NCBI GenBank assembly: GCA_964600895.1
Contig: CAZRKP010000003.1
Coordinates: 122,416 to 186,415, forward strand
Source: an uncultured Victivallis sp.
GTDB taxonomy: Bacteria > Verrucomicrobiota > Lentisphaeria > Victivallales > GWF2-50-93
Direction of reading: 5' to 3'
DNA: 64,000 nucleotides
Shown here: piece after piece, positions 1 to 64,000 of the stretch
Layout of the letters: each line of letters opens with the position of its first letter
How positions within the stretch are numbered: position 1 is the first letter of the stretch
Notes under the pieces: model-generated
Told to the model about the DNA's origin: nothing
Databases searched by the model: none
Seen by the model: only the letters and a program-made list of their open reading frames with translations
Program-made: the position numbers and the translations under genes

Positions 1-1003
1 CACGGAGAATTTCAGGTGTCCCTCCAATATCAGTACCTATCGCTGGGATACCACATGCCATGGCTTCCACAGTTGAAAGGCCGAATCCTTCCAATTCCCT
101 TGTAGGCATGATGAATAGATCAGCTGCACGGTAACATGAAGGAAGTTTCGATTCCGGAACAAAGCCTGTAAAAATGACATTCTTCTCTAATCCAAGAGAG
201 GCTGAAAGACTCTTCAGTTCGTCTAGTAGAATTCCTGTTCCAACTATCAAAAGCTTCATGTCTTTCACTGCCTTTGATTTCACCAAGGCAAACGCTCTGA
301 TCAGGACGTCCACTCCTGTCCTTGGAATCAGCCGGCGGGACGTCATCAGGACAAAACTGCCTTCGGCAATACCAAATTTTTCCCTTTCCGCCAGTTTTTC
401 TTCTTTATTGGCGACAGGGAAAAATTTATCAGGATCTGCTCCTCCTGGGATAACAGTCATATTTTTCCCTTTGATACCTGGATGTATCTTCAACATCAGG
501 TTCTGCATATACCTTGAGAGGGTGATTATACCGTCGCATAACTTAAGCGCTTCGAGTTCCCGTCTCTTTCTCAGTTCATGCATTATCAAATTGAAAGGAA
601 AGGTCCCGCTTTCATTTATCCTGTGCTCCTCGCACCAAGGAGAATGGAAGTAATATAATTTCTTTGCGGGAACCTTTTCCAGCAAAGAAGTTATTCCAAA
701 TATAGCCGATGAAGAATGTATAATAATGAGGTCAGGCTTATTTTCACCAAGGTAAGTCTTTGTCAGATTTCTGATAGACTGTTTCCGATGAAAATATTTT
801 GGGAGAAACCAAGAATTTCTGCAATTGTAATGATGAAATCTAATCCCATATGGATTCTCATAGTTGCCTGTCTGGTCATTCCTACAGATTACGTCGATCT
901 GATGTCCCTGTGCCGACAGAACCTTTGCAACTTCAATGAAAACCCTTCCGGCACCACCGAAATTCTCAAAGTTGAATCCGTCTATGAATTCAAGGATTTT
1001 CAT
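1..1003 (-). CDS. GT4 glycosyltransferase (partial, runs off left edge)
   Basis: Not in ORF track; I translated it. ATG at 1003 gives MKILEFIDGFNFENFGGAGRVFIEVAKVLSAQGHQIDVIC; the same frame near the edge gives FIMPTRELEGFGLSTVEAMACGIPAIGTDIGGTPEIL (GT4 ExF/E motif). The + ORFs 174-653 and 716-1111 are shadows. Confidence 0.88.
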   Translation of the reverse strand, partial: MKILEFIDGFNFENFGGAGRVFIEVAKVLSAQGHQIDVICRNDQTGNYENPYGIRFHHYNCRNSWFLPKYFHRKQSIRNLTKTYLGENKPDLIIIHSSSAIFGITSLLEKVPAKKLYYFHSPWCEEHRINESGTFPFNLIMHELRKRRELEALKLCDGIITLSRYMQNLMLKIHPGIKGKNMTVIPGGADPDKFFPVANKEEKLAEREKFGIAEGSFVLMTSRRLIPRTGVDVLIRAFALVKSKAVKDMKLLIVGTGILLDELKSLSASLGLEKNVIFTGFVPESKLPSCYRAADLFIMPTRELEGFGLSTVEAMACGIPAIGTDIGGTPEILR

Positions 1004-1173
1004 AATTCTATTAATATAAACCCATTATTGCACGAATCATACGAGAAATCCAAGAACAGCTCTTACGAGCTTAACTACCAGCAAATACAAAATTTCTATA
1101 CCAAGTCGTAGTTAACCCACCTACAGGCAAATTAATGCCATAAGGCATGTTTCAAGATTTGGAATTTGCCCAA

Positions 1174-2310
1174 TCATCCATTCATCCAACCATCCATTTC
1201 CCCAATCTTTAAATATGCATCAGAATATCCCTGGACTACCTTGTCGATATTGAAGTCTATTATTCTTTCAGTCGCGCTATCCGAAAGTTTTTTCCGAAGT
1301 TCCTTGTCTTGTTTAAGCATTTCTATGCCATCTGCAAGTGCAGTTGGATCGGACGGCGACACTAAAAGGGCAGTTTTGCCGTTTTCCACGATTTCAGAAA
1401 TCCCATTCACATCTGTTGATAGTACTGGAATTCCGGCGGCAAAAGCTTCAAGAAGGCATATACCGAACCCCTCCTCTACCGAGGGAAGCACCATCATGTC
1501 TGCAAGAGAGAGAAGTTCTGGAACATCTTCCCTTGTACCAAGGAAAATAAACTTTTTTCCCAGTCCATGTTTTTTAACCTCGTCAAGCATCCCCTCCTTC
1601 TCAGAACCTTCACCAATCAGCAGGAAACGAATGTTGTCATCTTTCAACAATAAGGCTGCTTCAACCAGATACCTATGTCCTTTCTCGCTCTTGAAGTTTG
1701 CAACAGTCATTGCGCAAAAGTTTTCCGGACCTATACCAAAATCAGATCTTTTCAATGCAGCAGAAGCGAAACGTTTGCGGAATTCGCAGATATCAATCCC
1801 ATTATGGACAACTTTCCTCTTCCCTTTGAAAGATGGGTATGTATTAAGAAAAGTCCTTTCCACAGAACTAGAAACTGAAATAATCATCCCAGCCCGTTTT
1901 GCAATCATTTTCATCCAGACGCCATATATTCCACCGGGATCTTTTTCGACCGCATGCACATGCATGATCCTTCCTGGAATACCAGCTAAAGCAGCCGCAG
2001 TCTGGCCTATCAGATGTGAAAGCAAAAGATGGGTATGGACTATGTCGATTTTCTTCTCTTTCAGCAGGCTGATAAGAAAAAGCATCTTGTGAAGGAAATT
2101 TTGCTTGTTGAAGCCAAGGAAGTGGATTTCAAATCCTTCCTTTTCAAGCAGATCTGCATGATATCCCCTGCCAAAGAGGCAGATTATTACAGGATTGATC
2201 CTGCTCCTGTCAAATTTGGGAATTGCCGTAGCAATGGTAGTCCAGCCGCCGATCATGAGATCGTCGAAGATCATCGCGACATTCAGAGGCTCTTGTACTG
2301 TTTTTTCCAT
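1174..2310 (-). CDS. GT4 (RfaB-like) glycosyltransferase
   Basis: DIVHTH motif; LPSVEEGFGICLLEAFAAGIPVLSTDVNGISEIV GT4 signature. Confidence 0.92.
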   Translation of the reverse strand: MEKTVQEPLNVAMIFDDLMIGGWTTIATAIPKFDRSRINPVIICLFGRGYHADLLEKEGFEIHFLGFNKQNFLHKMLFLISLLKEKKIDIVHTHLLLSHLIGQTAAALAGIPGRIMHVHAVEKDPGGIYGVWMKMIAKRAGMIISVSSSVERTFLNTYPSFKGKRKVVHNGIDICEFRKRFASAALKRSDFGIGPENFCAMTVANFKSEKGHRYLVEAALLLKDDNIRFLLIGEGSEKEGMLDEVKKHGLGKKFIFLGTREDVPELLSLADMMVLPSVEEGFGICLLEAFAAGIPVLSTDVNGISEIVENGKTALLVSPSDPTALADGIEMLKQDKELRKKLSDSATERIIDFNIDKVVQGYSDAYLKIGEMDGWMNG

Positions 2311-2330
2311 TCCATCTAAATAATTTTATT

Positions 2331-2396
2331 GACAGGATAACAGGATTATCCAGATGAAATGAATTCATAAGATCATGAAAATCCTGTAATCCAGTC
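2331..2396. repeat. REP-like palindromic element, family A (GACAGGATAACAGGATT ... AATCCTGTAATCCAGTC)
   Basis: 17-bp arms, 15/17 complementary; second copy at 25415-25483. Confidence 0.75.
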
Positions 2397-2475
2397 TACA
2401 TATAAAGGGAACCTCTAAAATATACACTTCTGGCTTTTATATGGAAATACTGATAGCTTATACAATTGAAAGATA

Positions 2476-2520
2476 GTGTCCAAGTGTCAGAGTATCAAAG
2501 TGTCAGAGTATCAGAGTATT
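2476..2520 (+). repeat. Degenerate 8-bp tandem repeat (GTRTCMRA x5 + partial)
   Basis: gtgtccaa gtgtcaga gtatcaaa gtgtcaga gtatcaga gtatt, read directly. Confidence 0.8.
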
Positions 2521-2563
2521 ACGAACGTAGACATTACGCCATATCAATCAATTGAATTTTATC

Positions 2564-3526
2564 ATGAATCTTGAAAGCAATCTTGTATGTCCCAAATGCA
2601 AGAAGGAGCTAAATAAGGACGGAGAAGTCCTAAAATGCTCTTCCTGCTCCTCAACTTTTTCCAAAGCAAGAGGGGTCTGGGATCTGAGGACGGTCCTTTC
2701 CGATACCAAAACCGGATGGGATGCTGAAGACTTCGACCGGATATATGAAATATCCGATAAGGGATTCAAAGATAGGACTGGAAATGCTAATAGCCTAGGC
2801 ATACCGTTGATCGCTGATGCATATCTTGACTCCGAAAAGGAAGGAAAGATAAAAGATTTCATCCAGGAGGAAAAGCCTTCTACTGTTCTTGATTTGGGCT
2901 GCAGTTTCGGATGGTTCTCCTTTGAAATGTCCGAACGTTGCCCGGAAAGTCATTTTTACGGGGTGGACATATCCACCTTCAGGGCCAGACTCTTCCAAGA
3001 GCAGATTTCTGCAAGGAAATGCACGGACAAGATGCTCTCCGCGTCTGCAAATGCCGAAGCCCTGCCATTTGCCGATAATCTATTCAATGTAATAGTTATG
3101 GATGAGGTCATTGAGCACCTTCAGAATCCCTCAAAAGCCATGGTGGAATCAGTTCGTGTCCTCAAACCCGGCGGACATTTAATAATCACTACTCCTTCCT
3201 TATTCATGACAAAATTCTGGAAAGTGTTTGCAATAGTACCGACTTTTCTGAAACGTCTACTCAAAGGTGAGTCTCTTGTCAGGAAAAGAACTATCAAGCT
3301 TCATGAGGAGCTCCTGATATCTTCAGCCATGAAGACATTGTTTGCCAGCTCCGGACTTGAGATCATCCGTTGGGAAAAGGTCATATTCTTCACTCATGAA
3401 TCATATCTTCAATATATTCCTGTCCCATTGATAAGAATCCTGCTTCTAATCGCAAGATTAATTGGAAAAATACCATTTCTTGGTTTCCTTGGCCTGCATC
3501 ACTTCATCATCCTGAAGAAAAAATAA
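2564..3526 (+). CDS. Class I SAM-dependent methyltransferase with N-terminal Trm112-like Zn ribbon
   Basis: CPKC..CSSC ribbon; motif I VLDLGCSFG; AEALPFADNLFNVIVMDEVIEHL. ATG 2564 preferred over TTG 2552. Confidence 0.85.
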   Translation: MNLESNLVCPKCKKELNKDGEVLKCSSCSSTFSKARGVWDLRTVLSDTKTGWDAEDFDRIYEISDKGFKDRTGNANSLGIPLIADAYLDSEKEGKIKDFIQEEKPSTVLDLGCSFGWFSFEMSERCPESHFYGVDISTFRARLFQEQISARKCTDKMLSASANAEALPFADNLFNVIVMDEVIEHLQNPSKAMVESVRVLKPGGHLIITTPSLFMTKFWKVFAIVPTFLKRLLKGESLVRKRTIKLHEELLISSAMKTLFASSGLEIIRWEKVIFFTHESYLQYIPVPLIRILLLIARLIGKIPFLGFLGLHHFIILKKK

Positions 3527-3579
3527 TCACAGCTGAGATACCTGTGCTACACTCCTCCGGAGTGCTATATTATTTATTC

Positions 3580-5067
3580 ATGAAAAAGATATTAATAATT
3601 CTGTTTATAGTCCTTGTTGGACAAGGGCAGGTGTTCTGCCAGTCGCAGTCGTGGCATCCGGGGTTGTTCAGGGTGAATACTACCGTCAGCGCAGGTAGAG
3701 AAAGCATTGAAACTGTAGCTTCCAAAGCCGAAAGAAACGGCATGGAGTTCGTTGTTTTCAGCGACCAGTTCCTTGTGAAGGGGGAATACGGCCTGCCCCC
3801 GTTCAGAAACATCTTGAAAAAGAGCGTTGAAAGACCGAGTATATGCACTTATGGAATTGAATATTACCTGCAGAGGATTGAGGAGACGGGTAGGAAATAT
3901 CCCGGAATCGTGGTCATACCGGGAGCCGACATAGCCCCGCATTACTATTGGAAAGGATCTCCATTCACAGGAAACTTGATGACCAGACAGTTCAGCGAAC
4001 AGCTTACTGTCTTCGGATCATCAGATCCGGAATTCTACCGGAAACTTCCAGTGATACACAACAACTACATGTCTTTTTCATTCTCAAACTTCTTCCTCTC
4101 CATTCTCCCGTTGCTGCTATCCCTGATCGGAGCATTCACCCTCCTCTCGCTGAAAAAGACATATTATGAGGATGCCCAAGGAAATAAATATGTAAAATAT
4201 AAGAAGACAAAGGCTGTCGTCGGGATCATCCTCATCCTAATTGGCATAATCTGGTGCATCAACAACAGGCCTTTTACCTGTAAGTTCGGATACAACCAAT
4301 ATTCCTCATATGGCGCGTCCCCTTACCAGAAGGTTATCGACTATGTCCGGAAGAACGGTGGAGATTCCTCTGGAATCATGTGGTCCGCTCCAGAAGCGAC
4401 GATGAAAGACAAGATCGGCGGAGTATCAATGCTGACGGCACCATACCTTGATGACATCCTCAAAACTGATGGACACAACGGATTTGCAGGAATCTACGGT
4501 GATGTAGCCCATGCCTACGAGCCTGGTAAGGACTGGGACATCATGCTCAAGGAATATTGCTCCGGAAAAAGATCCGTTCGTCCTGTTGTCGTCGGAGAGG
4601 CCGATTACCACGGCAGCGGTGACATCTCCTTCATTCAAACAGTAATCAACTCCAACAAGCTTGATCAGAGGAACGTCGTATCGGCTATCACTGCAGGACG
4701 TTCATATGCCGTATCCTCACAGGGCGGGAACATGATAACCATCCAGAATATCTCGATTGAAAATGGCATTTGCATCTGTGGCCCGGGGGAACTTGTCAAA
4801 TACAGCTCCAGGTTCCCGATGGTCCTGAACATCAAGGGAAAAGTTCAGACTGAAAATAAAATTGAGAAGTTTCCCGGTGAAATAAAGATCATTATCGACG
4901 GCAAGGAGTCTTCCACAAAGAAAATAAACCTCTCAAATTTTACCTTGCTGGATCAGATACCGGCAACTGAATTCGACAAGGATCTCAAACGACATTATAT
5001 AAGGTTTTATATAAAAACATATGGTGCTGGACTTTTGATATCCAATCCCATATTCGTTGAATTATAA
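3580..5067 (+). CDS. Exported/membrane PHP-fold-like protein with degenerate metal motifs
   Basis: Signal peptide MKKILIILFIVLVG; PHP-like spacing (RVNTTVSAG / FVVFSDQ / GEADYH); two internal TM segments. Confidence 0.5.
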   Translation: MKKILIILFIVLVGQGQVFCQSQSWHPGLFRVNTTVSAGRESIETVASKAERNGMEFVVFSDQFLVKGEYGLPPFRNILKKSVERPSICTYGIEYYLQRIEETGRKYPGIVVIPGADIAPHYYWKGSPFTGNLMTRQFSEQLTVFGSSDPEFYRKLPVIHNNYMSFSFSNFFLSILPLLLSLIGAFTLLSLKKTYYEDAQGNKYVKYKKTKAVVGIILILIGIIWCINNRPFTCKFGYNQYSSYGASPYQKVIDYVRKNGGDSSGIMWSAPEATMKDKIGGVSMLTAPYLDDILKTDGHNGFAGIYGDVAHAYEPGKDWDIMLKEYCSGKRSVRPVVVGEADYHGSGDISFIQTVINSNKLDQRNVVSAITAGRSYAVSSQGGNMITIQNISIENGICICGPGELVKYSSRFPMVLNIKGKVQTENKIEKFPGEIKIIIDGKESSTKKINLSNFTLLDQIPATEFDKDLKRHYIRFYIKTYGAGLLISNPIFVEL

Positions 5068-6830
5068 TGTCCAAATATCTTAAAATATCGGCAATTTCCC
5101 TAATCCTTCTCGGTATTCTGCTGAGGGTGCTTGTCATTTATCAAAGTGGGCCTCCTCCGCATTATGAACTAAATCCCTATGCGGATGAAATAAATTACAT
5201 GGAACTTGCCACCAACATCTCCTCCTGCAAATATTACGGTTCCTGGTCGGAAGGATTCTTCACTCAGTCATCAAGATCCCCCGGATATCCCGTATTTCTT
5301 GCAGCCATAAACAAGATTACAGGAAAAAGTCCGACATCATTTGCCCTGACATTGAACCTTATCCTTGATTTAATTAATATCTTCCTGGTCTACCTGCTGG
5401 GCAGAAAAATATTCGGCAATAAGACAGGTCTCCTCTCCGCCCTGCTCTATGCCACCCTTGGAGCAGCATTTATCTATGTTAAATTTGCAACATCTGAAAT
5501 ATTCGCCATGACCCTTCTCCTTCTTTCGTGCTATTTCCTATCTTCAATCAGGAATTCATACTTGTCATCCACCATTGGCTTCGCAGTGACTTTCGCTTTC
5601 CTGATCCATACAAAGCCTGTCTTCCTGCTCGTAACCCCGTTCATGCTGATTTCACTATATTTATGCATAAATACTGAAAAGACATATTCAAGGCTGCTGA
5701 AATCCGCCATACCGGTCTTAATCATTTTCATACTATGTATTCCCTGGGCAATAAGGAACTATGTCGTACACAGGACGCTGATCCCAGTCTGCACATTTTC
5801 CGGCTGGCATCTGCTTGTCAGCGCTGAAGGAAAAGATGAACTTTCATCTGAAAAACTCACCAATTACATCTATGATCCCAAACGCAGTGATTTCACCGAA
5901 GGGCAATATTACAGGGAGAGCGAGGATGTTCTCATAAAAAGCGTTTTCTCACATCCGATAAATTTTCTCGCTTCTGGAATATACAGGATATGTTATCACT
6001 GGCTCCCCAGGGAACCATACCTCCGCATTTTCCAACCCAAGGCATATCTGATGCCGATCTACATTACCGACAAAATCTTTGTTCCTGTTCCAGACTTCGA
6101 GGGAATCCTATATGTCTTACTGATAATTGCCGTCATTGCGGCAATACGTCTGAAGAAAATATTCATCGCTACATTCAGGAAATGGCTCCTCCCAAGTGCA
6201 CCTTTCATAATCCTCATCATCTTCTACACCGTCGTCCACTTATTCGGTGTCCCGCTCGAACAATATAGGTTCATCATTGAACCACTTTTCATAATACTGG
6301 CATGTGGTTTCGCATTCACCTTCTTTTCAGAGGAAACACAACCTTCGGGGAAGTCTTTTTCCGCAAAAGATGCCACTTATGATTTCACAGTCCCTGCGTT
6401 TATGCTGCTTATCGTTGGAATTGCCACTTTGGGCAAGGCATCCCTCTTTTCCTATACCTACCCGAAAACACCTGTTGATCCTGCTTGTATGTCTTATGCG
6501 GAGCTACGCATTACGCAAATGAAAAATCTCGGTAATATCCCCAAAAACACAGTATGCGAGACCATGGGAGAGGTAAAATATATTCGCAAAGATCTTGAGT
6601 TTGACGCAAACCTGAACAGGGCTGAAAAGAAGAAAGGATCTGCTGTCGCTAAACTTTATATAAAACTTTATGATCCTGAAAATCCCAAAGGGATAGGGGA
6701 CATGAAGCTTAATTTCATAGATGGTGACTTCCCTTATGAGGGAGACTTCATAAAAGTAAAAGGCCCGGTTTACACCGGAGAATACAAGGATATAATAATG
6801 CACGTTGAACAATGGGAGAAACTAAAATGA
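5067..6830 (+). CDS. GT-C (ArnT/PMT, GT39-like) polytopic membrane glycosyltransferase
   Basis: First-loop ADEINY acidic motif, RSPGYP, SE motif, PWAIRNY, YR-F; many TM helices; soluble C-terminal domain. Confidence 0.7.
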
Positions 6831-9244
6831 AATTCGGTTATTTCGATGATGTTAGACGTGAATATGTGATCCAGTCCCCGCAAACACCCTTTCCCTGGAT
6901 AAATTATCTGGGCAGCGAAAAGATGTTCGGGTTGATATCAAACACCGCAGGCGGTTACAACTTCTATCGCGACGCCAAGCTCAGGAGACTCACCCGCTAT
7001 CGCTATAATAATATTCCCGCCGACTCAAACGGCAGATATTTTTATATCAGGGAGCAGAGCGGTTCCTTCTGGAGCCCGACCTGGCAGCCGGTAAAGACCA
7101 AACTTGATAAGTATTCCTGCAGGCATGGTCTTGGATACACGACTGTCGAATCAGAAAGGAACAAGATAAGATCTGAGATAACCTATTTCATCCCACTCGG
7201 AGAAAACATCGAAATCCACAGGGTCAGACTAACCAACACCGGCTCCTCCGCAAAGAAAATCAGCCTCTTCTCATTCCTCGAGTTCTGTCTCTGGAACGCC
7301 GACGGCGATGACCGCAACTTCCAGCGAAACCTAAGCATCGGTGAAGTAGAGGTTAAGAATTCGTTCATCTTCCATAAGACTGAGTACCGTGAACGCCGCA
7401 ATCATTATGCCTATTATGCCGTCAACCGGAAGATAAATTCATTTGACACCGACCGCGACTCGTTCATAGGAAACTACCGCAGTCTTGAAAATCCTATTGC
7501 TCTAGAGAACGGAACCTGTTCCGATTCCGTCGCATCCGGTTGGGCGCCTGTTGCATCGTTCTGCCTGAACATCAATCTGAAACCCGGAAAATCAGAAGAA
7601 CTCATCTTTGCTCTTGGATACATCGAGGTTCCGAAAAATGCGAAATTCACAAAGCCAGGAATCATCAACAAGAAACCTGCGGAGAAACAATTTGCGAAAT
7701 TCGCAGATTCTGCGAAAGTCTCAAAGGCTCTCTCGGATCTCAGCAAGCACTGGGACAAACTGCTGTCAGTATATACTATAAAATCTTCTGACGAAAGACT
7801 TGCAAGGATGGTCAATATCTGGAATCCATACCAGTGCATGGTTACGTTCAACATGTCTCGCAGTGCCTCATTCTTCGAATCCGGAATCGGACGTGGCATG
7901 GGGTTTCGTGATTCTAACCAAGATCTACTCGGTTTTGTCCATCAGATCCCGGAACGCGCGAAGGAAAGGATCCTCGACATCGCAGCCACCCAGCTCTCCG
8001 ATGGCGGTGCATACCACCAGTATCAACCTCTTACGAAACGTGGTAATTCCGATATAGGTTCAAATTTCAACGATGACCCTCTCTGGCTGATCCTCGGTGT
8101 CGGAGCCTACATCCGCGAGACAGGAGATTTCTCGATCCTGAAAGAGAAAGTTCCCTATGAAAACAACGACAAGCTTGCAAAACCGCTGCTTGATCATCTT
8201 TTCCGTTCGTATAAATTCACATTGAACAATCTCGGTCCACACAAGCTTCCCTTGATAGGCAGGGCCGACTGGAACGACTGCCTGAACCTCAACTGTTTCT
8301 CGGAGGAGCCAGATGAACCGTTCCAGACCACAGGAAACCGTCAGGGAAGGACTGCCGAGTCACTGATGATAGCCGGTCTCTTTGTCTATACCTGCAAGGA
8401 ATTCAGTAACTTGCTTGATACTATCGGCGACGGAGAGAATGCCCGTGAAGTTCGCAAATCCGCTGAACAGATGGTCAAGGCCGTTGAAAAGTCCGGTCTT
8501 GACAATGAATGGTTCCTGCGTGCATATGACTTCTTCGGGCACAAAGTCGGCAGCAGCAGCAATCCTGACGGAAAGATCTACATCGAATCCCAGGGCTGGT
8601 GCGTGATGGCTGAGATCGGGGTAAAGAACGGTTTCGCACGCAAGGCGCTTGATTCAGCCAGGAAGCATCTCGGAACCAGGCATGGGCTTGTCCTTCAGGA
8701 TCCCCCTCACAGGGACTATCATATTGAACTCGGAGAAGTCTCATCATATCCTCCGGGATACAAGGAGAACGGTGGAATTTTCTGCCATAACAATCCTTGG
8801 ATCATGATCGCGGAAACCGTCCTTGGAAACGGCGACTATGCCTTTGACTATTACAAGAAAATATGTCCGGCATACCGCGAGGACATCAGCGACCTTCATA
8901 AGATGGAGCCCTACGTCTATTCGCAGATGATCGCCGGCAAGGCCGCACCGAGGCACGGTGAAGCGAAGAACAGCTGGCTTACCGGAACGGCCGCATGGAA
9001 TTATGTGGCCATAACCCAGCACATACTTGGAATACGACCCGGATACAAAGGCTTGGTGATAAAACCATGTCTCCCGAAGGAAATCAAGGAACTCGAAATT
9101 GAACGCAAGTTCCGCAAATGCACTTATAAGATAAGTGTAAAACGCGGAGCTTCGAAGGGGATATTTGTGGATGGGAAAAAATCAGAAACTGCGGAAATTC
9201 CCCCACATGCCGGGAAGAAGATCTCCGTGCAGGTGATAATCTGA
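6827..9244 (+). CDS. cbp: Cellobiose phosphorylase (GH94)
   Basis: [64 protein letters not shown] match cellobiose phosphorylases as I recall them. ATG 6827 overlaps the upstream TGA. Confidence 0.93.
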
Positions 9245-9265
9245 TAAAACTAAAATTCACAAGAA

Positions 9266-9308
9266 AACCACAGAGTTCTCAGAGGATATCTCTGTGTATT
9301 CTGTGGTT
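9266..9308. repeat. REP-like palindromic element, family B (AACCACAGA ... TCTGTGGTT)
   Basis: Perfect 9-bp outer arms plus inner CAGAG/CTCTG pair; related sequences at 10855-10875 and 29678-29809. Confidence 0.8.
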
Positions 9309-9338
9309 AATGGTTTTCTGAACTAAGAGGATGGTAAA

Positions 9339-10835
9339 ATGGAAAACACACATGCAATCTCCGAAGTCCACCAGAAACGTTTGTTCATAGGAAGCTGCAT
9401 GTCCTTGATATCTACTTCGGTGGCATTTGCCGTCGTCGGCGACATCATGGGAACGCTGAAGACCTCTTTCATCCTAACGAACGAACAGGTCGGACAAATC
9501 GGCGGCGCGGCGCTCTGGGGTTTCACACTTTCAATCATTGTGCTTGGTCCCTTGTGTGATGTACTCGGAATGCGCAACCTTCTGAGATTCTCGTTCCTCT
9601 GCCATCTCGCCGGACCTTTGCTGATGATTTTCGCCGGTGGATTCTGGCAGTTGTTCGCCGGGGCTCTGATCCTCGCCCTTGGCAATGGCACGATCGAAGC
9701 CGTATGTAATCCTCTCGTTGCAACCTTGTATCCGGAAAGAAAGACCCAAATGTTGAACAGATTCCATGTATGGTTCCCGGGAGGCATAGTCATCGGTGGG
9801 CTTCTCTGCTTCATTCTCGGACAACTCGGGATAATGTCATATCAGATCCGCTTAGCCCTAATACTTGTTCCCACCATAATCTATGGAATACTATTTATCG
9901 GGCAGAAATTTCCGGTGACAGAACGCGTGCAATCCGGAGTTTCTTTCGGAGGAATGATGGCTGCGACCTTCGGGCGCCCATTGTTCATTATCCTCTTTCT
10001 CTGCATGGGGATAACCGCATCACTTGAACTAGGCCCAAACCGGTGGATACCGTCGATCCTTCAGTCCGGTGGAATGCATGGAATTCTAGTGCTGGTCTGG
10101 ATATCAGGGCTTATGGCGGTACTTCGCTTCTTCGCCGGTCCGATAGTTCACAGGCTTTCACCTACTGGAATGCTGGTCGCTTCCGCAATCCTTTCTGGCC
10201 TTGGACTTTTCTGGCTGAGTTTTGCTGAAACGATGAGTATCGCACTCATTTCCGCCACGGTTTTCGCGCTTGGGGTGTGTTATTTCTGGCCAACAATGCT
10301 CGGAGTTGTTTCCGAACGTGTCCCAAAAGGAGGAGCCCTGGCACTCGCACTCATGGGAGGTATGGGCATGCTGGCATCAGGCATGCTCGCTTCTCCATGG
10401 CTTGGTAAAGTTGCAGACGAATATCTTCCCCAGAAACTCGATTATGACAAGACTACCGCAGTTCTCGTCAATGTCGTCAATGTCTATACTCCAATAGCCC
10501 TTAAATCGAATGAACCGTTCAAGAAGGAGATTAATTCCGCGATAGAAGATGCCAGAAATGTTCTGGCTGAGGCTAGAAAAACAAATTCTCTTCCTTCCGA
10601 AACGGCAAATGCCTTGCGCCATGCCATCGGGGCTGCGGCTTCCGCACCTGGCTCGAAACAGGCGTCCGAGCTGGTTGTAGAAGTAAAGAAAGTGCTAGAT
10701 CCGGCTGACAACTTCGGTGGACGCATGTCATTCCGCAGGCTTGCTCCGTTCTCTCTGATTATAATTATTGTTTTCGGAACTCTCTATTTCATGGACAGGA
10801 GAAAAGGCGGATATAAGGTTGAGAAGATTGCATGA
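9339..10835 (+). CDS. MFS transporter (sugar-permease-like)
   Basis: About 12 hydrophobic segments; GNGTIEAVCNPLVATLYP and FHVWFPGGIVIGG typical of GluP/FucP-like MFS; follows cbp. Confidence 0.85.
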   Translation: MENTHAISEVHQKRLFIGSCMSLISTSVAFAVVGDIMGTLKTSFILTNEQVGQIGGAALWGFTLSIIVLGPLCDVLGMRNLLRFSFLCHLAGPLLMIFAGGFWQLFAGALILALGNGTIEAVCNPLVATLYPERKTQMLNRFHVWFPGGIVIGGLLCFILGQLGIMSYQIRLALILVPTIIYGILFIGQKFPVTERVQSGVSFGGMMAATFGRPLFIILFLCMGITASLELGPNRWIPSILQSGGMHGILVLVWISGLMAVLRFFAGPIVHRLSPTGMLVASAILSGLGLFWLSFAETMSIALISATVFALGVCYFWPTMLGVVSERVPKGGALALALMGGMGMLASGMLASPWLGKVADEYLPQKLDYDKTTAVLVNVVNVYTPIALKSNEPFKKEINSAIEDARNVLAEARKTNSLPSETANALRHAIGAAASAPGSKQASELVVEVKKVLDPADNFGGRMSFRRLAPFSLIIIIVFGTLYFMDRRKGGYKVEKIA

Positions 10836-10854
10836 TTAGATGACTGGGAATATT

Positions 10855-10875
10855 TCTCCGTGTTCTGTGGTGAAA
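10855..10875. repeat. Half copy of family B element (TCTCCGTGTTCTGTGGTGAAA)
   Basis: Resembles the right arm of the element at 9266-9308. Confidence 0.5.
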
Positions 10876-10933
10876 ATATTCTTCTTTAGTTTATTGTATC
10901 CCAAATCATTTTCTTTTTTTAGGATTTCAACAT

Positions 10934-12586
10934 ATGATCGAATGGATCAGGATAAAGAATCTGGCGCTGATTGAGGAGGCTGAGATCGAGTTCAAGGCCG
11001 GATTCAATGTAATCACCGGTGAGACTGGAGCCGGAAAGACAATCCTAATTGGTGCGATTGGAATGCTCCTTGGCGAGCGCGCCGATAAGAGTTCCATCAG
11101 GACCGGTTGTGATTCCTGCGAAATCAGCATGTCATTTGTTCTGCCGGCAAGGATGAAAAAGATAGTGACCGAAACACTTGAAAGTTCCGGGCTCCCTCCT
11201 CCGGATGACAGCAGCATCCAGATCCGGCGTATAATTACAGCTACGAGCTCAAGGAACTTCGTGAATGACTCCCCTGCAACTCTTCAGACCTTGAAAACTC
11301 TGGGGAACATCCTCATCGACACTCACGGTCCGCATGAGCATCAGTCGCTCCTTAAGCAGTCCATCCAGCTCGAACTCCTCGACAGATATGGGGATCTCGA
11401 AAAGCTCACTTCAGAAGCTTCTGATATTTTTTCCGAGTTGAAAAAAGTCAAACTGGAGAGGGAGGAACTTGAAAAAGGCATTCCCTCCCTGGCCGAGGCC
11501 GAACATTTCCGTTTCATCCTTTCTGAAATCGGCAAGGCCGGCATCAGCATTGACGAGGAAGAGGAACTGGTAACCCGGCACAACCTCGCTTCAAACTCAC
11601 ATGACATTCTTGAAACTGCCAATAACGCAGTTGGATTACTTAATGAATCCGAAGGATCGCTTGTCGACAGGATAGGTGAGATCCACCGGGTCATTTCCGG
11701 ATTTGAAAAAGCCGATCCTGAGATGGCGGCAAAATTCCTGAAGCAGTGCGAATCCCTTACTGATACTGCGAATGAACTTGCTGAAGGAATCCAGAGATAT
11801 ACAGGAAACATCGAGCTTGATGAAAAGGAATTTACGGAACTTGAAGAGCGCATCAGGATAATCCAGAATCTCAAGAGGAGATACGGTCCTACTCTGACGG
11901 ATGTCCTCAAATCTGCAGAGAATGCCAGGAAAAAGCTCGATGAATTCGAGAACTTCGAGAGCATCAGGTCTTCCTTCATCGAAAAGGAGAAATCCCTGAA
12001 CGATAAGCTTCAGAAAAAATGTTCTGAGATCTCGAAGAAGCGCCGGGAGATTTCTGCGAAGTTCGCAAAGAAGGTCTGCGGTGAACTCCGCAAGCTTGGA
12101 TTCGCAAGATCCGATTTTACGGTCGATTTTAAGCAGATCGACCCCGGACCTACAGGTTTTGACATAATCGACTTTATTTTCTCCCCGAATCCCGGAGAGT
12201 CCGCGAAACCTCTGCGTGAGATTGCGTCCAGCGGTGAAATCTCCCGTGTGATGCTCGCATTGAAAACTGTCCTGTCTTCCGCTGATTCAATTCCTGTACT
12301 GGTCTTCGATGAAATCGATGTTAACATCGGCGGAGAAACTGCGATGATCGTAGGACAGGAGCTCAAGGCGCTCGGGAATTCGCACCAAGTGCTCTGCATT
12401 TCGCATCTTCCCCAGGTCGCGGCATGCGCGGACACACATTACAGCGTGGAGAAGTCGGTGTCCAAAGGCCGGACATTCACTGCGGTTTCAGTCCTTTCCG
12501 GTACCGACAGGAAATCCGAGATCGCTCGTATGCTGGGTGGTGGAAAGGCCGCGGAAAAACACGCAGAAGAAATGATTGGACGTTAA
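10934..12586 (+). CDS. recN: DNA repair protein RecN
   Basis: Walker A GETGAGKT, HGPHEHQ, long coiled coil, ASSGEISRVML, FDEID, ISHLPQVAA. Confidence 0.96.
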   Translation: MIEWIRIKNLALIEEAEIEFKAGFNVITGETGAGKTILIGAIGMLLGERADKSSIRTGCDSCEISMSFVLPARMKKIVTETLESSGLPPPDDSSIQIRRIITATSSRNFVNDSPATLQTLKTLGNILIDTHGPHEHQSLLKQSIQLELLDRYGDLEKLTSEASDIFSELKKVKLEREELEKGIPSLAEAEHFRFILSEIGKAGISIDEEEELVTRHNLASNSHDILETANNAVGLLNESEGSLVDRIGEIHRVISGFEKADPEMAAKFLKQCESLTDTANELAEGIQRYTGNIELDEKEFTELEERIRIIQNLKRRYGPTLTDVLKSAENARKKLDEFENFESIRSSFIEKEKSLNDKLQKKCSEISKKRREISAKFAKKVCGELRKLGFARSDFTVDFKQIDPGPTGFDIIDFIFSPNPGESAKPLREIASSGEISRVMLALKTVLSSADSIPVLVFDEIDVNIGGETAMIVGQELKALGNSHQVLCISHLPQVAACADTHYSVEKSVSKGRTFTAVSVLSGTDRKSEIARMLGGGKAAEKHAEEMIGR

Positions 12587-12606
12587 ATCACCAACCCCTT
12601 AATTCC

Positions 12607-13551
12607 TCAGAGAAATACTGCAAGGAGCACTGGAACTGTAACAAGGGCAAGCAGGTGGGTGGTCAATACTGTTGCCGACATGAAGTTCTTGTCCCCACCG
12701 TAGATTTCGCTCATCAGGATGCTGGCGATAGCAACAGGCATTACTGCAACAACAATAAGGATATGCCTTGATGCGTCAGGAAAAGGAAGGGCTTTGATGA
12801 CAAGCACCGCAACTATGGGAATGATAATAAGGCGCATGGCGCTTACAATCCAGACCTTCATATTCCCAAGTCCTTTTGGGTGAAGCCCTGCGATTCGCAT
12901 ACCGGCAACAGTCATCGCCAGAGGTATCGTTGCGGCACCGATCATTTTAATGGCCTTCAGTGGATATTCCATTTTCTGGATGAAAGAGTGCTTATCAAAT
13001 CCCAGAAGATGAAGCATTATCATCAATATGAATGTCACATACATAGCGACAAGGGGCGGGGAAAGCAGATTCCTGAGAATATTCGCCTTGTGTCCCTTTG
13101 TTCTCAGTATAATGACTCCGAGCGTCCAAAGCGCCACTTCCGCACCCAGCGATGAGAATATAAGCATGGCGGCGCTTTCATCTCCAAAGAGCAGTATCAC
13201 CAGGGGAAGCGGCAGGAAGGAATAATTGTTCATCAGGCATTGGTAAAGGAAGCTTTTGCGTTCATCATCCTCCTTGAAGGACAGCCAACATGTCACAAGA
13301 AACCCAATCAGGAATCCGATGACCATTATCATGAAGCTTCCAGCCGGGAGCTCCCATCTGGTAATTAGCCCGTTAATCGTGAAATTGTTGAATATTGAGT
13401 CGAATATCAGGCATGGGTAGACGAAATTCACCAGGAAAAAGGACATGTCAGAGGAAGAATTTTCAGAAACGATGGAACGCCGGCACGCGATGAAACCGGG
13501 TAGCATCATCAGGAATATGCACAGGACATTGAAGAATAAGTGATGGAACAT
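12607..13551 (-). CDS. AEC (auxin efflux carrier/malate permease) family transporter
   Basis: About 10 TM; NNYSFLPLP, IPLAMTVAG, MPVAIAS motifs. Confidence 0.85.
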   Translation of the reverse strand: MFHHLFFNVLCIFLMMLPGFIACRRSIVSENSSSDMSFFLVNFVYPCLIFDSIFNNFTINGLITRWELPAGSFMIMVIGFLIGFLVTCWLSFKEDDERKSFLYQCLMNNYSFLPLPLVILLFGDESAAMLIFSSLGAEVALWTLGVIILRTKGHKANILRNLLSPPLVAMYVTFILMIMLHLLGFDKHSFIQKMEYPLKAIKMIGAATIPLAMTVAGMRIAGLHPKGLGNMKVWIVSAMRLIIIPIVAVLVIKALPFPDASRHILIVVAVMPVAIASILMSEIYGGDKNFMSATVLTTHLLALVTVPVLLAVFL

Positions 13552-13686
13552 GTTTATCTGCCTGATCCTTCATAAAATTGAAAAGACAGGTAAGATAATG
13601 CCTGATGCTGATTTTGGAAACTAGAATGGATTTTTAGGGGTGCTCATATATTGTACCAATCACAATCAAAACAAATGGAGTCAGAT

Positions 13687-14544
13687 ATGAAATACTCGAT
13701 TTTCACCGTAAGCCTTCCGGATCTTGCTCCAGAGGATGCGCTGAGCGAGATGAAAAAGGCCGGATATGACGGAGTCGAATGGAGGGTCACGGATCAGAAT
13801 CCATCTGCTGACGGTAAACCGAGTTTCTGGTCGGGAAACCTCTGCACCTGGCCCCTGAAGACTTTTGTCGAAGATGCTCCCAAAATCAAGAAACTTGCGG
13901 AAACCGCAAAGATGGAAATGCCGTGTGTCGGGACATACGTCAACTGCGAGAATCTGGAAGCGGTCGAGACTGCCATGAAAGGCACTGTGAAAATCGGAGC
14001 CAAACAGCTAAGGGTTGGCGTACCTGGATATGACGGCAAGTCTTCATATCTCAAAATCAAGGAAAGGGCCCTCCACCAATATTGTGACGTTGCTGAACTT
14101 GCGAAAAAACATGGTGTAAGAGCCCTTATCGAAATCCACATGGGCAATATCACTCCCAGCGCCAGTGCGGCGATTGCATTCGTGCACAATTTTGATCCAA
14201 AATATGTCGGGGTCATCCATGATGCGGGCAATATGGTCTACGAGGGATATGAACAATATGGCATAGGATTTGATTTGCTGGGACCATATCTGGCACATGT
14301 CCATCTCAAGAACTCTCGATGGGACGCTTCAGGAACACGTCCGGACGGCTCTGTCAATTGGAAGCCCTCCTCTGCTCCTTTCGACAAGGGAATTGTCGAT
14401 GTCACGGCCCTGCTGAAAGCCCTGAAGAACGCCGGTTATGACGGCTGGATTTCATTTGAGGACTTCTCGACAGAATCTACGACCTTGCAAAAGCTGAAAA
14501 AGAACCTAGAGTTCGTGAAGAAAGTTGAAGCAAGCCTGACTTGA
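13687..14544 (+). CDS. Sugar phosphate isomerase/epimerase (AP endonuclease 2 TIM-barrel family)
   Basis: GYDGVEW, IEIH, HDAGN, HVHLKN, GYDGWISFE metal motifs; GGAG RBS before ATG 13687. Confidence 0.85.
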   Translation: MKYSIFTVSLPDLAPEDALSEMKKAGYDGVEWRVTDQNPSADGKPSFWSGNLCTWPLKTFVEDAPKIKKLAETAKMEMPCVGTYVNCENLEAVETAMKGTVKIGAKQLRVGVPGYDGKSSYLKIKERALHQYCDVAELAKKHGVRALIEIHMGNITPSASAAIAFVHNFDPKYVGVIHDAGNMVYEGYEQYGIGFDLLGPYLAHVHLKNSRWDASGTRPDGSVNWKPSSAPFDKGIVDVTALLKALKNAGYDGWISFEDFSTESTTLQKLKKNLEFVKKVEASLT

Positions 14545-14567
14545 CATGGTTTTGCTTAGGGGGGTAA

Positions 14568-15446
14568 ATGTCTGACAAGAGAAAAGCATTCTTGATCTGC
14601 CATCGCGGAGCTTTGGGGGACTTTATTCTATGCTGGCCCTCGGTTATTCTGCTTAAAAAGAACTTTCCAGAGCATGTTTTTGTCGGCCTCGGTCGTCCAG
14701 ACTACATGAAGCTTGCCATAAAGCTTGGCGTTCTTGATGACTGGTTTGATGCGGAATCAGCAGTCATGCTTGATTTCTTCGAAGCTGGAAAGGTTCCAAA
14801 AGAACTTGGAAACTTGGACAAAGGGGCATTATGGCTGAAAGACGCAAGAAAAACTGCCGACCTACTGAAAATGAATTCCGGCTGTGAATTAACTCCCCTG
14901 GATCCCTTCCCTTCTGAAAAGATACCCGTTGCCAAGTTTCACATAAACCAGATTTCAATGTTGTTCAAAATCAAGGATCCTCCCGAGCCAATTGATCTGA
15001 TACCAGGCTCGTATTTTCCCGCGAAGAACACCATCCTGATCCATCCCGGGAGTGGCAGCGAAAAGAAAAATTACTCCGTAGAATTTTACATCAATACCGC
15101 GAAATTCGCAGCCGATCATTTCAAAAACGATGTGAATTTCATACTGGGTCCGGTTGAAATGGAGAAGGGAATTGGCTCCCTCTTCCCTGTTGAAAGCCTA
15201 TTGATACCTGAAAACACGTCAGACCTTGCAGACCTGCTTGGCGGTTGCAAGCTTTACATTGGAAACGACTCTGGAGTAAGTCATCTTTCAGGTTTCCTCG
15301 GTACACCGACAATTGCCCTTTACAAGGATACCGACCCGGAGATCTGGGGTGTCGTCGGCCGAAAAACCACATGCCTCAAAAATCCCACCGAAGACGCCGC
15401 ACTGAAAAATTTGAAAGATTTTTTGCTTTCCGGGAACATTTTTTGA
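14568..15446 (+). CDS. GT9 (heptosyltransferase-like) glycosyltransferase
   Basis: HRGALGDFIL, IHPGSGSEKKNY, GNDSGVSHLS. Confidence 0.85.
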   Translation: MSDKRKAFLICHRGALGDFILCWPSVILLKKNFPEHVFVGLGRPDYMKLAIKLGVLDDWFDAESAVMLDFFEAGKVPKELGNLDKGALWLKDARKTADLLKMNSGCELTPLDPFPSEKIPVAKFHINQISMLFKIKDPPEPIDLIPGSYFPAKNTILIHPGSGSEKKNYSVEFYINTAKFAADHFKNDVNFILGPVEMEKGIGSLFPVESLLIPENTSDLADLLGGCKLYIGNDSGVSHLSGFLGTPTIALYKDTDPEIWGVVGRKTTCLKNPTEDAALKNLKDFLLSGNIF

Positions 15447-15567
15447 GATTTAATGTCAAATTATACGGTTTTTGAGAACGGGTGGCCGGATGATTGTATT
15501 TATATGATTCATGTTTTTTCTTAAACGCATTCATCCAGACATCCAACTATCCTTTGTTTTATAATTC

Positions 15568-16533
15568 ATGGAGTTTGCTCAGATGATCAAGGTTGAGAAC
15601 CTATACAAGTGGTACGGAAACAAGCTTGCCGTAGAGGATATTTCATTTGAGGTAAACAAAGGGGAGATCCTCGGTTTTATCGGGCCAAATGGTGCCGGCA
15701 AATCCACCACCATGAGGATCATCACCGGTTTCATACCCGCATCCAAAGGAAAGGTGACAGTTGGCGGCTATGACATCGAAAACGATCCTGTAAAGGCCAA
15801 ATCCCTGATGGGATATCTTCCCGAGAATGCCCCTCTTTATGCCAATATGACCGTTGAAGGATTCCTCGGATTCGCCGCTGAGATCCGAGGATTTAGAGGC
15901 GATGAAAAGAAGAAAAGGATCGAAAAGTCAATCACTACCTGCTTCCTGAATCCCGTAAGACACCAGACCGTCGATACTCTTTCAAAGGGTTACAAGCACC
16001 GCACGTGCCTTGCGCAGTCAATAATACATGACCCGGATGTCCTGATAATGGACGAACCGACCGACGGCCTTGATCCGAACCAGAAACGCGAGATCCGCAA
16101 TCTCATAAAATCCATGAGTGAGAAAAAAGCAATCATTCTTTCAACCCATATCCTCGAGGAAGTCGATGCGGTATGCTCTAGAGTGCTCATAATCGACAAA
16201 GGCAGGAAGATATTTGACGGTTCAGCCTCACAGATGAAGGAGAAATCGGAAAATGCGGGCGTTCTTACATTGGAATTTTCAGAAGGGAATTCCTCTGAGA
16301 TAATTGAAAGGCTCAAAATGATAGATGGCGTAAGCAGATCCGAGGCTGACGCTAATGCGAAGGGAACTGTCGTGATAAAAGTGAAACCATCGAACAATGC
16401 CGACAGGACAGAGGTCCGTAAAAAGATCTTCGAGGTTGTTAAGAACCAAGGTCTCCCTCTTGTCCAGATAAAGGTCGAGGAAGGACGTCTCGACGAAGTG
16501 TTCTATTCGATGACCCGTGGAGATGCGGCTTGA
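15568..16533 (+). CDS. ABC transporter ATP-binding protein (GldA-like)
   Basis: GPNGAGKST, LSKGY signature, MDEPTDGLD, STH; start may be ATG 15583. Confidence 0.92.
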   Translation: MEFAQMIKVENLYKWYGNKLAVEDISFEVNKGEILGFIGPNGAGKSTTMRIITGFIPASKGKVTVGGYDIENDPVKAKSLMGYLPENAPLYANMTVEGFLGFAAEIRGFRGDEKKKRIEKSITTCFLNPVRHQTVDTLSKGYKHRTCLAQSIIHDPDVLIMDEPTDGLDPNQKREIRNLIKSMSEKKAIILSTHILEEVDAVCSRVLIIDKGRKIFDGSASQMKEKSENAGVLTLEFSEGNSSEIIERLKMIDGVSRSEADANAKGTVVIKVKPSNNADRTEVRKKIFEVVKNQGLPLVQIKVEEGRLDEVFYSMTRGDAA

Positions 16534-16564
16534 CAGACTGACGACTATTAAATTTGGAGACAAC

Positions 16565-17305
16565 ATGGCTATATCGAACATAATGGCGATAATAAAAAGG
16601 GAGCTTTGTTCCTATTTCAATTCCCCTGTCGCCTATGTATTCATTGTGATATTCCTTGGACTGACAGGTTTCTTCACATTCATGATAAGTAAATTCTTTG
16701 AATCCAACGAGGCATCACTTGGGGCCTTTTTCCAATGGCATCCATGGCTCTACCTTTTCCTTGTTCCTGCAGCAGGGATGCACCTCTGGGCCGATGAGAG
16801 GAGACTCGGCACCCTTGAGCTCTTCTTCACGATGCCGGTCACATGCACTCAGGCGATATTTGCGAAATTCGCAGCTGCATGGATATTCATCGTGATCGCC
16901 CTTGTTCTTACGTTTCCGATAGTCATTACCGTAGCATACCTTGGAACACCGGATTTCGGAGTCATTGCCTGTGGTTATATTGGAAGTGCTCTCCTTGCCG
17001 GTTCATATCTGGCGATTTCGAGCATGACTTCTGCAATAACAAGAAGCCAGGTGGTAAGCTTCATCATCTCCGTTGTAATCTGCCTCTTCCTGATCCTGGC
17101 TGGCTGGCCGCCAGTCACTGATCTTCTTGTAAACTGGGCACCTGTCCAGATAGTGGACATCGTGTCGGCATTCAGCGTGATGCCTCATTTCGAAAACATC
17201 CAGAGGGGTATCGTTGATCTCAGGGACATAGCGTATTTCCTTTCCATCATCATCTTCTGTCTCATGACGACCGGGATAATCCTAAAGAACCATGCGGCAG
17301 GATAA
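16565..17305 (+). CDS. ABC-2 type permease (GldF-like)
   Basis: RELCSYFNSPVAY, WADERRLGTLELFFT, KFAAAW, RGIVDLRD; 6 TM. Confidence 0.88.
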   Translation: MAISNIMAIIKRELCSYFNSPVAYVFIVIFLGLTGFFTFMISKFFESNEASLGAFFQWHPWLYLFLVPAAGMHLWADERRLGTLELFFTMPVTCTQAIFAKFAAAWIFIVIALVLTFPIVITVAYLGTPDFGVIACGYIGSALLAGSYLAISSMTSAITRSQVVSFIISVVICLFLILAGWPPVTDLLVNWAPVQIVDIVSAFSVMPHFENIQRGIVDLRDIAYFLSIIIFCLMTTGIILKNHAAG

Positions 17306-17314
17306 GAGGTGAAC

Positions 17315-19210
17315 ATGAACAAGCGCAGCAAAAACATAATTTATTCGACGATCGGCATAGTCACTCTGTTTTTGATAATAGTGGCGATAAACTTCATCGT
17401 TTCAAGAATAAATGTACGATTGGATCTTACACAAGAGAAAATCTACACACTCTCACAGAGCACCAAGAACATCCTTAAAAAGCTGGATACTCCGGTAACT
17501 CTCAAATTCTACTACACAAAGTCCTCAAATATGCCCTCCTTCATCAAGAATTACGCAGAAAGGGTGATAGATCTGCTGAACGAATACAGGCGGGCGGGGG
17601 GGAAGAACATTGTTATTGAAAAATATGATCCCGTCCCGGATTCAGAAGCAGAAGATTCCGCAGTAATGGATGGGATCTCGGGACAGGTGCTGGACTCCTA
17701 CGATAAAGTTTATTTTGGAATTGCCGTCCAGTGCATTGACCAGACCGTCGCTCTACCTTTCCTGTCACCAGAACGCGAAGAACTCCTCGAATACGACCTT
17801 TCACGTGCGATATCACAGGTTACCAGGACCAAGAAGAGCATAGTGGGTGTCATGAGCGCCCTGCCGGTGATGGGCCAGAAGCCGAGTCCGATGATGATGC
17901 AGATGGGTCAGTTCAACCAGACGCCTCCATGGCTCGTTATCAGGGAAATGAAGAACGACTACGAGGTCCGTGAAGTTCCGATGCAGTCGGAGCAGATAGA
18001 TCCTTCGATTGAACTTCTTGTCATCATCTATCCTGCGGGTATTTCTGAAAAGACACAGTTCGCAATAGACCAATACGTCCTGAAGGGTGGGAAAGTGATA
18101 GCTTTTCTTGATTCCTTCTCCTACTTTGCCGCGGCTTCCGCAAAGAACGACCGGATGGCCATGATGCAGCCTCCTATGACCAGTTCTAACATGGAAAAGC
18201 TCCTCAAGGGCTGGAACATCACCTTCAACCAGGACATGGTTGTAGCCGACATGACCTATGGAAAGAGATCTCCTGACAAGAAAAGGAGCTTCCCCACTAT
18301 CATCGACATCCCATCGGAGGGGATGGATAAAGACGAGGTCTTCCTTTCGCAACTTAGAATAATAACCGAGTGGTCCTCCGGTACGTTCTCCGGGGAGCCA
18401 GATCCTTCTCTGAAGAAGACCATCCTGCTGAGGACAACCACTGATTCGCATCTACTGAATTCATATATCGCCACCAATCCTGAAATGGCAGTGAAAGAAT
18501 TTAAACCAGACGACAAGGAATATTCTCTCGCCATAAAGCTGTCAGGCAAATTCAAGACAGCGTTCCCCGATGGCAAGCCGGCTGGAAATGAACCTGGCAA
18601 GCCGGAGAACAAGGATGAAAAGCCGGTCGGTGACTTCCTGAAGGAATCCCAGAAGGACGGCGTTGTCGTGCTGGTCGGTGATTCCGACATGCTATTTGAT
18701 GAGATCTGTGTACGAAGGGTTCCAAATATATTTGGCCAGACTTCGATGGAACCTTTGAATGACAATCTCAGTTTTTTCCTGAACCTCGTCGAATACATGA
18801 CCGGTGACAGCGATCTCATACAGATAAGGTCTAGAAAGGTGATAGCCAGACCATTCTCAGTTTTAAAAGCGAAACTGTCGCAGGCAGAGCAGAAATACAA
18901 GAACAAGATACTCGAGCTTGAGGAAGATCTTGAGAAAGCACAGGAACGCCTCTCAAAACTACAGGAACAGAAGGCCAAGAACCAGAAATACATCCTTTCC
19001 CCCGAGCAGAAGGAGGAGATAAAGAATTACAAGCAGAAGGAAGCAAAGACCAAGCAGGAGCTGAAGGTGCTTCGCAAGGAACTGAGGCAGGACATAGATT
19101 CGCTTGAGAACAAGCTGAAATGGTTCAACATCGCCCTTATGCCAATAGTGGTAATACTTTTCGGGATAGGCCTGGCAATATACAGGAACAGGAGGAGTTT
19201 CAGCAGATGA
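17315..19210 (+). CDS. GldG-family ABC auxiliary protein
   Basis: RLDLTQEKIYTLS, LEYDLSRAI, DQYVLKGGK, VLVGDSDML; N- and C-terminal TM, coiled coil near C-terminus. Confidence 0.85.
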   Translation: MNKRSKNIIYSTIGIVTLFLIIVAINFIVSRINVRLDLTQEKIYTLSQSTKNILKKLDTPVTLKFYYTKSSNMPSFIKNYAERVIDLLNEYRRAGGKNIVIEKYDPVPDSEAEDSAVMDGISGQVLDSYDKVYFGIAVQCIDQTVALPFLSPEREELLEYDLSRAISQVTRTKKSIVGVMSALPVMGQKPSPMMMQMGQFNQTPPWLVIREMKNDYEVREVPMQSEQIDPSIELLVIIYPAGISEKTQFAIDQYVLKGGKVIAFLDSFSYFAAASAKNDRMAMMQPPMTSSNMEKLLKGWNITFNQDMVVADMTYGKRSPDKKRSFPTIIDIPSEGMDKDEVFLSQLRIITEWSSGTFSGEPDPSLKKTILLRTTTDSHLLNSYIATNPEMAVKEFKPDDKEYSLAIKLSGKFKTAFPDGKPAGNEPGKPENKDEKPVGDFLKESQKDGVVVLVGDSDMLFDEICVRRVPNIFGQTSMEPLNDNLSFFLNLVEYMTGDSDLIQIRSRKVIARPFSVLKAKLSQAEQKYKNKILELEEDLEKAQERLSKLQEQKAKNQKYILSPEQKEEIKNYKQKEAKTKQELKVLRKELRQDIDSLENKLKWFNIALMPIVVILFGIGLAIYRNRRSFSR

Positions 19211-20379
19211 ACAGGAAACAACTCATAACTTCGCTTGTTATACTCGCCGTTGTTGGACTGTCGATTTATTTCATCCTTAAAAAGGACATTTCATCATGGA
19301 ACAGTTCCAAGTATAGTGCAACCGGTGAAAATCTTCTTGCAGATCTTGATGTGAACAAGATAACAGGTTTTGTGGTTTCATCAGGAAAACAGACTGCCAC
19401 TCTCAAGAGGAATGATGATGGCTCATGGATCATTTCTGAAAAGGACTCCTATCCCGGAGACTACCAGAAGATCCTTAACTTCTTAAAAAACCTGCCGGAG
19501 ATAAAGACTGTCCAGAACATCAATGCCGGCAAATCGCAGTTTGAGAAGCTCGGACTTGCTGATTCCGACAAGGAAAAAGGGACTGCAATTGCTTTGGATT
19601 TCATCGGGGAGTCCGGAAAGAAACTGGCATCCTTTCTCATAGGTAAGAAGCATTTCAAGAAGGAGGAAAATCCGATGCCGTTCATGGGTGGAGGAATGTC
19701 TGACGGCTGCTATGTCTTGCTGGCTGATGGGAAATTACAGCCCAGACTAGTCAACAACAGCTTCGAAAGCATCTCGGCCGATCCGATGTCCTGGACCGAC
19801 AAGTCATTCTTTGACATTGAAAACATAATTTCCATGGAATCTAAGAGAAAGAACCCCGACGAGTCATGGAAGCTTGTGAAAGACGAGAAAACTGACAAGC
19901 TCACGCTGGCAGATATCAAGGATGGTGAACTGCTCGATGAAGGAAAGATACAGATGCTCAACAGTTTCCTGAAATACGTCGCCTTCAAGGATGTGAAGAT
20001 CTGTCCTGCGGATTTCACTGGTGAAAGCTTGAAAATCGAAGCTGGCGATGGTTTCAAATACGATATTTGTTTCGCGCTCAATGCCGAGAATCCCGGACAA
20101 TATCATGTAAACATCAAGGCTACTGCCGCAATTCCCGAGAATCGTGAAGCGGGCAAGGATGAAAAACCTGAGGACAAGGACAGGCTTGACAAGGAATTCA
20201 AGGCGAAGGAGGAGAAGCTCAGGGAAAAACTCGACCGGGAGAAATCTCTTGGTAAATGGCTTTATACATTATCCAAAGGTGACATGTCTTCAGTTCTGGA
20301 TACCCGGAAGGATTTTCTCAAAACCAAGGATGATAAGAAGGCTGAAGGTCCTACCGAGAATGCTCCTGCAATGCAGTAA
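19207..20379 (+). CDS. DUF4340-like membrane-anchored periplasmic protein
   Basis: N-terminal TM; W..SEKDSYPGD, KLGL, LIGK pattern; usual fourth gene of GldAFG-like operons; ATGA overlap with gldG-like stop. Confidence 0.7.
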   Translation: MNRKQLITSLVILAVVGLSIYFILKKDISSWNSSKYSATGENLLADLDVNKITGFVVSSGKQTATLKRNDDGSWIISEKDSYPGDYQKILNFLKNLPEIKTVQNINAGKSQFEKLGLADSDKEKGTAIALDFIGESGKKLASFLIGKKHFKKEENPMPFMGGGMSDGCYVLLADGKLQPRLVNNSFESISADPMSWTDKSFFDIENIISMESKRKNPDESWKLVKDEKTDKLTLADIKDGELLDEGKIQMLNSFLKYVAFKDVKICPADFTGESLKIEAGDGFKYDICFALNAENPGQYHVNIKATAAIPENREAGKDEKPEDKDRLDKEFKAKEEKLREKLDREKSLGKWLYTLSKGDMSSVLDTRKDFLKTKDDKKAEGPTENAPAMQ

Positions 20380-20383
20380 CAGG

Positions 20384-21418
20384 TTATTCCGTCTTCTTCC
20401 TGTATAAGGATTTCACCAGCGAAACTGATATCAGAAGGAGCAGGATTCCGGCAGAAACCTGCTGTAGGACGCTTAAATTCTCATTGTGCTGGCAAGCTGC
20501 GGCAACTATATCCTTCCCGAGAAAAGGGATATGGTCTATCATGAAACCCAAGGCGATCGCGCTAAGCAAAAGTGAAAGCAGATAAAGAACGGTTGCCTTC
20601 CTGCCAAGCGTCTTCCACACTATCGCAATAGCTGCGGCATTTGTGGCGGGACCTGTCATCAGGAATACAAAAGCCGCACCTGGCCCCACTCCCTTGGCGA
20701 TAAGCATTGCAGCTATAGGCACTGAAGCCGTTGCACAGACATAAAGCGGTATTCCGCAGGCCATCATGAACAACATGCCTGTCAATCCAGTGCCTATTGC
20801 ACTCGCGAACCAGTTTTCAGGAATTATCATTGAAATCCCTGCCGCAATCATAATTCCTCCGGCAAGGGACAGTGCAATATCATCCATGAGGGTGACAAAA
20901 CCATACTTAAGGATTCTGACAAAAATGTTTCCCTTTTTTTCAGCCTTTTCTTCACAGCATTTCTCATGGCAGCAACAGGTTTCTTCCTTCTTTTCATCCT
21001 TTCCAGCTTCATCATCCTTATCAAACATATCGACCATGAGCCCGCCGATGATACCGGAAACCAATGCCGCAAGAGGCCTGAATACGGCAAGAACAGGTCC
21101 GAGCATGCTGTAGGTGACAAGAATGCTGTCTATGCCTGTCTGCGGGGTGGAGATGAGGAAGGAAGTTACAGCGCCTTTGCCGGCACCGTTCTTGCGTAAA
21201 GATGCAAAAACCGGGATAACTCCACAGGAACACAAAGGCAACGGGACACCGAACAGCGATGCCTTGAGAACCTGTATGAATCCCCTGCCCCCGAGATGCC
21301 TTTGAACTGTTTCAGGAGATATCAGGACCGAAAGGACTCCTGCAAAGAAAAATCCGAAAAGCAGGTATGGCGCCATCTGGCAGAGAGTGGACCATGCTTC
21401 ATGAAGATAGAACAACAT
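20384..21418 (-). CDS. SO_0444/DUF318 (ArsP-like) permease, putative metal efflux
   Basis: Duplicated PLPLCSCGVIP / PLYVCATASVP motifs; FLISTPQTG, FLMTGPATN; central CCCHEKCC loop. Confidence 0.85.
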   Translation of the reverse strand: MLFYLHEAWSTLCQMAPYLLFGFFFAGVLSVLISPETVQRHLGGRGFIQVLKASLFGVPLPLCSCGVIPVFASLRKNGAGKGAVTSFLISTPQTGIDSILVTYSMLGPVLAVFRPLAALVSGIIGGLMVDMFDKDDEAGKDEKKEETCCCHEKCCEEKAEKKGNIFVRILKYGFVTLMDDIALSLAGGIMIAAGISMIIPENWFASAIGTGLTGMLFMMACGIPLYVCATASVPIAAMLIAKGVGPGAAFVFLMTGPATNAAAIAIVWKTLGRKATVLYLLSLLLSAIALGFMIDHIPFLGKDIVAAACQHNENLSVLQQVSAGILLLLISVSLVKSLYRKKTE

Positions 21419-21490
21419 TTTTGATTTCCGACTTTTGATTGCCGATTTTTAAGACATGCTAAAGTTTATCTGCACGCCGATGCACCATTA

Positions 21491-22282
21491 CTATTCCTTT
21501 GTATGTTTATGCATGTCGTCATATTCCAACTCGTCGCGGATGCCGAACCGTGTAAGACAGAAGTCATATTTCACAGGGTCTTCCGGATTCAGCTTCGCGA
21601 AATTCGCAGTAATTTCCACCGCTGCCTTTAGATTTGCCTGCTTGCGTCCTGTAAATCCTGCACGGTTGCAGATATTCCACATGTGAATGTCCAGCGGAAT
21701 AATCAGTTTTGATTTAGGGACATCCTTCCAACCTCCAGGATCCACTTCATCCTTCCTGACCATCCAGCGCAGATAGAGATTGAATCTCTTGCATGCGCTT
21801 CCGCGGCCCGGACAAGGCAGTAGATAGGTCTCTCCTCCCCTGAAATCAGCGCTCATGATTTTGACAAAATTCATCATGACAGGAATCAGGGTCTTGTAAT
21901 TTTCATTGTATCCGGACATGAAACAGTTTTCTAGCGAACCATATTTTTTAACTACGGATTTCGCAGTGAAAAGGAGCGTTGCAATCTCATCACCGGTAGT
22001 AAAACGGTGCTTGAATCCTCGAAAGGCGGAGAACATTCCTTTCCTATCGTTTCCCATCAGGAAGGCATGAGGTGACTGCATCTTGTCAAGGATTTTAGAG
22101 ACGCTTTTCAGGATCTGCTTTACATTGCCATAAGCCAGCGATGAGGCAACAAGTCCGGCGATCTCCCTGTCAAGGGCACTGTCGTATCTATAGAGAAATT
22201 CAAGGGGATCCGGATGGACAAATTCCCTTTTGTTGAATTTCAAATAAAGGAGATCGAGATTTTTCCTCGTGAAATTTCTCAT
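21491..22282 (-). CDS. TIGR02757/DUF2400 family protein (HhH-like)
   Basis: FVHPDPLEF, SACKRFNLYLRWMVRKD, PLDIH, EDPVKYDFCL. Start moved to ATG 22282 because GTG 22315 lies in the terminator. Confidence 0.88.
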   Translation of the reverse strand: MRNFTRKNLDLLYLKFNKREFVHPDPLEFLYRYDSALDREIAGLVASSLAYGNVKQILKSVSKILDKMQSPHAFLMGNDRKGMFSAFRGFKHRFTTGDEIATLLFTAKSVVKKYGSLENCFMSGYNENYKTLIPVMMNFVKIMSADFRGGETYLLPCPGRGSACKRFNLYLRWMVRKDEVDPGGWKDVPKSKLIIPLDIHMWNICNRAGFTGRKQANLKAAVEITANFAKLNPEDPVKYDFCLTRFGIRDELEYDDMHKHTKE

Positions 22283-22294
22283 AAGATCCTTTTT

Positions 22295-22333
22295 AAAAAC
22301 AACCAGCCACGTCACTGGGGACGTGGCTGGTTG
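22295..22333 (-). terminator. Rho-independent terminator of the oxidative-stress operon
   Basis: Perfect 14-bp stem CAACCAGCCACGTC/GACGTGGCTGGTTG, 6-nt loop, followed by a T run on the - strand, just after the rubredoxin stop. Confidence 0.88.
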
Positions 22334-22351
22334 ACATCCTAAAATGGATCT

Positions 22352-22513
22352 TTATTCCTGTTTGGAAAAGGAATCCTTGCCAACTCCACATTCCGGACAG
22401 GTCCAGTCGTCCGGCAAATCCGCAAAAGCTGTTCCAGGGGCAACTCCATGATCAGGATCGCCTTTTGCAGGATCGTAGACCCAACCGCACGCATCGCACA
22501 CATATTTGTCCAT
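22352..22513 (-). CDS. rub: Rubredoxin (53 aa)
   Basis: Not in ORF track; I translated it: [53 protein letters not shown]; GGAGG RBS upstream. Confidence 0.96.
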
Positions 22514-22574
22514 AGAAACCTCCTACGTTTTTTAGTACTCAAATAATTTCCATCTTCGTAACGCCAATATTCCG

Positions 22575-23783
22575 TCACTGCTTCGATTTTGCTAGCAGTT
22601 TTTCACCGACAAGCTTACCGAGTTCGAAACATGCCTTCAGATCAGCTTCCGTCGGGACATATTTCGCCCTGTAGCCTTCGCTGACCATCTCGACATTCAT
22701 GGATTTCAGATATTCATTCAGCAGCTTTACAGCTTCCCCGCTCCAACCATAGGAGCCGAACGAGGCACCTATCATGTTCGTCGGGGACAATCCTTTGACA
22801 TAGGTCAGCACATCTGCCATTGTCGGGAAAATATTATTGTTGATGGTCGGTGAACCAACTATGATCGCGTTTGATCTCAATACCTCTGTCGCAACATCGC
22901 TCCTGTGGCTTACATTCATTGGGAGCAGCTTGAATTCCACTCCTGATTCCCTAAGCCCCTCACCGATTGTCTTCGCCATCATCGCTGTACTGTTCCACAT
23001 CGTATCATAAACGACAATCGCCCTCGGAACTGGCTTATGTTCAGCCCATTTCCCGTAGAGTCCTGCAATCTTTGCGAAATGAGAACGCCAGACAGGACCA
23101 TGGTCCGGAGCAACAAGCTTGATAGGAAGGTTCAACTCCTTGAGGGAGTCCAGGAGCTTGAGGATTAGGTTAGAGTAAGGCATCAGGATATTGCCGAAAT
23201 ATTTCTCGGCTTCCTCCTCCATGATCTCCCAGTTGTTCTCATCATCAAAGAGCCTGTTCACTGCAAGATGCATACCGAATCCGTCCTGTGAGAAGAGAAT
23301 CTGCTCCTCCTTAAGATAACTGACCATGCTGTCCGGCCAGTGAAGCATCTTCGTCTCAATGAAGCTAATGTTCATGTTTCCGAGCGAAATGCTGTCACCG
23401 GTCTTGACCGGAGTAATATTCGAACCAATTCTGAAGTGCGACTCCAAGGCCTTCTGCCCCATAACCGACGCAAAGACCTTTTCAGGCTTGATTATGTCGA
23501 TTATCTCAGGCAGGCAACCGGAATGATCCATTTCCGAATGGTTTGAAATTATGTAGTCGATGTCTTCCGGCTTCACAACAGAGGAGATCCTGGAAAGTAG
23601 CTCATCCCTGAAAGGCGCCTTCACAGTGTCGACAAGTGTGATCTTGTCGGCCATTATGAGATACGCATTGTAGGTCGTTCCCCTGCTCGTCTGGTAACCA
23701 TGGAAGTCACGGACAGTCCAATCGACCGCGCCGACCCACCATACCTTGTCGCTGATCCTGATAGCTTTCCCGATGCTGTTCAT
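22575..23783 (-). CDS. fprA: Flavodiiron protein (FprA; rubredoxin:O2/NO oxidoreductase)
   Basis: GTTYNAYL, NHSEMDHSG, HWPDSM, SQDGFGMH, APDHG, then flavodoxin domain YDTMWNST...FGSYGWSGEA. Confidence 0.95.
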   Translation of the reverse strand: MNSIGKAIRISDKVWWVGAVDWTVRDFHGYQTSRGTTYNAYLIMADKITLVDTVKAPFRDELLSRISSVVKPEDIDYIISNHSEMDHSGCLPEIIDIIKPEKVFASVMGQKALESHFRIGSNITPVKTGDSISLGNMNISFIETKMLHWPDSMVSYLKEEQILFSQDGFGMHLAVNRLFDDENNWEIMEEEAEKYFGNILMPYSNLILKLLDSLKELNLPIKLVAPDHGPVWRSHFAKIAGLYGKWAEHKPVPRAIVVYDTMWNSTAMMAKTIGEGLRESGVEFKLLPMNVSHRSDVATEVLRSNAIIVGSPTINNNIFPTMADVLTYVKGLSPTNMIGASFGSYGWSGEAVKLLNEYLKSMNVEMVSEGYRAKYVPTEADLKACFELGKLVGEKLLAKSKQ

Positions 23784-23793
23784 ATGCCTCCAA

Positions 23794-24342
23794 TCATGGT
23801 GCAGTGGCGCCTGGCGCCTTTATTCCACCGGGAATAACAGGGAAGACGAAGGTCCTCTGTCCTTTCTCCCTGTCCAGCATCAGGAGGGCTTCCTTGGAGT
23901 CAGCGGCAAGCTTGAGTTCGTTGATGATTTCGTTTGCGTTGGCCTCTTCCTCGACCTGCTCGCTGATGTACCACTGGATGAAGTTGCGGGTGGCGAAATC
24001 CTTTTCCGCTTCGGCGAGTGCCGCGATATTGTTGATCCTGGAAGTAACTATCTCCTCATGTTCGAGGACGTTCTCGAAAACTGCCAGCGGCGACTTCCAT
24101 TCGAGCTTCGGCTTTGCGATTTCCTTCAAGACAACCTTGCCACCGCGGTCGATTATGAAATTGTAGAAGCCCATTCCATGGACAGTCTCCTCCTGGGTCT
24201 GAACCTGGAGCCAATTGGCAAAACCATTCAGCCCCTGAAACCTCATATGGGCAGTCATAGAAAGATAGATATATGCCGAATACAGCTCAAAATTGAGCTG
24301 GTCGTTCAAAGCAGCTTCAATCTTTTTCGGTATCATTTTCAT
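23794..24342 (-). CDS. ftnA: Non-heme ferritin
   Basis: LNDQLNFELYSAYIY, EETVHG, HEEIVT, QWYISEQVEEE ferroxidase motifs. Confidence 0.93.
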   Translation of the reverse strand: MKMIPKKIEAALNDQLNFELYSAYIYLSMTAHMRFQGLNGFANWLQVQTQEETVHGMGFYNFIIDRGGKVVLKEIAKPKLEWKSPLAVFENVLEHEEIVTSRINNIAALAEAEKDFATRNFIQWYISEQVEEEANANEIINELKLAADSKEALLMLDREKGQRTFVFPVIPGGIKAPGATAP

Positions 24343-24716
24343 GCCCTCCAGAGACCGTGGAGGTTGCAGTATGCGCGAACAATAAGTTTTCCAGTGTTTG
24401 GAACATAGAATTCAGCTTCAGGGGCGTCCCCCGGCTTCAGATTCTTGCGGTTGACATAGTCACCATTGATCACCTCTATCCACTGGATGTAGTGTTTTTC
24501 CTCCATCGGGTGAGCAACGGAACCGACGACGATCTTGACTCCCGCCTTGCCCTGCTGGATGACCGGTACATGCTTTTCCTTCGCGGCATCTACGCTGTTC
24601 TCCTTCAGAACCTGGACAGGCTCCCCACAGCAGGTGATATCGAGACAGTCACCATCAGTCATAACTTCAAAGGTGACTCCTTTGCAGCATTTGAGCACTT
24701 CAAGTCTTTTAGCCAT
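24339..24716 (-). CDS. dfx: Desulfoferrodoxin / superoxide reductase
   Basis: DAAKEKHVP, HPMEEKHYIQWIE, YCNLHGLW centre II ligands; N-terminal Cys domain variant; start ATG 24716. Confidence 0.92.
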   Translation of the reverse strand: MAKRLEVLKCCKGVTFEVMTDGDCLDITCCGEPVQVLKENSVDAAKEKHVPVIQQGKAGVKIVVGSVAHPMEEKHYIQWIEVINGDYVNRKNLKPGDAPEAEFYVPNTGKLIVRAYCNLHGLWRA

Positions 24717-24804
24717 TGTTGCTTCTCCTTTATATTTTATGTATGACATTGCAGGGATTGAAGTTATCCTGCAATTTCCCACTTTTCAAGCCTAGGTAGG
24801 GAAA

Positions 24805-25383
24805 CTACCAATTCTCCTTTTTGATCTCAAAGTAAGACTGCGGGTGCTGACAGGCAGGGCATTTCTTCAGAGCCTCAGGGCCTTCATGGACATAACCGCA
24901 TTTCCTGCACTGCCATTTGACCTTGGAATCCTTTTTGAATACTTTCCCCTCCTTGACGTTTTTCAGCAGGGCATTGTAGCGGGACTCATGCTCGCTTTCT
25001 GCCTTTGCAACCATCCTGAAGAGAGTAGAAACCTCCTTGAATCCTTCCTTTTCCGCGACATCCGCAAATGCCGGATATAGATTGCTCCACTCGTGGTGTT
25101 CACCTGCGGCAGCATGAGAAAGGTTCTCCTGAGTTGTTCCTATCCTGCCAGCAGGATAGCATGCAGTGATCTCAAGGTCCCCTCCTTCGAGGTGCTTGAA
25201 GAAGTTCTTGGCATGGATCCTCTCCTGGTCGGCAGTCTCCCTGAAAATCTCGGCAATCTGCTCAAATCCTTCCTTTTCAGCTGCACTGGCCGAATACGTA
25301 TATCGGTTCCTGGCCTGTGACTCTCCTGCAAACGCCTTTAGAAGATTCTTCTCAGTCTCCGTTCCTTTGATGCTCTTTCCCAT
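24805..25383 (-). CDS. rbr: Rubrerythrin
   Basis: AFAGESQARNRY, QERIH, GEHHE, ESEH diiron motifs; C-terminal CRKCGY...CPAC. Confidence 0.96.
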   Translation of the reverse strand: MGKSIKGTETEKNLLKAFAGESQARNRYTYSASAAEKEGFEQIAEIFRETADQERIHAKNFFKHLEGGDLEITACYPAGRIGTTQENLSHAAAGEHHEWSNLYPAFADVAEKEGFKEVSTLFRMVAKAESEHESRYNALLKNVKEGKVFKKDSKVKWQCRKCGYVHEGPEALKKCPACQHPQSYFEIKKENW

Positions 25384-25414
25384 TCTACACCTCCGTTATA
25401 TTAAATTACTTGAT

Positions 25415-25483
25415 TTTTTGACGGGATTACAGGATCTCCATGATATAACTTTTATCCTGTAAATCCGGTTATCCAGTCAAAAA
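25415..25483. repeat. REP-like palindromic element, family A, between perR and rbr
   Basis: TTTTTGACGGGATTACAGGAT ... ATCCTGTAAATCCGGTTATCCAGTCAAAAA. Confidence 0.7.
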
Positions 25484-25488
25484 TGCGT

Positions 25489-25866
25489 TCATGAGCATTT
25501 TCCACACTGACCTGTAAACTCAATCTTGTAACCTGAGACATCCTTGTTGAGCTTCCTGATCTCGCCCAGTGACTTGTCGAGGATGTCCGCTCCCTCAGGA
25601 TCAAAATCCAATATCCTTCCGCACTTGAGGCATCTCAGGTGATGGTGATGGCTGATGTCACCATCAAATCTCATCTGAGAACCGGCACACTCTATCTTCT
25701 GAACATGCCCTTCCAGTGACAACACTTCAAGATTCCTGTAGACTGACGCAATACTTATCTTGGGAGTTCTCTTCCTTATGTGCTCATAGAACTCGTCCGC
25801 TGTCGGATGAGTCTTGAGCTTTTTCAGCTCCCTTAAGATAGCCTTCCGCTGTCTTGTTAATCTCAA
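25489..25866 (-). CDS. perR: Fur-family regulator, PerR-like
   Basis: TRQR, HPTADE, SIASVYRNL, RFD..HHH, CLKC, CGKC. TTG 25866 has a GAGG RBS; ATG 25890 lies inside the operator. Confidence 0.85.
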   Translation of the reverse strand: MRLTRQRKAILRELKKLKTHPTADEFYEHIRKRTPKISIASVYRNLEVLSLEGHVQKIECAGSQMRFDGDISHHHHLRCLKCGRILDFDPEGADILDKSLGEIRKLNKDVSGYKIEFTGQCGKCS

Positions 25867-25878
25867 TTTAACCTCAAT

Positions 25879-25897
25879 AATAAGAATCATTCTTATT
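25879..25897. promoter_or_regulatory. Fur/PerR-type operator (perfect 9-1-9 palindrome AATAAGAAT-C-ATTCTTATT)
   Basis: Perfect inverted repeat directly upstream of the Fur-family gene; 9-1-9 AT-rich geometry is typical of Fur-family boxes. Confidence 0.8.
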
Positions 25898-26047
25898 TTT
25901 GATAAGCTATACTAATCGCAGTCCATGTCAAGCTTTATCATGAAATATTTCTGTTTTTAACGCCTCCAATGGCGTAAAAATTTGAAATTGACCACGCACG
26001 GACGAAATTACAATACTAACAGACACTTCATATGGGGAGCCTTTGAA

Positions 26048-26659
26048 TTGAATGATAACCTTAAAGTTTTGCTGGAATCATCACTCTATTTCCTCGCCCT
26101 GATCAATCCCGCGAGCAAGATTTTCCTGTTATCATCGATACAGCCGCCTCTTTCAGGCAAAAAACTCCTGACCCTTTCATTCCAGTCCACCATCGTAGCC
26201 TTTATAATACTTCTGCTTGTGACGGTTGTTGGCAATCTCGTCCTGAGACACGTTTTCCACGTGGAGATATATTCGCTTAAGGTGGCGGGTGGAATAATCC
26301 TTTTCATAATTGGGCTGCAGGCAGTCCGCAATGGAAGATTTTATGAAAGCAGCCTGCACGGCAGTCTTTCCGACCTTTCTGTTGTTCCGCTCGGGGCTCC
26401 TCTTATCGCAGGTCCGGGCACCATAGCCGCGGCAATTTCCTACAGGGCAGCATCAGGAATTGAACTCACAATCATTGCCATAAGCATAGCTCTTATCGTG
26501 AATTTCATCCTTATGGCAGGTTCCATCTGGATAGCCAAGATACTTGACCGGTTCCATGTAATCGGTCCTCTGATAAGGATCACCGGGCTCATAGTTGCAG
26601 CCGTGGCCGTACAGATGATATTGAGCGGCATCGGGGAATGGTATGCCGTAATCAAATAG
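26048..26659 (+). CDS. MarC family integral membrane protein
   Basis: LINP, VAGGIILF, VVPLGAPLIAGPGTI, RITGLIVAAVAVQM; TTG 26048 has a GGGGAG RBS. Confidence 0.88.
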   Translation: MNDNLKVLLESSLYFLALINPASKIFLLSSIQPPLSGKKLLTLSFQSTIVAFIILLLVTVVGNLVLRHVFHVEIYSLKVAGGIILFIIGLQAVRNGRFYESSLHGSLSDLSVVPLGAPLIAGPGTIAAAISYRAASGIELTIIAISIALIVNFILMAGSIWIAKILDRFHVIGPLIRITGLIVAAVAVQMILSGIGEWYAVIK

Positions 26660-26684
26660 CATTTGATAAAGGACATGTCAGAAA

Positions 26685-27818
26685 ATGCTGGAATGCCCGA
26701 ACTGCAAAACCACAAGGCTGGTAAAGCTCCAGAACGAATACGGCTTTTTCTGGGGTTGTCCAAAGTGCGATGGACGTGCTGTAAATCTTAGCTTGCTCAG
26801 GAAGAAATTCTCCCATAAGTTCCTCGCGAATCTCTGGGGCATGGCTTATGAGCGCAAAGGTCCTTTCTCCAGACGATGCCCAATGTGCGGCAAGCATATG
26901 AACGAGATCTCCGCTGAGACTGGCACTCCAAAACTCGACGTATGCAAGGCATGCCAGTTCGTCTGGTTTGACCCGAAGGAATATGAGCAGATCCCGCTGG
27001 AGCCAATCCCACCTCCGGAGACTAAGCTGAAAGATCTGTTGCCACTGGAAGCAAGGGAAAAATTAGCCCTAAGAGAAGTGCAGAGGATCGAAGATGAGGC
27101 AAGGTCATCCGACAGCAATTTCGGAGATGCCCCCGATGAATCCTGGAAAAACATTCCAGCAATTTTCGGTCTTCCTGTGGAATATGAAAACAAATTGAAT
27201 CATCTGCCTATTATGACATGGCTCATCATCATCATGACCTGCATTATCAGCATCGGCACATTTGCCAATTCAAATCATTTTATTAGGATTTTCGGTTTTA
27301 TCCCCGCTCAACCCTTCAGGGACTGCGGACTTACCATGATCAGTTCCTTTTTCCTACATGCGGGCTGGTACCATCTTCTCGGGAACATGTATTTCCTCTA
27401 TATTTTTGGCGACAATGTAGAAGATATTCTCGGTAAATGGAAATTTCTGCTGCTTCTACTGTTATCGACACTGGCCGGAGATCTCCTCCATATGATGATA
27501 GGAGGGAAATCTGAGATTCCATGCATAGGAGCAAGTGGTGGTATTTCAGGAATAATAACATTCTATGCCCTTCAGTTTCCCGGGGCAAAACTTGGAATAC
27601 TTTTTCGTTTTGGCCATATGTTCCGCTGGATAAGTTTTCCTGCAGTAATCGGGCTAGTTCTATGGATATTGATGCAGGCGTATGGAGTCTGGCAGCAGCT
27701 CAATGGATTCTCAAACGTCTCCGCTCTCGCCCATCTTGGTGGTGCGGCGGTCGGATTCGCACTCTGGATCCCGTATGCGAGCTGGGGGATAGTTTCTGAA
27801 AAGGAAAAGGATTCCTAA
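26685..27818 (+). CDS. Rhomboid intramembrane serine protease with two N-terminal Zn-ribbon domains
   Basis: CPNC/CPKC and CPMC/CKAC ribbons; HAGWYHLLGNM, GASGG (catalytic Ser), AHLGG (catalytic His). Confidence 0.9.
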   Translation: MLECPNCKTTRLVKLQNEYGFFWGCPKCDGRAVNLSLLRKKFSHKFLANLWGMAYERKGPFSRRCPMCGKHMNEISAETGTPKLDVCKACQFVWFDPKEYEQIPLEPIPPPETKLKDLLPLEAREKLALREVQRIEDEARSSDSNFGDAPDESWKNIPAIFGLPVEYENKLNHLPIMTWLIIIMTCIISIGTFANSNHFIRIFGFIPAQPFRDCGLTMISSFFLHAGWYHLLGNMYFLYIFGDNVEDILGKWKFLLLLLLSTLAGDLLHMMIGGKSEIPCIGASGGISGIITFYALQFPGAKLGILFRFGHMFRWISFPAVIGLVLWILMQAYGVWQQLNGFSNVSALAHLGGAAVGFALWIPYASWGIVSEKEKDS

Positions 27819-27852
27819 GGCACGGCTGGATTACGGTCATTCGCCATGGCAT

Positions 27853-28326
27853 ATGCCTGTGCTACATTATGGAATGAAAAGAAAGTTCATATCGATAGAG
27901 ACTGCGAAGTTCGCAAACTGGAAGGAATGGTTCTTCAGATACGGAATTGAGCTTATCCTTTTCTCCACAATATTCGCACTTGCGATCTTCGCAGACAAAC
28001 CAAGTGACATCCCTGGCGATAGATTCATCAAGTGCTATTTCAAGGAGTGGACTGGACTGCCCTGTCCCAGTTGTGGATTGACAAGAGGCTTCATCGCTTT
28101 CTTCCATGCCAACTTCGCAGAGACTTTGAAGTTGAATGCACTCACATATATCCTTATCCCCTTCTTTGCTTACAGATTCTTCAGATCATTGTCGGCCGGA
28201 ATTTTCAGGAAATATGTTGAAATATATCTGCCCATGAAGGCGGTTTTCGGTATAATCATCCTGGGATTTATCTATACCGTTGTAAGATTACTGCTTGAGG
28301 CCGGAGTGAAATACCATCTTTTCTAA
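27853..28326 (+). CDS. DUF2752 family membrane protein
   Basis: C.F..WTGLPCPSCGLTRGF...LNAL motif. Confidence 0.8.
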   Translation: MPVLHYGMKRKFISIETAKFANWKEWFFRYGIELILFSTIFALAIFADKPSDIPGDRFIKCYFKEWTGLPCPSCGLTRGFIAFFHANFAETLKLNALTYILIPFFAYRFFRSLSAGIFRKYVEIYLPMKAVFGIIILGFIYTVVRLLLEAGVKYHLF

Positions 28327-28472
28327 ACAAAGTTCCAAACTTCAAATCACAAACAAATCTCAAGTTCCAAACAAAGACAATTTACAAACAAGATTTTTTT
28401 AAGGATTTTGTCTGAACTTTTAATATGTTTAACCTTTTGTTTGGATTTTAGAGTTAGAAATTTGGAACTTGT
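28327..28472. repeat. Long imperfect inverted-repeat element (AAGTTCCAAA ... TTTGGAACTT)
   Basis: Two left-arm copies (28330, 28362) and one right-arm copy (28461-28470); A-rich left half, T-rich right half; between convergent genes. Confidence 0.65.
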
Positions 28473-28507
28473 CTTAACTTGAGCGTCAGGTTAAAACCCG
28501 ACAAGTT

Positions 28508-29809
<1,302 letters not shown>

Positions 29810-29813
29810 CCTC

Positions 29814-30365
29814 TTATTTTCTTTGCACAAACATTACATTCAGCAGTTGTTCAGCTTTTGCGCCTTTTCCCAGGGCGTGTGCCAGCTTCAAAGCAAAATC
29901 AAATGCTGCACCGGGTCCTTTACCGGTTATTATATTTCCGTCGACTTCAGTAAGATTGTTCGTATAATTGACACCTGCCAGTTCCTCCTTGACGGAAGGA
30001 TGGGCAGTGACATTCTTTCCCTCGATAACTCCCGCCTTCTTCAGGGCGATAGGTGCGGCGCAGATTGCGGCAACTACAGCCTTCCTGTCATTCATCTTCT
30101 TCACCAAATCAATGACGGCGGGGCAGTCGCGGAGGTTTGTGGAGCCCGGCATTCCGCCCGGAAGTACCACGGCGTCAAGCTCCGAATCCTTGAGATCAGA
30201 TATCAGGCAGTCGGCTTCAATCCTGATCCCGTGTGACCCCTGCACTATCTTCTTGAGTCCGGCTGTAACTACCTGGTAATCAAGCCTTCTCAGGACATCT
30301 ACAGGTGTAATCGCTTCGATCTCTTCGAAGCCGTCAGCGAGTAGAAAAGCTATCTTGCCTGCCAT
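29814..30365 (-). CDS. DJ-1/ThiJ/PfpI family protein (YajL-like)
   Basis: LADGFEEIEA, LPGGMPGS, AAICAAP, ITGKGPG; start ATG 30365 after GGAGG. Confidence 0.92.
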   Translation of the reverse strand: MAGKIAFLLADGFEEIEAITPVDVLRRLDYQVVTAGLKKIVQGSHGIRIEADCLISDLKDSELDAVVLPGGMPGSTNLRDCPAVIDLVKKMNDRKAVVAAICAAPIALKKAGVIEGKNVTAHPSVKEELAGVNYTNNLTEVDGNIITGKGPGAAFDFALKLAHALGKGAKAEQLLNVMFVQRK

Positions 30366-30491
30366 GATCATTTTCCTCCGTTGTTTTGCAGAAAATAGTT
30401 CATGAGGACGGAAAAGCCAGCCATATAAACCTTTCAGTCTGAAAAAATTGGAATCTGTGCTATATTCCGCAATTATAAAAGAGGAATTTCG

Positions 30492-30977
30492 ATGAAAATA
30501 GGACTGTTCCCAGGAAGTTTCGATCCTGTTACGAACGGACATCTTGATGTCATATTGAGGGCTAAGGAGCTTTTCGACAAGCTCATCGTCGGTGTTGCCG
30601 TCAACGACTCGAAGACATCGTCAGCGATGTTTTCTCTCGATGAGAGGAAGAAGATACTGGAAGAGGTCTGCAAGGGCATCCCAAAGGTGGAGATACTTGT
30701 CTTCGACGGACTCCTGCTCGAAGCAGTGAAGAAATACAAGGCTGTGGCGGTGGTCAGGGGGCTGAGGGCCATATCCGATTTCGAATACGAGTTCCAGATG
30801 GCCATGATGAACCGAGAGATCATGAGCGACTACGAGACCGTCTTCCTGATGGCGAGCCATTCATATTCGTTCGTCAGTTCCAGGATGATCAAGGAGCTTG
30901 TCAGGTTCGGTGGTGACGTATCGCCTTTCGTACCCCCTGCGGTAGTGAAGGCATTGAAGAAACATAAGCACATCTGA
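30492..30977 (+). CDS. coaD: Phosphopantetheine adenylyltransferase
   Basis: FPGSFDPVTNGHLD, VRGLRAISDFEYE, FVSSRMIKE. Confidence 0.97.
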   Translation: MKIGLFPGSFDPVTNGHLDVILRAKELFDKLIVGVAVNDSKTSSAMFSLDERKKILEEVCKGIPKVEILVFDGLLLEAVKKYKAVAVVRGLRAISDFEYEFQMAMMNREIMSDYETVFLMASHSYSFVSSRMIKELVRFGGDVSPFVPPAVVKALKKHKHI

Positions 30978-30986
30978 GCAGACTCG

Positions 30987-31484
30987 ATGATAAAAGTAAG
31001 CGTAAACCAGGTCGACCAGAACGGTATCCGCCTATATGGACATGAAAAGGTCTCCGAAATGGATTTCGGGGAGCAGGATAGCCTGATCAAGATGCCGGAA
31101 ACCGTCTACTACGACATCACTGCTACCCTCGTGAACGGGGGGATAGTGGTGTCGGGAAAGCTGGAGATGGATCTTGAATGCACCTGCGGCAGATGCCTGA
31201 GGAAATATGGCCACAAGATACGGTGCGATGAAGTCTGCCATTTCTTCGAAACAGGCTCTAAATCTGAAATCGACTTGACTCCGGAGCTAAGGGAAGATAT
31301 TTTAATCACTTTTCCGCAAAATTTTGTCTGTAGCAGCGACTGCAAGGGCCTGTGTCCGCTCTGTGGAGCCAACAGGAATGTGAAAAGCTGCCGTTGCGGA
31401 ACGATTGAAAGCAAAAGCGAGTGCTGGGGAGAGCTTGACAAGCTCGATTTCAGCAGACCGAAGAAAAAGAGGAAGAAAGCCTGA
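30987..31484 (+). CDS. yceD: YceD/DUF177 family protein
   Basis: CTCGRCL and CSSDCKGLCPLCGAN motifs; conserved position before rpmF. Confidence 0.88.
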   Translation: MIKVSVNQVDQNGIRLYGHEKVSEMDFGEQDSLIKMPETVYYDITATLVNGGIVVSGKLEMDLECTCGRCLRKYGHKIRCDEVCHFFETGSKSEIDLTPELREDILITFPQNFVCSSDCKGLCPLCGANRNVKSCRCGTIESKSECWGELDKLDFSRPKKKRKKA

Positions 31485-31538
31485 TCACCGTGCTTTCCGG
31501 CCAGAGTCAGGAAATAAAAATTTTCAAGGAGAATTTCG

Positions 31539-31718
31539 ATGGGTGTTCCAAAACGCAAAATGTCGAAGATGAAGCAACGCCGGCGCGTAGCCGCGAACCG
31601 ATTCAGGGGAGTACAGGCGACCGTCTGCACGGTGTGCGGCGGAGCAGTGAAGCCTCACAGGATCTGTCCTTCATGTGGAACCTACAAGGGAAAACAGCTA
31701 ATAACCGTATCTGAATAA
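31539..31718 (+). CDS. rpmF: 50S ribosomal protein L32 (Zn-binding type)
   Basis: Not in ORF track; I translated it: MGVPKRKMSKMKQRRRVAANRFRGVQATVCTVCGGAVKPHRICPSCGTYKGKQLITVSE. Confidence 0.96.
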   Translation: MGVPKRKMSKMKQRRRVAANRFRGVQATVCTVCGGAVKPHRICPSCGTYKGKQLITVSE

Positions 31719-32732
31719 ATGAGAATCGCCGTAGATGCAATGGGAGGCGACAAAGCCCCCGACGTGGTGATTGAGGGTACTGCCGAGGCCCTGGAACTGT
31801 ATCCGCATATTGATATAGTTCTTGTCGGCCACCTGCAGAAGATCAACCCTCTTGTCAGGAATTACGGCCTGCAGAATCATCCACGCCTGACCCTTGTCCA
31901 TGCTGAGCAGGCAATTGCAATGGATGATCCATCCATTTCCGCCATAAGGGCGAAAAAGCATTCTTCCATGACCTTGTGCGCTGAACTCGTCCACAAGGGA
32001 GAGGCTGACGCGGTCGTGAGCGCAGGGCATACCGGCGCTGCCGTAGCAGCTACGACTTTCAGGATGAAACTGCTGCCAGGAGTTGAAAGGGCTGGAATCG
32101 CGACCATCATGCCTTCGACAAAGGGTCATTTTGTATTCATCGACGCCGGAGCCAACGTGGATTGCAAACCATTACATCTTGCCCAGTTCGCGGTGATGGG
32201 CGAAATATTCGCTAGATCCATGGGGGTTCATAGGCCCAAGATCGGACTGCTGAGCATAGGGGAGGAAGACGTCAAGGGAAACGACCTTACCAAGGAAGCC
32301 TTCAAGATGCTTTCCAGCATGCCTATTAATTTTATCGGCAATGTCGAGGGGAAACTGCTTTATGAAAGAATAGCCGATGTCGTCGTCTGCGACGGTTTCG
32401 TAGGCAACATAGTCCTGAAATCAAGTGAGAGCCTTGCAAAGGCCCTTTCATTCTGGATGAAGAAGGCCTTCAAGAAGAATCCTGTCCGCCAGGCCTGGGC
32501 GATACTCGCGACGAATGCATTCAAGGAACTGAAGGAGGTCGCAGACTACGAGGAATATGGTGGCGCCCCTCTTCTCGGGGTCAACGGCGTATGCATAATC
32601 GGCCATGGAAGTTCATCTCCCAAGGCCATCAAAAATGCAATTAGAGTTGCTGGAGAAATTGTAAAATTCAGGGTAAACGAGCATATTACTGAACGACTGG
32701 CTGAATGCGGAGTCGCAGTAAAACAACAATAG
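31719..32732 (+). CDS. plsX: Phosphate acyltransferase PlsX
   Basis: MRIAVDAMGGDKAP, SAGHTGA, DAGANVD, VVVCDGFVGN, YGGAPLLG. Confidence 0.97.
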   Translation: MRIAVDAMGGDKAPDVVIEGTAEALELYPHIDIVLVGHLQKINPLVRNYGLQNHPRLTLVHAEQAIAMDDPSISAIRAKKHSSMTLCAELVHKGEADAVVSAGHTGAAVAATTFRMKLLPGVERAGIATIMPSTKGHFVFIDAGANVDCKPLHLAQFAVMGEIFARSMGVHRPKIGLLSIGEEDVKGNDLTKEAFKMLSSMPINFIGNVEGKLLYERIADVVVCDGFVGNIVLKSSESLAKALSFWMKKAFKKNPVRQAWAILATNAFKELKEVADYEEYGGAPLLGVNGVCIIGHGSSSPKAIKNAIRVAGEIVKFRVNEHITERLAECGVAVKQQ

Positions 32733-32741
32733 TTACAGACC

Positions 32742-33731
32742 ATGAGCATAAAAATAATAGGCACAGGTTCCTACGTTCCTGAAAAGGTGATGACCAACCT
32801 CGACCTCGAGAAGATGGTCGACACGAGCGACGAATGGATACGTACAAGGACGGGAATTGTTGAAAGGAGGATAGCCGCAGAAGGCGAAGCTTCCTCCGAC
32901 ATGGCATGCAAGGCCGCGGTCCGGGCTATGGAGATGGCCAAAATCAAGCCTGACGACCTTGATCTTATTGTTGTCGCTACAATCACAGCTGACAGGATAA
33001 CTCCCAGCACAGCCTGCATTCTGCAGGGCAAGCTAAAGGCTCATAATGCAGCCTGCTTCGATCTTCAGGCTGCCTGCACTGGATTCCTATACTCTCTCGA
33101 AATAGTCAACGCACTTATGTCCACCAATCCTACATACAGGAAAGCCTTGATAATCGGCGTAGAAAAGCTTTCCATGCTGACAGACTGGAAGGATAGGAAC
33201 ACATGCGTCCTTTTCGGTGATGGCGCAGGTGCCGTCATCCTTGAAAAACGCATCGGCAAGCATGACATCGGCGGAATACTCGCCAGCAAGCTCGCTTCGA
33301 ATGGAAACTTTACTGAACTCATCAAGGTTCCTGCAGGCGGCTCGGCCATTCCTACAAGCGCCGAAACTATCAAAAAGAGAATGCATTATCTTTCCATGGA
33401 AGGACAGGAAGTATTTAAGCTTGCCGTGAATGAGATGGCAAAGGCATGCCAGGACGTTCTAGCAAGGGCGAAAGTCGATATTTCCGAAATTCGATGGCTC
33501 ATACCGCACCAAGCCAACCTCAGGATAATACATGCTGTCGGCAACAAGCTTGACATTCCAGTCGAAAAAGTATACATAAACGTCCACATGTACGGCAATA
33601 CCTCGGCGGCGTCCGTTGTAATAGCCCTTGATGAAATCGTCAGGACCGGAAAGATCAACCGTGGCGACTATGTCCTTCTCACGGCTTTCGGTGCCGGAAT
33701 CACCTTTGGCGCAAACCTTCTACGCTGGTAA
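32742..33731 (+). CDS. fabH: Beta-ketoacyl-ACP synthase III
   Basis: AACTGF (Cys), FGDGAGA, PHQAN, GNTSAAS. Confidence 0.97.
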   Translation: MSIKIIGTGSYVPEKVMTNLDLEKMVDTSDEWIRTRTGIVERRIAAEGEASSDMACKAAVRAMEMAKIKPDDLDLIVVATITADRITPSTACILQGKLKAHNAACFDLQAACTGFLYSLEIVNALMSTNPTYRKALIIGVEKLSMLTDWKDRNTCVLFGDGAGAVILEKRIGKHDIGGILASKLASNGNFTELIKVPAGGSAIPTSAETIKKRMHYLSMEGQEVFKLAVNEMAKACQDVLARAKVDISEIRWLIPHQANLRIIHAVGNKLDIPVEKVYINVHMYGNTSAASVVIALDEIVRTGKINRGDYVLLTAFGAGITFGANLLRW

Positions 33732-33757
33732 AAATTTTCCCTGGAAATTTTTACATA

Positions 33758-34096
33758 TTGGAATCCGTAATTTTGAACAAGAAAATACCATATCTCGCTG
33801 TAAATCTCATTGCTCCCGGCGTCGGACAACTGTTGGCGAAAAAATGGATCCTGGGTTCTTTGATGCTTTGCGGATCGATCTTGTGCATCCTCTGGTTCAC
33901 ATGGGAGGCAGTCTATCCCATTTACAGGAACATGATGCTTATATTGAACGGTTATGATATGGATTACAATATTTTCAATGTCAGAAACCTGATCCTCGCG
34001 CCGGTGTTCCTGATCCTGATCTGGATCATAAGCTATGTGGAGCTCATGATCAGCAAGGATGACGATGCTGGCAGTTCAAAGCCCGATTTGAAGTAG
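33758..34096 (+). CDS. Hypothetical membrane protein
   Basis: PGVGQL motif and 2-3 TM segments; start uncertain. Confidence 0.6.
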   Translation: MESVILNKKIPYLAVNLIAPGVGQLLAKKWILGSLMLCGSILCILWFTWEAVYPIYRNMMLILNGYDMDYNIFNVRNLILAPVFLILIWIISYVELMISKDDDAGSSKPDLK

Positions 34097-34104
34097 CCCG
34101 TATT

Positions 34105-35070
34105 TCAAAAAAGAAGATCAATTATCAGCGGACGATGATCTGAACCTATTACATCTCCCACTCTCCTTCCGGACACTGAAACATCCGGAGAGATCAGGCA
34201 GTGATCTATGGGAATAAGCATGAGCGGATTAATTGTCGGCCACGTAGGCTGGATCCCAAATCCTTTCATTGAATTCCTCATCCCGGACTCTTTCAGGAAC
34301 TTCTTGAAATGAAGCGACCACGGCGTGATGTTCAGATCTCCCGCAAGGATCCTTATCCCATTCTCATCTTTCAGCACCTTCGAGAAATATGCCAGTTCCA
34401 TATTTCTTGTCCTGGAATATTCGCCGTTCACAGGTGGCAGGGCATGCACCGCCCAGAACTTGACAGTTTTACCGCGGATTCCGAACACCGCCTCAACGTA
34501 GGGAAGTTTGAATTCTCCCCACATTTTGATTTCACAGTTTTCTGGACTGATCCTGCTGAACAGCGCTATTCCAAAATTATCCGATTGTGGAAAAGATATC
34601 TTATATTCAAACTCCTTGGCAAGCTCTTCCAGATTACGCATCCATTCCTGATCAACCTCCTCGAGGATCAGGATGTCAGGCGCTTCCTTTTTCACGGCAG
34701 AGATCAGGGCAACGTAGTTTTTGTTGGCTGTATGGACATTCGCAAACATGAGCCTCAATATCGGATTTCCATCTGCTTCTGGAACTGATGGCTGCAGGTA
34801 TAGAGGAATTATCTCGAACAGGTTAGGTATGATGAAAATGGAGATGATGGTGGCAGTCCAGTATCTTTTCAGCAATGCCAGCAAGATGGCGGAGAACACA
34901 ATTACCAGGGCATACTGCGGCCTGAAATGCGAACAGAGGTCGAAGATCCAGAAATATCCTCCGAGATATCCTATGGAAGTCAGAAGTGATGCAAATATTC
35001 CAATTCCCGTGATTAGCGATATAAAGGAGACCTTTGTTGCAAGGACCTCCCTGATCCTACCTGCCATCAT
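34105..35070 (-). CDS. Membrane-anchored endonuclease/exonuclease/phosphatase (EEP, YafD-like) protein
   Basis: Three N-terminal TM; ANV, LEE, GDLN, PIDH, GSDHRP EEP motifs. Confidence 0.88.
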   Translation of the reverse strand: MMAGRIREVLATKVSFISLITGIGIFASLLTSIGYLGGYFWIFDLCSHFRPQYALVIVFSAILLALLKRYWTATIISIFIIPNLFEIIPLYLQPSVPEADGNPILRLMFANVHTANKNYVALISAVKKEAPDILILEEVDQEWMRNLEELAKEFEYKISFPQSDNFGIALFSRISPENCEIKMWGEFKLPYVEAVFGIRGKTVKFWAVHALPPVNGEYSRTRNMELAYFSKVLKDENGIRILAGDLNITPWSLHFKKFLKESGMRNSMKGFGIQPTWPTINPLMLIPIDHCLISPDVSVSGRRVGDVIGSDHRPLIIDLLF

Positions 35071-36101
35071 ATGACAACCCTGTTCCTGCCCTCCTCCTTG
35101 GCCTTGTAGAGATTCAAATCAGCATCATGGATGAGTTTCATGATATCCTGTTCCACCGATGAACTGATGAATCCGGAGGCCCCCCCTATGCTGACAGTGA
35201 CGGAGAAACTCATGGTGCTTCCGGTCTTTTCCTCCACATTGCTTCGGATCTTCTCACAGAGCGACACAATCGATTCAGGATCCTTGCAGTCGGCATAGAT
35301 TATGAACTCCTCGCCTCCATATCTTCCGATTATATCAGACTTGCGGATGCTTGAGCTGATTATAGAGGAGATGAACTTCAGGATTTCATCGCCCTTATGA
35401 TGCCCATACGTGTCGTTTATCTTCTTGAAATGATCGATGTCTATCATCAGGAAGCTAACCTTGAATTTCTTCCTTGATGCAAGGTATGCCACAGGATTGA
35501 CAGCGTTGAAGAACCCTCTCCGGTTGAGCAGTCCTGTCAGAATATCGCATGTATTTTCCTTGGCAAGGCGCCTGTTGTCCATCCAGAGAACCTCAAGCGT
35601 CTCTCCTAACATGTCGGCTTCAGAGATATTCTCCCCGTATTTCTTAAGACCTTCTATGAAATCTGCAATATGCCTGTCATATTCCTCCTCGATACTGTCA
35701 ACCCCTTCAAGGGTCCTGAATACGTGAAACATGGTCGCGAATTCGGGATTTATCATGAGGAATTCAAGCCGGTACGCAACTGGCAGGATCCGGAGGACAT
35801 CCGAGTAGTCTCCAATATCCTTGACCAGAAGAAGGACCTTCTCAAGCAACTTCTCGAATTTTTTCAATATGACCGCCGGGTCTTCAAATACATTTGGGAT
35901 CAGTTCTCTTTCGGCAAGCTTCTGGGCCCTGCTCCAAAATTCCACATGATCCCTTTCGTCCTTGGCAAGCCTGTTCCAGAACAGCTTCATTTTCTCATCG
36001 GAACAGGCGTTGGCCACCCTGTTATACAGCTGATAGGCCTGTGCATCTATCTTCAGACAGGTTTTTAAGATCTCTACGAGAAGCCTATTATTCTCTTCCA
36101 T
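35067..36101 (-). CDS. Diguanylate cyclase with N-terminal ferritin/rubrerythrin-like domain
   Basis: DILTGLLNRR, IDIDHFKKINDTYGH, RKSD I-site, RYGGEEF; N-terminal helical domain with DERDH. Confidence 0.88.
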   Translation of the reverse strand: MEENNRLLVEILKTCLKIDAQAYQLYNRVANACSDEKMKLFWNRLAKDERDHVEFWSRAQKLAERELIPNVFEDPAVILKKFEKLLEKVLLLVKDIGDYSDVLRILPVAYRLEFLMINPEFATMFHVFRTLEGVDSIEEEYDRHIADFIEGLKKYGENISEADMLGETLEVLWMDNRRLAKENTCDILTGLLNRRGFFNAVNPVAYLASRKKFKVSFLMIDIDHFKKINDTYGHHKGDEILKFISSIISSSIRKSDIIGRYGGEEFIIYADCKDPESIVSLCEKIRSNVEEKTGSTMSFSVTVSIGGASGFISSSVEQDIMKLIHDADLNLYKAKEEGRNRVVI

Positions 36102-36190
36102 ACATTGAATATTCCTATGAAAAAAGATATATTATATGTTTATATAAATTAGGCATTTAAGTTATTTTTTTCAATCTTTCAGGACAAGAT

Positions 36191-39100
36191 ATGCCCTTCA
36201 TTCGGAAAATAGGATTTATATGTCTGCTTTCGATAGTTGGTCTCGCGGCTGGCGCTGACATACTTGACGATATATTCGCCCGTTCTACAGATTCCCAGCG
36301 CAAACAGGCGGTAATCGATGCCAGAAACGGCAAGTATGACGAAGCTGTAAAAATCATCAAGAATGTGCTGGCTGAAACAAAAAACGCCCCTGACATCTTA
36401 TGCGACAGCATTGTCATTTTCAAATGGGCCGGCAAATACGAAGATGCATTGGACTCCTTCAGCAAAATCCCCAAGGACTACAAGATACCCGACGCGGTAC
36501 AGCTGGAAATGGCGGTCGTATATTATAAACTTGGAAAGCCGGCCGAAGCTGCACTTCTCTTTGAAAAATACCTGCCGAAAAACGAGAAGGACGTGAAACT
36601 CGTCGAAATGATGGTCCTGTCCTGTATTGATTCTGGAAATTCCAGCAAGGCGTTGGTTTATCTCGAAGATCGTTCAAAGTCTGAAAAGGAAATCCCCCAA
36701 TGGCTGAATGCCCTGATAATCAGGTCAAAGCATGGAAAGGCGGTAGAAACCGCCAGGGCCGGACGTCTCCAGGAGGCTATATCAAACCTCGGTGACCTGA
36801 TAACACAGACTGGAGACAGGAAGAGCATATATTACGATTATATTGTCATCCTCTCCTGGGATCGCCAGTATGAAGAAGCCATTAAGAAATATGCTGAGAT
36901 CTCGCAAAGGAATGACATTCCCGCCTATGCACTTCAATGCATCTTCAACTGTTATGATCAGCTGAAGGACAAGGAAGGAATGCTTGAGGTCGCCAAAAAA
37001 CTTGCCCTCTCGGCTCCATTGGATCAGAAAAACCTCCAGCTGATGCTCCAAAGCTGTGAACTTGCAAACAAACCTGAGGACGGTATAGCAACAGCAGAAG
37101 CCCTGATACGGAATTCACCTGATTCCAAGGAAACTGTGAATCCATTCCTGATGAAGCTGAAACTGATGCTGGCGGTCAAGCTTGCCAGGAACGGTGAACA
37201 TGCCAAATCTCTTGAAATCCTTGAAGGACTTCTGAAGGAAAATGAAAATGATGCTGCCATCATGTCCAACTATATTCTTGTGCTTTCTTGGGCGGGAAAG
37301 AAGGAGGAAGCTAAAAAGATTTACGATGAGTTTTTCAAGGACAGGAAGCCCCCCGAATATCTCGTCAAGGAAATGACTGGACGCGCACCTGAAAAGACGG
37401 TGTTGACTATAGAACCAAATGAATCCACCGCTCTAAAGGAATCTCCTGCGGACAAAACTGCGGTTCAGGACACTGCCGACACTGTTTTAAAATATCTTGA
37501 TTCTGGGAAGATCGACAAGGCCATAGATGAAGTTGCAGGAAAACTCTCAAACCTCAACGAGAAGAACAGGGATTACCTCAACAAGTCGATGTCAATGATC
37601 CGGGAAAAGGCCATACAGGCGGGAAGGAACGGAAAATGCGATGAGGCTATCGTCATAATCGACAAACTCCTTGGTCTTAACTATGAAAAGCCCTCCCTTC
37701 TCGCCGACAAAATCATCATAATGGTATGGGCTGAGGACTATGCCAGTGCGATTGATCTTTATTCCAGGTTCAAAGATACTTATGCTCCCAATGCTCATTT
37801 GCTCAATGCTGTGGGCACGGCTTACAGGAGGACCGGAAAATATCACGAGGCCATTGAATGCTATGAAAAATCCCTGGCATTGGATTCCGACAATCCAGAA
37901 TCAATAAAAGGCAAGGTCTTTTCCTTGGTGGGTGCCGGACAAAATGCCGAAGCGGAGACTTTCATTAAAAAGGAATCGGAAAAACTGCAGCCAACTCCAA
38001 AATGGTTGATGCTGCTTCCGTGTGAAGCCTGCATTGTTGGTGGAAGATATGATGATGCGGGACGCCTGCTCAAGGAATACCTTGGAAAAGATCCTGATGA
38101 TAAAGAAGCAAGGAAAATGCTGGTTGAAGTTCGGATCCATCAGAAGACAGGTCTTGACGAGGCGATGAAGATCACGGAAGATCTCATAAAGGACGATTCT
38201 TCAAATCAAGACCTGTTGTTCCTAAAGGTCACTCTTCTCCAACTTTCAAGGGAATATATTGCAGCATACGACTTCAACGAGAGGATCCTTTCCATCAACA
38301 AGTTCTACAGGCCATCGATAAATGCAAAGTATCACATCCTTCTTGACATGAAGGCAGCAATCCTCGCGGACCAGATGCTCAGGGAATCCGGCGACAATGT
38401 GTCATATGCCGTGAAGAAAAGGCTGATGGGCGATCTCGCCGCCGAACAGCTGTCATGGAAGGATTACAGGAAGGCCATACAGGTGATCGATGAGAATATC
38501 CAGACATATGACAAGTTCAAGGCCATTCCCGAAGCCGCAGAAGACGCCGAGACCCTGAAGCTGAGAGCCCGTTTTGACAGGATACTCGCCCTTTTCCAGG
38601 GCGAAAAGATGGCGGAGATAATAAAAGAATACGAATCATTGAAGGCAGATGGCATTGATGTGCCTTCCTGGCTCAGGCAGAACGTGGCCGCAGCCTATCT
38701 CTACTGCCGTCATCCCGATACCGCCCTCGCCATGTATAGGGAAATCCACGAGGAGCTCAAAAAAGACGGCATTGACAGGTATCCCGACAACTACATCGTC
38801 CTCCAGGGAATTTATTCATGTCTCATAGAGCTGGAAGACCAGAGCGCAGCATATGATATCCTCGAAGTCCTTGAGAAGGAGACACCGGCATACGCAAGGC
38901 CTACAGGTGTCTATACTGAAAATTCAGAGAAGCTGGATTTGGGGGTGGAAAGGGGATGGTGGTACATCTACAACGACCAGCTTCCTTATGCCGAGGAATA
39001 TCTTTCCGAACTCATTGAAAAGGCCCCCTACAATTCCAACATAAGGACTGCCATTGGCTACCTGCATTACTACCGTGGATGGTCGCGGCTGGCCCTCGAG

Positions 39101-40156
39101 GACTTCCAGATATCCACCGAGCTCGATCCCAACGACAAGTCGGCCCAGATAGGATTGGCCTACACCCTCAACGAAAACGATGAATGGGAGAAGGCAAGAA
39201 CTGTTGCCGCTGAACTCGCAAAGAAATATCCCGAGGATCTGGATGTAAAGGAGCTCCAGAGATCCTTCGAACTGCAGGAGAAGAGAACACTCACGGTCGA
39301 CAGCAACTATTCCAACGCCGGCAACTTCTCAGACGGATCCGGTGTCACGATGCGTCTGGAACAGCCGATATATCCTGAGAGGAAGATCTATGCTGAAACG
39401 CTATGGCTTTACACTTCACAGCCCAAGGATTCCAACCAGGAAGGAAAAAGAAGGAACATATTCCGTGGAGCCATAGGATTCGATTGGCGGCTCAGCAATG
39501 GCCTCTACATATTTGGAGAGGCTTCGCTGGACTATCACGCCAGAGAGCCTGGTTTCATGGCTGGTCTCAGATGGAAGCCGACAGATCATCTGACCCTGAG
39601 CGGCTTCTACAATTCATACACCCTCAACATGCCTCCCAAGGCCCTGCTCTTCGGAAAGAAGGGTCAGGAGGCCAATATCTCCGCAGAATACCGCTTCAGC
39701 GAGGATCTTATCGTGAATGCCGGATTTTCAAATGTATGGGTGTCTGACGGGAACATAAACCAGACCTATAGCTGGAAGATTGACAAAGGTATCTGGTCTT
39801 CGGCCTACTGGAAGTTCAGGATTGCTGTTGAAGGATCCACCACCACCAATACCAAGATCGACACAGACTATTATTCTCCCAGATACTATACCTCTGTATA
39901 TTTCGTCCCGATGGTTGAACATCTCTGGTACAGGCGCTATGAGACATCAATCGTAGACAGGCTTTTCCTGGGTATCGGCCCGCATTGGGAGAAGGATTAC
40001 ACATGCAAGGCACAATATTACCTGCGTTATGAGCAGGAATATCAGCTTACTGATTATTTCGGATTCAAGATTGGCGGAAAGATAGGCAAGGAAAGATACG
40101 GGGATGACAACCCATGCGCATGGGGATTCTATGGAAGCCTGATATTTAAGTTTTAA
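36191..40156 (+). CDS. pgaA: PNAG export porin PgaA, extended TPR version (1321 aa)
   Basis: Signal peptide; repeated ARxG..D-x-I-x-x-x-x-W modules; DRILAL..EY, W..Q.VAAAYL; C-terminal aromatic beta-barrel ending in F; first gene of pgaBCD. Confidence 0.85.
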   Translation: MPFIRKIGFICLLSIVGLAAGADILDDIFARSTDSQRKQAVIDARNGKYDEAVKIIKNVLAETKNAPDILCDSIVIFKWAGKYEDALDSFSKIPKDYKIPDAVQLEMAVVYYKLGKPAEAALLFEKYLPKNEKDVKLVEMMVLSCIDSGNSSKALVYLEDRSKSEKEIPQWLNALIIRSKHGKAVETARAGRLQEAISNLGDLITQTGDRKSIYYDYIVILSWDRQYEEAIKKYAEISQRNDIPAYALQCIFNCYDQLKDKEGMLEVAKKLALSAPLDQKNLQLMLQSCELANKPEDGIATAEALIRNSPDSKETVNPFLMKLKLMLAVKLARNGEHAKSLEILEGLLKENENDAAIMSNYILVLSWAGKKEEAKKIYDEFFKDRKPPEYLVKEMTGRAPEKTVLTIEPNESTALKESPADKTAVQDTADTVLKYLDSGKIDKAIDEVAGKLSNLNEKNRDYLNKSMSMIREKAIQAGRNGKCDEAIVIIDKLLGLNYEKPSLLADKIIIMVWAEDYASAIDLYSRFKDTYAPNAHLLNAVGTAYRRTGKYHEAIECYEKSLALDSDNPESIKGKVFSLVGAGQNAEAETFIKKESEKLQPTPKWLMLLPCEACIVGGRYDDAGRLLKEYLGKDPDDKEARKMLVEVRIHQKTGLDEAMKITEDLIKDDSSNQDLLFLKVTLLQLSREYIAAYDFNERILSINKFYRPSINAKYHILLDMKAAILADQMLRESGDNVSYAVKKRLMGDLAAEQLSWKDYRKAIQVIDENIQTYDKFKAIPEAAEDAETLKLRARFDRILALFQGEKMAEIIKEYESLKADGIDVPSWLRQNVAAAYLYCRHPDTALAMYREIHEELKKDGIDRYPDNYIVLQGIYSCLIELEDQSAAYDILEVLEKETPAYARPTGVYTENSEKLDLGVERGWWYIYNDQLPYAEEYLSELIEKAPYNSNIRTAIGYLHYYRGWSRLALEDFQISTELDPNDKSAQIGLAYTLNENDEWEKARTVAAELAKKYPEDLDVKELQRSFELQEKRTLTVDSNYSNAGNFSDGSGVTMRLEQPIYPERKIYAETLWLYTSQPKDSNQEGKRRNIFRGAIGFDWRLSNGLYIFGEASLDYHAREPGFMAGLRWKPTDHLTLSGFYNSYTLNMPPKALLFGKKGQEANISAEYRFSEDLIVNAGFSNVWVSDGNINQTYSWKIDKGIWSSAYWKFRIAVEGSTTTNTKIDTDYYSPRYYTSVYFVPMVEHLWYRRYETSIVDRLFLGIGPHWEKDYTCKAQYYLRYEQEYQLTDYFGFKIGGKIGKERYGDDNPCAWGFYGSLIFKF

Positions 40157-40167
40157 GGGGACATATA

Positions 40168-42156
40168 ATGAGAAAATTTGCGATAATCACAATTTTACTT
40201 CTGTGCCTTCCGGTGATGGCTCAGAATCTTTCCATGTTCTCCGGAGGCGACTTCAGAGGTAGCAATCCCATTGACATCAGCAAAGGATTCCCTCCAAATT
40301 CCTTCCTGGTTCTATGCTACCATGATATTCCATTCAAAATTGCAGATGACAAGGATGCCTATGCCGTGGAGCTCGAATCTTTCGTGAAACAGCTTGAATA
40401 CCTCAAATCCGAGGGATGCAGTTTCATAAGCGCTGACGACATCCTCAAGGCCAAGGTCGGGGAGAAGAAGCTTCCGGAAAAGGCGGTGCTGCTTTCCTTC
40501 GACGACGCATACGACACTTTCTACAGGAATGTCTTTCCACTGCTCAAGCTTTACAAATGTCCGGCCGTGCTCGCAGTAGTGACAAGCTGGATAGACGCCC
40601 CGCCGGATGATCCGGAATACAACAAGAAATTCATGACCTGGGAACAGTTGCGTGAAGTCGCGTCCTCTGGGTTTGTAAAAATTGCCAGCCACAGCCATGC
40701 CCAGCACAAGGGAGTTCTTATGAACCCCCTTGGAAGCATGGCTTCCGCCATACAGACCAGGATATATGATCCCGCAGGTAGGAAATATGAGACCGACCAG
40801 GAATACATCGGACGACTGCGCGATGATTTCAGCAGGTCGTTCTTGATTATAAAGGAAAGGACCGGGGTTGCGCCGGAATCCATCGTCTGGCCTTATGGAA
40901 GATATAACTATGCTGCAGTTCAAGAGGCACAGAAAGCAGGCTTCAAGATGATGTTCACACTCGACGATGGATTTGGAACTCCTGAAAGGATTGATGCCAT
41001 ACCCAGATACATGATAATGAATAATCCGACCATAGAGAATTTCGCGGTCATGTTCAAGAAGAGTTTCATGAACATCGCCAGGCTCCGTGTCATCCATGCC
41101 GATCTGGACTCAGTCTATGATCCGGATCCGGAAAAGCAGAATAAGAATATCGACGCCTTCATAGAGAGGATCTACAGGATTAAGCCTTCCGCCGTATACC
41201 TCCAGGCGTTCTGCGACGATAAGGGTGATGGAAACGTATCATCCGTATATTTCAACAACAGGTTGCTGCCGATGAAGGCCGATATCTTCAGCAGGATAGC
41301 CCGTTCATTGTTCGTAAGAGGGATATCCGTCTATGCCTGGATGCCTGCGATGACCTATGTCCTGCCGGATGAAAAGGAGAACGAAAGGCTGCGGATCTGT
41401 GAGTTCCGCGATGGAAAGATCCAGCCTTCCACCTCATGGTATAAGCGCCTTTCCCCGTTCAACGAGGATGCATGCCGGAAGATAGAGATGATCTTCGAGG
41501 ATCTATCCATCTACTGCGATTTCGATGGAATAATCTTCCAGGACGACGCATACATGAATGACTACGAGGATTTCAGCCCTGAGGCTTTGAAGGAATACGT
41601 CAAGATCTCCGGTGATGCCAATATTCCTTTCAGCAAGCTGAGCAACGAGCAAAAGGATAAATGGACAGATGTCAAGACTGAAAGAATAATGTCTCTCACG
41701 GACAGGATCAAGAAAAAAGTACTTTACTACCGGCCTGAGATCCGTTTCGCCAGGACCCTTTATGCCCCGGTACTTCTAAAGCCTGAAAGCGAGGAATGGT
41801 TCTGTCAGAATTATGAGAAGACCTTGAAACGTTATGATTATGCTGTCATAATGGCATATCCGAAGATGGAAGATGTGTCGGTTTTCAGCGAGGACTCATG
41901 GCTCAGGTCGCTTGTCCAAAAGGCATCCAAATTCCCGAACGGGCTTGACAGTACTGTCTTCAAGACACAGGCATTCGACTGGAAAAAGGACAAATGGATC
42001 AGTTCCTCCACGGTCAACCAATGGCTCAGGATCCTTGTGGCGGCAGGTGCATATCACATTGCATATTATCCTGATGATTATATCGGCAACCGTCCTGATT
42101 TGAAGACCATATCTGACATGATATCTTCAAGGTATTTCCCATATGAAAACAAATAG
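40168..42156 (+). CDS. pgaB: PNAG N-deacetylase / GH153 PgaB
   Basis: VLCYHD, LSFDDAY, ASHSHAQH (CE4); DLDSVYDPD, FQDDAY..DYEDFS, YAVIMAYP, AYYPDD (GH153). Confidence 0.94.
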   Translation: MRKFAIITILLLCLPVMAQNLSMFSGGDFRGSNPIDISKGFPPNSFLVLCYHDIPFKIADDKDAYAVELESFVKQLEYLKSEGCSFISADDILKAKVGEKKLPEKAVLLSFDDAYDTFYRNVFPLLKLYKCPAVLAVVTSWIDAPPDDPEYNKKFMTWEQLREVASSGFVKIASHSHAQHKGVLMNPLGSMASAIQTRIYDPAGRKYETDQEYIGRLRDDFSRSFLIIKERTGVAPESIVWPYGRYNYAAVQEAQKAGFKMMFTLDDGFGTPERIDAIPRYMIMNNPTIENFAVMFKKSFMNIARLRVIHADLDSVYDPDPEKQNKNIDAFIERIYRIKPSAVYLQAFCDDKGDGNVSSVYFNNRLLPMKADIFSRIARSLFVRGISVYAWMPAMTYVLPDEKENERLRICEFRDGKIQPSTSWYKRLSPFNEDACRKIEMIFEDLSIYCDFDGIIFQDDAYMNDYEDFSPEALKEYVKISGDANIPFSKLSNEQKDKWTDVKTERIMSLTDRIKKKVLYYRPEIRFARTLYAPVLLKPESEEWFCQNYEKTLKRYDYAVIMAYPKMEDVSVFSEDSWLRSLVQKASKFPNGLDSTVFKTQAFDWKKDKWISSSTVNQWLRILVAAGAYHIAYYPDDYIGNRPDLKTISDMISSRYFPYENK

Positions 42157-42170
42157 ATGAAGGACAGATA

Positions 42171-43400
42171 ATGGATATCGTCTACAATTTCGTATTCTAC
42201 TATCCCCTTCTTATGGGTTTCATCTGGATGTTCGGTTCCATACTATTCCGCATATACAGGGACACCTATTTGATCAAGGAACCTGATATCCCTGGAAATC
42301 CGATGGTTTCCATACTGGTCCCCTGCCACAATGAGGAGGAATGCATCGAGGATACGATTCGCTATCTCCAGCTGCAGTCCTATCGTAACTTTGAGATCAT
42401 CGCAATAGACGATGCAAGCAAGGACAAGACTGGAGAGATACTCATGAACCTTCAGAAGGAGTTCAGTAATCTCCGCGTGATCACCCTCAAAAGCAACCAG
42501 GGAAAGGGAACTGGATTGACCATGGCTGCAATGGTAAGCAAGGGTGAATTCCTGGTTGGTATTGATGCTGATGCACTTCTTGATCCTGATGCGGTAAAAT
42601 GGATAATGTGGCATTTTGCAAATTTCCCCAGAGTCGGTGCCGTCACAGGAAATCCCAAGGTAAGGAACAGGACCACTCTTCTTGCGAAGATACAGGTCGG
42701 CGAATATTCCACCATCATCGGAATGATAAAGAGGACGCAGAGGATCCTCGGCAAGATATATACCGTGTCTGGTGTTGTCGCGGCATTCAGGAAGAAAGCC
42801 CTGCTTGACGTTGGCTGGTGGTCCAACAACATGGTAACGGAAGACATTGATGTCAGCTGGAAGCTGCAGATTGACAAATGGGACATCCGCTATGAGGCTC
42901 GTGCACTCTGCTGGATACTTGTTCCAGAAACCCTCAAAGGAATCTTCAAGCAGCGCCTACGCTGGTCTCAAGGAGGGAACGAGGTGCTTATTAAATATTT
43001 CCCAAAGATACTCGATTGGAAAAGCCGCAGGATCTGGCCACTTTACATTGAGTATGCCGCAAGCGTACTCTGGTGCTATCTCCTCCTGCTTACATTTATA
43101 CTGTCAGTTCTTTATCTTCTGAATGTCCCGCTTCCTCAGGATCTTGTCGTGAGAAATGTCCTTTCTCCGGGCTGGACCGGAGTCCTTCTCGCCGCGGTCT
43201 GCATGCTCCAGCTTACGGTCGGGATAATATTTGATGCCAGATATGACAAAACCTTGCTGAAGATAATACCATGGATGATCTGGTATCCCGCCATTTACTG
43301 GGTAATCACCGCAATAACAACCATAATTGCATTCCCGAAGGCCCTGCTTAAGAAGAGGAATACTCTTGCGGTCTGGGAAAGCCCGGACAGGGGGTTGTGA
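42171..43400 (+). CDS. pgaC: PNAG synthase PgaC (GT2)
   Basis: PCHNEE, IDDAS, GIDADA, VTEDIDVSW, QRLRW, AVWESPDRG. Confidence 0.96.
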   Translation: MDIVYNFVFYYPLLMGFIWMFGSILFRIYRDTYLIKEPDIPGNPMVSILVPCHNEEECIEDTIRYLQLQSYRNFEIIAIDDASKDKTGEILMNLQKEFSNLRVITLKSNQGKGTGLTMAAMVSKGEFLVGIDADALLDPDAVKWIMWHFANFPRVGAVTGNPKVRNRTTLLAKIQVGEYSTIIGMIKRTQRILGKIYTVSGVVAAFRKKALLDVGWWSNNMVTEDIDVSWKLQIDKWDIRYEARALCWILVPETLKGIFKQRLRWSQGGNEVLIKYFPKILDWKSRRIWPLYIEYAASVLWCYLLLLTFILSVLYLLNVPLPQDLVVRNVLSPGWTGVLLAAVCMLQLTVGIIFDARYDKTLLKIIPWMIWYPAIYWVITAITTIIAFPKALLKKRNTLAVWESPDRGL

Positions 43401-43927
43401 TGAAAGAAGAAAAGAATTTTGACAAACCTATCATCATTGAAAGACCCAGTCTGGTCTCCAAGACACGGCATTATACGGAATGGACCATCCACATCATAGG
43501 TTGGATCCTCTGGATGCTCCTCATACGCCCGCTTATCATTTTGCTTTTGTGGTATCTCACCTACAGGTTCTTCAAATATGAGATGTTCACCCTCGAGGGG
43601 ATAGACAATCCGATATATTTCGGAATTGGAGCAGGAATACTTGTATCAATCTATCTGATCATGTTCGTCTGGAGCCGGTATAATGCATGGAGGTTCAAGG
43701 GCAAGGACAGACGCAAATCGCGCGGTGATGCAACACCGGAGGCAATAGCGGAATTCTATAAGATGAAGACGGAAGACATTTCCGCCCTCCAGAGTTCCAG
43801 CAAGATTGACATTTATTTCCTCGACAACGAACTCATAGAAATTGATAATGGCAGGGAAAACAGGATCAAGGCGTTATACGCACCGCTTAACCAGTCAAAA
43901 CACCATGACAAGAATTTTAAAATCTAA
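43397..43927 (+). CDS. pgaD: PNAG biosynthesis protein PgaD
   Basis: PIII, two TM helices, WSRYN..RF.G.DRR; overlaps the pgaC stop. Confidence 0.88.
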   Translation: MMKEEKNFDKPIIIERPSLVSKTRHYTEWTIHIIGWILWMLLIRPLIILLLWYLTYRFFKYEMFTLEGIDNPIYFGIGAGILVSIYLIMFVWSRYNAWRFKGKDRRKSRGDATPEAIAEFYKMKTEDISALQSSSKIDIYFLDNELIEIDNGRENRIKALYAPLNQSKHHDKNFKI

Positions 43928-43928
43928 T

Positions 43929-44507
43929 ATGTCTCCTGTAATTGTGGGAATGAGCATAAGCGGAATATTCCGCATGCTAGATCCATATACCAGGAAGCAT
44001 AGCCGGCGTATAAGCCGCATGGCTGTGATCATTGCAAGAAAAGTGGGGGTCTGCGACAAGGATGAACTGCGGAAAATAAGGATAGGCTGCCTATACCACG
44101 ACATAGGAAAACTTTTTATACCCTTGGAGGTCCTTAACAAGTCTGAACCACTCAGCAGAAGGGAATATTCCATGATAAAGAAACATCCCGTGTTCGGCTT
44201 GAGGATCATAAAGCGCTTTCCTGAACTTCATGATATCTCAAAAATAATCCTGCAGCACCATGAATCATGGGATGGGACCGGGTATCCACATGGCCTCAAA
44301 GCCGGGAAGACCTGTCTTGGAGCAAGGATCTGCAGTCTGGCAGATTCTTTCGATGCAATGCGGACGGACAGGACGTATAGCGGCAAAAAGCCCTTCCTCT
44401 TGGTAGTCAAAGAAATAAACAGATGTTCAGGGAAGAGATATGATCCTTCTGTCGTAGAGGCCTTCAACAAATGTGCCAGAAAACTTGACATGCTTGCAAG
44501 GGGATAA
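43929..44507 (+). CDS. Stand-alone HD-GYP c-di-GMP phosphodiesterase
   Basis: HSRR, YHDIGK, KHP, HHESWDGTGYP, ADSFDAM; ATG 43929 directly after the pgaD stop. Confidence 0.9.
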   Translation: MSPVIVGMSISGIFRMLDPYTRKHSRRISRMAVIIARKVGVCDKDELRKIRIGCLYHDIGKLFIPLEVLNKSEPLSRREYSMIKKHPVFGLRIIKRFPELHDISKIILQHHESWDGTGYPHGLKAGKTCLGARICSLADSFDAMRTDRTYSGKKPFLLVVKEINRCSGKRYDPSVVEAFNKCARKLDMLARG

Positions 44508-44511
44508 TAAG

Positions 44512-46170
44512 ATGAAAAGATTCAAAATATTCTTGCAAATCCTGATAACAGTTTGCTCCCTCAATGCATTAGCTCTCTCTCCTGAATTGGACAATTCGCT
44601 TACACCTGCTGAAAAAGAATGGATTAAAAAGCATCCTGCCATCCGCCTGGGAGTCGACAATTCCAGCTATTTCAGGGGCATGATTGATGATAACGGAAAT
44701 TATACCGGCATGGGTGCCGACTACGTCCGTCTTCTTGAAAAAAAGACAGGGCTTTTATTCAAGATCGTTCTTTGCGAAAACTGGAGCAATGTCATTGCAA
44801 AGGCCAAAGCCAAGGAAATTGATGTCATTCCGATAGTAGCAAAGACTCCTGAAAGGGAAAAATTCCTGAAGTTTACCATTCCATTCATTGACATGCCGAA
44901 TGTAATAATAACCTCCAGGAAAAGATCAGATATTACAAGTATTAACGATTTACGGGGCAAAACAGCTTCTGTAAACAAGGGATATGTCATACAGGAATGG
45001 CTTTCGGAAAACCATCCTGAAATAAAACTGGTATTCAGGACAAGTTCGGAGGAAGGTCTGAAGGCTGTCGCCGTTGGGGAAGTCGATTCATATGTCGGCG
45101 ATCTCTCTACAGCCGTATATGCCATCAACCATCTTTACCTGTCAGATCTAAAAATAGCGGCAAACGTTCCTTTCAATGTGAAATGGGGAATGGCGGTACG
45201 CGAGGACTGGCCGGAACTTGTAGCAATCCTCGACAAGGCCATCGGTTCTACCAATCCTGAAGAACATGCTGCAATAAAACGAAAATGGACCACTCTGTAC
45301 AGCGGAATTGATTATAAAACATTTCTCCTGATCATCATCCCCCTCATCATTGTTTTTATATTGCTGACAATGCTATATTCAAATATTCGACTGAAGAAAG
45401 AGGTTCTCCAGAGGAAAATTTCCGAAGCTAGACTTGAAAGCCTCCAGAAGATATCCCACTACAAGGCAAAGAGTATCCAGGACCTGCTGGATTATGCGCT
45501 CGGAGAAGCTATTTCCCTGACCAGCAGTAAGATCGGCTACATATACCATTATAATGAGGAAAGAGAAGAGTTTGTCCTGAACACGTGGTCGAAAGATGTC
45601 ATGAAGGAATGTACCATCGCCAATCCACAGAACATATACAAGTTAGACAAGACTGGAATATGGGGTGAGGCAGTACGCCAGAGGAAACCGATCATGCTGA
45701 ACAATTTCGAAGCACCCCATCCCCTGAAGAAAGGCTATCCGGAAGGTCATGCGAAATTATATCGGTTCATGACTATACCGGTTTTTGTCGAAGACAAGAT
45801 AGTTGCTGTCGCCGGCGTGGCGAATAAGGAGAAAGATTATGATGAGGCCGACGTAAGACAGCTTTCCATGCTTATGGATTCAGTATGGAAATATGTACAT
45901 AAGAAAGAATTGGAATCTGAAAAGGAAAAACTTATAAACGACCTCCAGAAGGCATTGTCAGAAGTCAAGACTCTCAGTGGGCTTCTGCCTATCTGCGCCA
46001 ACTGCAAAAAAATACGCGATGACAAAGGATACTGGGATATCCTTGAAAGTTATTTCATGAAGCATTCAGACACCAAATTCTCACATGGAATATGCCCGGA
46101 CTGCATGAAGAAGCTTTATCCCGAATATGCGGCAGATCTTGAAGACAAAGGACCATCTCAAAATCCATGA
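44512..46170 (+). CDS. Membrane sensor: periplasmic PBP domain - TM - GAF - small Cys4 domain
   Basis: Signal peptide; PBPb-like region (GMGADY, IDVIP, VAVGEVDSYVGD); one TM; GAF (GIWGEAVRQRKP, GYPEGH); C-terminal CANC...HGICPDC; no H-box, ATPase or GGDEF. Confidence 0.8.
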   Translation: MKRFKIFLQILITVCSLNALALSPELDNSLTPAEKEWIKKHPAIRLGVDNSSYFRGMIDDNGNYTGMGADYVRLLEKKTGLLFKIVLCENWSNVIAKAKAKEIDVIPIVAKTPEREKFLKFTIPFIDMPNVIITSRKRSDITSINDLRGKTASVNKGYVIQEWLSENHPEIKLVFRTSSEEGLKAVAVGEVDSYVGDLSTAVYAINHLYLSDLKIAANVPFNVKWGMAVREDWPELVAILDKAIGSTNPEEHAAIKRKWTTLYSGIDYKTFLLIIIPLIIVFILLTMLYSNIRLKKEVLQRKISEARLESLQKISHYKAKSIQDLLDYALGEAISLTSSKIGYIYHYNEEREEFVLNTWSKDVMKECTIANPQNIYKLDKTGIWGEAVRQRKPIMLNNFEAPHPLKKGYPEGHAKLYRFMTIPVFVEDKIVAVAGVANKEKDYDEADVRQLSMLMDSVWKYVHKKELESEKEKLINDLQKALSEVKTLSGLLPICANCKKIRDDKGYWDILESYFMKHSDTKFSHGICPDCMKKLYPEYAADLEDKGPSQNP

Positions 46171-46179
46171 ATCCTCACC

Positions 46180-46848
46180 TTATGAGGAAACCAACTCCAT
46201 CCATGCCCGTTTTGCACTGACGGTAAAATTGAGACAAAGCTTCGGATTGCGGCTACCATCCGGATTCTTGAGTCCGCTGTTCGCATCGACACCGTAAGGT
46301 CTAACGATCCTGATAGCCTCTGCTACGTTCTCACGGTTCAGTCCGCCTGCAAGTATCACCGGGAGCTGGGAATTCTTCACTATTTCCGCGCTTAACGCCC
46401 AGTCGTGGACCATCCCTGTTCCACCGACCTGTCCGGTGATCTTGTTGTAACTGTCCAGGAGAATCGCATCTATGAAGGGATAATATTCTTCCAGTGACGG
46501 CATCTTACCATCAACCACATGGACAGCATATATTATCTTGCCGTTCTTTGGAAGTGCATCGCATATCTTCCTGACCTCATCGACTGAATTTTTCCCATGC
46601 AGCTGGAGGGTAACCACATCCGTCTTTTTGACTATGTCAATAATCGAGTCGGCATCGGTAAGATGCGTGACTATTACAGGTGTTATATATGGCGTCATCA
46701 GCTCTGCAAGCCTTGCGGCTGTGCTTGGAAGGATGAAATCTGTGGATGCATGTACCTGCCCGACAAGCATCCCAGCCGCATCCGCTCCAGACTTGATAAC
46801 CGCATAAACGTCGGTTTCCGTCTTTATACCGCATATTTTGACTCTCAT
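46180..46848 (-). CDS. trpF: Phosphoribosylanthranilate isomerase-like protein
   Basis: MRVKICG, QLHG, LLDS, GGTG..HDW, LAGGLN.ENV, PYGVDANSG; start 46848 overlaps the coaX stop. Confidence 0.85.
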   Translation of the reverse strand: MRVKICGIKTETDVYAVIKSGADAAGMLVGQVHASTDFILPSTAARLAELMTPYITPVIVTHLTDADSIIDIVKKTDVVTLQLHGKNSVDEVRKICDALPKNGKIIYAVHVVDGKMPSLEEYYPFIDAILLDSYNKITGQVGGTGMVHDWALSAEIVKNSQLPVILAGGLNRENVAEAIRIVRPYGVDANSGLKNPDGSRNPKLCLNFTVSAKRAWMELVSS

Positions 46849-47564
46849 AGTGCACCTCCGAAACAGGACGCAATCCCACGCAAGGTGAAATCCTTGCCAC
46901 CGGATTTCATGCCTGGAATATTCCTTATGAAATAATCGGCATCTCCTCCGACGCCGAGAATCGTGCATTTCCTGAAACCGGCCTCCTTAATTATTCCACT
47001 GATAATCTCCCTGACGGAACCTATGACAGCAAGATCCGTTCCACTTAATATGGCAGATATGGTATTTCTGCCCAGAGCCCTGGGTCTGGCCTGGGAAACA
47101 GAGACTAGCGGTAACTGTGCAGTATAATCGTTCAATGCCCTTCTAAGAATGGTTCTGCCAGGAAGAATTGCCCCGCCGATTAATTCCTTTCTCGAATTTA
47201 TTGCATCAATGGTGATTGCTGTACCGCAATCCACGATTATCGCTGGAAGCCTTGCAAACTTCACAGCCGCCACCGCATTGGCCATCCTGTCGGCACCAAG
47301 AGTGGAAGAGTCTACTCTTCTCAAGCTTATCGGCAATGCTGATTTCCTTCCGAACCAGCGGATTTTCAATTTTTTGAGGATCTTCCTGGCTTCCGGCACT
47401 ACTGTGGAGGCTACTATTGGCAGTTTTGCATCATGAAGGAACGGCATCCTTTTTCTGGCCAGCAGCTCCTTGGTTGGAAAATAACGGATCTCATGGATCC
47501 TCCCCCTGGAGAATACGCCATACTGGGCTCTGGTATTGCCAATGTTTAGAACCAATAGCTTCAT
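46845..47564 (-). CDS. coaX: Type III pantothenate kinase
   Basis: LNIGNT, LGADR, VDCGTAITID, GGAILPG, GRNT, VGGDA. Confidence 0.92.
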   Translation of the reverse strand: MKLLVLNIGNTRAQYGVFSRGRIHEIRYFPTKELLARKRMPFLHDAKLPIVASTVVPEARKILKKLKIRWFGRKSALPISLRRVDSSTLGADRMANAVAAVKFARLPAIIVDCGTAITIDAINSRKELIGGAILPGRTILRRALNDYTAQLPLVSVSQARPRALGRNTISAILSGTDLAVIGSVREIISGIIKEAGFRKCTILGVGGDADYFIRNIPGMKSGGKDFTLRGIASCFGGAL

Positions 47565-47589
47565 GATGACAGCCCATTCAAGAAAAAAA

Positions 47590-47859
47590 TCAGTTGTTCC
47601 TGTATTTCAATGTCAGCGCCAGATCAATCGAAACCAGCACGGCATTCATTATGTAAAGAACTATGACATAATCATGGCAGTTTAGGACCTTGTGGATGAT
47701 CCCTGAAAGATATCCGAAAAGCAATATGCCTAAAAAATATGTGCTTTTCCCCTTTGAAACCTTCGTCTTCCAAAGCCTGTAGATTGAGAAAGGCCAAGCT
47801 ATCCCGAAACACAGGAGCATTACAGCTTCGAAAATCGTCTTTGTGTCCAAGATTGTCAT
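47590..47859 (-). CDS. Small 3-TM PQ-loop/SemiSWEET-like protein
   Basis: 89 aa, 3 TM, FGIAWP.SI...K.SKGKS pattern. Confidence 0.55.
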   Translation of the reverse strand: MTILDTKTIFEAVMLLCFGIAWPFSIYRLWKTKVSKGKSTYFLGILLFGYLSGIIHKVLNCHDYVIVLYIMNAVLVSIDLALTLKYRNN

Positions 47860-48779
47860 TTCCCAGCCTCTTTTGCGGGCTCTGTCCCGGTACCAGGAGG
47901 AACGTCCTTCTTTTCTTCAGTCTTTTTCACCTGAGAATTCAATTCGTCCTCCTGCTTGGTGATGGTATCCTGCAACTGAGACATCTTCTCCTTGTCATTC
48001 CTGGCACCATCAAGCTCCTTCAGAAGTTTGAGCTTTTCCTCGGCAATCCTGTTTCTTGTCTTGAGATCATCGATCTCCGCCTGCTTTGCCGCTTCATTCT
48101 CCTTCATCTCATTTGCCTGTTTTTCAAGGCCCGACTCAAGCTTCCGTATTTCGGTGTCCTTCTGCAGGATCACATTCCTATTCGACTCCATCTGCTGCTG
48201 TGCATTCTTCAGTTCGGTGAGATATGTCCTGTTCTCCATGAGAAGTTTCTGATTGTCAGTATATGATTTCTCAATCTTGAGATAAAAGAATGATCCAGTA
48301 GCTATCAGTGCAAACATAAGTATCACAACGACAGCGAACCAAAGGTTGGCCCTTGACGCATTCGCATCGTTCATCTTTTCGATCTCCTCGATCCTGCGGT
48401 TCATCTCGAGAAGAGTGTTCTTGATGGTCTCACCCATCTCTGTCATCGACTTCCTTATCACAAGACTTGTATTCTCGGACTCATCGGGTTCAATCTCTTC
48501 CTCAACATCCTGCTGCTTGTCAGCTATTTCACCATGCACAGGATGTCGTTTCGCAAGCTCCTCCTCAATGTCGAATGAGGAAAGGCCCTGGTTCCTGAGC
48601 TCAGATATCTCCTTCAGCACACCCACTGACAGTTCCGTGTATACTTTCCTCTTGCCTTGGATCTTGTAGTCGATATATGGCGAATATCTCACAAGCCAGT
48701 CCGTTATTGTCGTCCTGGGCACGTTCAGGACCTCTGCGAGTTCAATCACAGTATATTTCTTATTGGTTGGTTCAGTCAT
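47856..48779 (-). CDS. MerR-like HTH - TM - coiled-coil protein
   Basis: YTVIELAEVLNVPRTTITDW..Y, RKVYT...LKEISELRNQGLS; one TM (LWFAVVVILMFALIATGSFFYL); long E/K/Q heptad tail. Confidence 0.7.
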   Translation of the reverse strand: MTEPTNKKYTVIELAEVLNVPRTTITDWLVRYSPYIDYKIQGKRKVYTELSVGVLKEISELRNQGLSSFDIEEELAKRHPVHGEIADKQQDVEEEIEPDESENTSLVIRKSMTEMGETIKNTLLEMNRRIEEIEKMNDANASRANLWFAVVVILMFALIATGSFFYLKIEKSYTDNQKLLMENRTYLTELKNAQQQMESNRNVILQKDTEIRKLESGLEKQANEMKENEAAKQAEIDDLKTRNRIAEEKLKLLKELDGARNDKEKMSQLQDTITKQEDELNSQVKKTEEKKDVPPGTGTEPAKEAGK

Positions 48780-49771
48780 TTTTTCTTTTCCTTTTTCAAT
48801 AGTTCCCTGATCTTGCTTATATCATTGCCTATCTGTTCCTTGAGCATCTCCACCGATGAGAAACAGAGCTCTGGCCTTATATACTTCAAAAATTCAATTT
48901 CAAGGGGCTTACCATATATCATCTCCCCGAATCCGTCCATAAGATGAGCCTCAATTAAAAGATGAGCCGGATCCCTGTGTTTGAAAGTCGGAGCAGTTCC
49001 TATCGAAATCGCCGCTGGATATCTGCCTCCCCCATACACCGCATAACCGGCATATACCCCCTTCGGTGGAATTATTCCCTGCGATACGGAAATATTCGCC
49101 GTAGGACAGTCGAGTATCTTCGTCGCAATATTTTCGCCGTGTTCAACCTTCCCACAAAGGCTGTAAAGTCGTCCTAGCATATGGTTGGCCTTGTCAAGAA
49201 GTCCACCCGTAACGGCCCTTCTGATCGCCGAACTGCTTACCGGATGTCCGTCAAGGATGAGTTCCTCAACAGCTGAAAACTTAATTCCCTCCTTCTTCGC
49301 AAACTTGTCAAGAGTATGTATGTTCCCTTTTCCTCCTGCACCGAATCGCCATTTCTGTCCAACGCAGATCCCGCAGAGCTTCACATCGGGGGAATACAGG
49401 CAGTCCTGGAGGAACGTTTCCGCGTCATCGCTTGCAAACTCCTTTGTGAATGGAAATGTTATAACGACATTTATGCCAAGCGAATTAATTATCTGCACCT
49501 TCTTTTCCTGTGAAACAAGCAGAAGAGGCGGTTCGGCAGGATTCAGTATCTGGCGCGGATGTGGATAGAAAGTCAGGACTGCCGGCGTTGAATCCGTCTC
49601 CTTTGCAATCTTCAGAAGTTCTTTCAGCAGGCGCTGGTGTCCAACATGTACACCATCAAAAACCCCGATCGCAACGGATACCTTCCTTATCCCGTGCTGG
49701 GCAAGGGACTCGACAGAAGATGTATTTATGCAGTTTCTTATAGGTTCCATTATATCATCCGATTTATGCAA
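48776..49771 (-). CDS. ribF: Bifunctional riboflavin kinase / FAD synthetase
   Basis: GVFDGVHVGH, TFYPHP, SSSAIR, PTAN, SIGTAPTF, EAHL, IRPELCF. Confidence 0.95.
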   Translation of the reverse strand: MHKSDDIMEPIRNCINTSSVESLAQHGIRKVSVAIGVFDGVHVGHQRLLKELLKIAKETDSTPAVLTFYPHPRQILNPAEPPLLLVSQEKKVQIINSLGINVVITFPFTKEFASDDAETFLQDCLYSPDVKLCGICVGQKWRFGAGGKGNIHTLDKFAKKEGIKFSAVEELILDGHPVSSSAIRRAVTGGLLDKANHMLGRLYSLCGKVEHGENIATKILDCPTANISVSQGIIPPKGVYAGYAVYGGGRYPAAISIGTAPTFKHRDPAHLLIEAHLMDGFGEMIYGKPLEIEFLKYIRPELCFSSVEMLKEQIGNDISKIRELLKKEKKK

Positions 49772-49834
49772 CCTATAAAGTTAAAATAAATTTGCGGAAA
49801 GTCAATGGCTGGAAGGACCTTACAAAGAAGTTTG

Positions 49835-50776
49835 TCATTTACCTTTTTCAGGTGACTGAGCCCCTTCTGGCGGCTTCCATTTCTCGAGCAACTGGGGATA
49901 CTCGAGTTTGGCATGAAAAACTTCAACATTGTAGTCAAAAAGATTTTTAAAGGGAGGAGAACATACCGCTATTGGACTTTTCAATCCGGAAATCATCGGC
50001 AATTTTTCGAAATCAATCATGTCCTTTTCTATATTCATATCTAATTCGTCTATTTTCTTCCTGATCCATTTGTCGTCCCTACTCATAGCATCAAGCTCTT
50101 CGAACGCTTTTTGACCGTCAAAGAAAATCTTTACCACTCCTTCTTTGGAATCATAATTCATATTTTCATTCTTCTGTATCGTCCCAGGCAGACGGAACGA
50201 ACTTTGAAACCTGAATGAACACATCGCTCCCATTATGAAAGGCCTTGTCTTCTGATAGCATATCTTGAATTCGGTGATTCTCTCTAAAACCTTCTCTTCC
50301 GTCATTACCTCGGAAGACTTTTCCTGCGACTTGTCCTTTTCAGGATTCATTCTTTTTTCCAAAATAAGTAAACCATCAGGATTTTTTGAGATTTTCATTT
50401 TGATGAATTTCGTAGCTGTTTCGCTTAACTCCAATTTTGAAAGATCCTTGAAATAGGCAGTTCCCTTGAACCACATGCGCCCGTCTGAAAGATATTTGGC
50501 TTCCACATCCTTCCAGACATCAACACCTTTGGTATTTAGCACCTTCGAAACGGACTTTTTCAAATCCATTTCAGGTGTCAGTTTTTCCTTCTTTACCTTA
50601 TTGACAGTGACACTGAAGACAAATCCATCATTTATATCTACTTCTTGAAAAGCCGTTTCAAGGATGACCTTGCCAGATCCATCTGGATTTATCGTGTATT
50701 CCTCGGTAAATTCACAGCAACCTGTCAATAGAAGAAAAAACGGTAATAGGCTTGCCAGCCGCAAATGGATTTTCAT
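49835..50776 (-). CDS. Hypothetical lipoprotein
   Basis: Lipobox LLTGC; EEYTINPDGSG N-terminal motif; 313 aa. Confidence 0.65.
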   Translation of the reverse strand: MKIHLRLASLLPFFLLLTGCCEFTEEYTINPDGSGKVILETAFQEVDINDGFVFSVTVNKVKKEKLTPEMDLKKSVSKVLNTKGVDVWKDVEAKYLSDGRMWFKGTAYFKDLSKLELSETATKFIKMKISKNPDGLLILEKRMNPEKDKSQEKSSEVMTEEKVLERITEFKICYQKTRPFIMGAMCSFRFQSSFRLPGTIQKNENMNYDSKEGVVKIFFDGQKAFEELDAMSRDDKWIRKKIDELDMNIEKDMIDFEKLPMISGLKSPIAVCSPPFKNLFDYNVEVFHAKLEYPQLLEKWKPPEGAQSPEKGK

Positions 50777-50821
50777 TTTTACCCCCTATCTGGAACTAAA
50801 TTCTTCAAATATCAATAATAT

Positions 50822-50866
50822 AATATCTGTATAATTAGCAATTACAATGCTATTATTACAGATATT
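50822..50866. promoter_or_regulatory. AT-rich imperfect palindrome between divergent genes (putative operator)
   Basis: AATATCTGTA...TAGCA..TGCTA...TACAGATATT; 10-bp perfect outer arms. Confidence 0.45.
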
Positions 50867-50931
50867 TTGTAGATTTTTGCTTGAAAAACTCTAAATTCTT
50901 GTTATTTTTAATCAAAATCAAGGAAACCCTT

Positions 50932-52176
50932 ATGGAATACATTCCAAGGCTTATTACTGAAAAACTTGTCAGTCTTTCTGAAAATTTTCCTGCCGTAGTA
51001 CTGACCGGTGCAAGGCAGGTAGGAAAGAGTACCCTTCTCGACCATGTCTTTGGTCAGAAGGCCGGTACTGTCGTATTTGATCCTGTTAAGGATGTGGAAA
51101 ATGCCAGACAGGATCCTGATCTTTTTCTCGACAACCATCGTCTTCCTCTGATCCTCGATGAAATCCAATATGCTCCGGAACTTGTACCTGCAATTAAAAG
51201 GAGAATTGATAGGCTCAAGAGCAATGGACTTTTCCTGATCACCGGTTCACAGCAGTGGGGCGTAATGAAAACAATATCCGAGAGCCTTGCAGGAAGAGCT
51301 GCCATCCTTGAGCTTGACACTTTTTCAAACTATGAAACCTCAAAAAAAGACCAGTTACCTGTCCTGATGAGGAACTGGCTTGAATCTTCAGCAGGTTTCC
51401 AAAGCAATGAAATATCCCGCCTCAATCTAAATGGGACTCTCTTTGAACAGCTCTGGCAAGGATACATGCCAAAAGTACAGTTCCTCGAAAAGACTCTCAT
51501 TCCAGATTACTTTGAATCATATCAGCGAACATATCTCGAAAGAGATGTCAGATCCATGATGAATGTCTCCGACATAAGGCAGTTCGCAAGATTCATAGGC
51601 CTGATGGGAGCCTTGAGCGGACAGGAAATAAACTACAGCGAGCTTGGACGGGATCTTGGGCTCAGTCCTCATACGGCCAAGAAATGGACAGATGTCCTTG
51701 CCTCTTCCTACCAATGGATGGAAATCCCCCCATTTTCGCTGAATCCCATAAAAAGACTTTCTGGAAAACCAAAAGGTTATCTTATCGATACAGGATACAT
51801 GTGTTGGGCTCAGTCAATTTCCTCTCCCAAGGCGCTGGCAAGCCATCCCCTGTCTGGAGCGGTCTTCGAAACAGCCGTGGTCAACGAACTCCGCAAACAG
51901 TTCTCCCTCATGTCGCCAAAACCCAAGATGTTCCACTGGAGAATTTATTCCGGCGCTGAAGTAGACCTGATAATCGAATACAATGGGAGGTTCTTCCCAA
52001 TTGAAATCAGAATGACTACGAATCCATCAAGAAGGGATTGTTCAGGTTTTTTGGCTTTCAGGAAGCATTATCCAAATCTTGATATTGCATCCGGACTAGT
52101 GATCTCACCGGTGGACACCTATAGGAAAATATCCGACCTTGACTTTTGCATGCCCTGGGATGCATGCATTAAATAA
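50932..52176 (+). CDS. AAA_14 / DUF4143 ATPase
   Basis: TGARQVGKST, LDEIQYAP, LITGSQ, YLERD, PKGYLIDTG, FET.V, WR...EVDL. Confidence 0.92.
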   Translation: MEYIPRLITEKLVSLSENFPAVVLTGARQVGKSTLLDHVFGQKAGTVVFDPVKDVENARQDPDLFLDNHRLPLILDEIQYAPELVPAIKRRIDRLKSNGLFLITGSQQWGVMKTISESLAGRAAILELDTFSNYETSKKDQLPVLMRNWLESSAGFQSNEISRLNLNGTLFEQLWQGYMPKVQFLEKTLIPDYFESYQRTYLERDVRSMMNVSDIRQFARFIGLMGALSGQEINYSELGRDLGLSPHTAKKWTDVLASSYQWMEIPPFSLNPIKRLSGKPKGYLIDTGYMCWAQSISSPKALASHPLSGAVFETAVVNELRKQFSLMSPKPKMFHWRIYSGAEVDLIIEYNGRFFPIEIRMTTNPSRRDCSGFLAFRKHYPNLDIASGLVISPVDTYRKISDLDFCMPWDACIK

Positions 52177-52177
52177 A

Positions 52178-53512
52178 TCACCGGATAAGCTTCACTGAAA
52201 AATCCTCCCCAGGAGAAAATCCTCTGTTGGAGCCGGAATTGCCTTTGTTGTCCTGTCCGTCGGCTCCGGTGCTGTAGATGAGAAAGCCTTTTTCTGTTTT
52301 GACATATCGGACAGGTTTTCCATCGACAGGATCAACGGGAACAGACAGGTTTTCCGGGAGCTTCTTGTTTATAAGCAAGTATGATTCAACTGCCACAGCA
52401 GTAAGGACGACCCTCGTCCTGGATACAAGAAGTATCTTCTTTTCTGTTATTGAGCAAAGATGGGGCATATAAATTTTTACTGCGAAGAGATAGGAGGGGA
52501 GGCAATCAATTTTTCCATCGATCTTTTTTAATGGACTTAATATGCTTTCCGGCCTGTTCTTTGACAGTTCGATCAATTCGGTTAGAAATCCAATGCCGGA
52601 AAGATTGTTTATCATCCTAAGGCATGACACATCGAACAGGAAGAAGACCATTTTTTTCAGGAATGGACTGCTTCTCACAAATCCCGGGAAACCATATACC
52701 GCATATTCCATGAACTCCTCGAGATAATATTCTGAAAGGACAAGAGCTCTTTCCCCAGCGTATGCCCGTTCCAGCGATTTCATGCTCTCAAAGCGGGATA
52801 CTTCCTTTCCGATCTGGCTCAACTGTTTTTCATCAAGCCCTCCTCTGGCAATCAGCCTTTCAACGCTATCTAGTGCCATATGCTCGAGAGCCATCTGTGT
52901 TATGAATGAATCTGGCAGAGGTTCATTCTCGAGAGACATGGTGAGCCTGCATGAGTCTATCGCGGATTCGAAAGCTTTTTGGAGATTTCCTTCTTCAGAT
53001 GAAATCACCGCCTGTAGGTAGAGTATCCTTGCCGCCTGTCGCAGTTTTGAATGGTATGCGAGAGACCGTTCAGCATCACTAATCTCGACTTGGAACCTGC
53101 AAGAATCCATTGATGACGCTTTGTGGACCAGCTCAATCGCTTTGCTGTTCGCCGTCAGATATTTTCTGGCAGTTTCAATCATTTCATCTGGGATTTTAAT
53201 CTCAAGTGCGGGCAGATCAGCTGAACCGCATATTACGAGCTTGCTCGTATCAACACCTGCAGGATTTTCACAGAAGTTTTTGAAAGCCTCCTCGTAGACA
53301 GGAGCGGCATTTTTCCCGGCAGGAGGTTCTGCATACCACTTTTCGAGTTCTTCCGGACTTGCCGGATAACCCGCCTTGCGGATTTCACGCTGTTTGCTGT
53401 GCACCTTGTATTCTAAAATCAGGAAATAGGCAAGATATGCAATGCCAATAGCGAAAACAACCGCTAGTGAGATCAGCAGTTTTTTCTTCCTACCTTGTTT
53501 ACTGTTTTCCAT
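52178..53512 (-). CDS. Hypothetical membrane-anchored protein
   Basis: N-terminal basic stretch + TM; helical body; C-terminal DPVDGKPVRY...YSTGADGQD. Confidence 0.7.
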   Translation of the reverse strand: MENSKQGRKKKLLISLAVVFAIGIAYLAYFLILEYKVHSKQREIRKAGYPASPEELEKWYAEPPAGKNAAPVYEEAFKNFCENPAGVDTSKLVICGSADLPALEIKIPDEMIETARKYLTANSKAIELVHKASSMDSCRFQVEISDAERSLAYHSKLRQAARILYLQAVISSEEGNLQKAFESAIDSCRLTMSLENEPLPDSFITQMALEHMALDSVERLIARGGLDEKQLSQIGKEVSRFESMKSLERAYAGERALVLSEYYLEEFMEYAVYGFPGFVRSSPFLKKMVFFLFDVSCLRMINNLSGIGFLTELIELSKNRPESILSPLKKIDGKIDCLPSYLFAVKIYMPHLCSITEKKILLVSRTRVVLTAVAVESYLLINKKLPENLSVPVDPVDGKPVRYVKTEKGFLIYSTGADGQDNKGNSGSNRGFSPGEDFSVKLIR

Positions 53513-53518
53513 CAGATT

Positions 53519-55450
53519 CTATTTCGCATGCCTGGTGCTGCAGGTCCAGCCATCAGTACGGAACGGTGATGCCGGCAGACCTAGATCGTTGCAGAGGTTG
53601 CAGTCGGGATTATTGGCCCAGGCATAGCGTACAGCCATAGGTTTCTTTACATTCCCCGAGCAGACAACCACTGTATTCCCTGCGATCTTCGCATCTGCCC
53701 AGTGAAACTTCCTATCGGAACCTGCGATTGTGAAGCTTCTCAGCTCTTTTCCATCTAAAGACTTCAGCTTGGCTCCATCGGTCTCGAATTTGACGATGAT
53801 CGAATTGCCTTTCACCGTCATCCCCTTATAGACGGGTCCGTCGGCTACGATTTTTTTACCATAGGTCTTCTTCAAAGCCTGGATTGCAAGCCTGATACCG
53901 ACATCCTTCTTGTTGCGGGGATGGATGTCCTTTGCCTCGCCAATATCAATTGCGACAGCAAGCCCGGAGTTTGGCACTTTAACAGATGTGAGTAACTGAG
54001 CTTCGCGCAGTTCCGCCCAGCTGCTTTCGCACGGAAGTTCAACTTTTTCCAGATAATTCGCAAGCTGTACTATGTAGAACGGGAATTTTCCGCACTTCCA
54101 GCGTGCCCTCCAGTCACTTATCATCGTCGGCAGAAGCTTCCTATACTGGTACGCCCTGTCGACATTCGAACATCCTTGATACCAGATCGCCCCTTTGATT
54201 CCGAGGGTCAGCAACGGATTTATCATCGCGTTGAACAGCTTCGTACTGTTGATGCTCGAAGAAACTATTATCCCAAGTTCGACGGCGGTAAGCCATTTGC
54301 CCTTGAGACTGATCTCCTCGCATTCCTTTCCGACAGGATATATCCTCATCTTCTCGGAAGGGCCCATCATGCCACCTGACATAAACTGATCGAATATCCT
54401 GATCGTAATGACCGCCTCACCTTTTTTCACAAGCTTCCCTGACACTTTGTATTTCCTTGGTGTCGTCCACCAGCTGTCTGTCTCCTTGCCTGTGCGTCCA
54501 ACCTCCTTTCCATTGAAGAAGGTGACGTCAAAATCGTCGAGCGCACCCAGTTCCAGGAAAAGATCCCTCCCTTCCCATGTAGAAGGAACTTTTATTTTTT
54601 TTCTGAACCATACTGCACCATCAAGCATGTATCCTTGGCTCTCCCATGACCCGGGAGTGTTCATCTCGATCCAATTTGAATCATTAAAATCAGGCTCTGC
54701 CCATTTTGCCGTGGCCGGATTCCTTCCAGGATCAGGCAAGGTGCCATCTGTACCGTGCTTCACTCCCCTGGGAGCGGCGAAGTTGAAGAGCTTCTTGAAA
54801 GGTTCAAGAGCTTTTTTGTAGACAGAAACATCATTTGAAACAAGATGATTGAGTTCTGGAAAAGCCTTGAGAGCTTCCCTGCTTGTCCACGCTTCGGCCT
54901 TGGTTCCACCCCAGCTGGTATGTATCAGGCCAATTGGAATATTCAGATGCCTGCTCAGTTCCCTGCCGAAATGATATGCGACACCGGAGAATTGTTCGAC
55001 TGTTGCCGGATTGCATTCCGTCCAGGAACCCTGGCATTCATCAACTGGCTCATCCGCCGTCACCCTCGGAACCGTAAAAAGCCTGATTGCGGAATTCGCA
55101 GAATTCCTGATAGCTTCTTCGGCTCCGATCGTCTGCTTCAATGGCCATTCCATGTTCGACTGGCCGGAACAGATCCAGACATCGCCGACTAAGATATTTT
55201 CGATTTTCAATTGAAGATTTTTAATTGACGAGGTGACAATCATTTTGCGAGGTTCGCAGGAAATCCCGAGCGGACCGAGTTCGACTCGCCACTTGCCATC
55301 CTTTCCGGTAGTTGCTGTTTTATTCTGACTACCGAACTCCACAGTTATCTTGTCACCGGGCGCTGACCATCCCCAAACTGGGAACTTCCTTCCGTGCTGG
55401 ATGATCATGTTGCTGCCAAAGATCGAGGGAAGACGAAGAGAATTTTTCAT
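53519..55450 (-). CDS. Sialate O-acetylesterase (SASA/CE6-like) with inserted sugar-binding domain
   Basis: LPSIFGSNM, GDVWICSGQSNM, WGGT, WYQG.SN, VQLA, DIHP.NK, RYAW; galactose-binding-like insert (DGAVWFRK, LGALDD.D). Confidence 0.92.
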   Translation of the reverse strand: MKNSLRLPSIFGSNMIIQHGRKFPVWGWSAPGDKITVEFGSQNKTATTGKDGKWRVELGPLGISCEPRKMIVTSSIKNLQLKIENILVGDVWICSGQSNMEWPLKQTIGAEEAIRNSANSAIRLFTVPRVTADEPVDECQGSWTECNPATVEQFSGVAYHFGRELSRHLNIPIGLIHTSWGGTKAEAWTSREALKAFPELNHLVSNDVSVYKKALEPFKKLFNFAAPRGVKHGTDGTLPDPGRNPATAKWAEPDFNDSNWIEMNTPGSWESQGYMLDGAVWFRKKIKVPSTWEGRDLFLELGALDDFDVTFFNGKEVGRTGKETDSWWTTPRKYKVSGKLVKKGEAVITIRIFDQFMSGGMMGPSEKMRIYPVGKECEEISLKGKWLTAVELGIIVSSSINSTKLFNAMINPLLTLGIKGAIWYQGCSNVDRAYQYRKLLPTMISDWRARWKCGKFPFYIVQLANYLEKVELPCESSWAELREAQLLTSVKVPNSGLAVAIDIGEAKDIHPRNKKDVGIRLAIQALKKTYGKKIVADGPVYKGMTVKGNSIIVKFETDGAKLKSLDGKELRSFTIAGSDRKFHWADAKIAGNTVVVCSGNVKKPMAVRYAWANNPDCNLCNDLGLPASPFRTDGWTCSTRHAK

Positions 55451-55469
55451 GAAAACTCCTTAAGATTAT

Positions 55470-55588
55470 GAATATCCAATAACCAACAAGGAATTTCCAA
55501 TTTTTATCCGGAATATCGCTGAAAAACCATATCATTCTCGAAGTTTTAACTTCGTAATCGGACGTTCCTTGTTCAATATTCGATATTC
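55470..55588. repeat. Long imperfect inverted-repeat element
   Basis: GAATATCCAATAACCAACAAGGAATTTCC vs reverse complement of the right arm GAATATCGAATATTGAACAAGGAACGTCC; lies just after the speA stop. Confidence 0.65.
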
Positions 55589-55590
55589 AA

Positions 55591-57513
55591 TCACCTTTCG
55601 AAGTAGGTATATCCGCGCAAACCATTTTCAAAAGCATCCATGATGATTTTGCGCTCTTCAGGGGTGATCTTCCCTGTCTGTACTGCCTGTTCCGCCTGAT
55701 CCCTGAACTGCGCCATTATCGATTTTGGATCATATTCCACATATGAAAGGACATCTGAAACCGAATCTCCTTCTATTTCGCGGACTAGCTCATATCCTCC
55801 ATTGTCGCTGTTAACCCTGATGCTGACGACGTTGGTATCACCCAGGAGGTTGTGGAGGTCTCCAAGTGTCTCCTGATATGCTCCAACAAGGAAGACACCA
55901 AGATAATATTCTTCATCAGGCTTCAATTCGTGCAGTGGCAGTGTCTTTCGCACATCGTGCAGGTCGATGAACTTGTCTATCTTGCCGTCGCAATCGCATG
56001 TGATGTCGGCGATGATCGCTTCGCGGAGCGGAGGTTCGTTCAGCCTGTGTATCGGCATTATAGGGAAAAGGTGGTTTATTGCCCAGGAGTCCGGCAACGA
56101 TTGGAACACGCTGAAATTACCATAGTAGATGTCGGCCAAAGCGGCTTCGATCCCCTCGAACTCATCAGGTACATATTTGAGCTTGCCGACATCCTTTGCG
56201 ATATTCACGACAACATGCCAGAAAATCCTCTCAGAAAGGGCACGTTCCCTCAGGGAGATGTCGCCATTCTTGAAAAGCTGTCTGATCTCATCACGGTAAT
56301 AGACAGCATCGTTATATGATTCCTGGATGTTCTTTGTATTCTGTGATTTCGCCACTTCCATCAGATTCTGTATCATTTCGTGTGAATTCTTTGGGAGTTT
56401 CTCCGGAAGAGGAAAAGCTTCGAACCTACTGACATCCAGGATATTGAATATAAGGACAGAATAATATGCTACGGTCGCCCTGCCGGACTCGGTTATGATG
56501 TCCGGATGCGGGATGTTCTTCTCGTTGAGGGCGGTCATGATCATCTCGATTATGTCAGCGCAATATTCCTCTAGGTTGTAGTTCCTGCTGCTTGGAAAAT
56601 TGGTATGTGACCCATCATAGTCGACAGCAAGTCCGCCACCCAGATCGAGAAATCCCATCTTTGCACCCTCTTCAACAAGGCCTGTGTAGATTCTGCAAGC
56701 TTCTACGATGGAAGCACGGATGTCGCGGATGTTGGAGATCTGGGAGCCGAGATGGTAGTGGAGGAGCTGGAGGCAGTCAAGCATGTTCTTTTCGCGGAGC
56801 ATGTCGATAACATCAACAAGCTCACTGGTGTTAAGTCCGAACACGCTCCTGTCCCCACCAGATTCCGACCAGTGTCCACCTGCCTTCGAAGAAAGCTTTA
56901 TCCTGATCCCGATGAGGGGTTTAATGTTGAGCTTTGCGGCCCGTTCGAGAATGAGAGGCAGTTCGCTGGGCATTTCAAGCACGAAGAAACAGTTGATGCC
57001 CATTTTCCTCGCAAAGAGCCCGAGGTCCACGAACTCCTCGTCCTTGTATCCGTTGCAGATCAGGCAGGATTCGCTGTCCTTTAGCATTGATATAGCGACA
57101 AGAAGCTCAGCTTTGCTGCCTGCCTCGAGGCCGTGATGATATCTTGAACCGAACTTGGTGACTTCCTCGATCACCTGCTGCTGCTGGTTGACCTTGATGG
57201 GGTAGACGCCCTTGAAGGCACCTTTGTAGTCGAACTTTGCAATTGCAGATCTGAAAGTCTCGTGGAGTATGGTGATTTGTGAATCGAGGATGTTTCCCAG
57301 CCTCAGAAGGACCGGCACGTCCATTCCCCTCGCCTTGAGTCCGGTAATCACTTCCGGTATGCTTATCACCGGGGGTTTTCCCGAACCCATGGGGGTCATT
57401 ACGACTTCGCCTTTCTCAGATATGCTGAAATATCCGGCTCCCCAGTTGCGTATGCCGTAGAGATCGGCCGAATTATCGACCGTCCATCTTTCCAAATGTT
57501 CCTTCTTTATCAC
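55591..57513 (-). CDS. speA: Biosynthetic arginine decarboxylase
   Basis: LYGIRNWGAGYF, YPIKVNQ (PLP Lys), GLEAGSK, HYHLGSQ, GGGLAVDYDG, TESGRA, TCDCDG, GAYQETLGDLHNL. Confidence 0.97.
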   Translation of the reverse strand: MIKKEHLERWTVDNSADLYGIRNWGAGYFSISEKGEVVMTPMGSGKPPVISIPEVITGLKARGMDVPVLLRLGNILDSQITILHETFRSAIAKFDYKGAFKGVYPIKVNQQQQVIEEVTKFGSRYHHGLEAGSKAELLVAISMLKDSESCLICNGYKDEEFVDLGLFARKMGINCFFVLEMPSELPLILERAAKLNIKPLIGIRIKLSSKAGGHWSESGGDRSVFGLNTSELVDVIDMLREKNMLDCLQLLHYHLGSQISNIRDIRASIVEACRIYTGLVEEGAKMGFLDLGGGLAVDYDGSHTNFPSSRNYNLEEYCADIIEMIMTALNEKNIPHPDIITESGRATVAYYSVLIFNILDVSRFEAFPLPEKLPKNSHEMIQNLMEVAKSQNTKNIQESYNDAVYYRDEIRQLFKNGDISLRERALSERIFWHVVVNIAKDVGKLKYVPDEFEGIEAALADIYYGNFSVFQSLPDSWAINHLFPIMPIHRLNEPPLREAIIADITCDCDGKIDKFIDLHDVRKTLPLHELKPDEEYYLGVFLVGAYQETLGDLHNLLGDTNVVSIRVNSDNGGYELVREIEGDSVSDVLSYVEYDPKSIMAQFRDQAEQAVQTGKITPEERKIIMDAFENGLRGYTYFER

Positions 57514-57687
57514 CTGATTATTTTTTTCATCCTGAAATTAATTTCGGAATGAAAAAATAATATATTGTTTCCATTCCTGTTTTCAACGGATAAATCGGGC
57601 AATGGAAAATAAATTTGATTTGCTTTCCATTTCATAATACAGTTACCGGCATATTTTTCTCATCAGCACAGGAAAAGGATCATCAAG

Positions 57688-59346
57688 ATGCATGCTGCTT
57701 CAAATTACAATGGGATATTGCCGCTTCTCTGTATCCTTATACTGATGTTCTTCCTGTACCCACCTCCTGCATCGGCAGGAAACGGCATTGCCTACTATGT
57801 AAGTTCTGATGGCAATGATGAAAATCCCGGAACATCTCCAGATAAGTCCTGGAAGAGCATTGCCCGTGCAAACAGGCAGGAACTCAAGCCCGGCGACAAG
57901 CTCCTGTTTGCTGGAGGCAAAACCTTTTCAGGAAATCTCGTTCTCGACTCAAAAGACGCCGGCACTCCTGAAAATCCCGTGACAATTTCTTCATATGGTG
58001 AAGGCAAAGCTACAATAACGGCAGGCCTTGGAAGCGCAATTGTATTCCGTGATGCCGGCGGCATAGAGATCTCTGATCTCGTCTGCGCCGGGGAAGACCG
58101 CACAAAGAACAATGGATGCGGAATTGCTGTAATAAACACTTTGCCAAAAAATAAGAAATTAAAGCATGTCGTGATCCGGAATGTGGAAGTACATGGATTT
58201 GGACGCGACATCAAATCCAAGGACAATTTATTCTCGACCGGCTGCGGAATATTGCTTGGCGGCGCCGCATCCGACGAAAGCAAGAGCGGTTTCGAGGATG
58301 TGCTGATCGAGGGCTGTTCTGCTTATGACAACGAGTTTTTCGGCATCTACATAACCGGTTACTGGAACGAAAAGGCCAAGGATTTCGCAAACCATAATGT
58401 GACCATAAGGAACTGCAAGATGTTCAAGAATCCCGGAGATCCCAATTACAGGGAGAACCATTCCGGAAGCGGACTGCTAGTCGAGGATACAGATGTCGGT
58501 CTCGTCGAGAACTGCACCGCCTGGGAAAATGGCGCAATGTGCAACAAAGCCCCCGGAGGTCCATGCGGAATCTGGGCTGCCGTGTCGCGCAAGGTCGTCA
58601 TACAGAACTGCGAATCGTTCATGAACCGGACCGGTACTGCTCCAGACGGCAATGGCTTTGATCTTGACGGGGGCTGCATCGAGTGTGTCTTGCAGTACAA
58701 CTACAGCCATGACAACGATGGGGCTGGGTTCCTTGTATTCACCTATTCAGGAGCCCCTCAAGAAGACAAGGGAAATATTGTCCGTTATAATATCAGTGAA
58801 AACGATGCAGTAAAACTCCGCCAATACGGAGCTATTTATATCGGCAACTACGGAAAAGGGATGTCCGGCATCGAAGTCTACAATAATACTTTCATCACGA
58901 ACCAGCCGGCGCATGCCCTGGTCAATATCCATGGGAAAAACATAGGTGTGACAATCAGGAACAACATATTCATCACAAAGGACGCTCCACTTGTGAAGAT
59001 CGACAAGAACAGCGACAAGATCCTCTTCCAGAACAACCTCTACTGGTCTGAAAAGGCTTTCAAAGTGGTTGGCGAAAAGACCTATGAAAATCTTGAGTCC
59101 TGGAGGAAGTCAGGCAAAGAGATCATCGATGGAAAACCTTCCGGCATCCTGACGGATCCCAAACTTCCATTGGCAGAATCACATGGCGAGGCAGGAGATC
59201 TGAAAAGGATAAAAAATCTCAAATGTTTCAATCCACCTCCAGGTTCGCCTGCTGTTGGTTATGGAATTGATCTGAAGAAATTCTTTAATTCTGAAACCGG
59301 TGCATCTGCCTCTGGAAAAAATCATGGTAATCACATAATGCCATAG
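57688..59346 (+). CDS. Secreted right-handed parallel beta-helix protein (putative polysaccharide-active)
   Basis: Signal peptide; YYVSSDGNDENPG.S...W; repeated N/G-rich beta-helix rungs (DGNGFDLDGG, YNYSHDNDG). Confidence 0.85.
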   Translation: MHAASNYNGILPLLCILILMFFLYPPPASAGNGIAYYVSSDGNDENPGTSPDKSWKSIARANRQELKPGDKLLFAGGKTFSGNLVLDSKDAGTPENPVTISSYGEGKATITAGLGSAIVFRDAGGIEISDLVCAGEDRTKNNGCGIAVINTLPKNKKLKHVVIRNVEVHGFGRDIKSKDNLFSTGCGILLGGAASDESKSGFEDVLIEGCSAYDNEFFGIYITGYWNEKAKDFANHNVTIRNCKMFKNPGDPNYRENHSGSGLLVEDTDVGLVENCTAWENGAMCNKAPGGPCGIWAAVSRKVVIQNCESFMNRTGTAPDGNGFDLDGGCIECVLQYNYSHDNDGAGFLVFTYSGAPQEDKGNIVRYNISENDAVKLRQYGAIYIGNYGKGMSGIEVYNNTFITNQPAHALVNIHGKNIGVTIRNNIFITKDAPLVKIDKNSDKILFQNNLYWSEKAFKVVGEKTYENLESWRKSGKEIIDGKPSGILTDPKLPLAESHGEAGDLKRIKNLKCFNPPPGSPAVGYGIDLKKFFNSETGASASGKNHGNHIMP

Positions 59347-59456
59347 GAATCAGGTTCATACGGATATCGATCTCCTCCTTCATTCTGCGGGTTTCACCGG
59401 GTACTCCAGCACAGAGCCAATTACAGACCGTCTTGAGGCTGCTCCTGGATTTTGTT

Positions 59457-59470
59457 CCCGCCGCGGCGGG
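59457..59470. repeat. 14-bp perfect GC palindrome CCCGCCGCGGCGGG
   Basis: Seen directly in an intergenic region; shares CCCGCCG with the 29770-29802 insert. Confidence 0.6.
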
Positions 59471-59730
59471 CAAGCCTTGCCGAATATCCATAATTTATTA
59501 TTATGCTCCATTTGCCAATTTTAGAGGTTTTCTCAAGAAATTACAGGTACTCTTCCGTTATGATCTTGTAAACATCTTTGTAATACTTGGCCATCTTGAC
59601 AAAGCATTCCCGGAGATTAAGGTTTACAACAAGATTAAATAAAACAATAATCATCCAGCAAGAATGGTTCTTTCTTTGCCGGCCTATGCAATGGGATCAT
59701 TGTTGAAACTCTTCATATACTGGAGGACAT

Positions 59731-60273
59731 ATGCTGAAGAAGAAAAATGGCATTATTGAGTTTTTGAATTCAAATCTAGGTCTTTGGTTGTTGTCAACAT
59801 GCGCAATCGGCATTATTTCATTCGGATATAATCAATTGACCTCCTACATTTCCGAGAAAGATAGAAGAGAGGAACAGGTAATCAGGATAAAGATTGAGAT
59901 AGCCCAACGGGTTGCTCAATATTTGGCGCAGGTCAAGGAGACGGTTGAAGCAAAGGATTTTGACTTTAACGTCCCCAACGATAAAATCATCTCCGCAACA
60001 TTATCCCTGCTCAGACCCCCAAGCGTGACAAAGGATTCCAAATATCAGATATATGCCGCATTTGATGAATACAAGGAACGTCCAGTAGTCTCACTTATAG
60101 TTGAACTGCTTGTTCTTGTCGATGCACAGGAAAGGAAGAAAGTCACTCCGAGCGTGGACCAGTTGGCATTACTTACACCGGAAACCCTTTCAAGAATGTC
60201 CACCAAGGACTTAGATCAGAGATTCAAGGAAATGTTCCTTACAGACTACTGGAAGGACATAGATGAATATTAA
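59731..60273 (+). CDS. Hypothetical membrane-anchored protein
   Basis: GGAGG RBS; one N-terminal TM followed by a helical/coiled region. Confidence 0.65.
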   Translation: MLKKKNGIIEFLNSNLGLWLLSTCAIGIISFGYNQLTSYISEKDRREEQVIRIKIEIAQRVAQYLAQVKETVEAKDFDFNVPNDKIISATLSLLRPPSVTKDSKYQIYAAFDEYKERPVVSLIVELLVLVDAQERKKVTPSVDQLALLTPETLSRMSTKDLDQRFKEMFLTDYWKDIDEY

Positions 60274-60307
60274 GAGTACCTCTAAATATAGGCAAAAGAG
60301 GTAGACG

Positions 60308-62383
60308 ATGATTGCAAATCTCACCAGAAATCTTATAAAGGCACTGGCAATTGCAGTTCTTTTACCTATCGCCGGATGTTGTTCCCTGTATACAGTAAAA
60401 AACGATGCAGGTGGAACTTCTGGAAATATCAATGAGCCTCATATCTTCAATCCATCGGGATGGACAGTAGATGATGGATTATCTGGTGCTTATGTCAGTA
60501 ATGTCAAAATCTCACCCGATGGAACTGAGGTCGCATATACTGTTATGCGCGCGCACTTTACTGGTGGTCTTAACGAGTGGACTTCGGAGATTTTCGTGTC
60601 AGGGGCTGGTAATTTGAAGAGGAGACAGATCGGTAGAGGAATGGGAATGGTTGATTCACCGAGTTGGTCTCCTGATGGTTCTCGGATTGCTTTCCTCGCC
60701 ACAGCTACTGAGGGCAATCGAAAAGGCACCAGACAGATTTTCTGTTCACCTTCTGCTGGTGGAAAATCTGAAATTTTCACAGCTGTACCAAATGGCATTA
60801 CAAGCTTCAGCTGGTCTCCAAAAGGTGGACAGTTCGTATTTACCTCCCCTGATATTGTTAAGCCGATTCCAGGTCCTGGTGGACCTGCAGATGATGCGGT
60901 CGTCGAATATTCAAATGCAACCCGTATAAATTTATGGATTGTTGATGCCAAACCGAAAGCTGAACCAAAACGGATCACAAATGGTGATTACCTGATTGAA
61001 AGCTTTGACTGTTCTCCTGACGAGAAAAGCATTGCATTCACACATTCCCGCGCTTCTGCACCCGAGGGATGGCATAGCGATATTAGCATCGTGGATATCG
61101 CATCTGGGAAAGTGACCCTATTGGCAGGTACACCTGCCGCTGAGATGCAACCCCTGTATTCTCCGGATGGCTCCAGTATCGCCTTCATACGAGGGGAGAA
61201 TCCAACTGCTGATTTCAGTGAATGGAAAGTGGAACTCCTTCCAATGCCAGGGGGTTTTAAAGGTGTTTCTAAGACACTTGCCCCTACGCCTAATCAAATG
61301 CCGACGCTCATTGGCTGGTCTGCGGATGGAAAATCGCTTTTTTTCGAAGAAGCCTACAGACTGGTCCACATACTTGGCTCATTGCCGGTTTCCGGAGATT
61401 CACCTGCAATTCTAAGCGCCACCGACAAGGTAGTGGAATCTGTTTCCATAAATAACGATGGATCCTTCTTCGGATTTTCATTGCAGGATTTCAACACGCC
61501 TCAGGAGGCCTACATAGCTCCTGTTCCCAACAGTGGGAAGATCGCAGTACAATGCGCATCGTCCGAGAACAGTGATATATCCAGAATGCCGGTGCCAAAA
61601 ATGGAAATTGTTACCTGGAAATCATCTGACGGCATGCAAGTAGAAGGAATTCTCACGTATCCATTAAACTACGAAGATGGGAATAAATACCCTCTTGTCC
61701 TGTCAATTCATGGAGGGCCTGCCGAGAAGTTTTCACAAAATTATTTCGGCCAGCCCGACGTCTACCCTTATACAATATGGTCAAAGAACGGTTATGCAGT
61801 CCTACGAATAAATCCGCGCGGTTCAGGAGGATATGGTGCTGCATTCCGCAAAGCCAATGTCGCCAACTGGAACGGAGGGCCTTACGACGATCTCATGGCT
61901 GGTGTGGATAAAGTCATCGCCATGGGCGTAGCCGATCCTAACAGGCTCGCAGCAGTAGGATGGAGCTATGGTGGATATATGACAGCAAACATCACAACAC
62001 GTACTAACCGCTTCAAAGTTGCCATAGTAGGAGCTGGTCCTGTTAATCTCGTATCACAGGCCGGAACCTCCGATCTTCCTGAAATGATTCCGGCCTACAT
62101 GGCCGCCTACCCATGGGAAAAACCGGAAGTATACAGAAGCCAATCACCGATCTTTTCCGCATCAAACATCAAAACACCGACAATGATCCTGCACGGAACA
62201 GACGATACACGCGTACCATATTCACAGGGACAGGAGTGGCACACCGCACTCAGGGCGCGCGGGGTTGAGTGTACGCTAATAGGCTATCCACGCTCCGGAC
62301 ACGTCGTGCGCGAACCGCAACTTATGAAGGATCTACAGATACGAGTATTGGATTGGACTGAGGAACATATTAATAACAAATAG
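60308..62383 (+). CDS. S9 family peptidase (prolyl oligopeptidase/acylaminoacyl peptidase), lipoprotein
   Basis: Lipobox IAGC; WD40/TolB-like SPDG repeats; IHGGP, GWSYGG (Ser), HGTDDTRV (Asp), SGH (His). Confidence 0.94.
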   Translation: MIANLTRNLIKALAIAVLLPIAGCCSLYTVKNDAGGTSGNINEPHIFNPSGWTVDDGLSGAYVSNVKISPDGTEVAYTVMRAHFTGGLNEWTSEIFVSGAGNLKRRQIGRGMGMVDSPSWSPDGSRIAFLATATEGNRKGTRQIFCSPSAGGKSEIFTAVPNGITSFSWSPKGGQFVFTSPDIVKPIPGPGGPADDAVVEYSNATRINLWIVDAKPKAEPKRITNGDYLIESFDCSPDEKSIAFTHSRASAPEGWHSDISIVDIASGKVTLLAGTPAAEMQPLYSPDGSSIAFIRGENPTADFSEWKVELLPMPGGFKGVSKTLAPTPNQMPTLIGWSADGKSLFFEEAYRLVHILGSLPVSGDSPAILSATDKVVESVSINNDGSFFGFSLQDFNTPQEAYIAPVPNSGKIAVQCASSENSDISRMPVPKMEIVTWKSSDGMQVEGILTYPLNYEDGNKYPLVLSIHGGPAEKFSQNYFGQPDVYPYTIWSKNGYAVLRINPRGSGGYGAAFRKANVANWNGGPYDDLMAGVDKVIAMGVADPNRLAAVGWSYGGYMTANITTRTNRFKVAIVGAGPVNLVSQAGTSDLPEMIPAYMAAYPWEKPEVYRSQSPIFSASNIKTPTMILHGTDDTRVPYSQGQEWHTALRARGVECTLIGYPRSGHVVREPQLMKDLQIRVLDWTEEHINNK

Positions 62384-62396
62384 GAATCAAGAAAAT

Positions 62397-63194
62397 ATGG
62401 CTTTTACGGTGAAAAACATAATCGACAAGATTATGGATGCGGTACCTCAGGGTATCAGACAGGATACCGTTGATACACTGAAGTGCGGTGATCCAAACAT
62501 GAATGTGACAGGAATTGTTTCAACTTTCATTGTTACAATGGATGTGATAAAGAAGGCTGAAACGCTTGGCGCAAACTTCATCATCACCCACGAGCCGACT
62601 TGGTACGACCACAGGGACGAAGTTGAGAAATGGCTGAAGGATGATCCTGTAGTAGAAAAGAAGAAGAAAGCACTGGCGAAGAAAAATATTGCCGTATGGC
62701 GCTTCCATGACAACTGGCACAGGTACAATCCCGATGGCATCCTCACAGGTATGGCACACAAACTGGGATGGGAAAAATACCAAGGGGCGGTCAACCAGCA
62801 ACTCTTCATCCGGGATCCCATCACGCTAAAACATCTTGCTGAAGAACTGAAAAAGATATTCAAACTGAAAACCATCCGCGTTATCGGAAGGCCTGAGCAC
62901 AAGATCAGTCGCATCGGCTTGACGGTTGGCGCATACGGCGGGGAGTATCAGGTTAAGTTCCTGTCGAAACATGCCGATGTCGATGCGCTGGTCTGCGGGG
63001 AGACCGTCGAATGGCAGACGGGTGAATATGTCCGTGACGCCACTCTTCAGGGACGGGAAATCTCGCTTGTAATACTTGGACACGTATTGAGTGAACAGGA
63101 AGGTATGAACTACCTTGTCGAATGGCTCAAGCCAAAAGTCCCCGGACTTCCTATCCATTATGTCGAGGTCCCGGATCTTTTCACATTCCTATAA
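62397..63194 (+). CDS. NIF3-like dinuclear metal centre protein
   Basis: DTVDTLKCG, ITHEP, RFHDNWH, GE..EW, GHVLSE. Confidence 0.88.
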   Translation: MAFTVKNIIDKIMDAVPQGIRQDTVDTLKCGDPNMNVTGIVSTFIVTMDVIKKAETLGANFIITHEPTWYDHRDEVEKWLKDDPVVEKKKKALAKKNIAVWRFHDNWHRYNPDGILTGMAHKLGWEKYQGAVNQQLFIRDPITLKHLAEELKKIFKLKTIRVIGRPEHKISRIGLTVGAYGGEYQVKFLSKHADVDALVCGETVEWQTGEYVRDATLQGREISLVILGHVLSEQEGMNYLVEWLKPKVPGLPIHYVEVPDLFTFL

Positions 63195-63213
63195 TTAAAG
63201 ATCCAAGGAAAAA

Positions 63214-64000
63214 ATGAATCGCATCTTTGTGAGAGCTATATTTCAATTAACGGCTATTGCTGTTTGCAGTTCTTCCATTGCCCAAAGTCTTCCTGACAAG
63301 ATATTTCCGGCTGATGCGATAATTAATGTGTGCTTGCCGCCATACAATGCGAAGCCGGACGACGGCATTGACGATACTGTCGCGATCCAGAAGGCAATCA
63401 CTGAAAATGTCGATACAGGCAGAGTAATTTATTTTCCCGCCGGAACATACGATTTAAGTAATACCTTATATGCGAAAAACTCAAAAGGACTATGGAAACC
63501 GCATCTGACATTGCAGGGGCAGAATCGAGACAAGGCAATCCTGCGTTTAAAGGACAAGTCTACGAATTTCGCAGATCCATCGAAGCCAAGACCGGTCATA
63601 GTGACTGCTTCATTATGGGAAAAAGGTGACTCTATTGAGGGCGGCGGCAACAAGGCATTCCGGAACAACATCTTTGATCTGACAATCGACACTGGGAAAG
63701 AAAATCCGGGAGCGATCGGAATCGATTATGCGGTAAGCAATGTCGGATCGATTGAAAATGTGATCGTCAGGAGTGGAGACGGACATGGAGTTGCAGGGAT
63801 TTCGATGATAAGAAAGATTCCTGGTCCAGGGCTCATAAAGAATGTTTCGATTATCGGGTTCGACATAGGATTCGATTATGCAGATGGACAGTATGGAATG
63901 ACTCTTGAAAACATTACCTTGAAGTATCAAAGGAAATACGGAATCCGTCTTGCTGATAATATCCTGCAGATCCGCAGACTAACCAGCGAAAACAAGTTTC
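63214..64000 (+). CDS. Secreted pectate-lyase-3/GH28-related beta-helix protein (partial, runs off right edge)
   Basis: Not in ORF track; I translated it: MNRIFVRAIFQLTAIAVCSSSIAQ..PYNAKPDDGIDDTVAIQKAI..VIYFPAGTYDLSNTL. The - ORFs here are shadows. Confidence 0.85.
   Translation, partial: MNRIFVRAIFQLTAIAVCSSSIAQSLPDKIFPADAIINVCLPPYNAKPDDGIDDTVAIQKAITENVDTGRVIYFPAGTYDLSNTLYAKNSKGLWKPHLTLQGQNRDKAILRLKDKSTNFADPSKPRPVIVTASLWEKGDSIEGGGNKAFRNNIFDLTIDTGKENPGAIGIDYAVSNVGSIENVIVRSGDGHGVAGISMIRKIPGPGLIKNVSIIGFDIGFDYADGQYGMTLENITLKYQRKYGIRLADNILQIRRLTSENKF

Follow-up and report, generated by a model that had tools for sequence, protein, structure and literature searches.

A locus within the window, i.e. 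the whole stretch of 64,000 nucleotides of DNA that was analysed, is best read (with a probability of roughly 0.6) as a Victivallales operon for the synthesis and export of poly-beta-1,6-N-acetylglucosamine (PNAG) that has dedicated c-di-GMP enzymes. The layout put forward in an earlier note on this DNA, in which a GGEEF cyclase gene diverges from pgaABCD and an HD-GYP gene and a sensor gene follow, was recovered completely, with every element at the position given for it:

34105-35070, minus strand: membrane-anchored endonuclease/exonuclease/phosphatase-family gene (Pfam Exo_endo_phos, E=1e-22)
35067-36101, minus strand: ferritin-like GGEEF cyclase (DGC), 344 aa
36102-36190: AT-rich divergent gap between DGC and pgaA, 89 bp
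36191-40156, plus strand: pgaA, outer-membrane PNAG export porin, 1321 aa (TIGR03939, PgaA_barrel)
40168-42156, plus strand: pgaB, PNAG N-deacetylase / glycoside hydrolase lipoprotein (TIGR03938, Polysacc_deac_1, GHL13)
42171-43400, plus strand: pgaC, GT2 PNAG synthase (TIGR03937)
43397-43927, plus strand: pgaD, small inner-membrane partner of PgaC (TIGR03940, Pfam PgaD)
43929-44507, plus strand: predicted stand-alone HD-GYP phosphodiesterase, 192 aa long, 185 aa if Met8 is the start (HD_5)
44512-46170, plus strand: SBP-TM-GAF-Cys4 membrane sensor (SBP_bac_3, GAF_2)

Organization of the locus

The genome is indeed non-proteobacterial, as the note had suspected: the four closest genomic loci derive from Lentisphaerae or Victivallales MAGs and their PgaC proteins are 82-89% identical. 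On one side the locus is bordered by trpF, which is convergent with the sensor gene and ends 9 bp beyond it. On the other side the Exo_endo_phos gene begins within the end of the DGC gene, start and stop sharing 4 nt. No homologue of this gene was found in the related loci L001-L004, L017, L099-L101 and L109, and it is probably specific to the window and outside the conserved system.

The pga operon is complete, as claimed before, with all four Pga proteins exceeding the NCBIfam cut-offs. PgaA matches TIGR03939 over aa 618-1303 (482 bits, cut-off 367) as well as PgaA_barrel (8e-23) and has a long TPR region; its E. coli counterpart is about 500 aa shorter. PgaB (684 bits, cut-off 322) combines the Polysacc_deac_1 and GHL13 domains, PgaC (556 bits, cut-off 422) is 47% identical to E. 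coli PgaC, and PgaD scores 64 bits against TIGR03940 (cut-off 31) and 1.6e-21 against its Pfam family. The pgaC and pgaD genes overlap by 4 nt. In E. coli, PgaC and PgaD jointly constitute a c-di-GMP receptor and c-di-GMP activates PgaCD, a control that the note had called established and that is confirmed as such by review (PMC8461298).

The divergent gap is presumed to be the promoter region common to DGC and pgaA. The gap that DGC faces has about 87-120 bp in three relatives (L001, L002, L109) and is wider in L003, at about 425 bp; short blocks beside each start codon are conserved. A scan of the locus for consensus promoters and terminators yielded a number of sites not above that in shuffled sequence and is therefore uninformative on transcription.

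Domain composition of the signalling proteins

Judged from its sequence, DGC looks catalytically competent: the GGDEF domain (E=1.3e-40) has the active site GGEEF, preceded, 5 residues upstream, by an I-site of the RxxD type (RKSD). The N-terminal part (aa 1-178) is a ferritin-like four-helix domain, in agreement with the note. It matches PDB 3EZU with 7.7e-18 as a single sequence and 5e-38 as a family profile, and the profile also retrieves ferritin-like diiron proteins (2e-6 to 1e-3). D19, E49xxH52, E113 and Y141xxH144 are conserved across 128 family members; the site differs from the canonical ferritin-like pattern E/ExxH/E/ExxH in that a Tyr replaces the last Glu. The N-domain family comprises about 384 clusters at 50% identity, almost all of ~345 aa. 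In other genomes, members of the DGC family adjoin hemerythrin genes.

The entry 3EZU, a structural-genomics structure of a Geobacter sulfurreducens 'GGDEF domain protein', has a two-domain architecture like that of DGC and nearly the same length (342 vs 344 aa). However, it carries Gln and Tyr where the DGC family has the invariant E113 and H144, and its metal site may be absent. Unlike the window DGC it has no known linkage to an exopolysaccharide operon, and the accessible parts of the three papers citing the structure do not give its function. A functional model for the ferritin-like domain is provided by Vibrio cholerae Bhr-DGC, in which an N-terminal hemerythrin domain, likewise a non-haem diiron four-helix bundle, regulates the GGDEF cyclase (Schaller et al. 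2012, as cited in PMC10101095; review PMC9388753). Nevertheless, the folds differ (a His-rich site in hemerythrin versus a carboxylate/His site in the ferritin-like domain), there is no sequence relationship, and Bhr-DGC is not adjacent to pga, unlike the window DGC.

The HD-GYP gene starts 1 nt past the pgaD stop (ATG at 43929, TAA at 43925-43927), as described in the note and as is usual for genes of one operon; the public gene call for the same protein (P0271) starts at Met8, which makes the gap to pgaD 22 nt. The protein consists of an HD_5 domain (2e-31) and has no sensory domain of its own. Its best solved relative is PmGH (4MCW, 3e-29), the GAF-HD-GYP c-di-GMP phosphodiesterase of Persephonella marina, with which it has in common the HD dyad, the HHExxDGxGYP motif and the equivalents of D183 and K225. 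H24, H57-D58, K61, H86, H110-H111, D139 and the same motif are conserved among its orthologues. PmGH has eight metal ligands (PMC4159591). The window protein retains seven of them together with the D/K catalytic pair, and a Tyr at the position of E185 predicts that it belongs to the binuclear Y/F subgroup, whereas the centre of PmGH is trinuclear. Moreover, PmGH carries the GAF domain itself, whereas in the window this domain resides on the neighbouring sensor protein.

The sensor gene begins 4 nt beyond the HD-GYP TAA (ATG at 44512), again as noted earlier, and the spacing between the two genes is 1-4 nt in the window, L001, L002, L099 and L100. The protein is composed of a signal/TM segment, a periplasmic SBP_bac_3 domain (3e-20), a second TM segment, a cytoplasmic GAF_2 domain (8e-27), a coiled coil and a C-terminal Cys4 domain. 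A domain search found no HisKA, HATPase, GGDEF, EAL or HTH domain. The label 'output-orphan' does not strictly apply, however: the Cys4 domain, which occupies the last 60 aa (CxxC-x29-CxxC; LPICxxCKKIRDDKGYW...FSHGICPxC), is probably the output of the sensor. It has at least 602 homologues and is very conserved, widespread and unnamed, with no match in Pfam, NCBIfam or PDB. Small Cys4 proteins had no HD-GYP neighbour in the three genomic contexts inspected, which counts against the preferred reading.

Linkage across related genomes

DGC is divergent from pga in the window and in L001, L002 and L003. This synteny alone proves little, because L001-L003 are collinear with the window across the whole ~20 kb. 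In L017, however, where PgaC is 65% identical and gene order and context differ, a DGC with 34% identity, N-domain included, immediately follows pgaD in the same orientation; a REC-HD-GYP gene, i.e. one with its own REC domain, also lies after pgaD. In L004 the order is pgaBCD-HD-GYP, with a stand-alone HD-GYP and another downstream context. The HD-GYP gene thus comes after pgaD in three distinct settings (the window, L001, L002, L004 and L017), and homologues with at least 55% identity were found only at this type of locus. The sensor is absent from the L004 and L017 loci.

Two independent deletions were also seen. L099 has lost DGC and pga from the corresponding chromosomal site, and a remnant of pgaD (the last ~30 codons, 1731-1820) stands just upstream of an intact HD-GYP gene and sensor gene. 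L100/L101 have independently lost DGC and pga with other end points: codons 281-342 of DGC are left on the minus strand (3817-4002), joined to an HD-GYP gene that begins at codon 56, and in L100 the sensor persists beside the broken HD-GYP gene. Either the leftover genes have a role beyond PNAG or they have yet to decay. Finally, L109 has the same backbone (FabH 86% identical) and contains a DGC orthologue (60% identical) plus a paralogue, both facing a pel-like operon (GH114 / TPR / DUF2194 / GAF_3) with a PelD-sized GAF_3 gene, possibly a second c-di-GMP-controlled system. The L017 linkage, the co-deletions in L099 and L100 and the pairing in L109 indicate that the cyclase is tied to exopolysaccharide operons. 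The rearranged L017, L004 and the co-deletions support a linkage of DGC and HD-GYP to pga that goes beyond simple shared ancestry.

A neighbourhood survey covered 26 PgaC clusters, 19 with at least 1.5 kb downstream and 9 with at least 1.5 kb upstream. An HD-GYP gene was found downstream in 3 of the 19, all of the Victivallales type, and a GGDEF gene upstream, among the 9, only in clusters of the Victivallales or E. coli type. The check for a DGC/HD-GYP/sensor trio that the note had suggested thus revealed the linkage of both enzymes in relatives, but the trio was not always complete, the sensor being missing from L004 and L017. In fact, the comparison of related genomes shows that the cassette consists of separate modules that can be acquired, exchanged or lost on their own, namely DGC plus the exopolysaccharide operon and HD-GYP plus sensor. 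The cassette is modular and not one indivisible circuit, because L099 keeps HD-GYP and sensor without pga and L004 and L017 lack the sensor; with the DGC of L109 next to a pel-like operon, the self-contained circuit of the note is not supported, and its interpretation holds only in part.

Alternative explanations

It is improbable that the linkage is purely historical, with DGC and HD-GYP feeding and draining a global c-di-GMP pool and their position beside pga devoid of regulatory meaning. Bacterial genomes often have numerous genes for GGDEF and HD-GYP proteins, and this, together with the collinearity of the closest relatives over the whole region, would fit such a reading. However, L017 keeps the linkage despite its changed gene order, two deletions with different end points took DGC along with pga, and DGC is paired in L109 with another exopolysaccharide operon that has a PelD-sized GAF_3 gene. 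Moreover, as judged where the flanks suffice, none of the remaining 22 clusters (23 outside the Victivallales type, less the E. coli type) has such neighbours. Unlikely as well, though deserving more serious consideration, is that HD-GYP and sensor work as an independent two-gene module that signals to targets throughout the cell and just happens to sit downstream of pga, perhaps transcribed by read-through; a functional tie to the exopolysaccharide operon would then exist for the cyclase alone. The survival of both genes at the L099 site, the sensor kept in L100 and the pga loci without sensor (L004, L017) are in line with this. On the other hand, HD-GYP lies within a few bases of pgaD in three contexts, the distant L017 included, its close homologues are confined to this locus type, the L100 deletion destroyed it along with pga, and the leftover genes may have survived only because the deletions are so recent.

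The substrate of the HD-GYP protein is not fixed by its sequence, because the second-best solved relative (5Z7C, V-cGAP3) is a 3'3'-cGAMP-specific phosphodiesterase. In addition, the HD-GYP protein RpfG has protein-protein roles (PMC4159591), and the window protein might hydrolyse 3'3'-cGAMP or act mainly as a binding partner or 'trigger' through its GYP loop. We consider this very improbable, given the conserved metal ligands and catalytic pair and the neighbouring GGDEF cyclase and c-di-GMP-dependent synthase; the lack of a cGAMP synthase among the cassette's own domains is a weak point in the same direction.

Proposed mechanism

For a PNAG operon with dedicated c-di-GMP enzymes the following scheme can be envisaged. 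The ferritin-like domain would hold a one- or two-metal site formed by its conserved residues, which would report O2, redox state or iron and govern how active the GGEEF domain is, with the I-site capping the output. The deviation from the canonical ferritin-like pattern and the two conserved residues missing from 3EZU weigh against this. The c-di-GMP produced would stabilise and activate PgaC-PgaD, as in E. coli, and PNAG would be exported via PgaB and PgaA. The HD-GYP protein would share a transcript with the synthase and hydrolyse c-di-GMP; the cyclase would therefore have to exceed a threshold, itself scaling with operon expression, before the synthase becomes active. Lacking an input domain, HD-GYP is probably under the control of the sensor encoded downstream, whose SBP domain may read a periplasmic amino-acid-like ligand and whose GAF domain a cytoplasmic one, and which would act through its Cys4 tail. 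The redox/iron sensing, the negative feedback and the coupling of sensor and phosphodiesterase are what we infer from this arrangement.

Comparison with known systems

The note had considered the combination unfamiliar among characterised pga loci. This is only partly so, since a divergent cyclase is known from E. coli K-12, where dgcT (ycdT) faces pgaA and a complete pgaABCD has the same order; what is unusual by comparison is only the type of cyclase and the HD-GYP gene within the operon. DgcT has just the GGDEF domain in common with the window DGC, the ferritin-like domain being without a match, and the gap between cyclase gene and pgaA is 587 bp in E. coli versus 89 bp in the window. Moreover, pgaD is followed by phoH in E. 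coli, without a phosphodiesterase or sensor gene. The main cyclase that feeds Pga in E. coli, DgcZ, is not linked to pga (PMC10211494). An HD-GYP protein has been connected to pga before: RpfG of Xanthomonas oryzae pv. oryzicola, a REC-HD-GYP protein like that of L017, is reported to affect exopolysaccharide synthesis and pga-dependent biofilm (PMC3609779). It is unlinked to pga, whereas the window HD-GYP lies inside the operon and has no REC domain. The E. coli-type dgcT-pga arrangement is also found in the metagenome loci L049, L050 and L062.

The pga locus and its host

The cassette consists of a complete pgaABCD operon, a divergently transcribed gene for a GGEEF cyclase (DGC) and two downstream genes, encoding an HD-GYP protein and a sensor.

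Features of the cassette and of the adjoining EEP gene, in window coordinates (TIGR models with bit score and cut-off)
34105-35070, minus strand: endonuclease/exonuclease/phosphatase-family (EEP) gene, membrane-anchored, 4-nt overlap with the DGC stop codon
35067-36101, minus strand: DGC, 344 aa, C-terminal half a GGDEF domain
36102-36190: gap between DGC and pgaA, 89 bp, AT-rich
36191-40156, plus strand: pgaA; TIGR03939, 482 bits (367); Pfam PgaA_barrel, 7.8e-23
40168-42156, plus strand: pgaB; TIGR03938, 684 bits (322); Polysacc_deac_1 and GHL13
42171-43400, plus strand: pgaC, GT2 synthase; TIGR03937, 556 bits (422)
43397-43927, plus strand: pgaD, small membrane protein; TIGR03940, 64 bits (31)
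43929-44507, plus strand: HD-GYP gene; HD_5, 2e-31
44512-46170, plus strand: sensor gene; SBP_bac_3 and GAF_2

The coordinates and gene content reported in an earlier note on this DNA agree exactly with our ORF map, and the observation is real. The catalytic motifs are intact and the spacing is operon-like, with successive gaps of 11, 14, -4, 1 and 4 nt from pgaA through to the sensor gene. The gap between pgaD and the HD-GYP gene is either 1 or 22 nt, since the public gene call (P0271) starts the HD-GYP protein at Met8. A consensus scan for promoters and terminators was uninformative, as the sites were no commoner than in shuffled sequence. The cassette is flanked by housekeeping genes. Upstream of it are plsX, fabH and a small ORF; on its downstream side follow trpF, coaX, a MerR-family gene and ribF.

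Each of the four Pga proteins scores above its NCBIfam equivalog cut-off. PgaA has both the TPR region and the C-terminal beta-barrel porin, PgaB both the N-terminal deacetylase and the C-terminal GH13-like domain, and the gene order A-B-C-D, with PgaC and PgaD included, is that of the pgaABCD PNAG system. The locus is thus a member of this synthesis and export system, for which a PNAG product and c-di-GMP binding by PgaCD are predicted; PgaC is 47% identical to that of E. coli. It has been reported that c-di-GMP binds PgaC and PgaD and thereby activates synthesis, the binding site in E. coli PgaCD not being structurally defined (PMC8461298). The c-di-GMP control of pga is already known, and the present locus would be a variant of it. 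The window PgaA counts 1321 aa, versus 807 aa in E. coli; the additional N-terminal ~600 aa are internally repetitive TPR repeats (window 36191-38040, aa 1-617), and the size varies among relatives (~1190 aa in locus L001, ~1340 aa in L002).

The nearest genomic loci belong to Lentisphaerae/Victivallales MAGs (PgaC 82-89% identical), which bears out the earlier description of a non-proteobacterial genome. The Victivallales are placed in the Lentisphaerota, within the PVC group, and our literature search found no paper that connects pga or PNAG with the Lentisphaerota.

The cyclase and its ferritin-like domain

The GGDEF domain of DGC (PF00990, 1.3e-40) has an intact RYGGEEF active site with the I-site RKSD 5 residues upstream, and both GGEEF and I-site are conserved in the orthologues and in 128 family members. 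Judged from its sequence, the protein has the features of active GGDEF diguanylate cyclases.

Residues 1-178 match no Pfam family at normal thresholds, and a word-indexed protein search with this N-domain gave no match. As a single sequence it matches the N-terminal domain of PDB 3EZU (7.7e-18), a structural-genomics 'GGDEF domain protein' of 342 aa from Geobacter, and, weakly, the Rubrerythrin, MiaE and Ferritin_2 families. An exhaustive HMMER search yielded 384 clusters (at 50% identity), nearly all of ~345 aa and with the same two-domain architecture. DGC fits these 3EZU-type ferritin-like-GGDEF proteins, in which a ~178-aa helical N-domain is fused directly to GGDEF. A family profile built from 22 members retrieved 3EZU at 5e-38 and also matched the diiron-carboxylate proteins TM1526 (2e-6) and 2FZF (3e-6), encapsulated ferritins, ferritins and the Due Ferri designed diiron bundles. 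The single-sequence AF2 model of DGC (pLDDT 40) was too poor to use.

The canonical ferritin-like diiron site has the ligand pattern E...ExxH...E...ExxH in a four-helix bundle. The most conserved N-domain residues among the 128 members are D/E19, E49, H52, W56, E113, Y141 and H144, giving the pattern D/E19, E49xxH52, E113, Y141xxH144, with Tyr at the position of the expected last Glu; 3EZU carries Gln at position 113 and Tyr at position 144. The profile matches to 3EZU and the ferritin families, together with the conserved ferritin-type residue pattern, support a ferritin-like N-domain with a putative metal site. The label 'ferritin-like DGC' in the earlier note is upheld by the matches to 3EZU and diiron proteins and by these ligand-type residues. 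Metal binding by the domain, and the signal it senses, are what we infer.

The literature searched yielded no function for the 3EZU ferritin-like domain. A diiron bundle is reported to regulate the GGDEF domain of Bhr-DGC from Vibrio cholerae (cited in PMC10101095, reviewed in PMC9388753). Hemerythrin genes adjoin members of the ferritin-like-GGDEF family in both informative contexts, which stem from unrelated metagenomes (L102 673-2275; L103 6324-9576, also L104); these are stand-alone hemerythrins and one MCP-hemerythrin. The hemerythrin neighbours and the Bhr-DGC precedent point circumstantially to an O2, iron or redox theme for the family.

The HD-GYP phosphodiesterase

The HD-GYP protein (192 aa) is a bare HD-GYP domain. 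Among solved structures it is closest to PmGH (4MCW, 3e-29), an active c-di-GMP phosphodiesterase. The orthologue alignment keeps H24, H57-D58, K61, H86, H110-H111, D139 and the motif HHExxDGxGYP, so that seven of the eight PmGH metal ligands are present, together with the D/K pair (D18/K61 in the window protein). A Tyr occupies the position of PmGH E185, which assigns the protein to the Y/F subgroup with a predicted binuclear centre (Bellini et al., PMC4159591). The protein thus has the sequence characteristics of HD-GYP c-di-GMP phosphodiesterases, and such activity is predicted. Its substrate is derived from the context and not from the sequence, because the second-best solved relative (5Z7C) is a cGAMP-specific HD-GYP.

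The sensor and its Cys4 domain

The sensor (552 aa) begins with a signal/TM segment and an SBP_bac_3 domain in the periplasm. A TM segment then leads to a GAF_2 domain in the cytoplasm, followed by a coiled coil and a C-terminal CxxC-x29-CxxC. The closest named models for the SBP_bac_3 part are the periplasmic part of EvgS and amino-acid-binding proteins. A domain search revealed no kinase, GGDEF, EAL or HTH domain. A two-component histidine kinase of the BvgS/EvgS type was rejected: HisKA/DHp and HATPase_c are absent and the EvgS model covers only aa 29-321. The orthologues in relatives are longer (768-804 aa; L002 12234-14645, L099 2402-4708, L100 4421-6739); L002 has two GAF stretches, the window and L001 have one, and repeated GAF matches also occur in L099.

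The C-terminus (window 45940-46170) forms a domain of ~60 aa with the motif LPICxxCKKIRDDKGYW...FSHGICPxC, here named Cys4. The same domain is found at ~60-75% identity in at least 602 database proteins across phyla (including P0001-P0120), where it terminates proteins named response regulator (REC), PAS, GAF or HAMP, and also as stand-alone proteins of ~100 aa. In an alignment of 60 sequences the four Cys and K36, R39, D41, G43, W45, E49, F60 and H62 are invariant. The domain has no match in Pfam, NCBIfam or PDB sequences, the searches of Pfam and PDB giving noise only. The predicted structure is confident (pLDDT 84), and Foldseek with this model against the PDB returned nothing below E=2. 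A full-text literature search for the motif (CKKIRD and variants) found no paper. Cys4 is probably an unnamed, widespread output domain. Consequently, the term 'output-orphan' in the earlier note holds for the missing kinase, GGDEF, EAL and HTH domains, but the protein does end in a conserved domain of probable output function.

Synteny, deletions and operon exchange among relatives

Homologous loci from other genomes and metagenomes carry L-numbers. The cassette has the same arrangement in the closest relatives L001, L002 (identical to L016) and L003. Their synteny was discarded as evidence for functional linkage and adds little on its own, since their collinearity with the window extends over the entire region. 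L004 (PgaC 82%) and L017 (PgaC 65%), which offer independent contexts, both lack the sensor. L004 has pgaBCD followed by the HD-GYP gene, in a different downstream neighbourhood. The order in L017 is pgaABCD, ferritin-like DGC on the same strand, and an HD-GYP gene fused to REC; its DGC is 34% identical to that of the window across both domains. DGC and HD-GYP thus stay linked to pga across rearrangement.

The closest HD-GYP homologues outside these loci led to L099 and L100/L101, in which pga is absent and the HD-GYP and sensor genes have fabH plus the small ORF on one side and trpF on the other. L099 retains a scar (1731-1820) of the last ~30 pgaD codons ('...IGYDDGRNLKIKALYTPFNLAVRHEKYLEI*'), with a stop codon before them, directly followed by an intact HD-GYP gene. 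The scar in L100/L101 (L100 3817-4413; L101 3856-4452) consists of DGC codons 281-342 (the last 62) on the minus strand, abutting HD-GYP from codon 56. The HD dyad is therefore lost ('YTGK' for 'HDIGK'), and the DGC/HD-GYP fusion is a chimeric 219-aa ORF (P0277), devoid of the dyad and annotated as an HD-domain phosphohydrolase. These are two independent deletions with different end points, and therefore the ancestor possessed the full cassette. In both of them DGC was lost with pga, and in both a sensor ORF with an intact Cys4 tail was retained.

L109 (1-11038; also L105 and L106) is a close relative with the same backbone (FabH 86%, PlsX 77%, TGT 83%). At the same chromosomal position, after fabH and the small ORF, it has a DGC orthologue (60% identical) and a tandem paralogue (48%), divergent from another operon that encodes a GH114 protein, TPR proteins of 1208 and 656 aa, a DUF2194/DUF2334 protein and a 453-aa GAF_3 protein. 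We call this operon pel-like from its domain content, since NCBIfam gave none of its proteins a Pel family name. In L109 the exopolysaccharide operon has thus been replaced beside a conserved DGC, so that the same cyclase is paired with another such operon.

Rarity and known precedents

In a metagenome scan, the pga loci whose PgaC is at least 45% identical fell into 26 clusters. Downstream sequence of at least 1.5 kb was available in 19 clusters, and an HD-GYP gene follows the operon in 3 of them, all three of the Victivallales type. In the 9 clusters whose upstream sequence reaches at least 1.5 kb, only the Victivallales and E. coli types have a GGDEF gene before pgaA. For the other 23 clusters, 95 flanking ORFs were scanned with Pfam, which showed some two-component genes, and no GGDEF, EAL or HD family among the recurrent matches. 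In the neighbourhood survey of PgaC homologues suggested in the earlier note, the HD-GYP gene thus occurs, among clusters with sufficient flanks, in the Victivallales type only, and the GGDEF gene also in the E. coli type. The divergent cyclase has a textbook precedent, since dgcT of E. coli K-12 is divergent from pgaA, as DGC is in the window. The GGDEF domain is all that the two proteins have in common (1e-30). A phmmer search with the N-domain of DGC gave no match to the dgcT ORF, which rules out DGC as a homologue of E. coli-type DgcT over the sensory N-terminus.

A published survey of pga operons mentions no cyclase or phosphodiesterase in them (PMC7112194). An HD-GYP protein unlinked to pga, RpfG of Xanthomonas, is reported to control pga-dependent exopolysaccharide (PMC3609779).

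Functional interpretation

The earlier note considered the locus a self-contained circuit. Writer, eraser and receptor were rightly recognized, but the unity of the cassette was overstated and the dgcT precedent was missed. The mechanism proposed is that the ferritin-like site tunes the output of DGC to O2, redox state or iron, that production of HD-GYP from the pga transcript imposes a threshold or a negative feedback, and that the sensor controls HD-GYP via its Cys4 tail. What argues most for the last step is the complementary distribution, with a stand-alone HD-GYP beside the sensor in the clade of the window, versus a sensor-less, REC-fused HD-GYP in L017. The argument is weakened by L004, where HD-GYP is stand-alone and the sensor is missing, and by the genomic contexts of three small Cys4 proteins, which showed no recurrent partner and no HD-GYP; a general coupling of Cys4 to HD-GYP is thus not supported in this small sample.

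We give a chance of roughly one in five to the view that two undescribed signalling domains are at work here, Cys4 as output acting on HD-GYP and the ferritin-like domain as input to DGC. Cys4 would then be a new output domain in direct contact with the stand-alone HD-GYP, and with HD-GYP the sensor would make up a 'split' sensor-phosphodiesterase, the counterpart of the REC-HD-GYP fusion of L017. Likewise, the ferritin-like domain would serve diguanylate cyclases as a new di-metal input, responding to O2, redox state or iron, and DGC would have been handed between c-di-GMP-dependent exopolysaccharide machines, from Pga to a Pel-like one, at a fixed chromosomal slot.

It is well established that c-di-GMP controls exopolysaccharide synthases, and the debate on 'local signalling' concerns the question how one synthase is specifically served among many cyclases and phosphodiesterases. 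For this question the locus is a compact test case provided by nature in a non-proteobacterial genome, with writer, eraser, receptor and candidate eraser regulator within ~11 kb. Its value lies in the set of natural variants (the reordered L017, the sensor-less L004, the pga-deleted L099 and L100 and the pel-like replacement in L109) and in the testable context that the 3EZU-type ferritin-like domain and the Cys4 tail, both orphan domains, now have; for both it provides a first functional lead.

Genomic surroundings

The EEP gene was ruled out as a member of the system, as it has no counterpart in any relative examined. The small ORF between fabH and the cassette (window 33758-34096, plus strand, 112 aa, without Pfam family) is kept in all relatives at 46-66% identity, the pga-less ones included. 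The slot between this ORF and DGC is variable: it is empty in L001-L003 and holds the DGC paralogue in L109. Some 12 kb upstream of the cassette lie genes for a rubredoxin, a flavodiiron protein (ODP and flavodoxin domains), a Fur-family regulator and a rhomboid protease that has a zinc ribbon at its N-terminus (window 22355-23783, minus strand; 25492-25911, minus strand; 26685-27818, plus strand). This group is an O2/NO-detoxification set typical of anaerobes, and its rubredoxin, flavodiiron protein and Fur-family regulator suggest that the host is an anaerobe.

What the first reader, a model, noticed from the sequence alone, without database searches (positions are those of the whole stretch)
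35067..36101. Diguanylate cyclase with a rubrerythrin/ferritin-like sensory domain
Seen: the ~180-aa N-terminus is helical and carries IDAQAY..., AKDERDH (ExxH), RLEF and EEYDRH at ferritin-like spacing; it resembles the rubrerythrin N-terminus (A..LY...A......K.FW..LA.DE..H). The GGEEF active site and RxxD I-site (RKSD) are intact. Established: ferritin-like four-helix bundles hold carboxylate/His diiron centres; O2-responsive DGCs are known with globin and hemerythrin sensors. Inference: a diiron O2/peroxide/iron-responsive cyclase, fitting an anaerobe that also carries the PerR operon 10 kb away. One expected Glu is Asp, so metal binding is not certain.
Basis: partly seen in the sequence, partly recalled or inferred. 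Interest (0 to 1): 0.65.

Follow-up and report, generated by a model that had tools for sequence, protein, structure and literature searches.

The report
Ferritin-like sensor cyclase beside PNAG operon
This gene encodes a soluble enzyme that makes the biofilm signal c-di-GMP; its front half is a previously unnamed, ferritin-related helical domain with a conserved metal-site-like cluster, and it sits next to the genes for a sticky polysaccharide (PNAG), so it probably switches matrix production on or off in response to a metal or redox cue that is still unproven.

Summary
The ORF (35067-36101, minus strand, 344 aa) is real. Its C-terminal half is an intact GGDEF diguanylate cyclase with GGEEF and the RKSD I-site. 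Its N-terminal 184 residues form a confidently predicted seven-helix domain. No Pfam or NCBIfam model covers that domain at threshold. It defines a family of at least 386 clusters (50% identity), almost all with the same 345-aa architecture. One degenerate member was crystallised in 2008 (PDB 3EZU, function unknown). The family profile matches solved ferritin-like diiron proteins (TM1526, E=4e-6), and 29 of 48 members weakly hit Pfam Rubrerythrin. Only helices A-B are recognisably ferritin-like, and the query fails the tests for membership of Rubrerythrin itself. Conserved residues are D19, E49xxH52, E113 (225/225) and Y141-D-x-H144, plus C15. A sister clade swaps E49/H52/H144 for K/R/P together. 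This looks like a carboxylate/His metal site, but I could not check geometry or metal binding. That link recurs in relatives in two arrangements. I found no PerR link. Verdict: a plausible metal/redox-sensing cyclase controlling PNAG, and a new variant of a known kind. The signal remains inferred.

The parts
35067..36101 (-). Whole ORF (344 aa plus stop): soluble two-domain diguanylate cyclase
   Evidence: ORF list. No hydrophobic 19-residue window. Full-length AF2 model has pLDDT 91.2 and pTM 0.77. Full-length homolog of PDB 3EZU at E=1.1e-61.
35550..36101 (-). N-terminal sensor-like domain, residues 1-184; seven helices (2-32, 36-64, 75-95, 102-116, 119-132, 137-155, 162-183); divergent ferritin-like
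   Evidence: AF2 pLDDT 94.3, pTM 0.90. 386 family representatives. Family profile against PDB: 3EZU 5e-39, TM1526 4e-6, 2FZF 1.6e-5, EncFtn/EncB/ferritin 3e-4 to 1e-3. 29 of 48 members hit Pfam Rubrerythrin.
36045..36059 (-). Helix A core stripe: C15 ... D19. D19 is the counterpart of the first ferritin-like Glu ligand and lies seven residues before Y26.
   Evidence: C15 is C in 209 of 225; D19 is D 169, E 24, N 28; Y26 is Y in 219 of 225. The TM1526 alignment places D19 on its helix-A Glu.
35946..35957 (-). Helix B E49-R-D-H52 (ExxH motif)
   Evidence: E49 in 207 of 225 and H52 in 207 of 225. Aligns to ExxH of TM1526, 2FZF, EncFtn and designed diiron proteins and of the Rubrerythrin, COQ7 and RNR profiles.
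35763..35765 (-). E113 on helix 4 (RLEF), the only invariant acidic residue of the domain
   Evidence: E in 225 of 225 family members. It is Q in the crystallised degenerate member 3EZU.
35670..35681 (-). Helix 6 Y141-D142-R-H144 (variant of the second ExxH, with Tyr at the Glu position)
   Evidence: Y141 in 214 of 225; position 142 is E 92 and D 82; H144 in 216 of 225. H144 becomes P together with E49K and H52R in a sister clade.
35070..35549 (-). GGDEF catalytic domain, residues 185-344
   Evidence: PF00990 E=1.3e-40. TIGR00254 E=1.1e-45. Foldseek matches PleD, WspR, DgcZ, DosC and other cyclases.
35334..35345 (-). I-site R253-K-S-D256 (product inhibition)
   Evidence: Translation. R253 and D256 are invariant in the 75-sequence alignment.
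35304..35318 (-). Active-site G262-G-E-E-F266
   Evidence: Translation. G262, G263 and E265 are invariant.
36102..36190 (.). 89-bp AT-rich divergent intergenic region between the cyclase and pgaA
   Evidence: Sequence. One sigma-70-like match on the + strand, no more than chance. No PerR-box-like site.
36191..40156 (+). pgaA: TPR-rich PNAG export porin
   Evidence: TIGR03939 E=3.7e-144; PF21197 PgaA_barrel.
40168..42156 (+). pgaB: PNAG N-deacetylase
   Evidence: TIGR03938 E=1.5e-205.
42171..43400 (+). pgaC: PNAG synthase (GT2)
   Evidence: TIGR03937 E=3.6e-167.
43397..43927 (+). pgaD: small membrane partner of PgaC; with PgaC it forms the c-di-GMP receptor in E. coli
   Evidence: TIGR03940 E=1.1e-17. 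PF13994 E=1.6e-21. Mechanism taken from PMC8461298.
43842..44507 (+). HD-GYP-type c-di-GMP phosphodiesterase gene at the end of the pga operon (the true start is probably downstream of the listed TTG)
   Evidence: PF13487 HD_5 E=3.4e-31. HD and HHESWDGTGYP motifs are present. The same gene follows pgaD in relatives.
34105..35070 (-). Membrane-anchored endonuclease/exonuclease/phosphatase-family gene; its ATG overlaps the cyclase stop codon (ATGA). Not conserved in relatives, so probably not part of the core module.
   Evidence: PF03372 E=9.7e-23. Overlap and N-terminal hydrophobic windows. Absent from L081, L082, L083 and L088.

Best explanation
The gene encodes a cytoplasmic, catalytically competent, product-inhibited diguanylate cyclase. 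Its activity is probably set by an N-terminal seven-helix domain that is a divergent member of the ferritin-like (rubrerythrin-type) superfamily. In that domain, core-facing residues from four helices most likely form a buried carboxylate/histidine metal site, iron being the best guess. The residues are C15 and D19 on helix 1, E49-x-x-H52 on helix 2, E113 on helix 4 and Y141/H144 on helix 6. Occupancy or oxidation state of that site would be passed through the last helix (162-183). That helix runs straight into the DxLTGLLNRR start of the GGDEF domain, so it could change how two GGDEF domains meet. The c-di-GMP produced acts locally on the PgaC-PgaD synthase encoded by the divergent pgaABCD operon and switches on PNAG export. 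The HD-GYP enzyme encoded at the end of that operon removes the signal. What is shown: the domain architecture, the intact catalytic and inhibitory sites, family-wide conservation, the ferritin-like relationship of helices 1-2, and the recurrent genomic link to PNAG or other exopolysaccharide genes. What is inferred: metal binding, the identity of the metal, the nature of the signal (O2, peroxide, redox or iron), the direction of regulation, and that PgaCD here is c-di-GMP dependent as it is in E. coli.
For: Cyclase: PF00990 E=1.3e-40 and TIGR00254 E=1.1e-45. GGEEF, RKSD and invariant D221, N229, D238 and K335. The GGDEF half superposes on characterised cyclases. Sensor family: 386 representatives, nearly all 340-350 aa. 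3EZU is a full-length homolog at E=1e-61. Ferritin-like relation: family profile against PDB gives TM1526 4e-6, 2FZF 1.6e-5, designed diiron 2HZ8 9.5e-5, EncFtn 2.8e-4, EncB 4.7e-4 and ferritin 8e-4. 29 of 48 members hit Rubrerythrin, 14 COQ7, 9 Ferritin_2, 7 DUF2383 and 3 RNR small chain, while unrelated families appear once or twice. These hits align residues 9-65 to the first E...ExxH half of the profiles. Foldseek hits other than 3EZU are mostly ferritin-fold proteins, with TM up to 0.55. Site: E113 in 225 of 225, H144 in 216, E49 in 207, H52 in 207, Y141 in 214, C15 in 209. They fall on i/i+3/i+4/i+7 stripes that face a bundle core (read directly from the sequence). A sister clade replaces E49, H52 and H144 together by K, R and P while keeping D19 and E113, as expected if Lys/Arg take the place of metal ions. 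The crystallised member lacks E113 and H144, and the JCSG survey lists it only for an unidentified ligand; whether the entry contains a metal I could not check. Output: divergent pgaABCD plus HD-GYP in the window. The same layout occurs in relatives at 64-70% identity. A 34%-identical member sits inside a pgaABCD-DGC-REC/HD-GYP operon. Another relative is divergent from a GH114/TPR/DUF2194 polysaccharide cluster. PgaCD is activated by c-di-GMP in E. coli (PMC8461298). Ecology: the organism is an anaerobe-type bacterium carrying rubrerythrin, desulfoferrodoxin and a flavodiiron protein. It is found in activated sludge and digesters, where oxygen fluctuates.
Against: No coordinates were available, so I could not measure whether the conserved residues cluster within bonding distance. 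The second half of the domain shows no sequence relation to ferritin-like helices C-D. It carries Tyr where the canonical bridging Glu should be. The query clade lacks H118 and E81, which most of the family has, so the site may differ between clades. Foldseek matches to ferritin-fold proteins are individually non-significant (E>0.01). The only solved member carries an unidentified ligand, which leaves room for an organic ligand. Many family members, for example in Desulfobacter, are not next to polysaccharide genes. No PerR-type site links the gene to the peroxide regulon.
Confidence: 0.5

Rival explanations
1. The domain senses metal occupancy rather than redox. It would bind Zn(II), Mn(II) or Fe(II) at a mixed Cys/His/carboxylate site, and metal binding would lock or release the cyclase. 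This would work as the zinc-binding CZB domain does in E. coli DgcZ, which also feeds PgaCD.
For: C15 is near-invariant (209 of 225) and lies one helical turn from D19, level with H52 across the hairpin (geometry read from the helix boundaries). Most family members have three His (52, 118, 144). The functional parallel is a helical-bundle cyclase controlling PNAG: YdeH/DgcZ controls PgaD levels per PMC8461298, and DgcZ appears among the fold hits of the full-length model.
Against: There is no Pfam CZB hit at E<=1. Sequence relatives are diiron-carboxylate proteins, not zinc sites. Three conserved buried carboxylates favour a harder or dinuclear site. The query clade lacks H118.
Confidence: 0.2
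2. The conserved polar cluster binds a small organic ligand (for example a lipid, aldehyde, quinone or metabolite) in a pocket of the bundle, with or without a metal. The cyclase would then report that metabolite.
For: 3EZU was deposited with an unidentified ligand (PMC2954221). Fold hits include aldehyde-deformylating oxygenase and 3EZ0, which are ferritin-fold proteins with substrate or unknown-ligand cavities (TM 0.48-0.50). Conserved aromatic residues (Y26, W42, W56, Y141, F72) line the core.
Against: The location of the unknown ligand in 3EZU is not known to me; it may lie in the GGDEF domain. The E...ExxH pattern and its concerted K/R/P replacement are typical of metal sites.
Confidence: 0.12
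3. The N-terminal domain is a ligand-free dimerisation or scaffold module. The conserved polar residues would form a structural hydrogen-bond and salt-bridge network, and the enzyme would be regulated only by expression and I-site feedback.
For: Members with K49/R52/P144 and members with N19 keep an intact GGEEF, so the domain can exist without the full residue set. 3EZU crystallised without several of these residues.
Against: E113 is invariant and C15, E49, H52, Y141 and H144 are 92-96% conserved across a family that is only about 30-40% identical overall. That is hard to explain by packing alone. Homology points to metal-binding hairpins.
Confidence: 0.1
4. The bundle binds haem b through His52 and His144, making this a haem-based gas or redox sensor cyclase.
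For: Two core-facing, near-invariant His lie on opposite helices. The top non-self fold hits include designed four-helix haem and dimetal maquettes. Haem sensors are common partners of GGDEF domains (PMC7033309 was listed but I did not read it).
Against: Buried invariant carboxylates next to the His residues are atypical of haem pockets. There is no sequence similarity to any haem-binding family. The maquette hits are explained by long-helix geometry and their own designed dimetal sites.
Confidence: 0.05

Closest known systems
PDB 3EZU (Geobacter sulfurreducens NP_951600.1, JCSG 2008, 'multidomain protein of unknown function with GGDEF domain')
   Same: Full-length homolog with the same two-domain architecture and length (E=1.1e-61; N-domain alone 6.6e-18). 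It is the top structural match for both models.
   Different: 3EZU is a degenerate member: Q at E113, G at D142, Y at H144, and DGDEF instead of GGEEF. It probably neither binds the metal nor represents the active state. No function or domain name was ever assigned, and an unknown ligand was modelled. The predicted domain arrangement differs from the crystal (TM 0.49, rmsd 15.5 Å for the full length).
Ferritin-like diiron-carboxylate proteins of the rubrerythrin type (TM1526/1VJX, Pfu 2FZF, rubrerythrin PF02915, encapsulated ferritins)
   Same: Helices 1-2 carry the (E/D)-x6-Y ... E-x-x-H half-site in the same register. The family profile matches at E=4e-6 to 1e-3, and 29 of 48 members hit PF02915.
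   Different: The second half-site is not recognisable. Tyr replaces the second ExxH glutamate. Three extra helices are present. There is no rubredoxin domain. The domain is fused to a signalling output instead of acting as a peroxidase or iron store.
Vibrio cholerae Bhr-DGC (hemerythrin-GGDEF)
   Same: It is the functional model: an N-terminal four-helix non-haem diiron domain regulates a C-terminal GGDEF domain by redox state and promotes biofilm (PMC9388753).
   Different: The fold family and ligand set are different. Hemerythrin uses five His plus two carboxylates, whereas this domain has only three His in total and no Hemerythrin Pfam hit.
E. coli DgcZ (YdeH), CZB-GGDEF cyclase feeding PgaCD
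   Same: A small soluble cyclase with a helical-bundle metal-binding N-domain whose product controls PNAG synthesis through PgaC/PgaD (PMC8461298; zinc/CZB details are from my own knowledge of Zahringer et al. 2013).
   Different: There is no sequence relation to CZB. The ligand set is different. Here the cyclase gene is physically adjacent to pgaABCD and paired with an HD-GYP gene.
Globin-coupled sensor cyclases (DosC, BpeGReg)
   Same: O2-responsive sensor domain fused to GGDEF. The GGDEF halves are closely similar (DosC GGDEF, E=7e-26).
   Different: Those use a haem-globin sensor. There is no haem-binding signature here.

Membership tests
GGDEF diguanylate cyclases (PF00990 / TIGR00254) | Domain model matched above the curated threshold | tested here: met
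   PF00990 139.3 bits against 23.8; TIGR00254 155.3 bits against 37.4.
GGDEF diguanylate cyclases (PF00990 / TIGR00254) | GG(D/E)EF active-site loop plus Mg/GTP-contact residues (PleD D327, N335, D344, K442 equivalents) | tested here: met
   GGEEF at 262-266. D221, N229, D238 and K335 are invariant columns. Asp at 238 argues for GTP specificity rather than a Hypr cGAMP synthase (the last point is from my own knowledge).
GGDEF diguanylate cyclases (PF00990 / TIGR00254) | RxxD inhibitory site five residues upstream of GG(D/E)EF | tested here: met
   RKSD at 253-256. R253 and D256 are invariant.
GGDEF diguanylate cyclases (PF00990 / TIGR00254) | Enzymatic synthesis of c-di-GMP by a dimer | not testable with these tools
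   Needs an enzyme assay.
3EZU-type N-domain/GGDEF family (unnamed) | Full-length homology with the ~180-aa helical N-domain followed directly by GGDEF | tested here: met
   E=1.1e-61 to 3EZU across residues 7-344. 386 representatives matched with the N-domain alone.
Rubrerythrin family (PF02915) | Pfam gathering score reached | tested here: not met
   15.6-16.8 bits against 22.8 for the query. Among the ten members examined, one reaches 23.0 bits.
Rubrerythrin family (PF02915) | Two E...ExxH half-sites on helices A-B and C-D | tested here: not met
   The first half-site is present (D19, E49xxH52). The second has E113 but Y141-D-x-H144 instead of ExxH. hhalign against a profile of 80 rubrerythrins gives E=0.027 and probability 1.8%, hairpin only. 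No internal repeat.
Ferritin-like superfamily (four-helix-bundle dimetal-carboxylate proteins) | Detectable homology to established members | tested here: met
   Profile against PDB: TM1526 4.2e-6, 2FZF 1.6e-5, EncFtn, EncB and ferritins <=1.4e-3. Consensus of Pfam hits to Rubrerythrin, COQ7, Ferritin_2, DUF2383, RNR and MiaE.
Ferritin-like superfamily (four-helix-bundle dimetal-carboxylate proteins) | Ferritin-like fold of the whole domain | tested here: inconclusive
   Non-self Foldseek hits are mostly ferritin-fold proteins, but E>0.01 and TM 0.3-0.55 (best 2RCC 0.55, 3EZ0 0.50, ADO 0.48). Seven helices rather than four.
Ferritin-like superfamily (four-helix-bundle dimetal-carboxylate proteins) | Six-ligand dimetal site (E, ExxH, E, ExxH) with the ligands converging in space | tested here: inconclusive
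   Five of the six positions have conserved counterparts, and Tyr replaces the sixth. Spatial convergence could not be measured because no coordinates were available. Two covariation analyses failed their internal control.
Ferritin-like superfamily (four-helix-bundle dimetal-carboxylate proteins) | Metal actually bound | not testable with these tools
   Needs ICP-MS, spectroscopy or crystallography of a non-degenerate member.
Hemerythrin-coupled cyclases (Bhr-DGC) | H...HxxxE...HxxxH...HxxxxD motif / Hemerythrin domain | tested here: not met
   No Hemerythrin hit at E<=1. The N-domain has only His52, His126 and His144. The motif is as given in PMC10101095.
CZB zinc-sensor cyclases (DgcZ) | CZB domain with a 3His/1Cys zinc site | tested here: not met
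   No CZB Pfam hit for the query or any of the 48 members among the listed families. The resemblance is functional only.
pgaABCD-linked c-di-GMP module | Cyclase gene adjacent to a complete pgaABCD, conserved across relatives | tested here: met
   Window. L081/L082 and L083 have the same divergent layout. In L086 the cyclase lies inside the operon after pgaD. This does not hold for the whole family.

The most novel reading that the evidence does not exclude
The N-terminal domain founds a new class of signalling module: a ferritin-like dimetal (probably diiron, with a Tyr and a Cys in the second shell or as ligands) redox/O2/peroxide or iron sensor. It is widespread in anaerobes (Lentisphaerota, Desulfobacterota including Geobacter). 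In this lineage it directly gates PNAG matrix production when an oxygen-sensitive cell meets oxidants. Natural metal-free paralogs (K49/R52/P144) and the degenerate 3EZU would be built-in controls.
Probability: 0.3. Interest if true: 0.75.

Novelty: new variant of a known kind. Interest (0 to 1): 0.55.

Why it matters
Sensor-coupled diguanylate cyclases are well known, with globin, PAS, hemerythrin and CZB sensors among others. In the searchable literature I found no cyclase described as using a ferritin-like dimetal-carboxylate domain as its input. This domain also has no Pfam or NCBIfam model, even though a crystal structure has existed since 2008. If the conserved cluster binds iron, this would be a second, independent route by which non-haem diiron chemistry is used for c-di-GMP signalling. 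It would give a function to several hundred 'GGDEF domain protein' clusters from anaerobes. The locus is also a compact, testable circuit of cyclase, PgaCD receptor and HD-GYP. It could explain how strict anaerobes in sludge flocs tie matrix production to oxygen or iron exposure. If the cluster is only structural, the finding reduces to an ordinary cyclase next to a PNAG operon.

Tried and rejected
1. A word-indexed homolog search with the N-domain alone found nothing. The exhaustive HMMER search was needed instead.
2. The search for related loci with the N-domain alignment failed for lack of a conserved stretch. With the full protein it returned mostly generic GGDEF loci, and only L001, L002 and L036 are full-length relatives.
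3. An internal A-B versus C-D repeat test by hhalign gave no signal.
4. Mean-field DCA on about 225 sequences was run twice. The top couplings were driven by gaps or outlier sequences, and the known H1-H2 hairpin was not recovered. I discarded it as evidence for or against residue clustering.
5. Profile comparison with the window's own rubrerythrin and ferritin and with a profile of 80 rubrerythrins gave only a weak hairpin match. I therefore rejected membership of Rubrerythrin proper.
6. I rejected PerR co-regulation. The palindrome AATAAGAATCATTCTTATT upstream of the Fur/PerR gene has no similar site near the cyclase.
7. I considered the EEP gene, which is translationally coupled downstream, as a partner and rejected it as a core part because it is absent in relatives.
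8. The 344-aa ORF at 20384-21418 was checked as a possible paralog. It is a Cys-rich membrane permease, not a relative.
9. Literature searches for 3EZU and GSU0542 found no functional study.
10. I ran no further search on looking for other output domains fused to this sensor.
Full report
**The observation**

An ATG-initiated ORF of 344 codons lies at 35067-36101 on the minus strand.
- C15 and D19 in LKTCLKIDAQAY
- E49-R-D-H52 in AKDERDH
- E113 in YRLEF
- Y141-D-R-H144 in EEYDRH
- RKSD at 253-256
- GGEEF at 262-266

The protein has no hydrophobic segment, so it is cytoplasmic. Pfam GGDEF matches residues 185-341 at E=1.3e-40, and TIGR00254 matches at 1.1e-45. In a 75-sequence alignment the classical catalytic positions are invariant: D221, N229, D238, R253, D256, G262, G263, E265 and K335. 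The cyclase half is therefore intact, including the product-inhibition site.

**The N-terminal domain is not in the curated libraries**

No Pfam or NCBIfam model covers residues 1-184 at threshold. The best matches are Rubrerythrin (E=0.022, 15.6 bits against a cut-off of 22.8), MiaE, MbfA and EncB, all weak and all ferritin-like.

A sequence search of PDB found a full-length homolog, 3EZU, at E=1.1e-61. The N-domain alone matches it at 6.6e-18. 3EZU is a JCSG structural-genomics entry from Geobacter sulfurreducens, titled 'multidomain protein of unknown function with GGDEF-domain'. The only literature mentions I found are a survey of unidentified ligands (it carries a UNL) and a GGDEF alignment. 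No function has been assigned.

In the alignment, 3EZU has Q for E113, G for D142, Y for H144, and DGDEF for GGEEF. It is therefore a degenerate member of the family.

**The domain defines a large family**

An exhaustive HMMER search of 1.84 billion representatives with the N-domain alone gave the following:
- 386 proteins at E<=1e-3
- 283 proteins at E<=1e-10
- nearly all about 340-350 aa, which is the same two-domain architecture

Overall identity among members is only about 30-40%, yet a small set of polar and aromatic residues is almost fixed. Counts in 225 members:

| Position | Residues |
|---|---|
| E113 | E 225 |
| W56 | W 224 |
| Y26 | Y 219 |
| W42 | W 217 |
| H144 | H 216 |
| Y141 | Y 214 |
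| C15 | C 209 |
| E49 | E 207 |
| H52 | H 207 |
| D19 | D 169, E 24, N 28 |
| 142 | E 92, D 82 |
| 118 | H 158 (N in the query) |
| 81 | E 144, D 33 (K in the query) |

These residues fall on i/i+3/i+4/i+7 stripes: 15-19-22-26, 42-45-49-52-56, 106-109-113-117 and 141-144-148-152. Such stripes are the faces that point into a helical bundle.

AlphaFold2 with the family alignment gives a confident seven-helix model (pLDDT 94.3, pTM 0.90). From its helix boundaries, the antiparallel hairpin puts D19 level with E49, C15 level with H52, and Y26 level with W42.

**Is it ferritin-like?**

At family level, yes for the first half.
- A profile of 48 N-domains matched solved structures in this order: 3EZU (5e-39), the 'putative ferritin-like diiron-carboxylate protein' TM1526 (4.2e-6), P. 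furiosus 2FZF (1.6e-5), a designed diiron protein (9.5e-5), encapsulated ferritin (2.8e-4), EncB (4.7e-4) and ferritins (about 1e-3). All matches lie over profile positions 3-63.
- In the TM1526 alignment, D19 falls on the helix-A Glu seven residues before the conserved Tyr, and E49xxH52 falls on ExxH.
- When each of the 48 members was scanned separately, 29 hit Rubrerythrin (best 1.1e-6), 14 COQ7, 9 Ferritin_2, 7 DUF2383, 3 RNR small chain and 2 MiaE. Unrelated families appeared once or twice.
- In the members I inspected, the matches cover residues about 9-65 and the first half of those profiles.
- Foldseek of the model returns 3EZU first (E=5e-5, TM 0.68). After it comes a list dominated by ferritin-fold proteins (YciF, aldehyde-deformylating oxygenase, Dps, an RNR-like protein at TM 0.55, 3EZ0 at 0.50, TM1526, 2FZF), all at E>0.01.

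The limits are as follows.
- The second half (helices 4-6) shows no relation to the first half.
- It shows none to a profile built from 80 canonical rubrerythrins either: hhalign E=0.027, probability 1.8%, hairpin only.
- The residue at the canonical second ExxH glutamate position is Tyr141.

So the domain is a divergent ferritin-like relative. It is not a member of the Rubrerythrin family.

**Is there a metal site?**

This is inferred, not shown. The arguments for it:
- The conserved set is one Asp/Glu, ExxH, an invariant Glu and a His. This is the composition of a carboxylate/His dimetal site, with an extra Tyr and Cys nearby.
- A sister clade (P0170, P0171, P0173, P0175, P0005) has changed E49, H52 and H144 together to K, R and P. 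It keeps D19, E113 and an intact GGEEF. This is what one expects if Lys and Arg replace metal ions next to buried carboxylates.
- P0005 is a tandem paralog of an intact-site copy.
- 3EZU has lost E113 and H144 and is known only for an unidentified ligand.

I could not measure distances, because model coordinates are not exposed. Two covariation analyses failed their internal control. The query's own clade has N/T/S at 118 and K at 81, where most members have His and Glu. Its site, if real, is therefore the minimal version: D19, E49, H52, E113, D142 and H144.

**Context**

The cyclase is transcribed divergently, across an 89-bp gap, from a complete PNAG operon.

| Gene | Coordinates | Evidence |
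|---|---|---|
| pgaA | 36191-40156 | TIGR03939, 3.7e-144 |
| pgaB | 40168-42156 | TIGR03938, 1.5e-205 |
| pgaC | 42171-43400 | TIGR03937, 3.6e-167 |
| pgaD | 43397-43927 | TIGR03940, 1.1e-17 |
| HD-GYP gene | 43842-44507 | HD_5 3.4e-31; HHESWDGTGYP motif |
| SBP_bac_3 / TM / GAF protein | 44473-46170 | |

In E. coli, c-di-GMP binds PgaC and PgaD, stabilises PgaD and activates the synthase, and the cyclase YdeH/DgcZ supplies the signal (PMC8461298).

The link recurs in relatives:
- The closest homologs (57-70% identity) come from Lentisphaeria/Victivallales MAGs. The two I looked up (64% and 70% identity) have the same divergent cyclase/pgaABCD/HD-GYP/SBP-GAF layout.
- A member only 34% identical sits inside a pgaA-B-C-D-cyclase-REC/HD-GYP operon.
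- Another relative in the same chromosomal slot is divergent from a different polysaccharide cluster with GH114, TPR and DUF2194 genes.

More distant members from Desulfobacter and other lineages have unrelated neighbours. The PNAG link is therefore a lineage-specific use of a general sensor cyclase.

The downstream EEP-family membrane protein (34105-35070) overlaps the cyclase stop codon by ATGA. It is absent from relatives and is probably incidental.

**The PerR idea**

The oxidative-stress operon at 22575-25890(-) is real: Fur family, rubrerythrin, desulfoferrodoxin, ferritin and a flavodiiron protein. It marks the organism as an oxygen-stressed anaerobe. Its promoter palindrome has no counterpart near the cyclase, so there is no evidence of co-regulation.

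The locus occurs in activated-sludge and digester metagenomes. A 225-nt metatranscriptome contig covers the first 75 codons of the cyclase (35875-36099). This is weak evidence of expression.

**Mechanism proposed**

A soluble cyclase would have its dimer geometry controlled by the state of a buried metal site in a ferritin-like bundle. The signal would pass through helix 162-183, which continues directly into the GGDEF entry motif D186-x-L-T-G-L-L-N-R-R. Its c-di-GMP would activate the neighbouring PgaCD. The I-site and the HD-GYP enzyme would limit the signal.

The closest working analogue is V. cholerae Bhr-DGC, where a hemerythrin diiron domain makes the cyclase redox-dependent (PMC9388753). 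The closest analogue for the output logic is DgcZ-PgaCD. Neither is a homolog of this sensor domain.

My confidence by layer:

| Claim | Confidence |
|---|---|
| Active cyclase | about 0.9 |
| Ferritin-like superfamily relative | about 0.8 |
| Functional link to PNAG | about 0.75 |
| Metal site | about 0.55 |
| Diiron redox/O2/peroxide sensing specifically | about 0.3 |

**Novelty and score**

This is a new variant of a known kind: sensor-coupled cyclases are common, but this sensor class is unnamed and unstudied. It is a good, cheaply testable lead, because a crystal structure and natural site-less paralogs already exist. All claims about the signal remain inference. Interest 0.55.

Noticed in passing
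window 22575-25981 (- strand operon and its promoter): Oxidative-stress operon: Fur/PerR-family regulator (25489-25890), rubrerythrin with rubredoxin tail (24805-25383), desulfoferrodoxin (24339-24782), ferritin (23794-24342) and a flavodiiron protein (22575-23783). A perfect 19-bp palindrome AATAAGAATCATTCTTATT lies just upstream of the regulator gene (about 25878-25898) and is a likely autoregulatory box. It occurs only once in the window.
   Followed up: partly
window 43842-44507 (+): A stand-alone HD-GYP phosphodiesterase gene (HD and HHESWDGTGYP motifs) overlaps the end of pgaD and is conserved after pgaD in relatives. In one relative it carries a receiver domain. The PNAG operon thus carries its own c-di-GMP degrading enzyme.
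   Followed up: partly
window 44473-46170 (+): A 565-aa protein with a periplasmic SBP_bac_3 domain, one strong transmembrane segment (about residues 275-300), a cytoplasmic GAF_2 domain and a Cys-rich C-terminal tail (LPICANCKKIRDDKGYWD...SHGICPDCMKK). The tail has no Pfam match. The gene is conserved downstream of the HD-GYP gene in relatives. Its output function is unknown.
   Followed up: no
window 34105-35070 (-): A membrane-anchored endonuclease/exonuclease/phosphatase-family protein (three or so N-terminal hydrophobic segments). Its start codon overlaps the cyclase stop (ATGA). It is absent at this position in the Lentisphaeria relatives, which have only a 97-aa ORF before fabH.
   Followed up: partly
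L088 9001-11219 (Logan contig, Victivallales-like relative): Two tandem paralogs of the cyclase: one with the intact conserved cluster (P0161) and one with E49K/H52R/H144P (P0005). They are divergent from a GH114 / TPR / DUF2194-DUF2334 polysaccharide cluster instead of pgaABCD. This is a natural intact versus site-less pair.
   Followed up: partly
L084 and L087 (Desulfobacter contigs): In Desulfobacter the family member has N at position 19. It lies directly after two Band_7 (stomatin/HflK-like) genes and before a small THIVI_2564-family gene, in a conserved block with RelA_SpoT and a sigma-54 activator. This context differs from the PNAG one.
   Followed up: no
window 35875-36099: A 225-nt contig from an activated-sludge metatranscriptome is identical to the 5' end of the cyclase ORF and stops 2 nt short of the first base of the ATG. 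This hints at expression and possibly at a very short leader, but a single contig cannot show either.
   Followed up: no
window 20384-21418 (-): A 344-aa polytopic membrane protein with a Cys-rich loop (EETCCCHEKCCEEK). It was checked only because its length equals that of the cyclase. It is not related to it, and it looks like a metal-related permease.
   Followed up: no
L081/L082 14823-19038: The closest relative's contig carries a type I-C-like CRISPR-Cas adaptation/effector block (Cas2, Cas1, Cas4, Cas7, Csd1) a few kb from the syntenic fabH-plsX region. I did not look for a counterpart in the window.
   Followed up: no

What the first reader, a model, noticed from the sequence alone, without database searches (positions are those of the whole stretch)
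44512..46170. Membrane sensor whose only output is a ~70-aa Cys4 (CxxC...HxxCxxC) module
Seen: signal peptide, periplasmic PBP domain, one TM, cytoplasmic GAF, a short coiled linker, then LLPICANCKKIRDDKGYW...FSHGICPDC and stop. There is no HisKA/HATPase, GGDEF, EAL or HTH, and no frameshift remnant before the convergent trpF. I recognise this Cys4 tail from many hypothetical signalling proteins but know no assigned function. Inference: a non-catalytic Zn-binding output domain that controls a partner by protein contact; the immediately upstream sensor-less HD-GYP is the natural candidate.
Basis: partly seen in the sequence, partly recalled or inferred. Interest (0 to 1): 0.62.

Follow-up and report, generated by a model that had tools for sequence, protein, structure and literature searches.

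The report
Membrane sensor with unnamed zinc-type output
The last gene of a biofilm-polysaccharide (PNAG) operon encodes a membrane sensor that ends in a tiny four-cysteine module instead of a known output enzyme; this module closes tens of thousands of bacterial sensor proteins, yet I found no database model, solved structure or paper for it.

Summary
ORF 44512-46170 (+) encodes 552 aa: signal peptide, SBP_bac_3, one TM helix, GAF_2, a conserved helix, then CxxC-x29-CxxC and stop. It has no kinase, GGDEF, EAL, HD-GYP or HTH domain. Only 9 nt separate its stop from the convergent trpF-like gene.

The helix-plus-Cys4 tail matches nothing significant in Pfam, NCBIfam, PDB sequences or two Foldseek libraries. 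Its profile finds 24,382 protein clusters (50% identity). In 80 genomes from more than 12 phyla it is always C-terminal. It follows PAS, REC, GAF, HAMP or membrane inputs, never another output.

The only remote relative is the Zn(Cys)4 part of the Fur/PerR dimerisation domain (hhalign 84-90%, controls at most 28%).

The HD-GYP-partner idea is only locally supported. The pgaABCD-HD-GYP-sensor operon is conserved and tightly packed in five Lentisphaerota genomes. Elsewhere, 74 tail genes have no conserved neighbour, and four stand-alone HD-GYP homologues have no tail gene nearby.

Best reading: a solute-sensing receptor with a zinc-clamped, non-enzymatic output that acts by contact on a partner still unknown, here tied to PNAG and c-di-GMP control.

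Novelty: new variant of a known kind. Interest: 0.65.

The parts
44512..46170 (+). Sensor gene, 552 aa (P0001): signal peptide, SBP_bac_3, TM, GAF, helix, Cys4 module
   Evidence: ORF list and translation; Pfam; SD AAGGGGA 8 nt before the ATG
44641..45291 (+). Periplasmic solute-binding (Venus-flytrap) domain, residues 44-260
   Evidence: PF00497 SBP_bac_3 E 2.8e-20. Best NCBIfam match is the second periplasmic domain plus TM of EvgS, E 1.2e-18, far below that model's cut-off
45313..45381 (+). Single transmembrane helix, residues ~268-290
   Evidence: Hydrophobic stretch FLLIIIPLIIVFILLTMLY read from the sequence. The hydropathy scan counts 2 segments, the signal peptide and this TM
45469..45891 (+). 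Cytoplasmic GAF domain, residues 320-460
   Evidence: PF13185 GAF_2 E 7.9e-27. The same GAF at 58-70% identity is fused to HisKA or HD-GYP, or stands upstream of further PAS plus GGDEF or HD-GYP, in other proteins
45898..45969 (+). Conserved signalling helix, residues ~463-486 (KELESEKEKLINDLQKALSEVK)
   Evidence: AF2 helix at 2-22 of the 82-aa construct. Heptad a/d positions L474, L478, A481, V485, L488 read from the sequence. The E-x-E-R-E motif sits exactly 25 residues before P-I-C in 37 of 38 tail proteins that carry it. The distance from the GAF end to the first Cys is identical in P0001, P0021 and P0058
45976..46122 (+). Cys4 module, residues 489-537: C495-x2-C498-x29-C528-x2-C531. Invariant K499 K500 I501 R502 D503 D504 G506 Y507 W508 E512 Y514 H518 F523 H525 L535 Y536 P537
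   Evidence: Conservation over 217 distinct tails (that printout is numbered 8 too high, and the numbering used here follows). No Pfam, NCBIfam or PDB match. AF2 pLDDT 91.8. hhalign to the Fur/PerR dimerisation domain 84-90%
43929..44507 (+). Stand-alone HD-GYP phosphodiesterase gene (192 aa from ATG 43929), the candidate local partner
   Evidence: PF13487 HD_5 E 3.4e-31. Matches only the catalytic half of PmGH 4mcw, E 3.1e-29, with HD, HHE and GYP kept. Starts 1 nt after the pgaD stop
36191..43927 (+). pgaA (36191-40156), pgaB (40168-42156), pgaC (42171-43400), pgaD (43397-43927): PNAG synthesis and export genes upstream in the same tightly packed gene string
   Evidence: ORFs. PgaD PF13994 E 1.6e-21. 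PgaA_barrel, Polysacc_deac_1/GHL13 and Glyco_transf_2 on the orthologous loci
35067..36101 (-). Divergently transcribed GGDEF cyclase gene
   Evidence: ORF. GGDEF on the orthologous loci in the same position
46180..46848 (-). Convergent trpF-like gene that bounds the sensor gene (9-nt spacer)
   Evidence: PF00697 PRAI E 9e-24; sequence

Best explanation
The gene encodes a transmembrane receptor. A periplasmic solute-binding domain senses a small molecule outside. The signal passes through one TM helix and a cytoplasmic GAF domain into a rigid, probably dimeric, coiled-coil helix of fixed length. That helix ends in a ~50-residue Cys4 module.

I read the helix plus module as one portable, non-enzymatic output device. 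The four cysteines hold a structural metal, most likely zinc. They lock a small dimerisation fold remotely like the Zn(Cys)4 half of the Fur/PerR dimerisation domain. Rotation or register shifts of the helix change how the two modules sit against each other. A trans-acting partner reads this through the invariant polar and aromatic surface (KKIRDD-G-YW, E-Y, H, F-H).

This surface is nearly identical in tens of thousands of sensors and response regulators that share no neighbour. So the partner is most likely one conserved component encoded elsewhere, not a gene-specific one. This copy is dedicated to PNAG biofilm control by being co-transcribed and co-translated with pgaABCD and a sensor-less HD-GYP.

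Shown: the architecture, the operon and its conservation, the family size, the strict C-terminal position, the lack of any known output, the lack of a conserved neighbour, and the Fur-type similarity. Inferred: metal binding, dimerisation, signalling by contact, and the effect on PNAG.
For: Architecture and absence of any known output domain.

Output position:
- The same GAF (58-70% identity) leads through the same helix start (...VWK..ERK.AE...) into HisKA, HisKA_2 or HD-GYP, or into further PAS domains in GGDEF, HD-GYP or sigma-54 proteins, in other proteins.
- 77 tail proteins carry PAS (44), REC (16), HisKA_7TM (5), Reg_prop (5), GAF (4), SBP_bac_3 (4) or HAMP (4), and no output domain appears among the 25 commonest of the 30 Pfam families hit.
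- A histidine-kinase gene overlaps a REC-helix-tail gene by 4 nt in L008.

Position and rigidity: the tail lies 8-36 residues from the C-terminus in all 74 loci, and the helix motif sits at a fixed 25-residue distance.

Family size: 24,382 clusters at E<=1e-3.

One common target:
- About 20 polar and aromatic positions are at least 90% conserved over 217 tails from many phyla.
- The 137 flanking genes fall into 164 Pfam families, and only REC and HATPase recur (11 each).

Fur-type clamp:
- hhalign 87.7% against PerR.
- 83-90% against a 121-sequence profile of this genome's own Fur-family protein.
- Controls: reversed sequences 0.4-0.6%, 30 column shuffles with the Cys columns fixed at most 15.8%, rubredoxin with identical Cys spacing 3.5%, 21 other Cys4 segments at most 27.9%.

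Link to PNAG: gaps of 1-14 nt or overlaps along pgaA to the sensor, and the same operon in four further Lentisphaerota genomes.
Against: - No partner is identified, and no binding, metal content or dimerisation has been measured.
- The fold is not secure. The first AF2 run (28 sequences) gave pLDDT 66 and different secondary structure. In the second run only one of five models reached 91.8; the others scored 66-81.
- Foldseek finds no relative, not even Fur proteins (best E 0.69 in PDB, 0.15 in BFVD).
- Pfam FUR does not hit the tail. Single Fur sequences other than PerR give only local matches.
- The hhalign E-values are one-to-one values, not corrected for a database search.
- Tight coupling to the HD-GYP could equally mean a direct, operon-specific partner.
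- A cluster of invariant Lys, Arg, Asp, Trp and His would also suit a nucleotide or nucleic-acid site.
Confidence: 0.45

Rival explanations
1. First reader's model. The tail binds and switches the co-translated, sensor-less HD-GYP phosphodiesterase. The periplasmic signal then sets local c-di-GMP at the PgaCD synthase.
For: - The HD-GYP is a bare catalytic domain with HD, HHE and GYP intact.
- Stand-alone HD-GYPs are stated to be rare (bioRxiv 10.1101/2021.11.05.467447).
- The sensor's ribosome-binding site lies inside the HD-GYP gene end, with a 4-nt gap and a 1-nt gap in the orthologues.
- The pair persists in five genomes while the sensor gains a second GAF.
- This HD-GYP subfamily has no close relative outside the clade: identity drops from 59% to 44%.
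Against: - HD-GYP is adjacent to only 1 of 74 tail genes elsewhere, and that one is the orthologue.
- Sensors of the same plan, P0026 and P0084, have none nearby.
- Four stand-alone HD-GYP homologues have no tail gene within 5 kb.
- The tail surface here is the family consensus, with nothing operon-specific.
- The conservation comes from one clade with conserved flanks, so it may be simple synteny.
Confidence: 0.2
2. The tail is a small zinc finger that binds DNA or RNA, which would make these proteins one-component regulators (membrane-tethered in this case).
For: Invariant K499 K500 R502 and K541/K542-type basic residues beside a Cys4 knuckle. Galperin et al. predict nucleic-acid binding for the haloarchaeal CxxC-x20-25-CxxC output HalOD2 (PMC5847659).
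Against: - Recognition residues of DNA-binding families differ between paralogues, whereas this tail is nearly invariant.
- 41 of 77 tail proteins have membrane segments.
- No conserved divergent target gene is seen.
- No match to any DNA-binding family or structure.
Confidence: 0.12
3. The tail is a ligand, metal or redox site rather than an output. Examples would be a c-di-GMP or other nucleotide receptor, a second regulatory metal site as in Fur proteins, or a thiol or Fe(Cys)4 redox switch. It would add a cytoplasmic input.
For: Invariant Arg, Asp, Asp, Trp, Glu and two His besides the four Cys. The locus is c-di-GMP-centred. D503 aligns with the Asp five residues after the first CxxC of PerR. 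The C-x2-C-x29-C-x2-C spacing equals that of rubredoxin (read from the sequences).
Against: - No profile similarity to rubredoxin (3.5%).
- ComFB, a Zn-containing c-di-NMP receptor, has a different Cys pattern and fold (PMC12448109).
- The other Fur regulatory-site ligands lie outside the aligned part.
- A module after a signalling helix at the extreme C-terminus of REC proteins is the place of an output.
Confidence: 0.1
4. The tail is only a structural dimer cap, and signalling goes through the sensor domains themselves.
For: Its only detectable relative is a dimerisation domain with a structural zinc site.
Against: Conservation extends to many exposed polar residues that a fold does not need. 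REC-helix-tail proteins of about 210 aa would then have no output at all.
Confidence: 0.08

Closest known systems
Dimerisation domain of Fur-family regulators, Zn(Cys)4 type (B. subtilis PerR, PDB 2fe3; this genome's own Fur-family gene at 25492-25890, minus strand)
   Same: Two CxxC pairs. The local pattern I-C-x-x-C-[GK]-[KR]-[IV]-x-D is followed by a helix carrying a conserved Glu, then a strand, then G-[IV]-C-P-x-C. hhalign gives 84-90% over 39-46 columns, well above all controls.
   Different: No winged-helix DNA-binding domain. No Pfam FUR hit. No Foldseek match. The last strand is six residues shorter. Many invariant residues (K499, R502, D504, G506, W508, Y514, H518, F523, H525) are not Fur features. 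The module is attached to sensors through a coiled coil.
Sensor-signalling helix-output proteins (GAF/PAS/REC-coiled coil-HisKA, GGDEF or HD-GYP)
   Same: Same order of parts. The same GAF subfamily and the same start of the linker helix. Fixed helix length. An E-R-E motif at a core position recalls the S-helix described by Anantharaman, Balaji and Aravind 2006 (my own knowledge).
   Different: The output is a ~50-residue Cys4 module with no catalytic or phosphotransfer motif.
BvgS/EvgS-type Venus-flytrap sensor kinases
   Same: A periplasmic SBP_bac_3 domain directly followed by one TM helix and a cytoplasmic PAS or GAF domain. EvgS is the best NCBIfam match (E 1.2e-18).
   Different: One periplasmic domain rather than two, no kinase core, and a score far below the EvgS cut-off (66 vs 1995 bits).
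HalOD2 output domain of haloarchaeal response regulators (Galperin et al. 2018, PMC5847659)
   Same: A helical segment, then two conserved CxxC motifs at the C-terminus of a signalling protein; function unknown.
   Different: Reported only in a few halobacteria, with 20-25 residues between the motifs (29 here). No sequences were at hand for a comparison.
E. coli dgcT(ycdT)-pgaABCD and c-di-GMP activation of PgaC-PgaD (my own knowledge; reviews PMC8461298 and PMC10211494 were listed but not read)
   Same: A cyclase gene transcribed divergently from pgaABCD.
   Different: This operon is extended by a stand-alone HD-GYP and a membrane sensor with the Cys4 tail.

Membership tests
H-[ST] ... F-[ST]-H-G-x-C-x-x-C | tested here: met
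   All positions are present in P0001
L-I-x-x-L-x-x-A-L-x-x-[VI]-K-x-L-x-G) at a fixed distance before the first Cys | tested here: met
   P0001 has ESEKEKLINDLQKALSEVKTLSG. The distance is 25 residues in 37 of 38 members
   21 residues follow the last Cys. The range is 8-36 in 74 loci. Domain tallies
Fur/PerR family (PF01475) | N-terminal winged-helix DNA-binding domain | tested here: not met
   Pfam finds only SBP_bac_3 and GAF
Fur/PerR family (PF01475) | Match to the family model | tested here: not met
   No FUR hit for the tail even at E<=10
Fur/PerR family (PF01475) | Dimerisation domain with a CxxC...CxxC structural zinc site | tested here: inconclusive
   hhalign 84-90% with clean controls, but no Foldseek match and weak single-sequence matches
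Histidine kinase | HisKA/DHp with phospho-accepting His, plus HATPase_c | tested here: not met
c-di-GMP enzymes | GGDEF, EAL or HD-GYP domain in the sensor protein | tested here: not met
   the HD-GYP is a separate upstream gene
BvgS/EvgS-type sensor | Periplasmic SBP_bac_3 domain(s) plus TM | tested here: met
BvgS/EvgS-type sensor | Kinase, receiver and Hpt phosphorelay core | tested here: not met
   (66 bits against a cut-off of 1995)
Rubredoxin | C-x2-C-G ... C-P-x-C-G knuckles with the rubredoxin fold | tested here: not met
   Same Cys spacing, but hhalign 3.5% over 9 columns and no Pfam hit
ComFB c-di-NMP receptors (PF10719) | Helical ComFB fold; Zn ligands C25, C27, C30 and C88 in the Bacillus protein | tested here: not met
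   Different Cys pattern (PMC12448109); no Pfam hit
ZAS anti-sigma factors | H-x3-C-x2-C motif in an anti-sigma domain | tested here: not met
   The tail has H-x2-C-x2-C, and there is no zf-HC2 hit. The motif definition is from my own knowledge
HalOD2 | Two CxxC motifs 20-25 residues apart after a HalX-like helical part | not tested
   Known only from the description in PMC5847659; the spacing here is 29

The most novel reading that the evidence does not exclude
The helix-plus-Cys4 module is a general, so far unrecognised output device of bacterial signal transduction, alongside kinase, GGDEF/EAL, chemoreceptor and HTH outputs. Thousands of PAS, GAF, REC and membrane sensors in more than a dozen phyla would converge through one nearly invariant, zinc-clamped dimer on a single conserved target encoded elsewhere. 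One speculative version: the Fur-like module pairs with Fur-family regulators. This Lentisphaerota operon, with its defined PNAG read-out and a sensor-less HD-GYP next door, would be a ready test bed.
Probability: 0.35. Interest if true: 0.88.

Novelty: new variant of a known kind. Interest (0 to 1): 0.65.

Why it matters
Censuses of bacterial signalling count outputs as kinases, cyclases and phosphodiesterases, chemoreceptors, and DNA-binding domains. This tail closes at least 24,000 protein clusters, including response regulators fed by ordinary histidine kinases. Yet it has no model in Pfam (2025 copy) or NCBIfam (2026 copy), no solved structure, and no paper I could find. If it signals to one common target, a whole route of bacterial signalling is unmapped.

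This locus adds something the other copies lack. It has a conserved operon with a measurable phenotype (PNAG biofilm and c-di-GMP) and a concrete candidate partner. The question can therefore be tested in a laboratory E. coli strain.

Tried and rejected
- **Known family for the tail.** Pfam, NCBIfam and PADLOC at E up to 10 or 1 gave only noise: DUF3039, zf-C4pol, TIGR04104 at E 0.079.
- **PDB by sequence and by profile.** Only weak local hits. These were the Rad50 zinc hook; a 'Membrane protein' 7yjw (E 0.097); and a glutamate dehydrogenase stretch IRRDDGSWEVIEGYRAQHS resembling IRDDKGYWDILESYFMKHS (E ~0.3). I read all of them as chance.
- **Foldseek.** Two models against PDB and one against BFVD gave nothing at E<0.1.
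- **Rubredoxin.** It has the same Cys spacing, but hhalign gave 3.5%.
- **ComFB, Zn-containing c-di-NMP receptors.** Different Cys pattern and fold.
- **Literature.** The tail's sequence strings occur in no paper of the library. Five keyword searches found no description.
- **Conserved neighbour.** All-against-all clustering and Pfam tallies of flanking genes in 80 loci found none.
- **Rosetta-stone fusions.** Tails that are not C-terminal are all first halves of tandem (sensor-helix-tail)x2 proteins.
- **Stand-alone tails.** The short ORFs in L036 and L085 look like a truncated and a frameshifted gene.
- **Promoter and terminator scan of the operon.** Counts did not differ from shuffles.
- **Other copies in the window.** None.
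Full report
**1. What is in the sequence**

The plus strand carries an ORF from 44473 (GTG) or 44512 (ATG) to 46170. I take the ATG as the start for two reasons:
- A strong Shine-Dalgarno, AAGGGGA, lies 8 nt upstream, inside the last codons of the preceding gene.
- The 70%-identical orthologue P0003 also has 552 residues.

The 552-aa product (P0001) has these parts:
- a signal-peptide-like N-terminus, read from the sequence;
- SBP_bac_3 at residues 44-260 (E 2.8e-20);
- one hydrophobic TM segment at about 268-290;
- GAF_2 at residues 320-460 (E 7.9e-27);
- nothing else in Pfam or NCBIfam.

After the GAF comes KELESEKEKLINDLQKALSEVKTLSGLLPIC495ANC498KKIRDDKGYWDILESYFMKH518SDTKFSH525GIC528PDC531MKKLYPEYAADLEDKGPSQNP and stop. 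The stop codon lies 9 nt from the end of the convergent trpF-like gene. No output domain can have been lost there, and the orthologues end at the same place.

**2. The surroundings**

The gene is the last in a tightly packed string:

| Gene | Coordinates |
|---|---|
| pgaA | 36191-40156 |
| pgaB | 40168-42156 |
| pgaC | 42171-43400 |
| pgaD | 43397-43927 |
| HD-GYP | 43929-44507 |
| sensor | 44512-46170 |

Gaps are 1-14 nt, or the genes overlap. A GGDEF gene at 35067-36101 is transcribed divergently.

The HD-GYP is a bare catalytic domain. It aligns only to residues 182-354 of the active enzyme PmGH (4mcw, E 3.1e-29) and keeps HD, HHE and GYP.

The whole arrangement, flanks included, recurs in Lentisphaeria and Victivallales assemblies (L001-L007). 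There the sensor is 70-74% identical and the HD-GYP stop lies 1 nt from the sensor start. Matching contig lengths of the sensor and HD-GYP clusters point to five genomes in all. In some of them the sensor has gained a second GAF while keeping the tail.

**3. The tail as a family**

I cut 28 tails of 82 residues (helix plus Cys4 module) from the first homologue search and made a profile from them. It finds 24,382 clusters at 50% identity with E<=1e-3, and 20,054 with E<=1e-10.

A scan of one genome per species gave more than 590 hits. The 80 loci kept come from:
- Lentisphaerota, Nitrospirota, Thermodesulfobacteriota, Myxococcota;
- Spirochaetota, Chloroflexota, Verrucomicrobiota, Planctomycetota;
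- Ignavibacteriota, Bacteroidota, Acidobacteriota, Zixibacteria;
- Hydrogenedentota, Fidelibacterota and Proteobacteria.

In all 74 loci where I could call the gene, the tail ends 8-36 residues before the stop.

The 77 tail proteins carry PAS (44), REC (16), HisKA_7TM (5), Reg_prop/Y_Y_Y (5), GAF (4), SBP_bac_3 (4) or HAMP (4) domains, or rarer sensor domains. None of the 25 Pfam families listed, of 30 hit, is a known output domain. About half (41 of 77) have membrane segments.

In L008 a histidine-kinase gene overlaps a 212-aa REC-helix-tail gene by 4 nt, a classical two-component pair.

Proteins with two tails are tandem (sensor-helix-tail)x2 fusions. No tail is followed by a different domain.

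Proteins carrying the same GAF subfamily (58-70% identity) have other outputs instead of the tail. In some the GAF's linker helix leads directly into HisKA, HisKA_2 or HD-GYP. In others further PAS domains come first, before GGDEF, HD-GYP or sigma-54 domains. The sequences diverge a few residues after the shared VWK..ERK.AE start of the linker helix. So the tail stands where an output stands.

**4. Anatomy of the module**

Over 217 distinct tails, the following positions are at least 90% conserved (P0001 numbering):
- in the helix: E470, E472, L474, I475, L478, A481, L482, K486, L488, G490;
- in the module: P493, I494, C495, C498, K499, K500, I501, R502, D503, D504, G506, Y507, W508, E512, Y514, H518, F523, H525, C528, C531, L535, Y536, P537.

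The printout is numbered 8 too high; I corrected it.

The helix has a clean a/d heptad pattern (L474, L478, A481, V485, L488, L492), with a conserved Glu at a core position. The E-x-E-R-E motif lies exactly 25 residues before P-I-C in 37 of 38 cases. Helix and Cys4 part are therefore one rigid module.

AlphaFold2 gave these results:

| Alignment | pLDDT | Secondary structure |
|---|---|---|
| 28 sequences | 66 | different from the run below |
| 69 sequences, best model | 91.8 | helix 2-22, strand 27-33, short helix 34-40, helix 45-56, strand 58-64, helix 67-73 |
| 69 sequences, other four models | 66-81 | not reported |

In the best model each CxxC sits at a strand-to-helix turn. Because the two runs differ and only one model is confident, the fold is provisional.

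**5. Is it related to anything known?**

Sequence libraries give nothing significant. Foldseek gives no match better than E 0.69 in PDB or 0.15 in BFVD.

Earlier notes of this scan suggested a likeness to the Fur/PerR dimerisation domain. I tested that here:

| Comparison with the tail profile (hhalign) | Probability |
|---|---|
| B. subtilis PerR, 46 columns spanning both CxxC motifs (E 3.4e-6) | 87.7% |
| Four Fur-family sequences | 83.9% |
| 121-123-sequence profiles of this genome's own Fur-family protein | 83-90% |
| Control: reversed Fur alignment | 0.4% |
| Control: reversed tail alignment | 0.6% |
| Control: 30 column shuffles of the Fur domain, Cys columns fixed | at most 15.8% |
| Control: 21 other CxxC...CxxC segments | at most 27.9% |
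| Control: rubredoxin, same C-x2-C-x29-C-x2-C spacing | 3.5% |

The window's own Fur-family gene lies at 25492-25890 on the minus strand (PF01475, E 9e-29).

The likeness therefore goes beyond the cysteines. It remains moderate, however:
- Pfam FUR does not hit the tail.
- Single Fur sequences other than PerR give only local matches.
- Foldseek does not recover Fur structures.

I treat the tail as possibly derived from, or convergent with, the zinc-locked half of that dimerisation domain. It is not a member of the Fur family.

**6. Testing the HD-GYP-partner idea**

*From the tail side.* Among the flanking genes of 74 tail genes, phmmer with the window's HD-GYP finds three hits in about 800 kb. 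Only the orthologue L007 is adjacent.

The 137 immediate neighbours fall into 164 Pfam families. Only REC and HATPase_c recur, at 11 each. Clustering finds no recurrent neighbour family. Two sensors of the same SBP-TM-sensor-tail plan from other lineages lie beside glycogen and malonyl-CoA decarboxylase genes, not beside an HD-GYP.

*From the HD-GYP side.* Close relatives (59-68% identity) exist only in the Lentisphaerota operons. Identity then drops to 44% or less. Four stand-alone homologues sampled outside the clade have no tail gene within 5 kb.

The pairing is therefore a clade-specific arrangement. It is still notable for three reasons: the HD-GYP has no sensor of its own, such stand-alone forms are said to be rare, and the two genes are translationally coupled. 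But it gives no family-level support for the idea.

**7. How it most likely works**

The near-invariance of about twenty surface-type residues across thousands of sensors with unrelated inputs and unrelated neighbours resembles domains that all meet the same partner or substrate. Examples are the chemoreceptor tip and the GGDEF domain. It does not resemble DNA-binding domains, whose recognition residues differ between paralogues.

My best reading (confidence 0.45) runs as follows:
- Ligand binding in the periplasmic domain is passed through the TM helix and GAF into the coiled coil.
- The coiled coil sets the mutual position of two zinc-clamped modules.
- A conserved partner encoded elsewhere reads that state by contact.
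- In this operon the result bears on PNAG production.

The rivals are:
- direct control of the adjacent HD-GYP (0.2);
- nucleic-acid binding (0.12);
- a ligand, metal or redox site acting as a second input (0.1);
- a purely structural cap (0.08).

None of these is excluded. Metal identity, dimerisation and any interaction remain inferences.

**8. Novelty**

The overall plan (sensor, signalling helix, C-terminal output) is standard. The output module is not described in any library or paper I could reach. I rate it a new variant of a known kind.

There is a 0.35 chance that it marks a distinct, general signalling route. Several earlier notes of this scan reached similar conclusions on other genomes. 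I used them as leads and re-tested the two that mattered: the absence of any family model, and the Fur likeness.

Noticed in passing
window 25492-25890 (-): A 133-aa Fur/PerR-type regulator (PF01475, E 9e-29). Its best PDB relative is B. subtilis PerR (E 4.8e-21), and it has a HHHH-x3-CxxC ... CxxC dimerisation domain. I used it as this genome's own yardstick for the tail comparison.
   Followed up: partly
L008:4391-6261: A histidine-kinase gene overlaps by 4 nt a 212-aa response regulator made of REC, helix and Cys4 tail. This is a complete two-component pair whose only output is the tail.
   Followed up: partly
P0121-P0147: Many proteins are tandem fusions of two full (membrane sensor or REC)-helix-tail units in one chain. 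In the second or first copy the last CxxC or the F-S-H-G motif is often degenerate.
   Followed up: no
L040, L041, L084, L087: Two tail-bearing sensor genes lie in the same locus (adjacent in L084 and L087). This hints at duplication, or at sensors that work together.
   Followed up: no
L004-L006 (P0005), L007: In some Lentisphaerota orthologues the sensor is about 770 aa because the GAF domain is duplicated. The periplasmic domain, tail and operon position stay the same.
   Followed up: partly
window 45469-45891 (GAF): This GAF belongs to a subfamily kept at 58-70% identity in proteins of many phyla with quite different outputs. That suggests one conserved, unidentified ligand.
   Followed up: no
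L039, L036 and one further locus: An AAA_14/DUF4143 ATPase gene lies directly upstream of the tail gene in three unrelated loci. In L036 the tail ORF is reduced to 97 aa, as if truncated by an insertion.
   Followed up: no
L059 and two further loci; L087:5218-6120: A PhnD-like periplasmic binding protein gene (PF12974) lies directly upstream of tail sensors in three loci, and near the sensor pair in L087.
   Followed up: no
window 46168-46182: The sensor gene and the trpF-like gene converge with only 9 nt between their stops and no terminator-like hairpin. Transcripts of the two operons would overlap.
   Followed up: no
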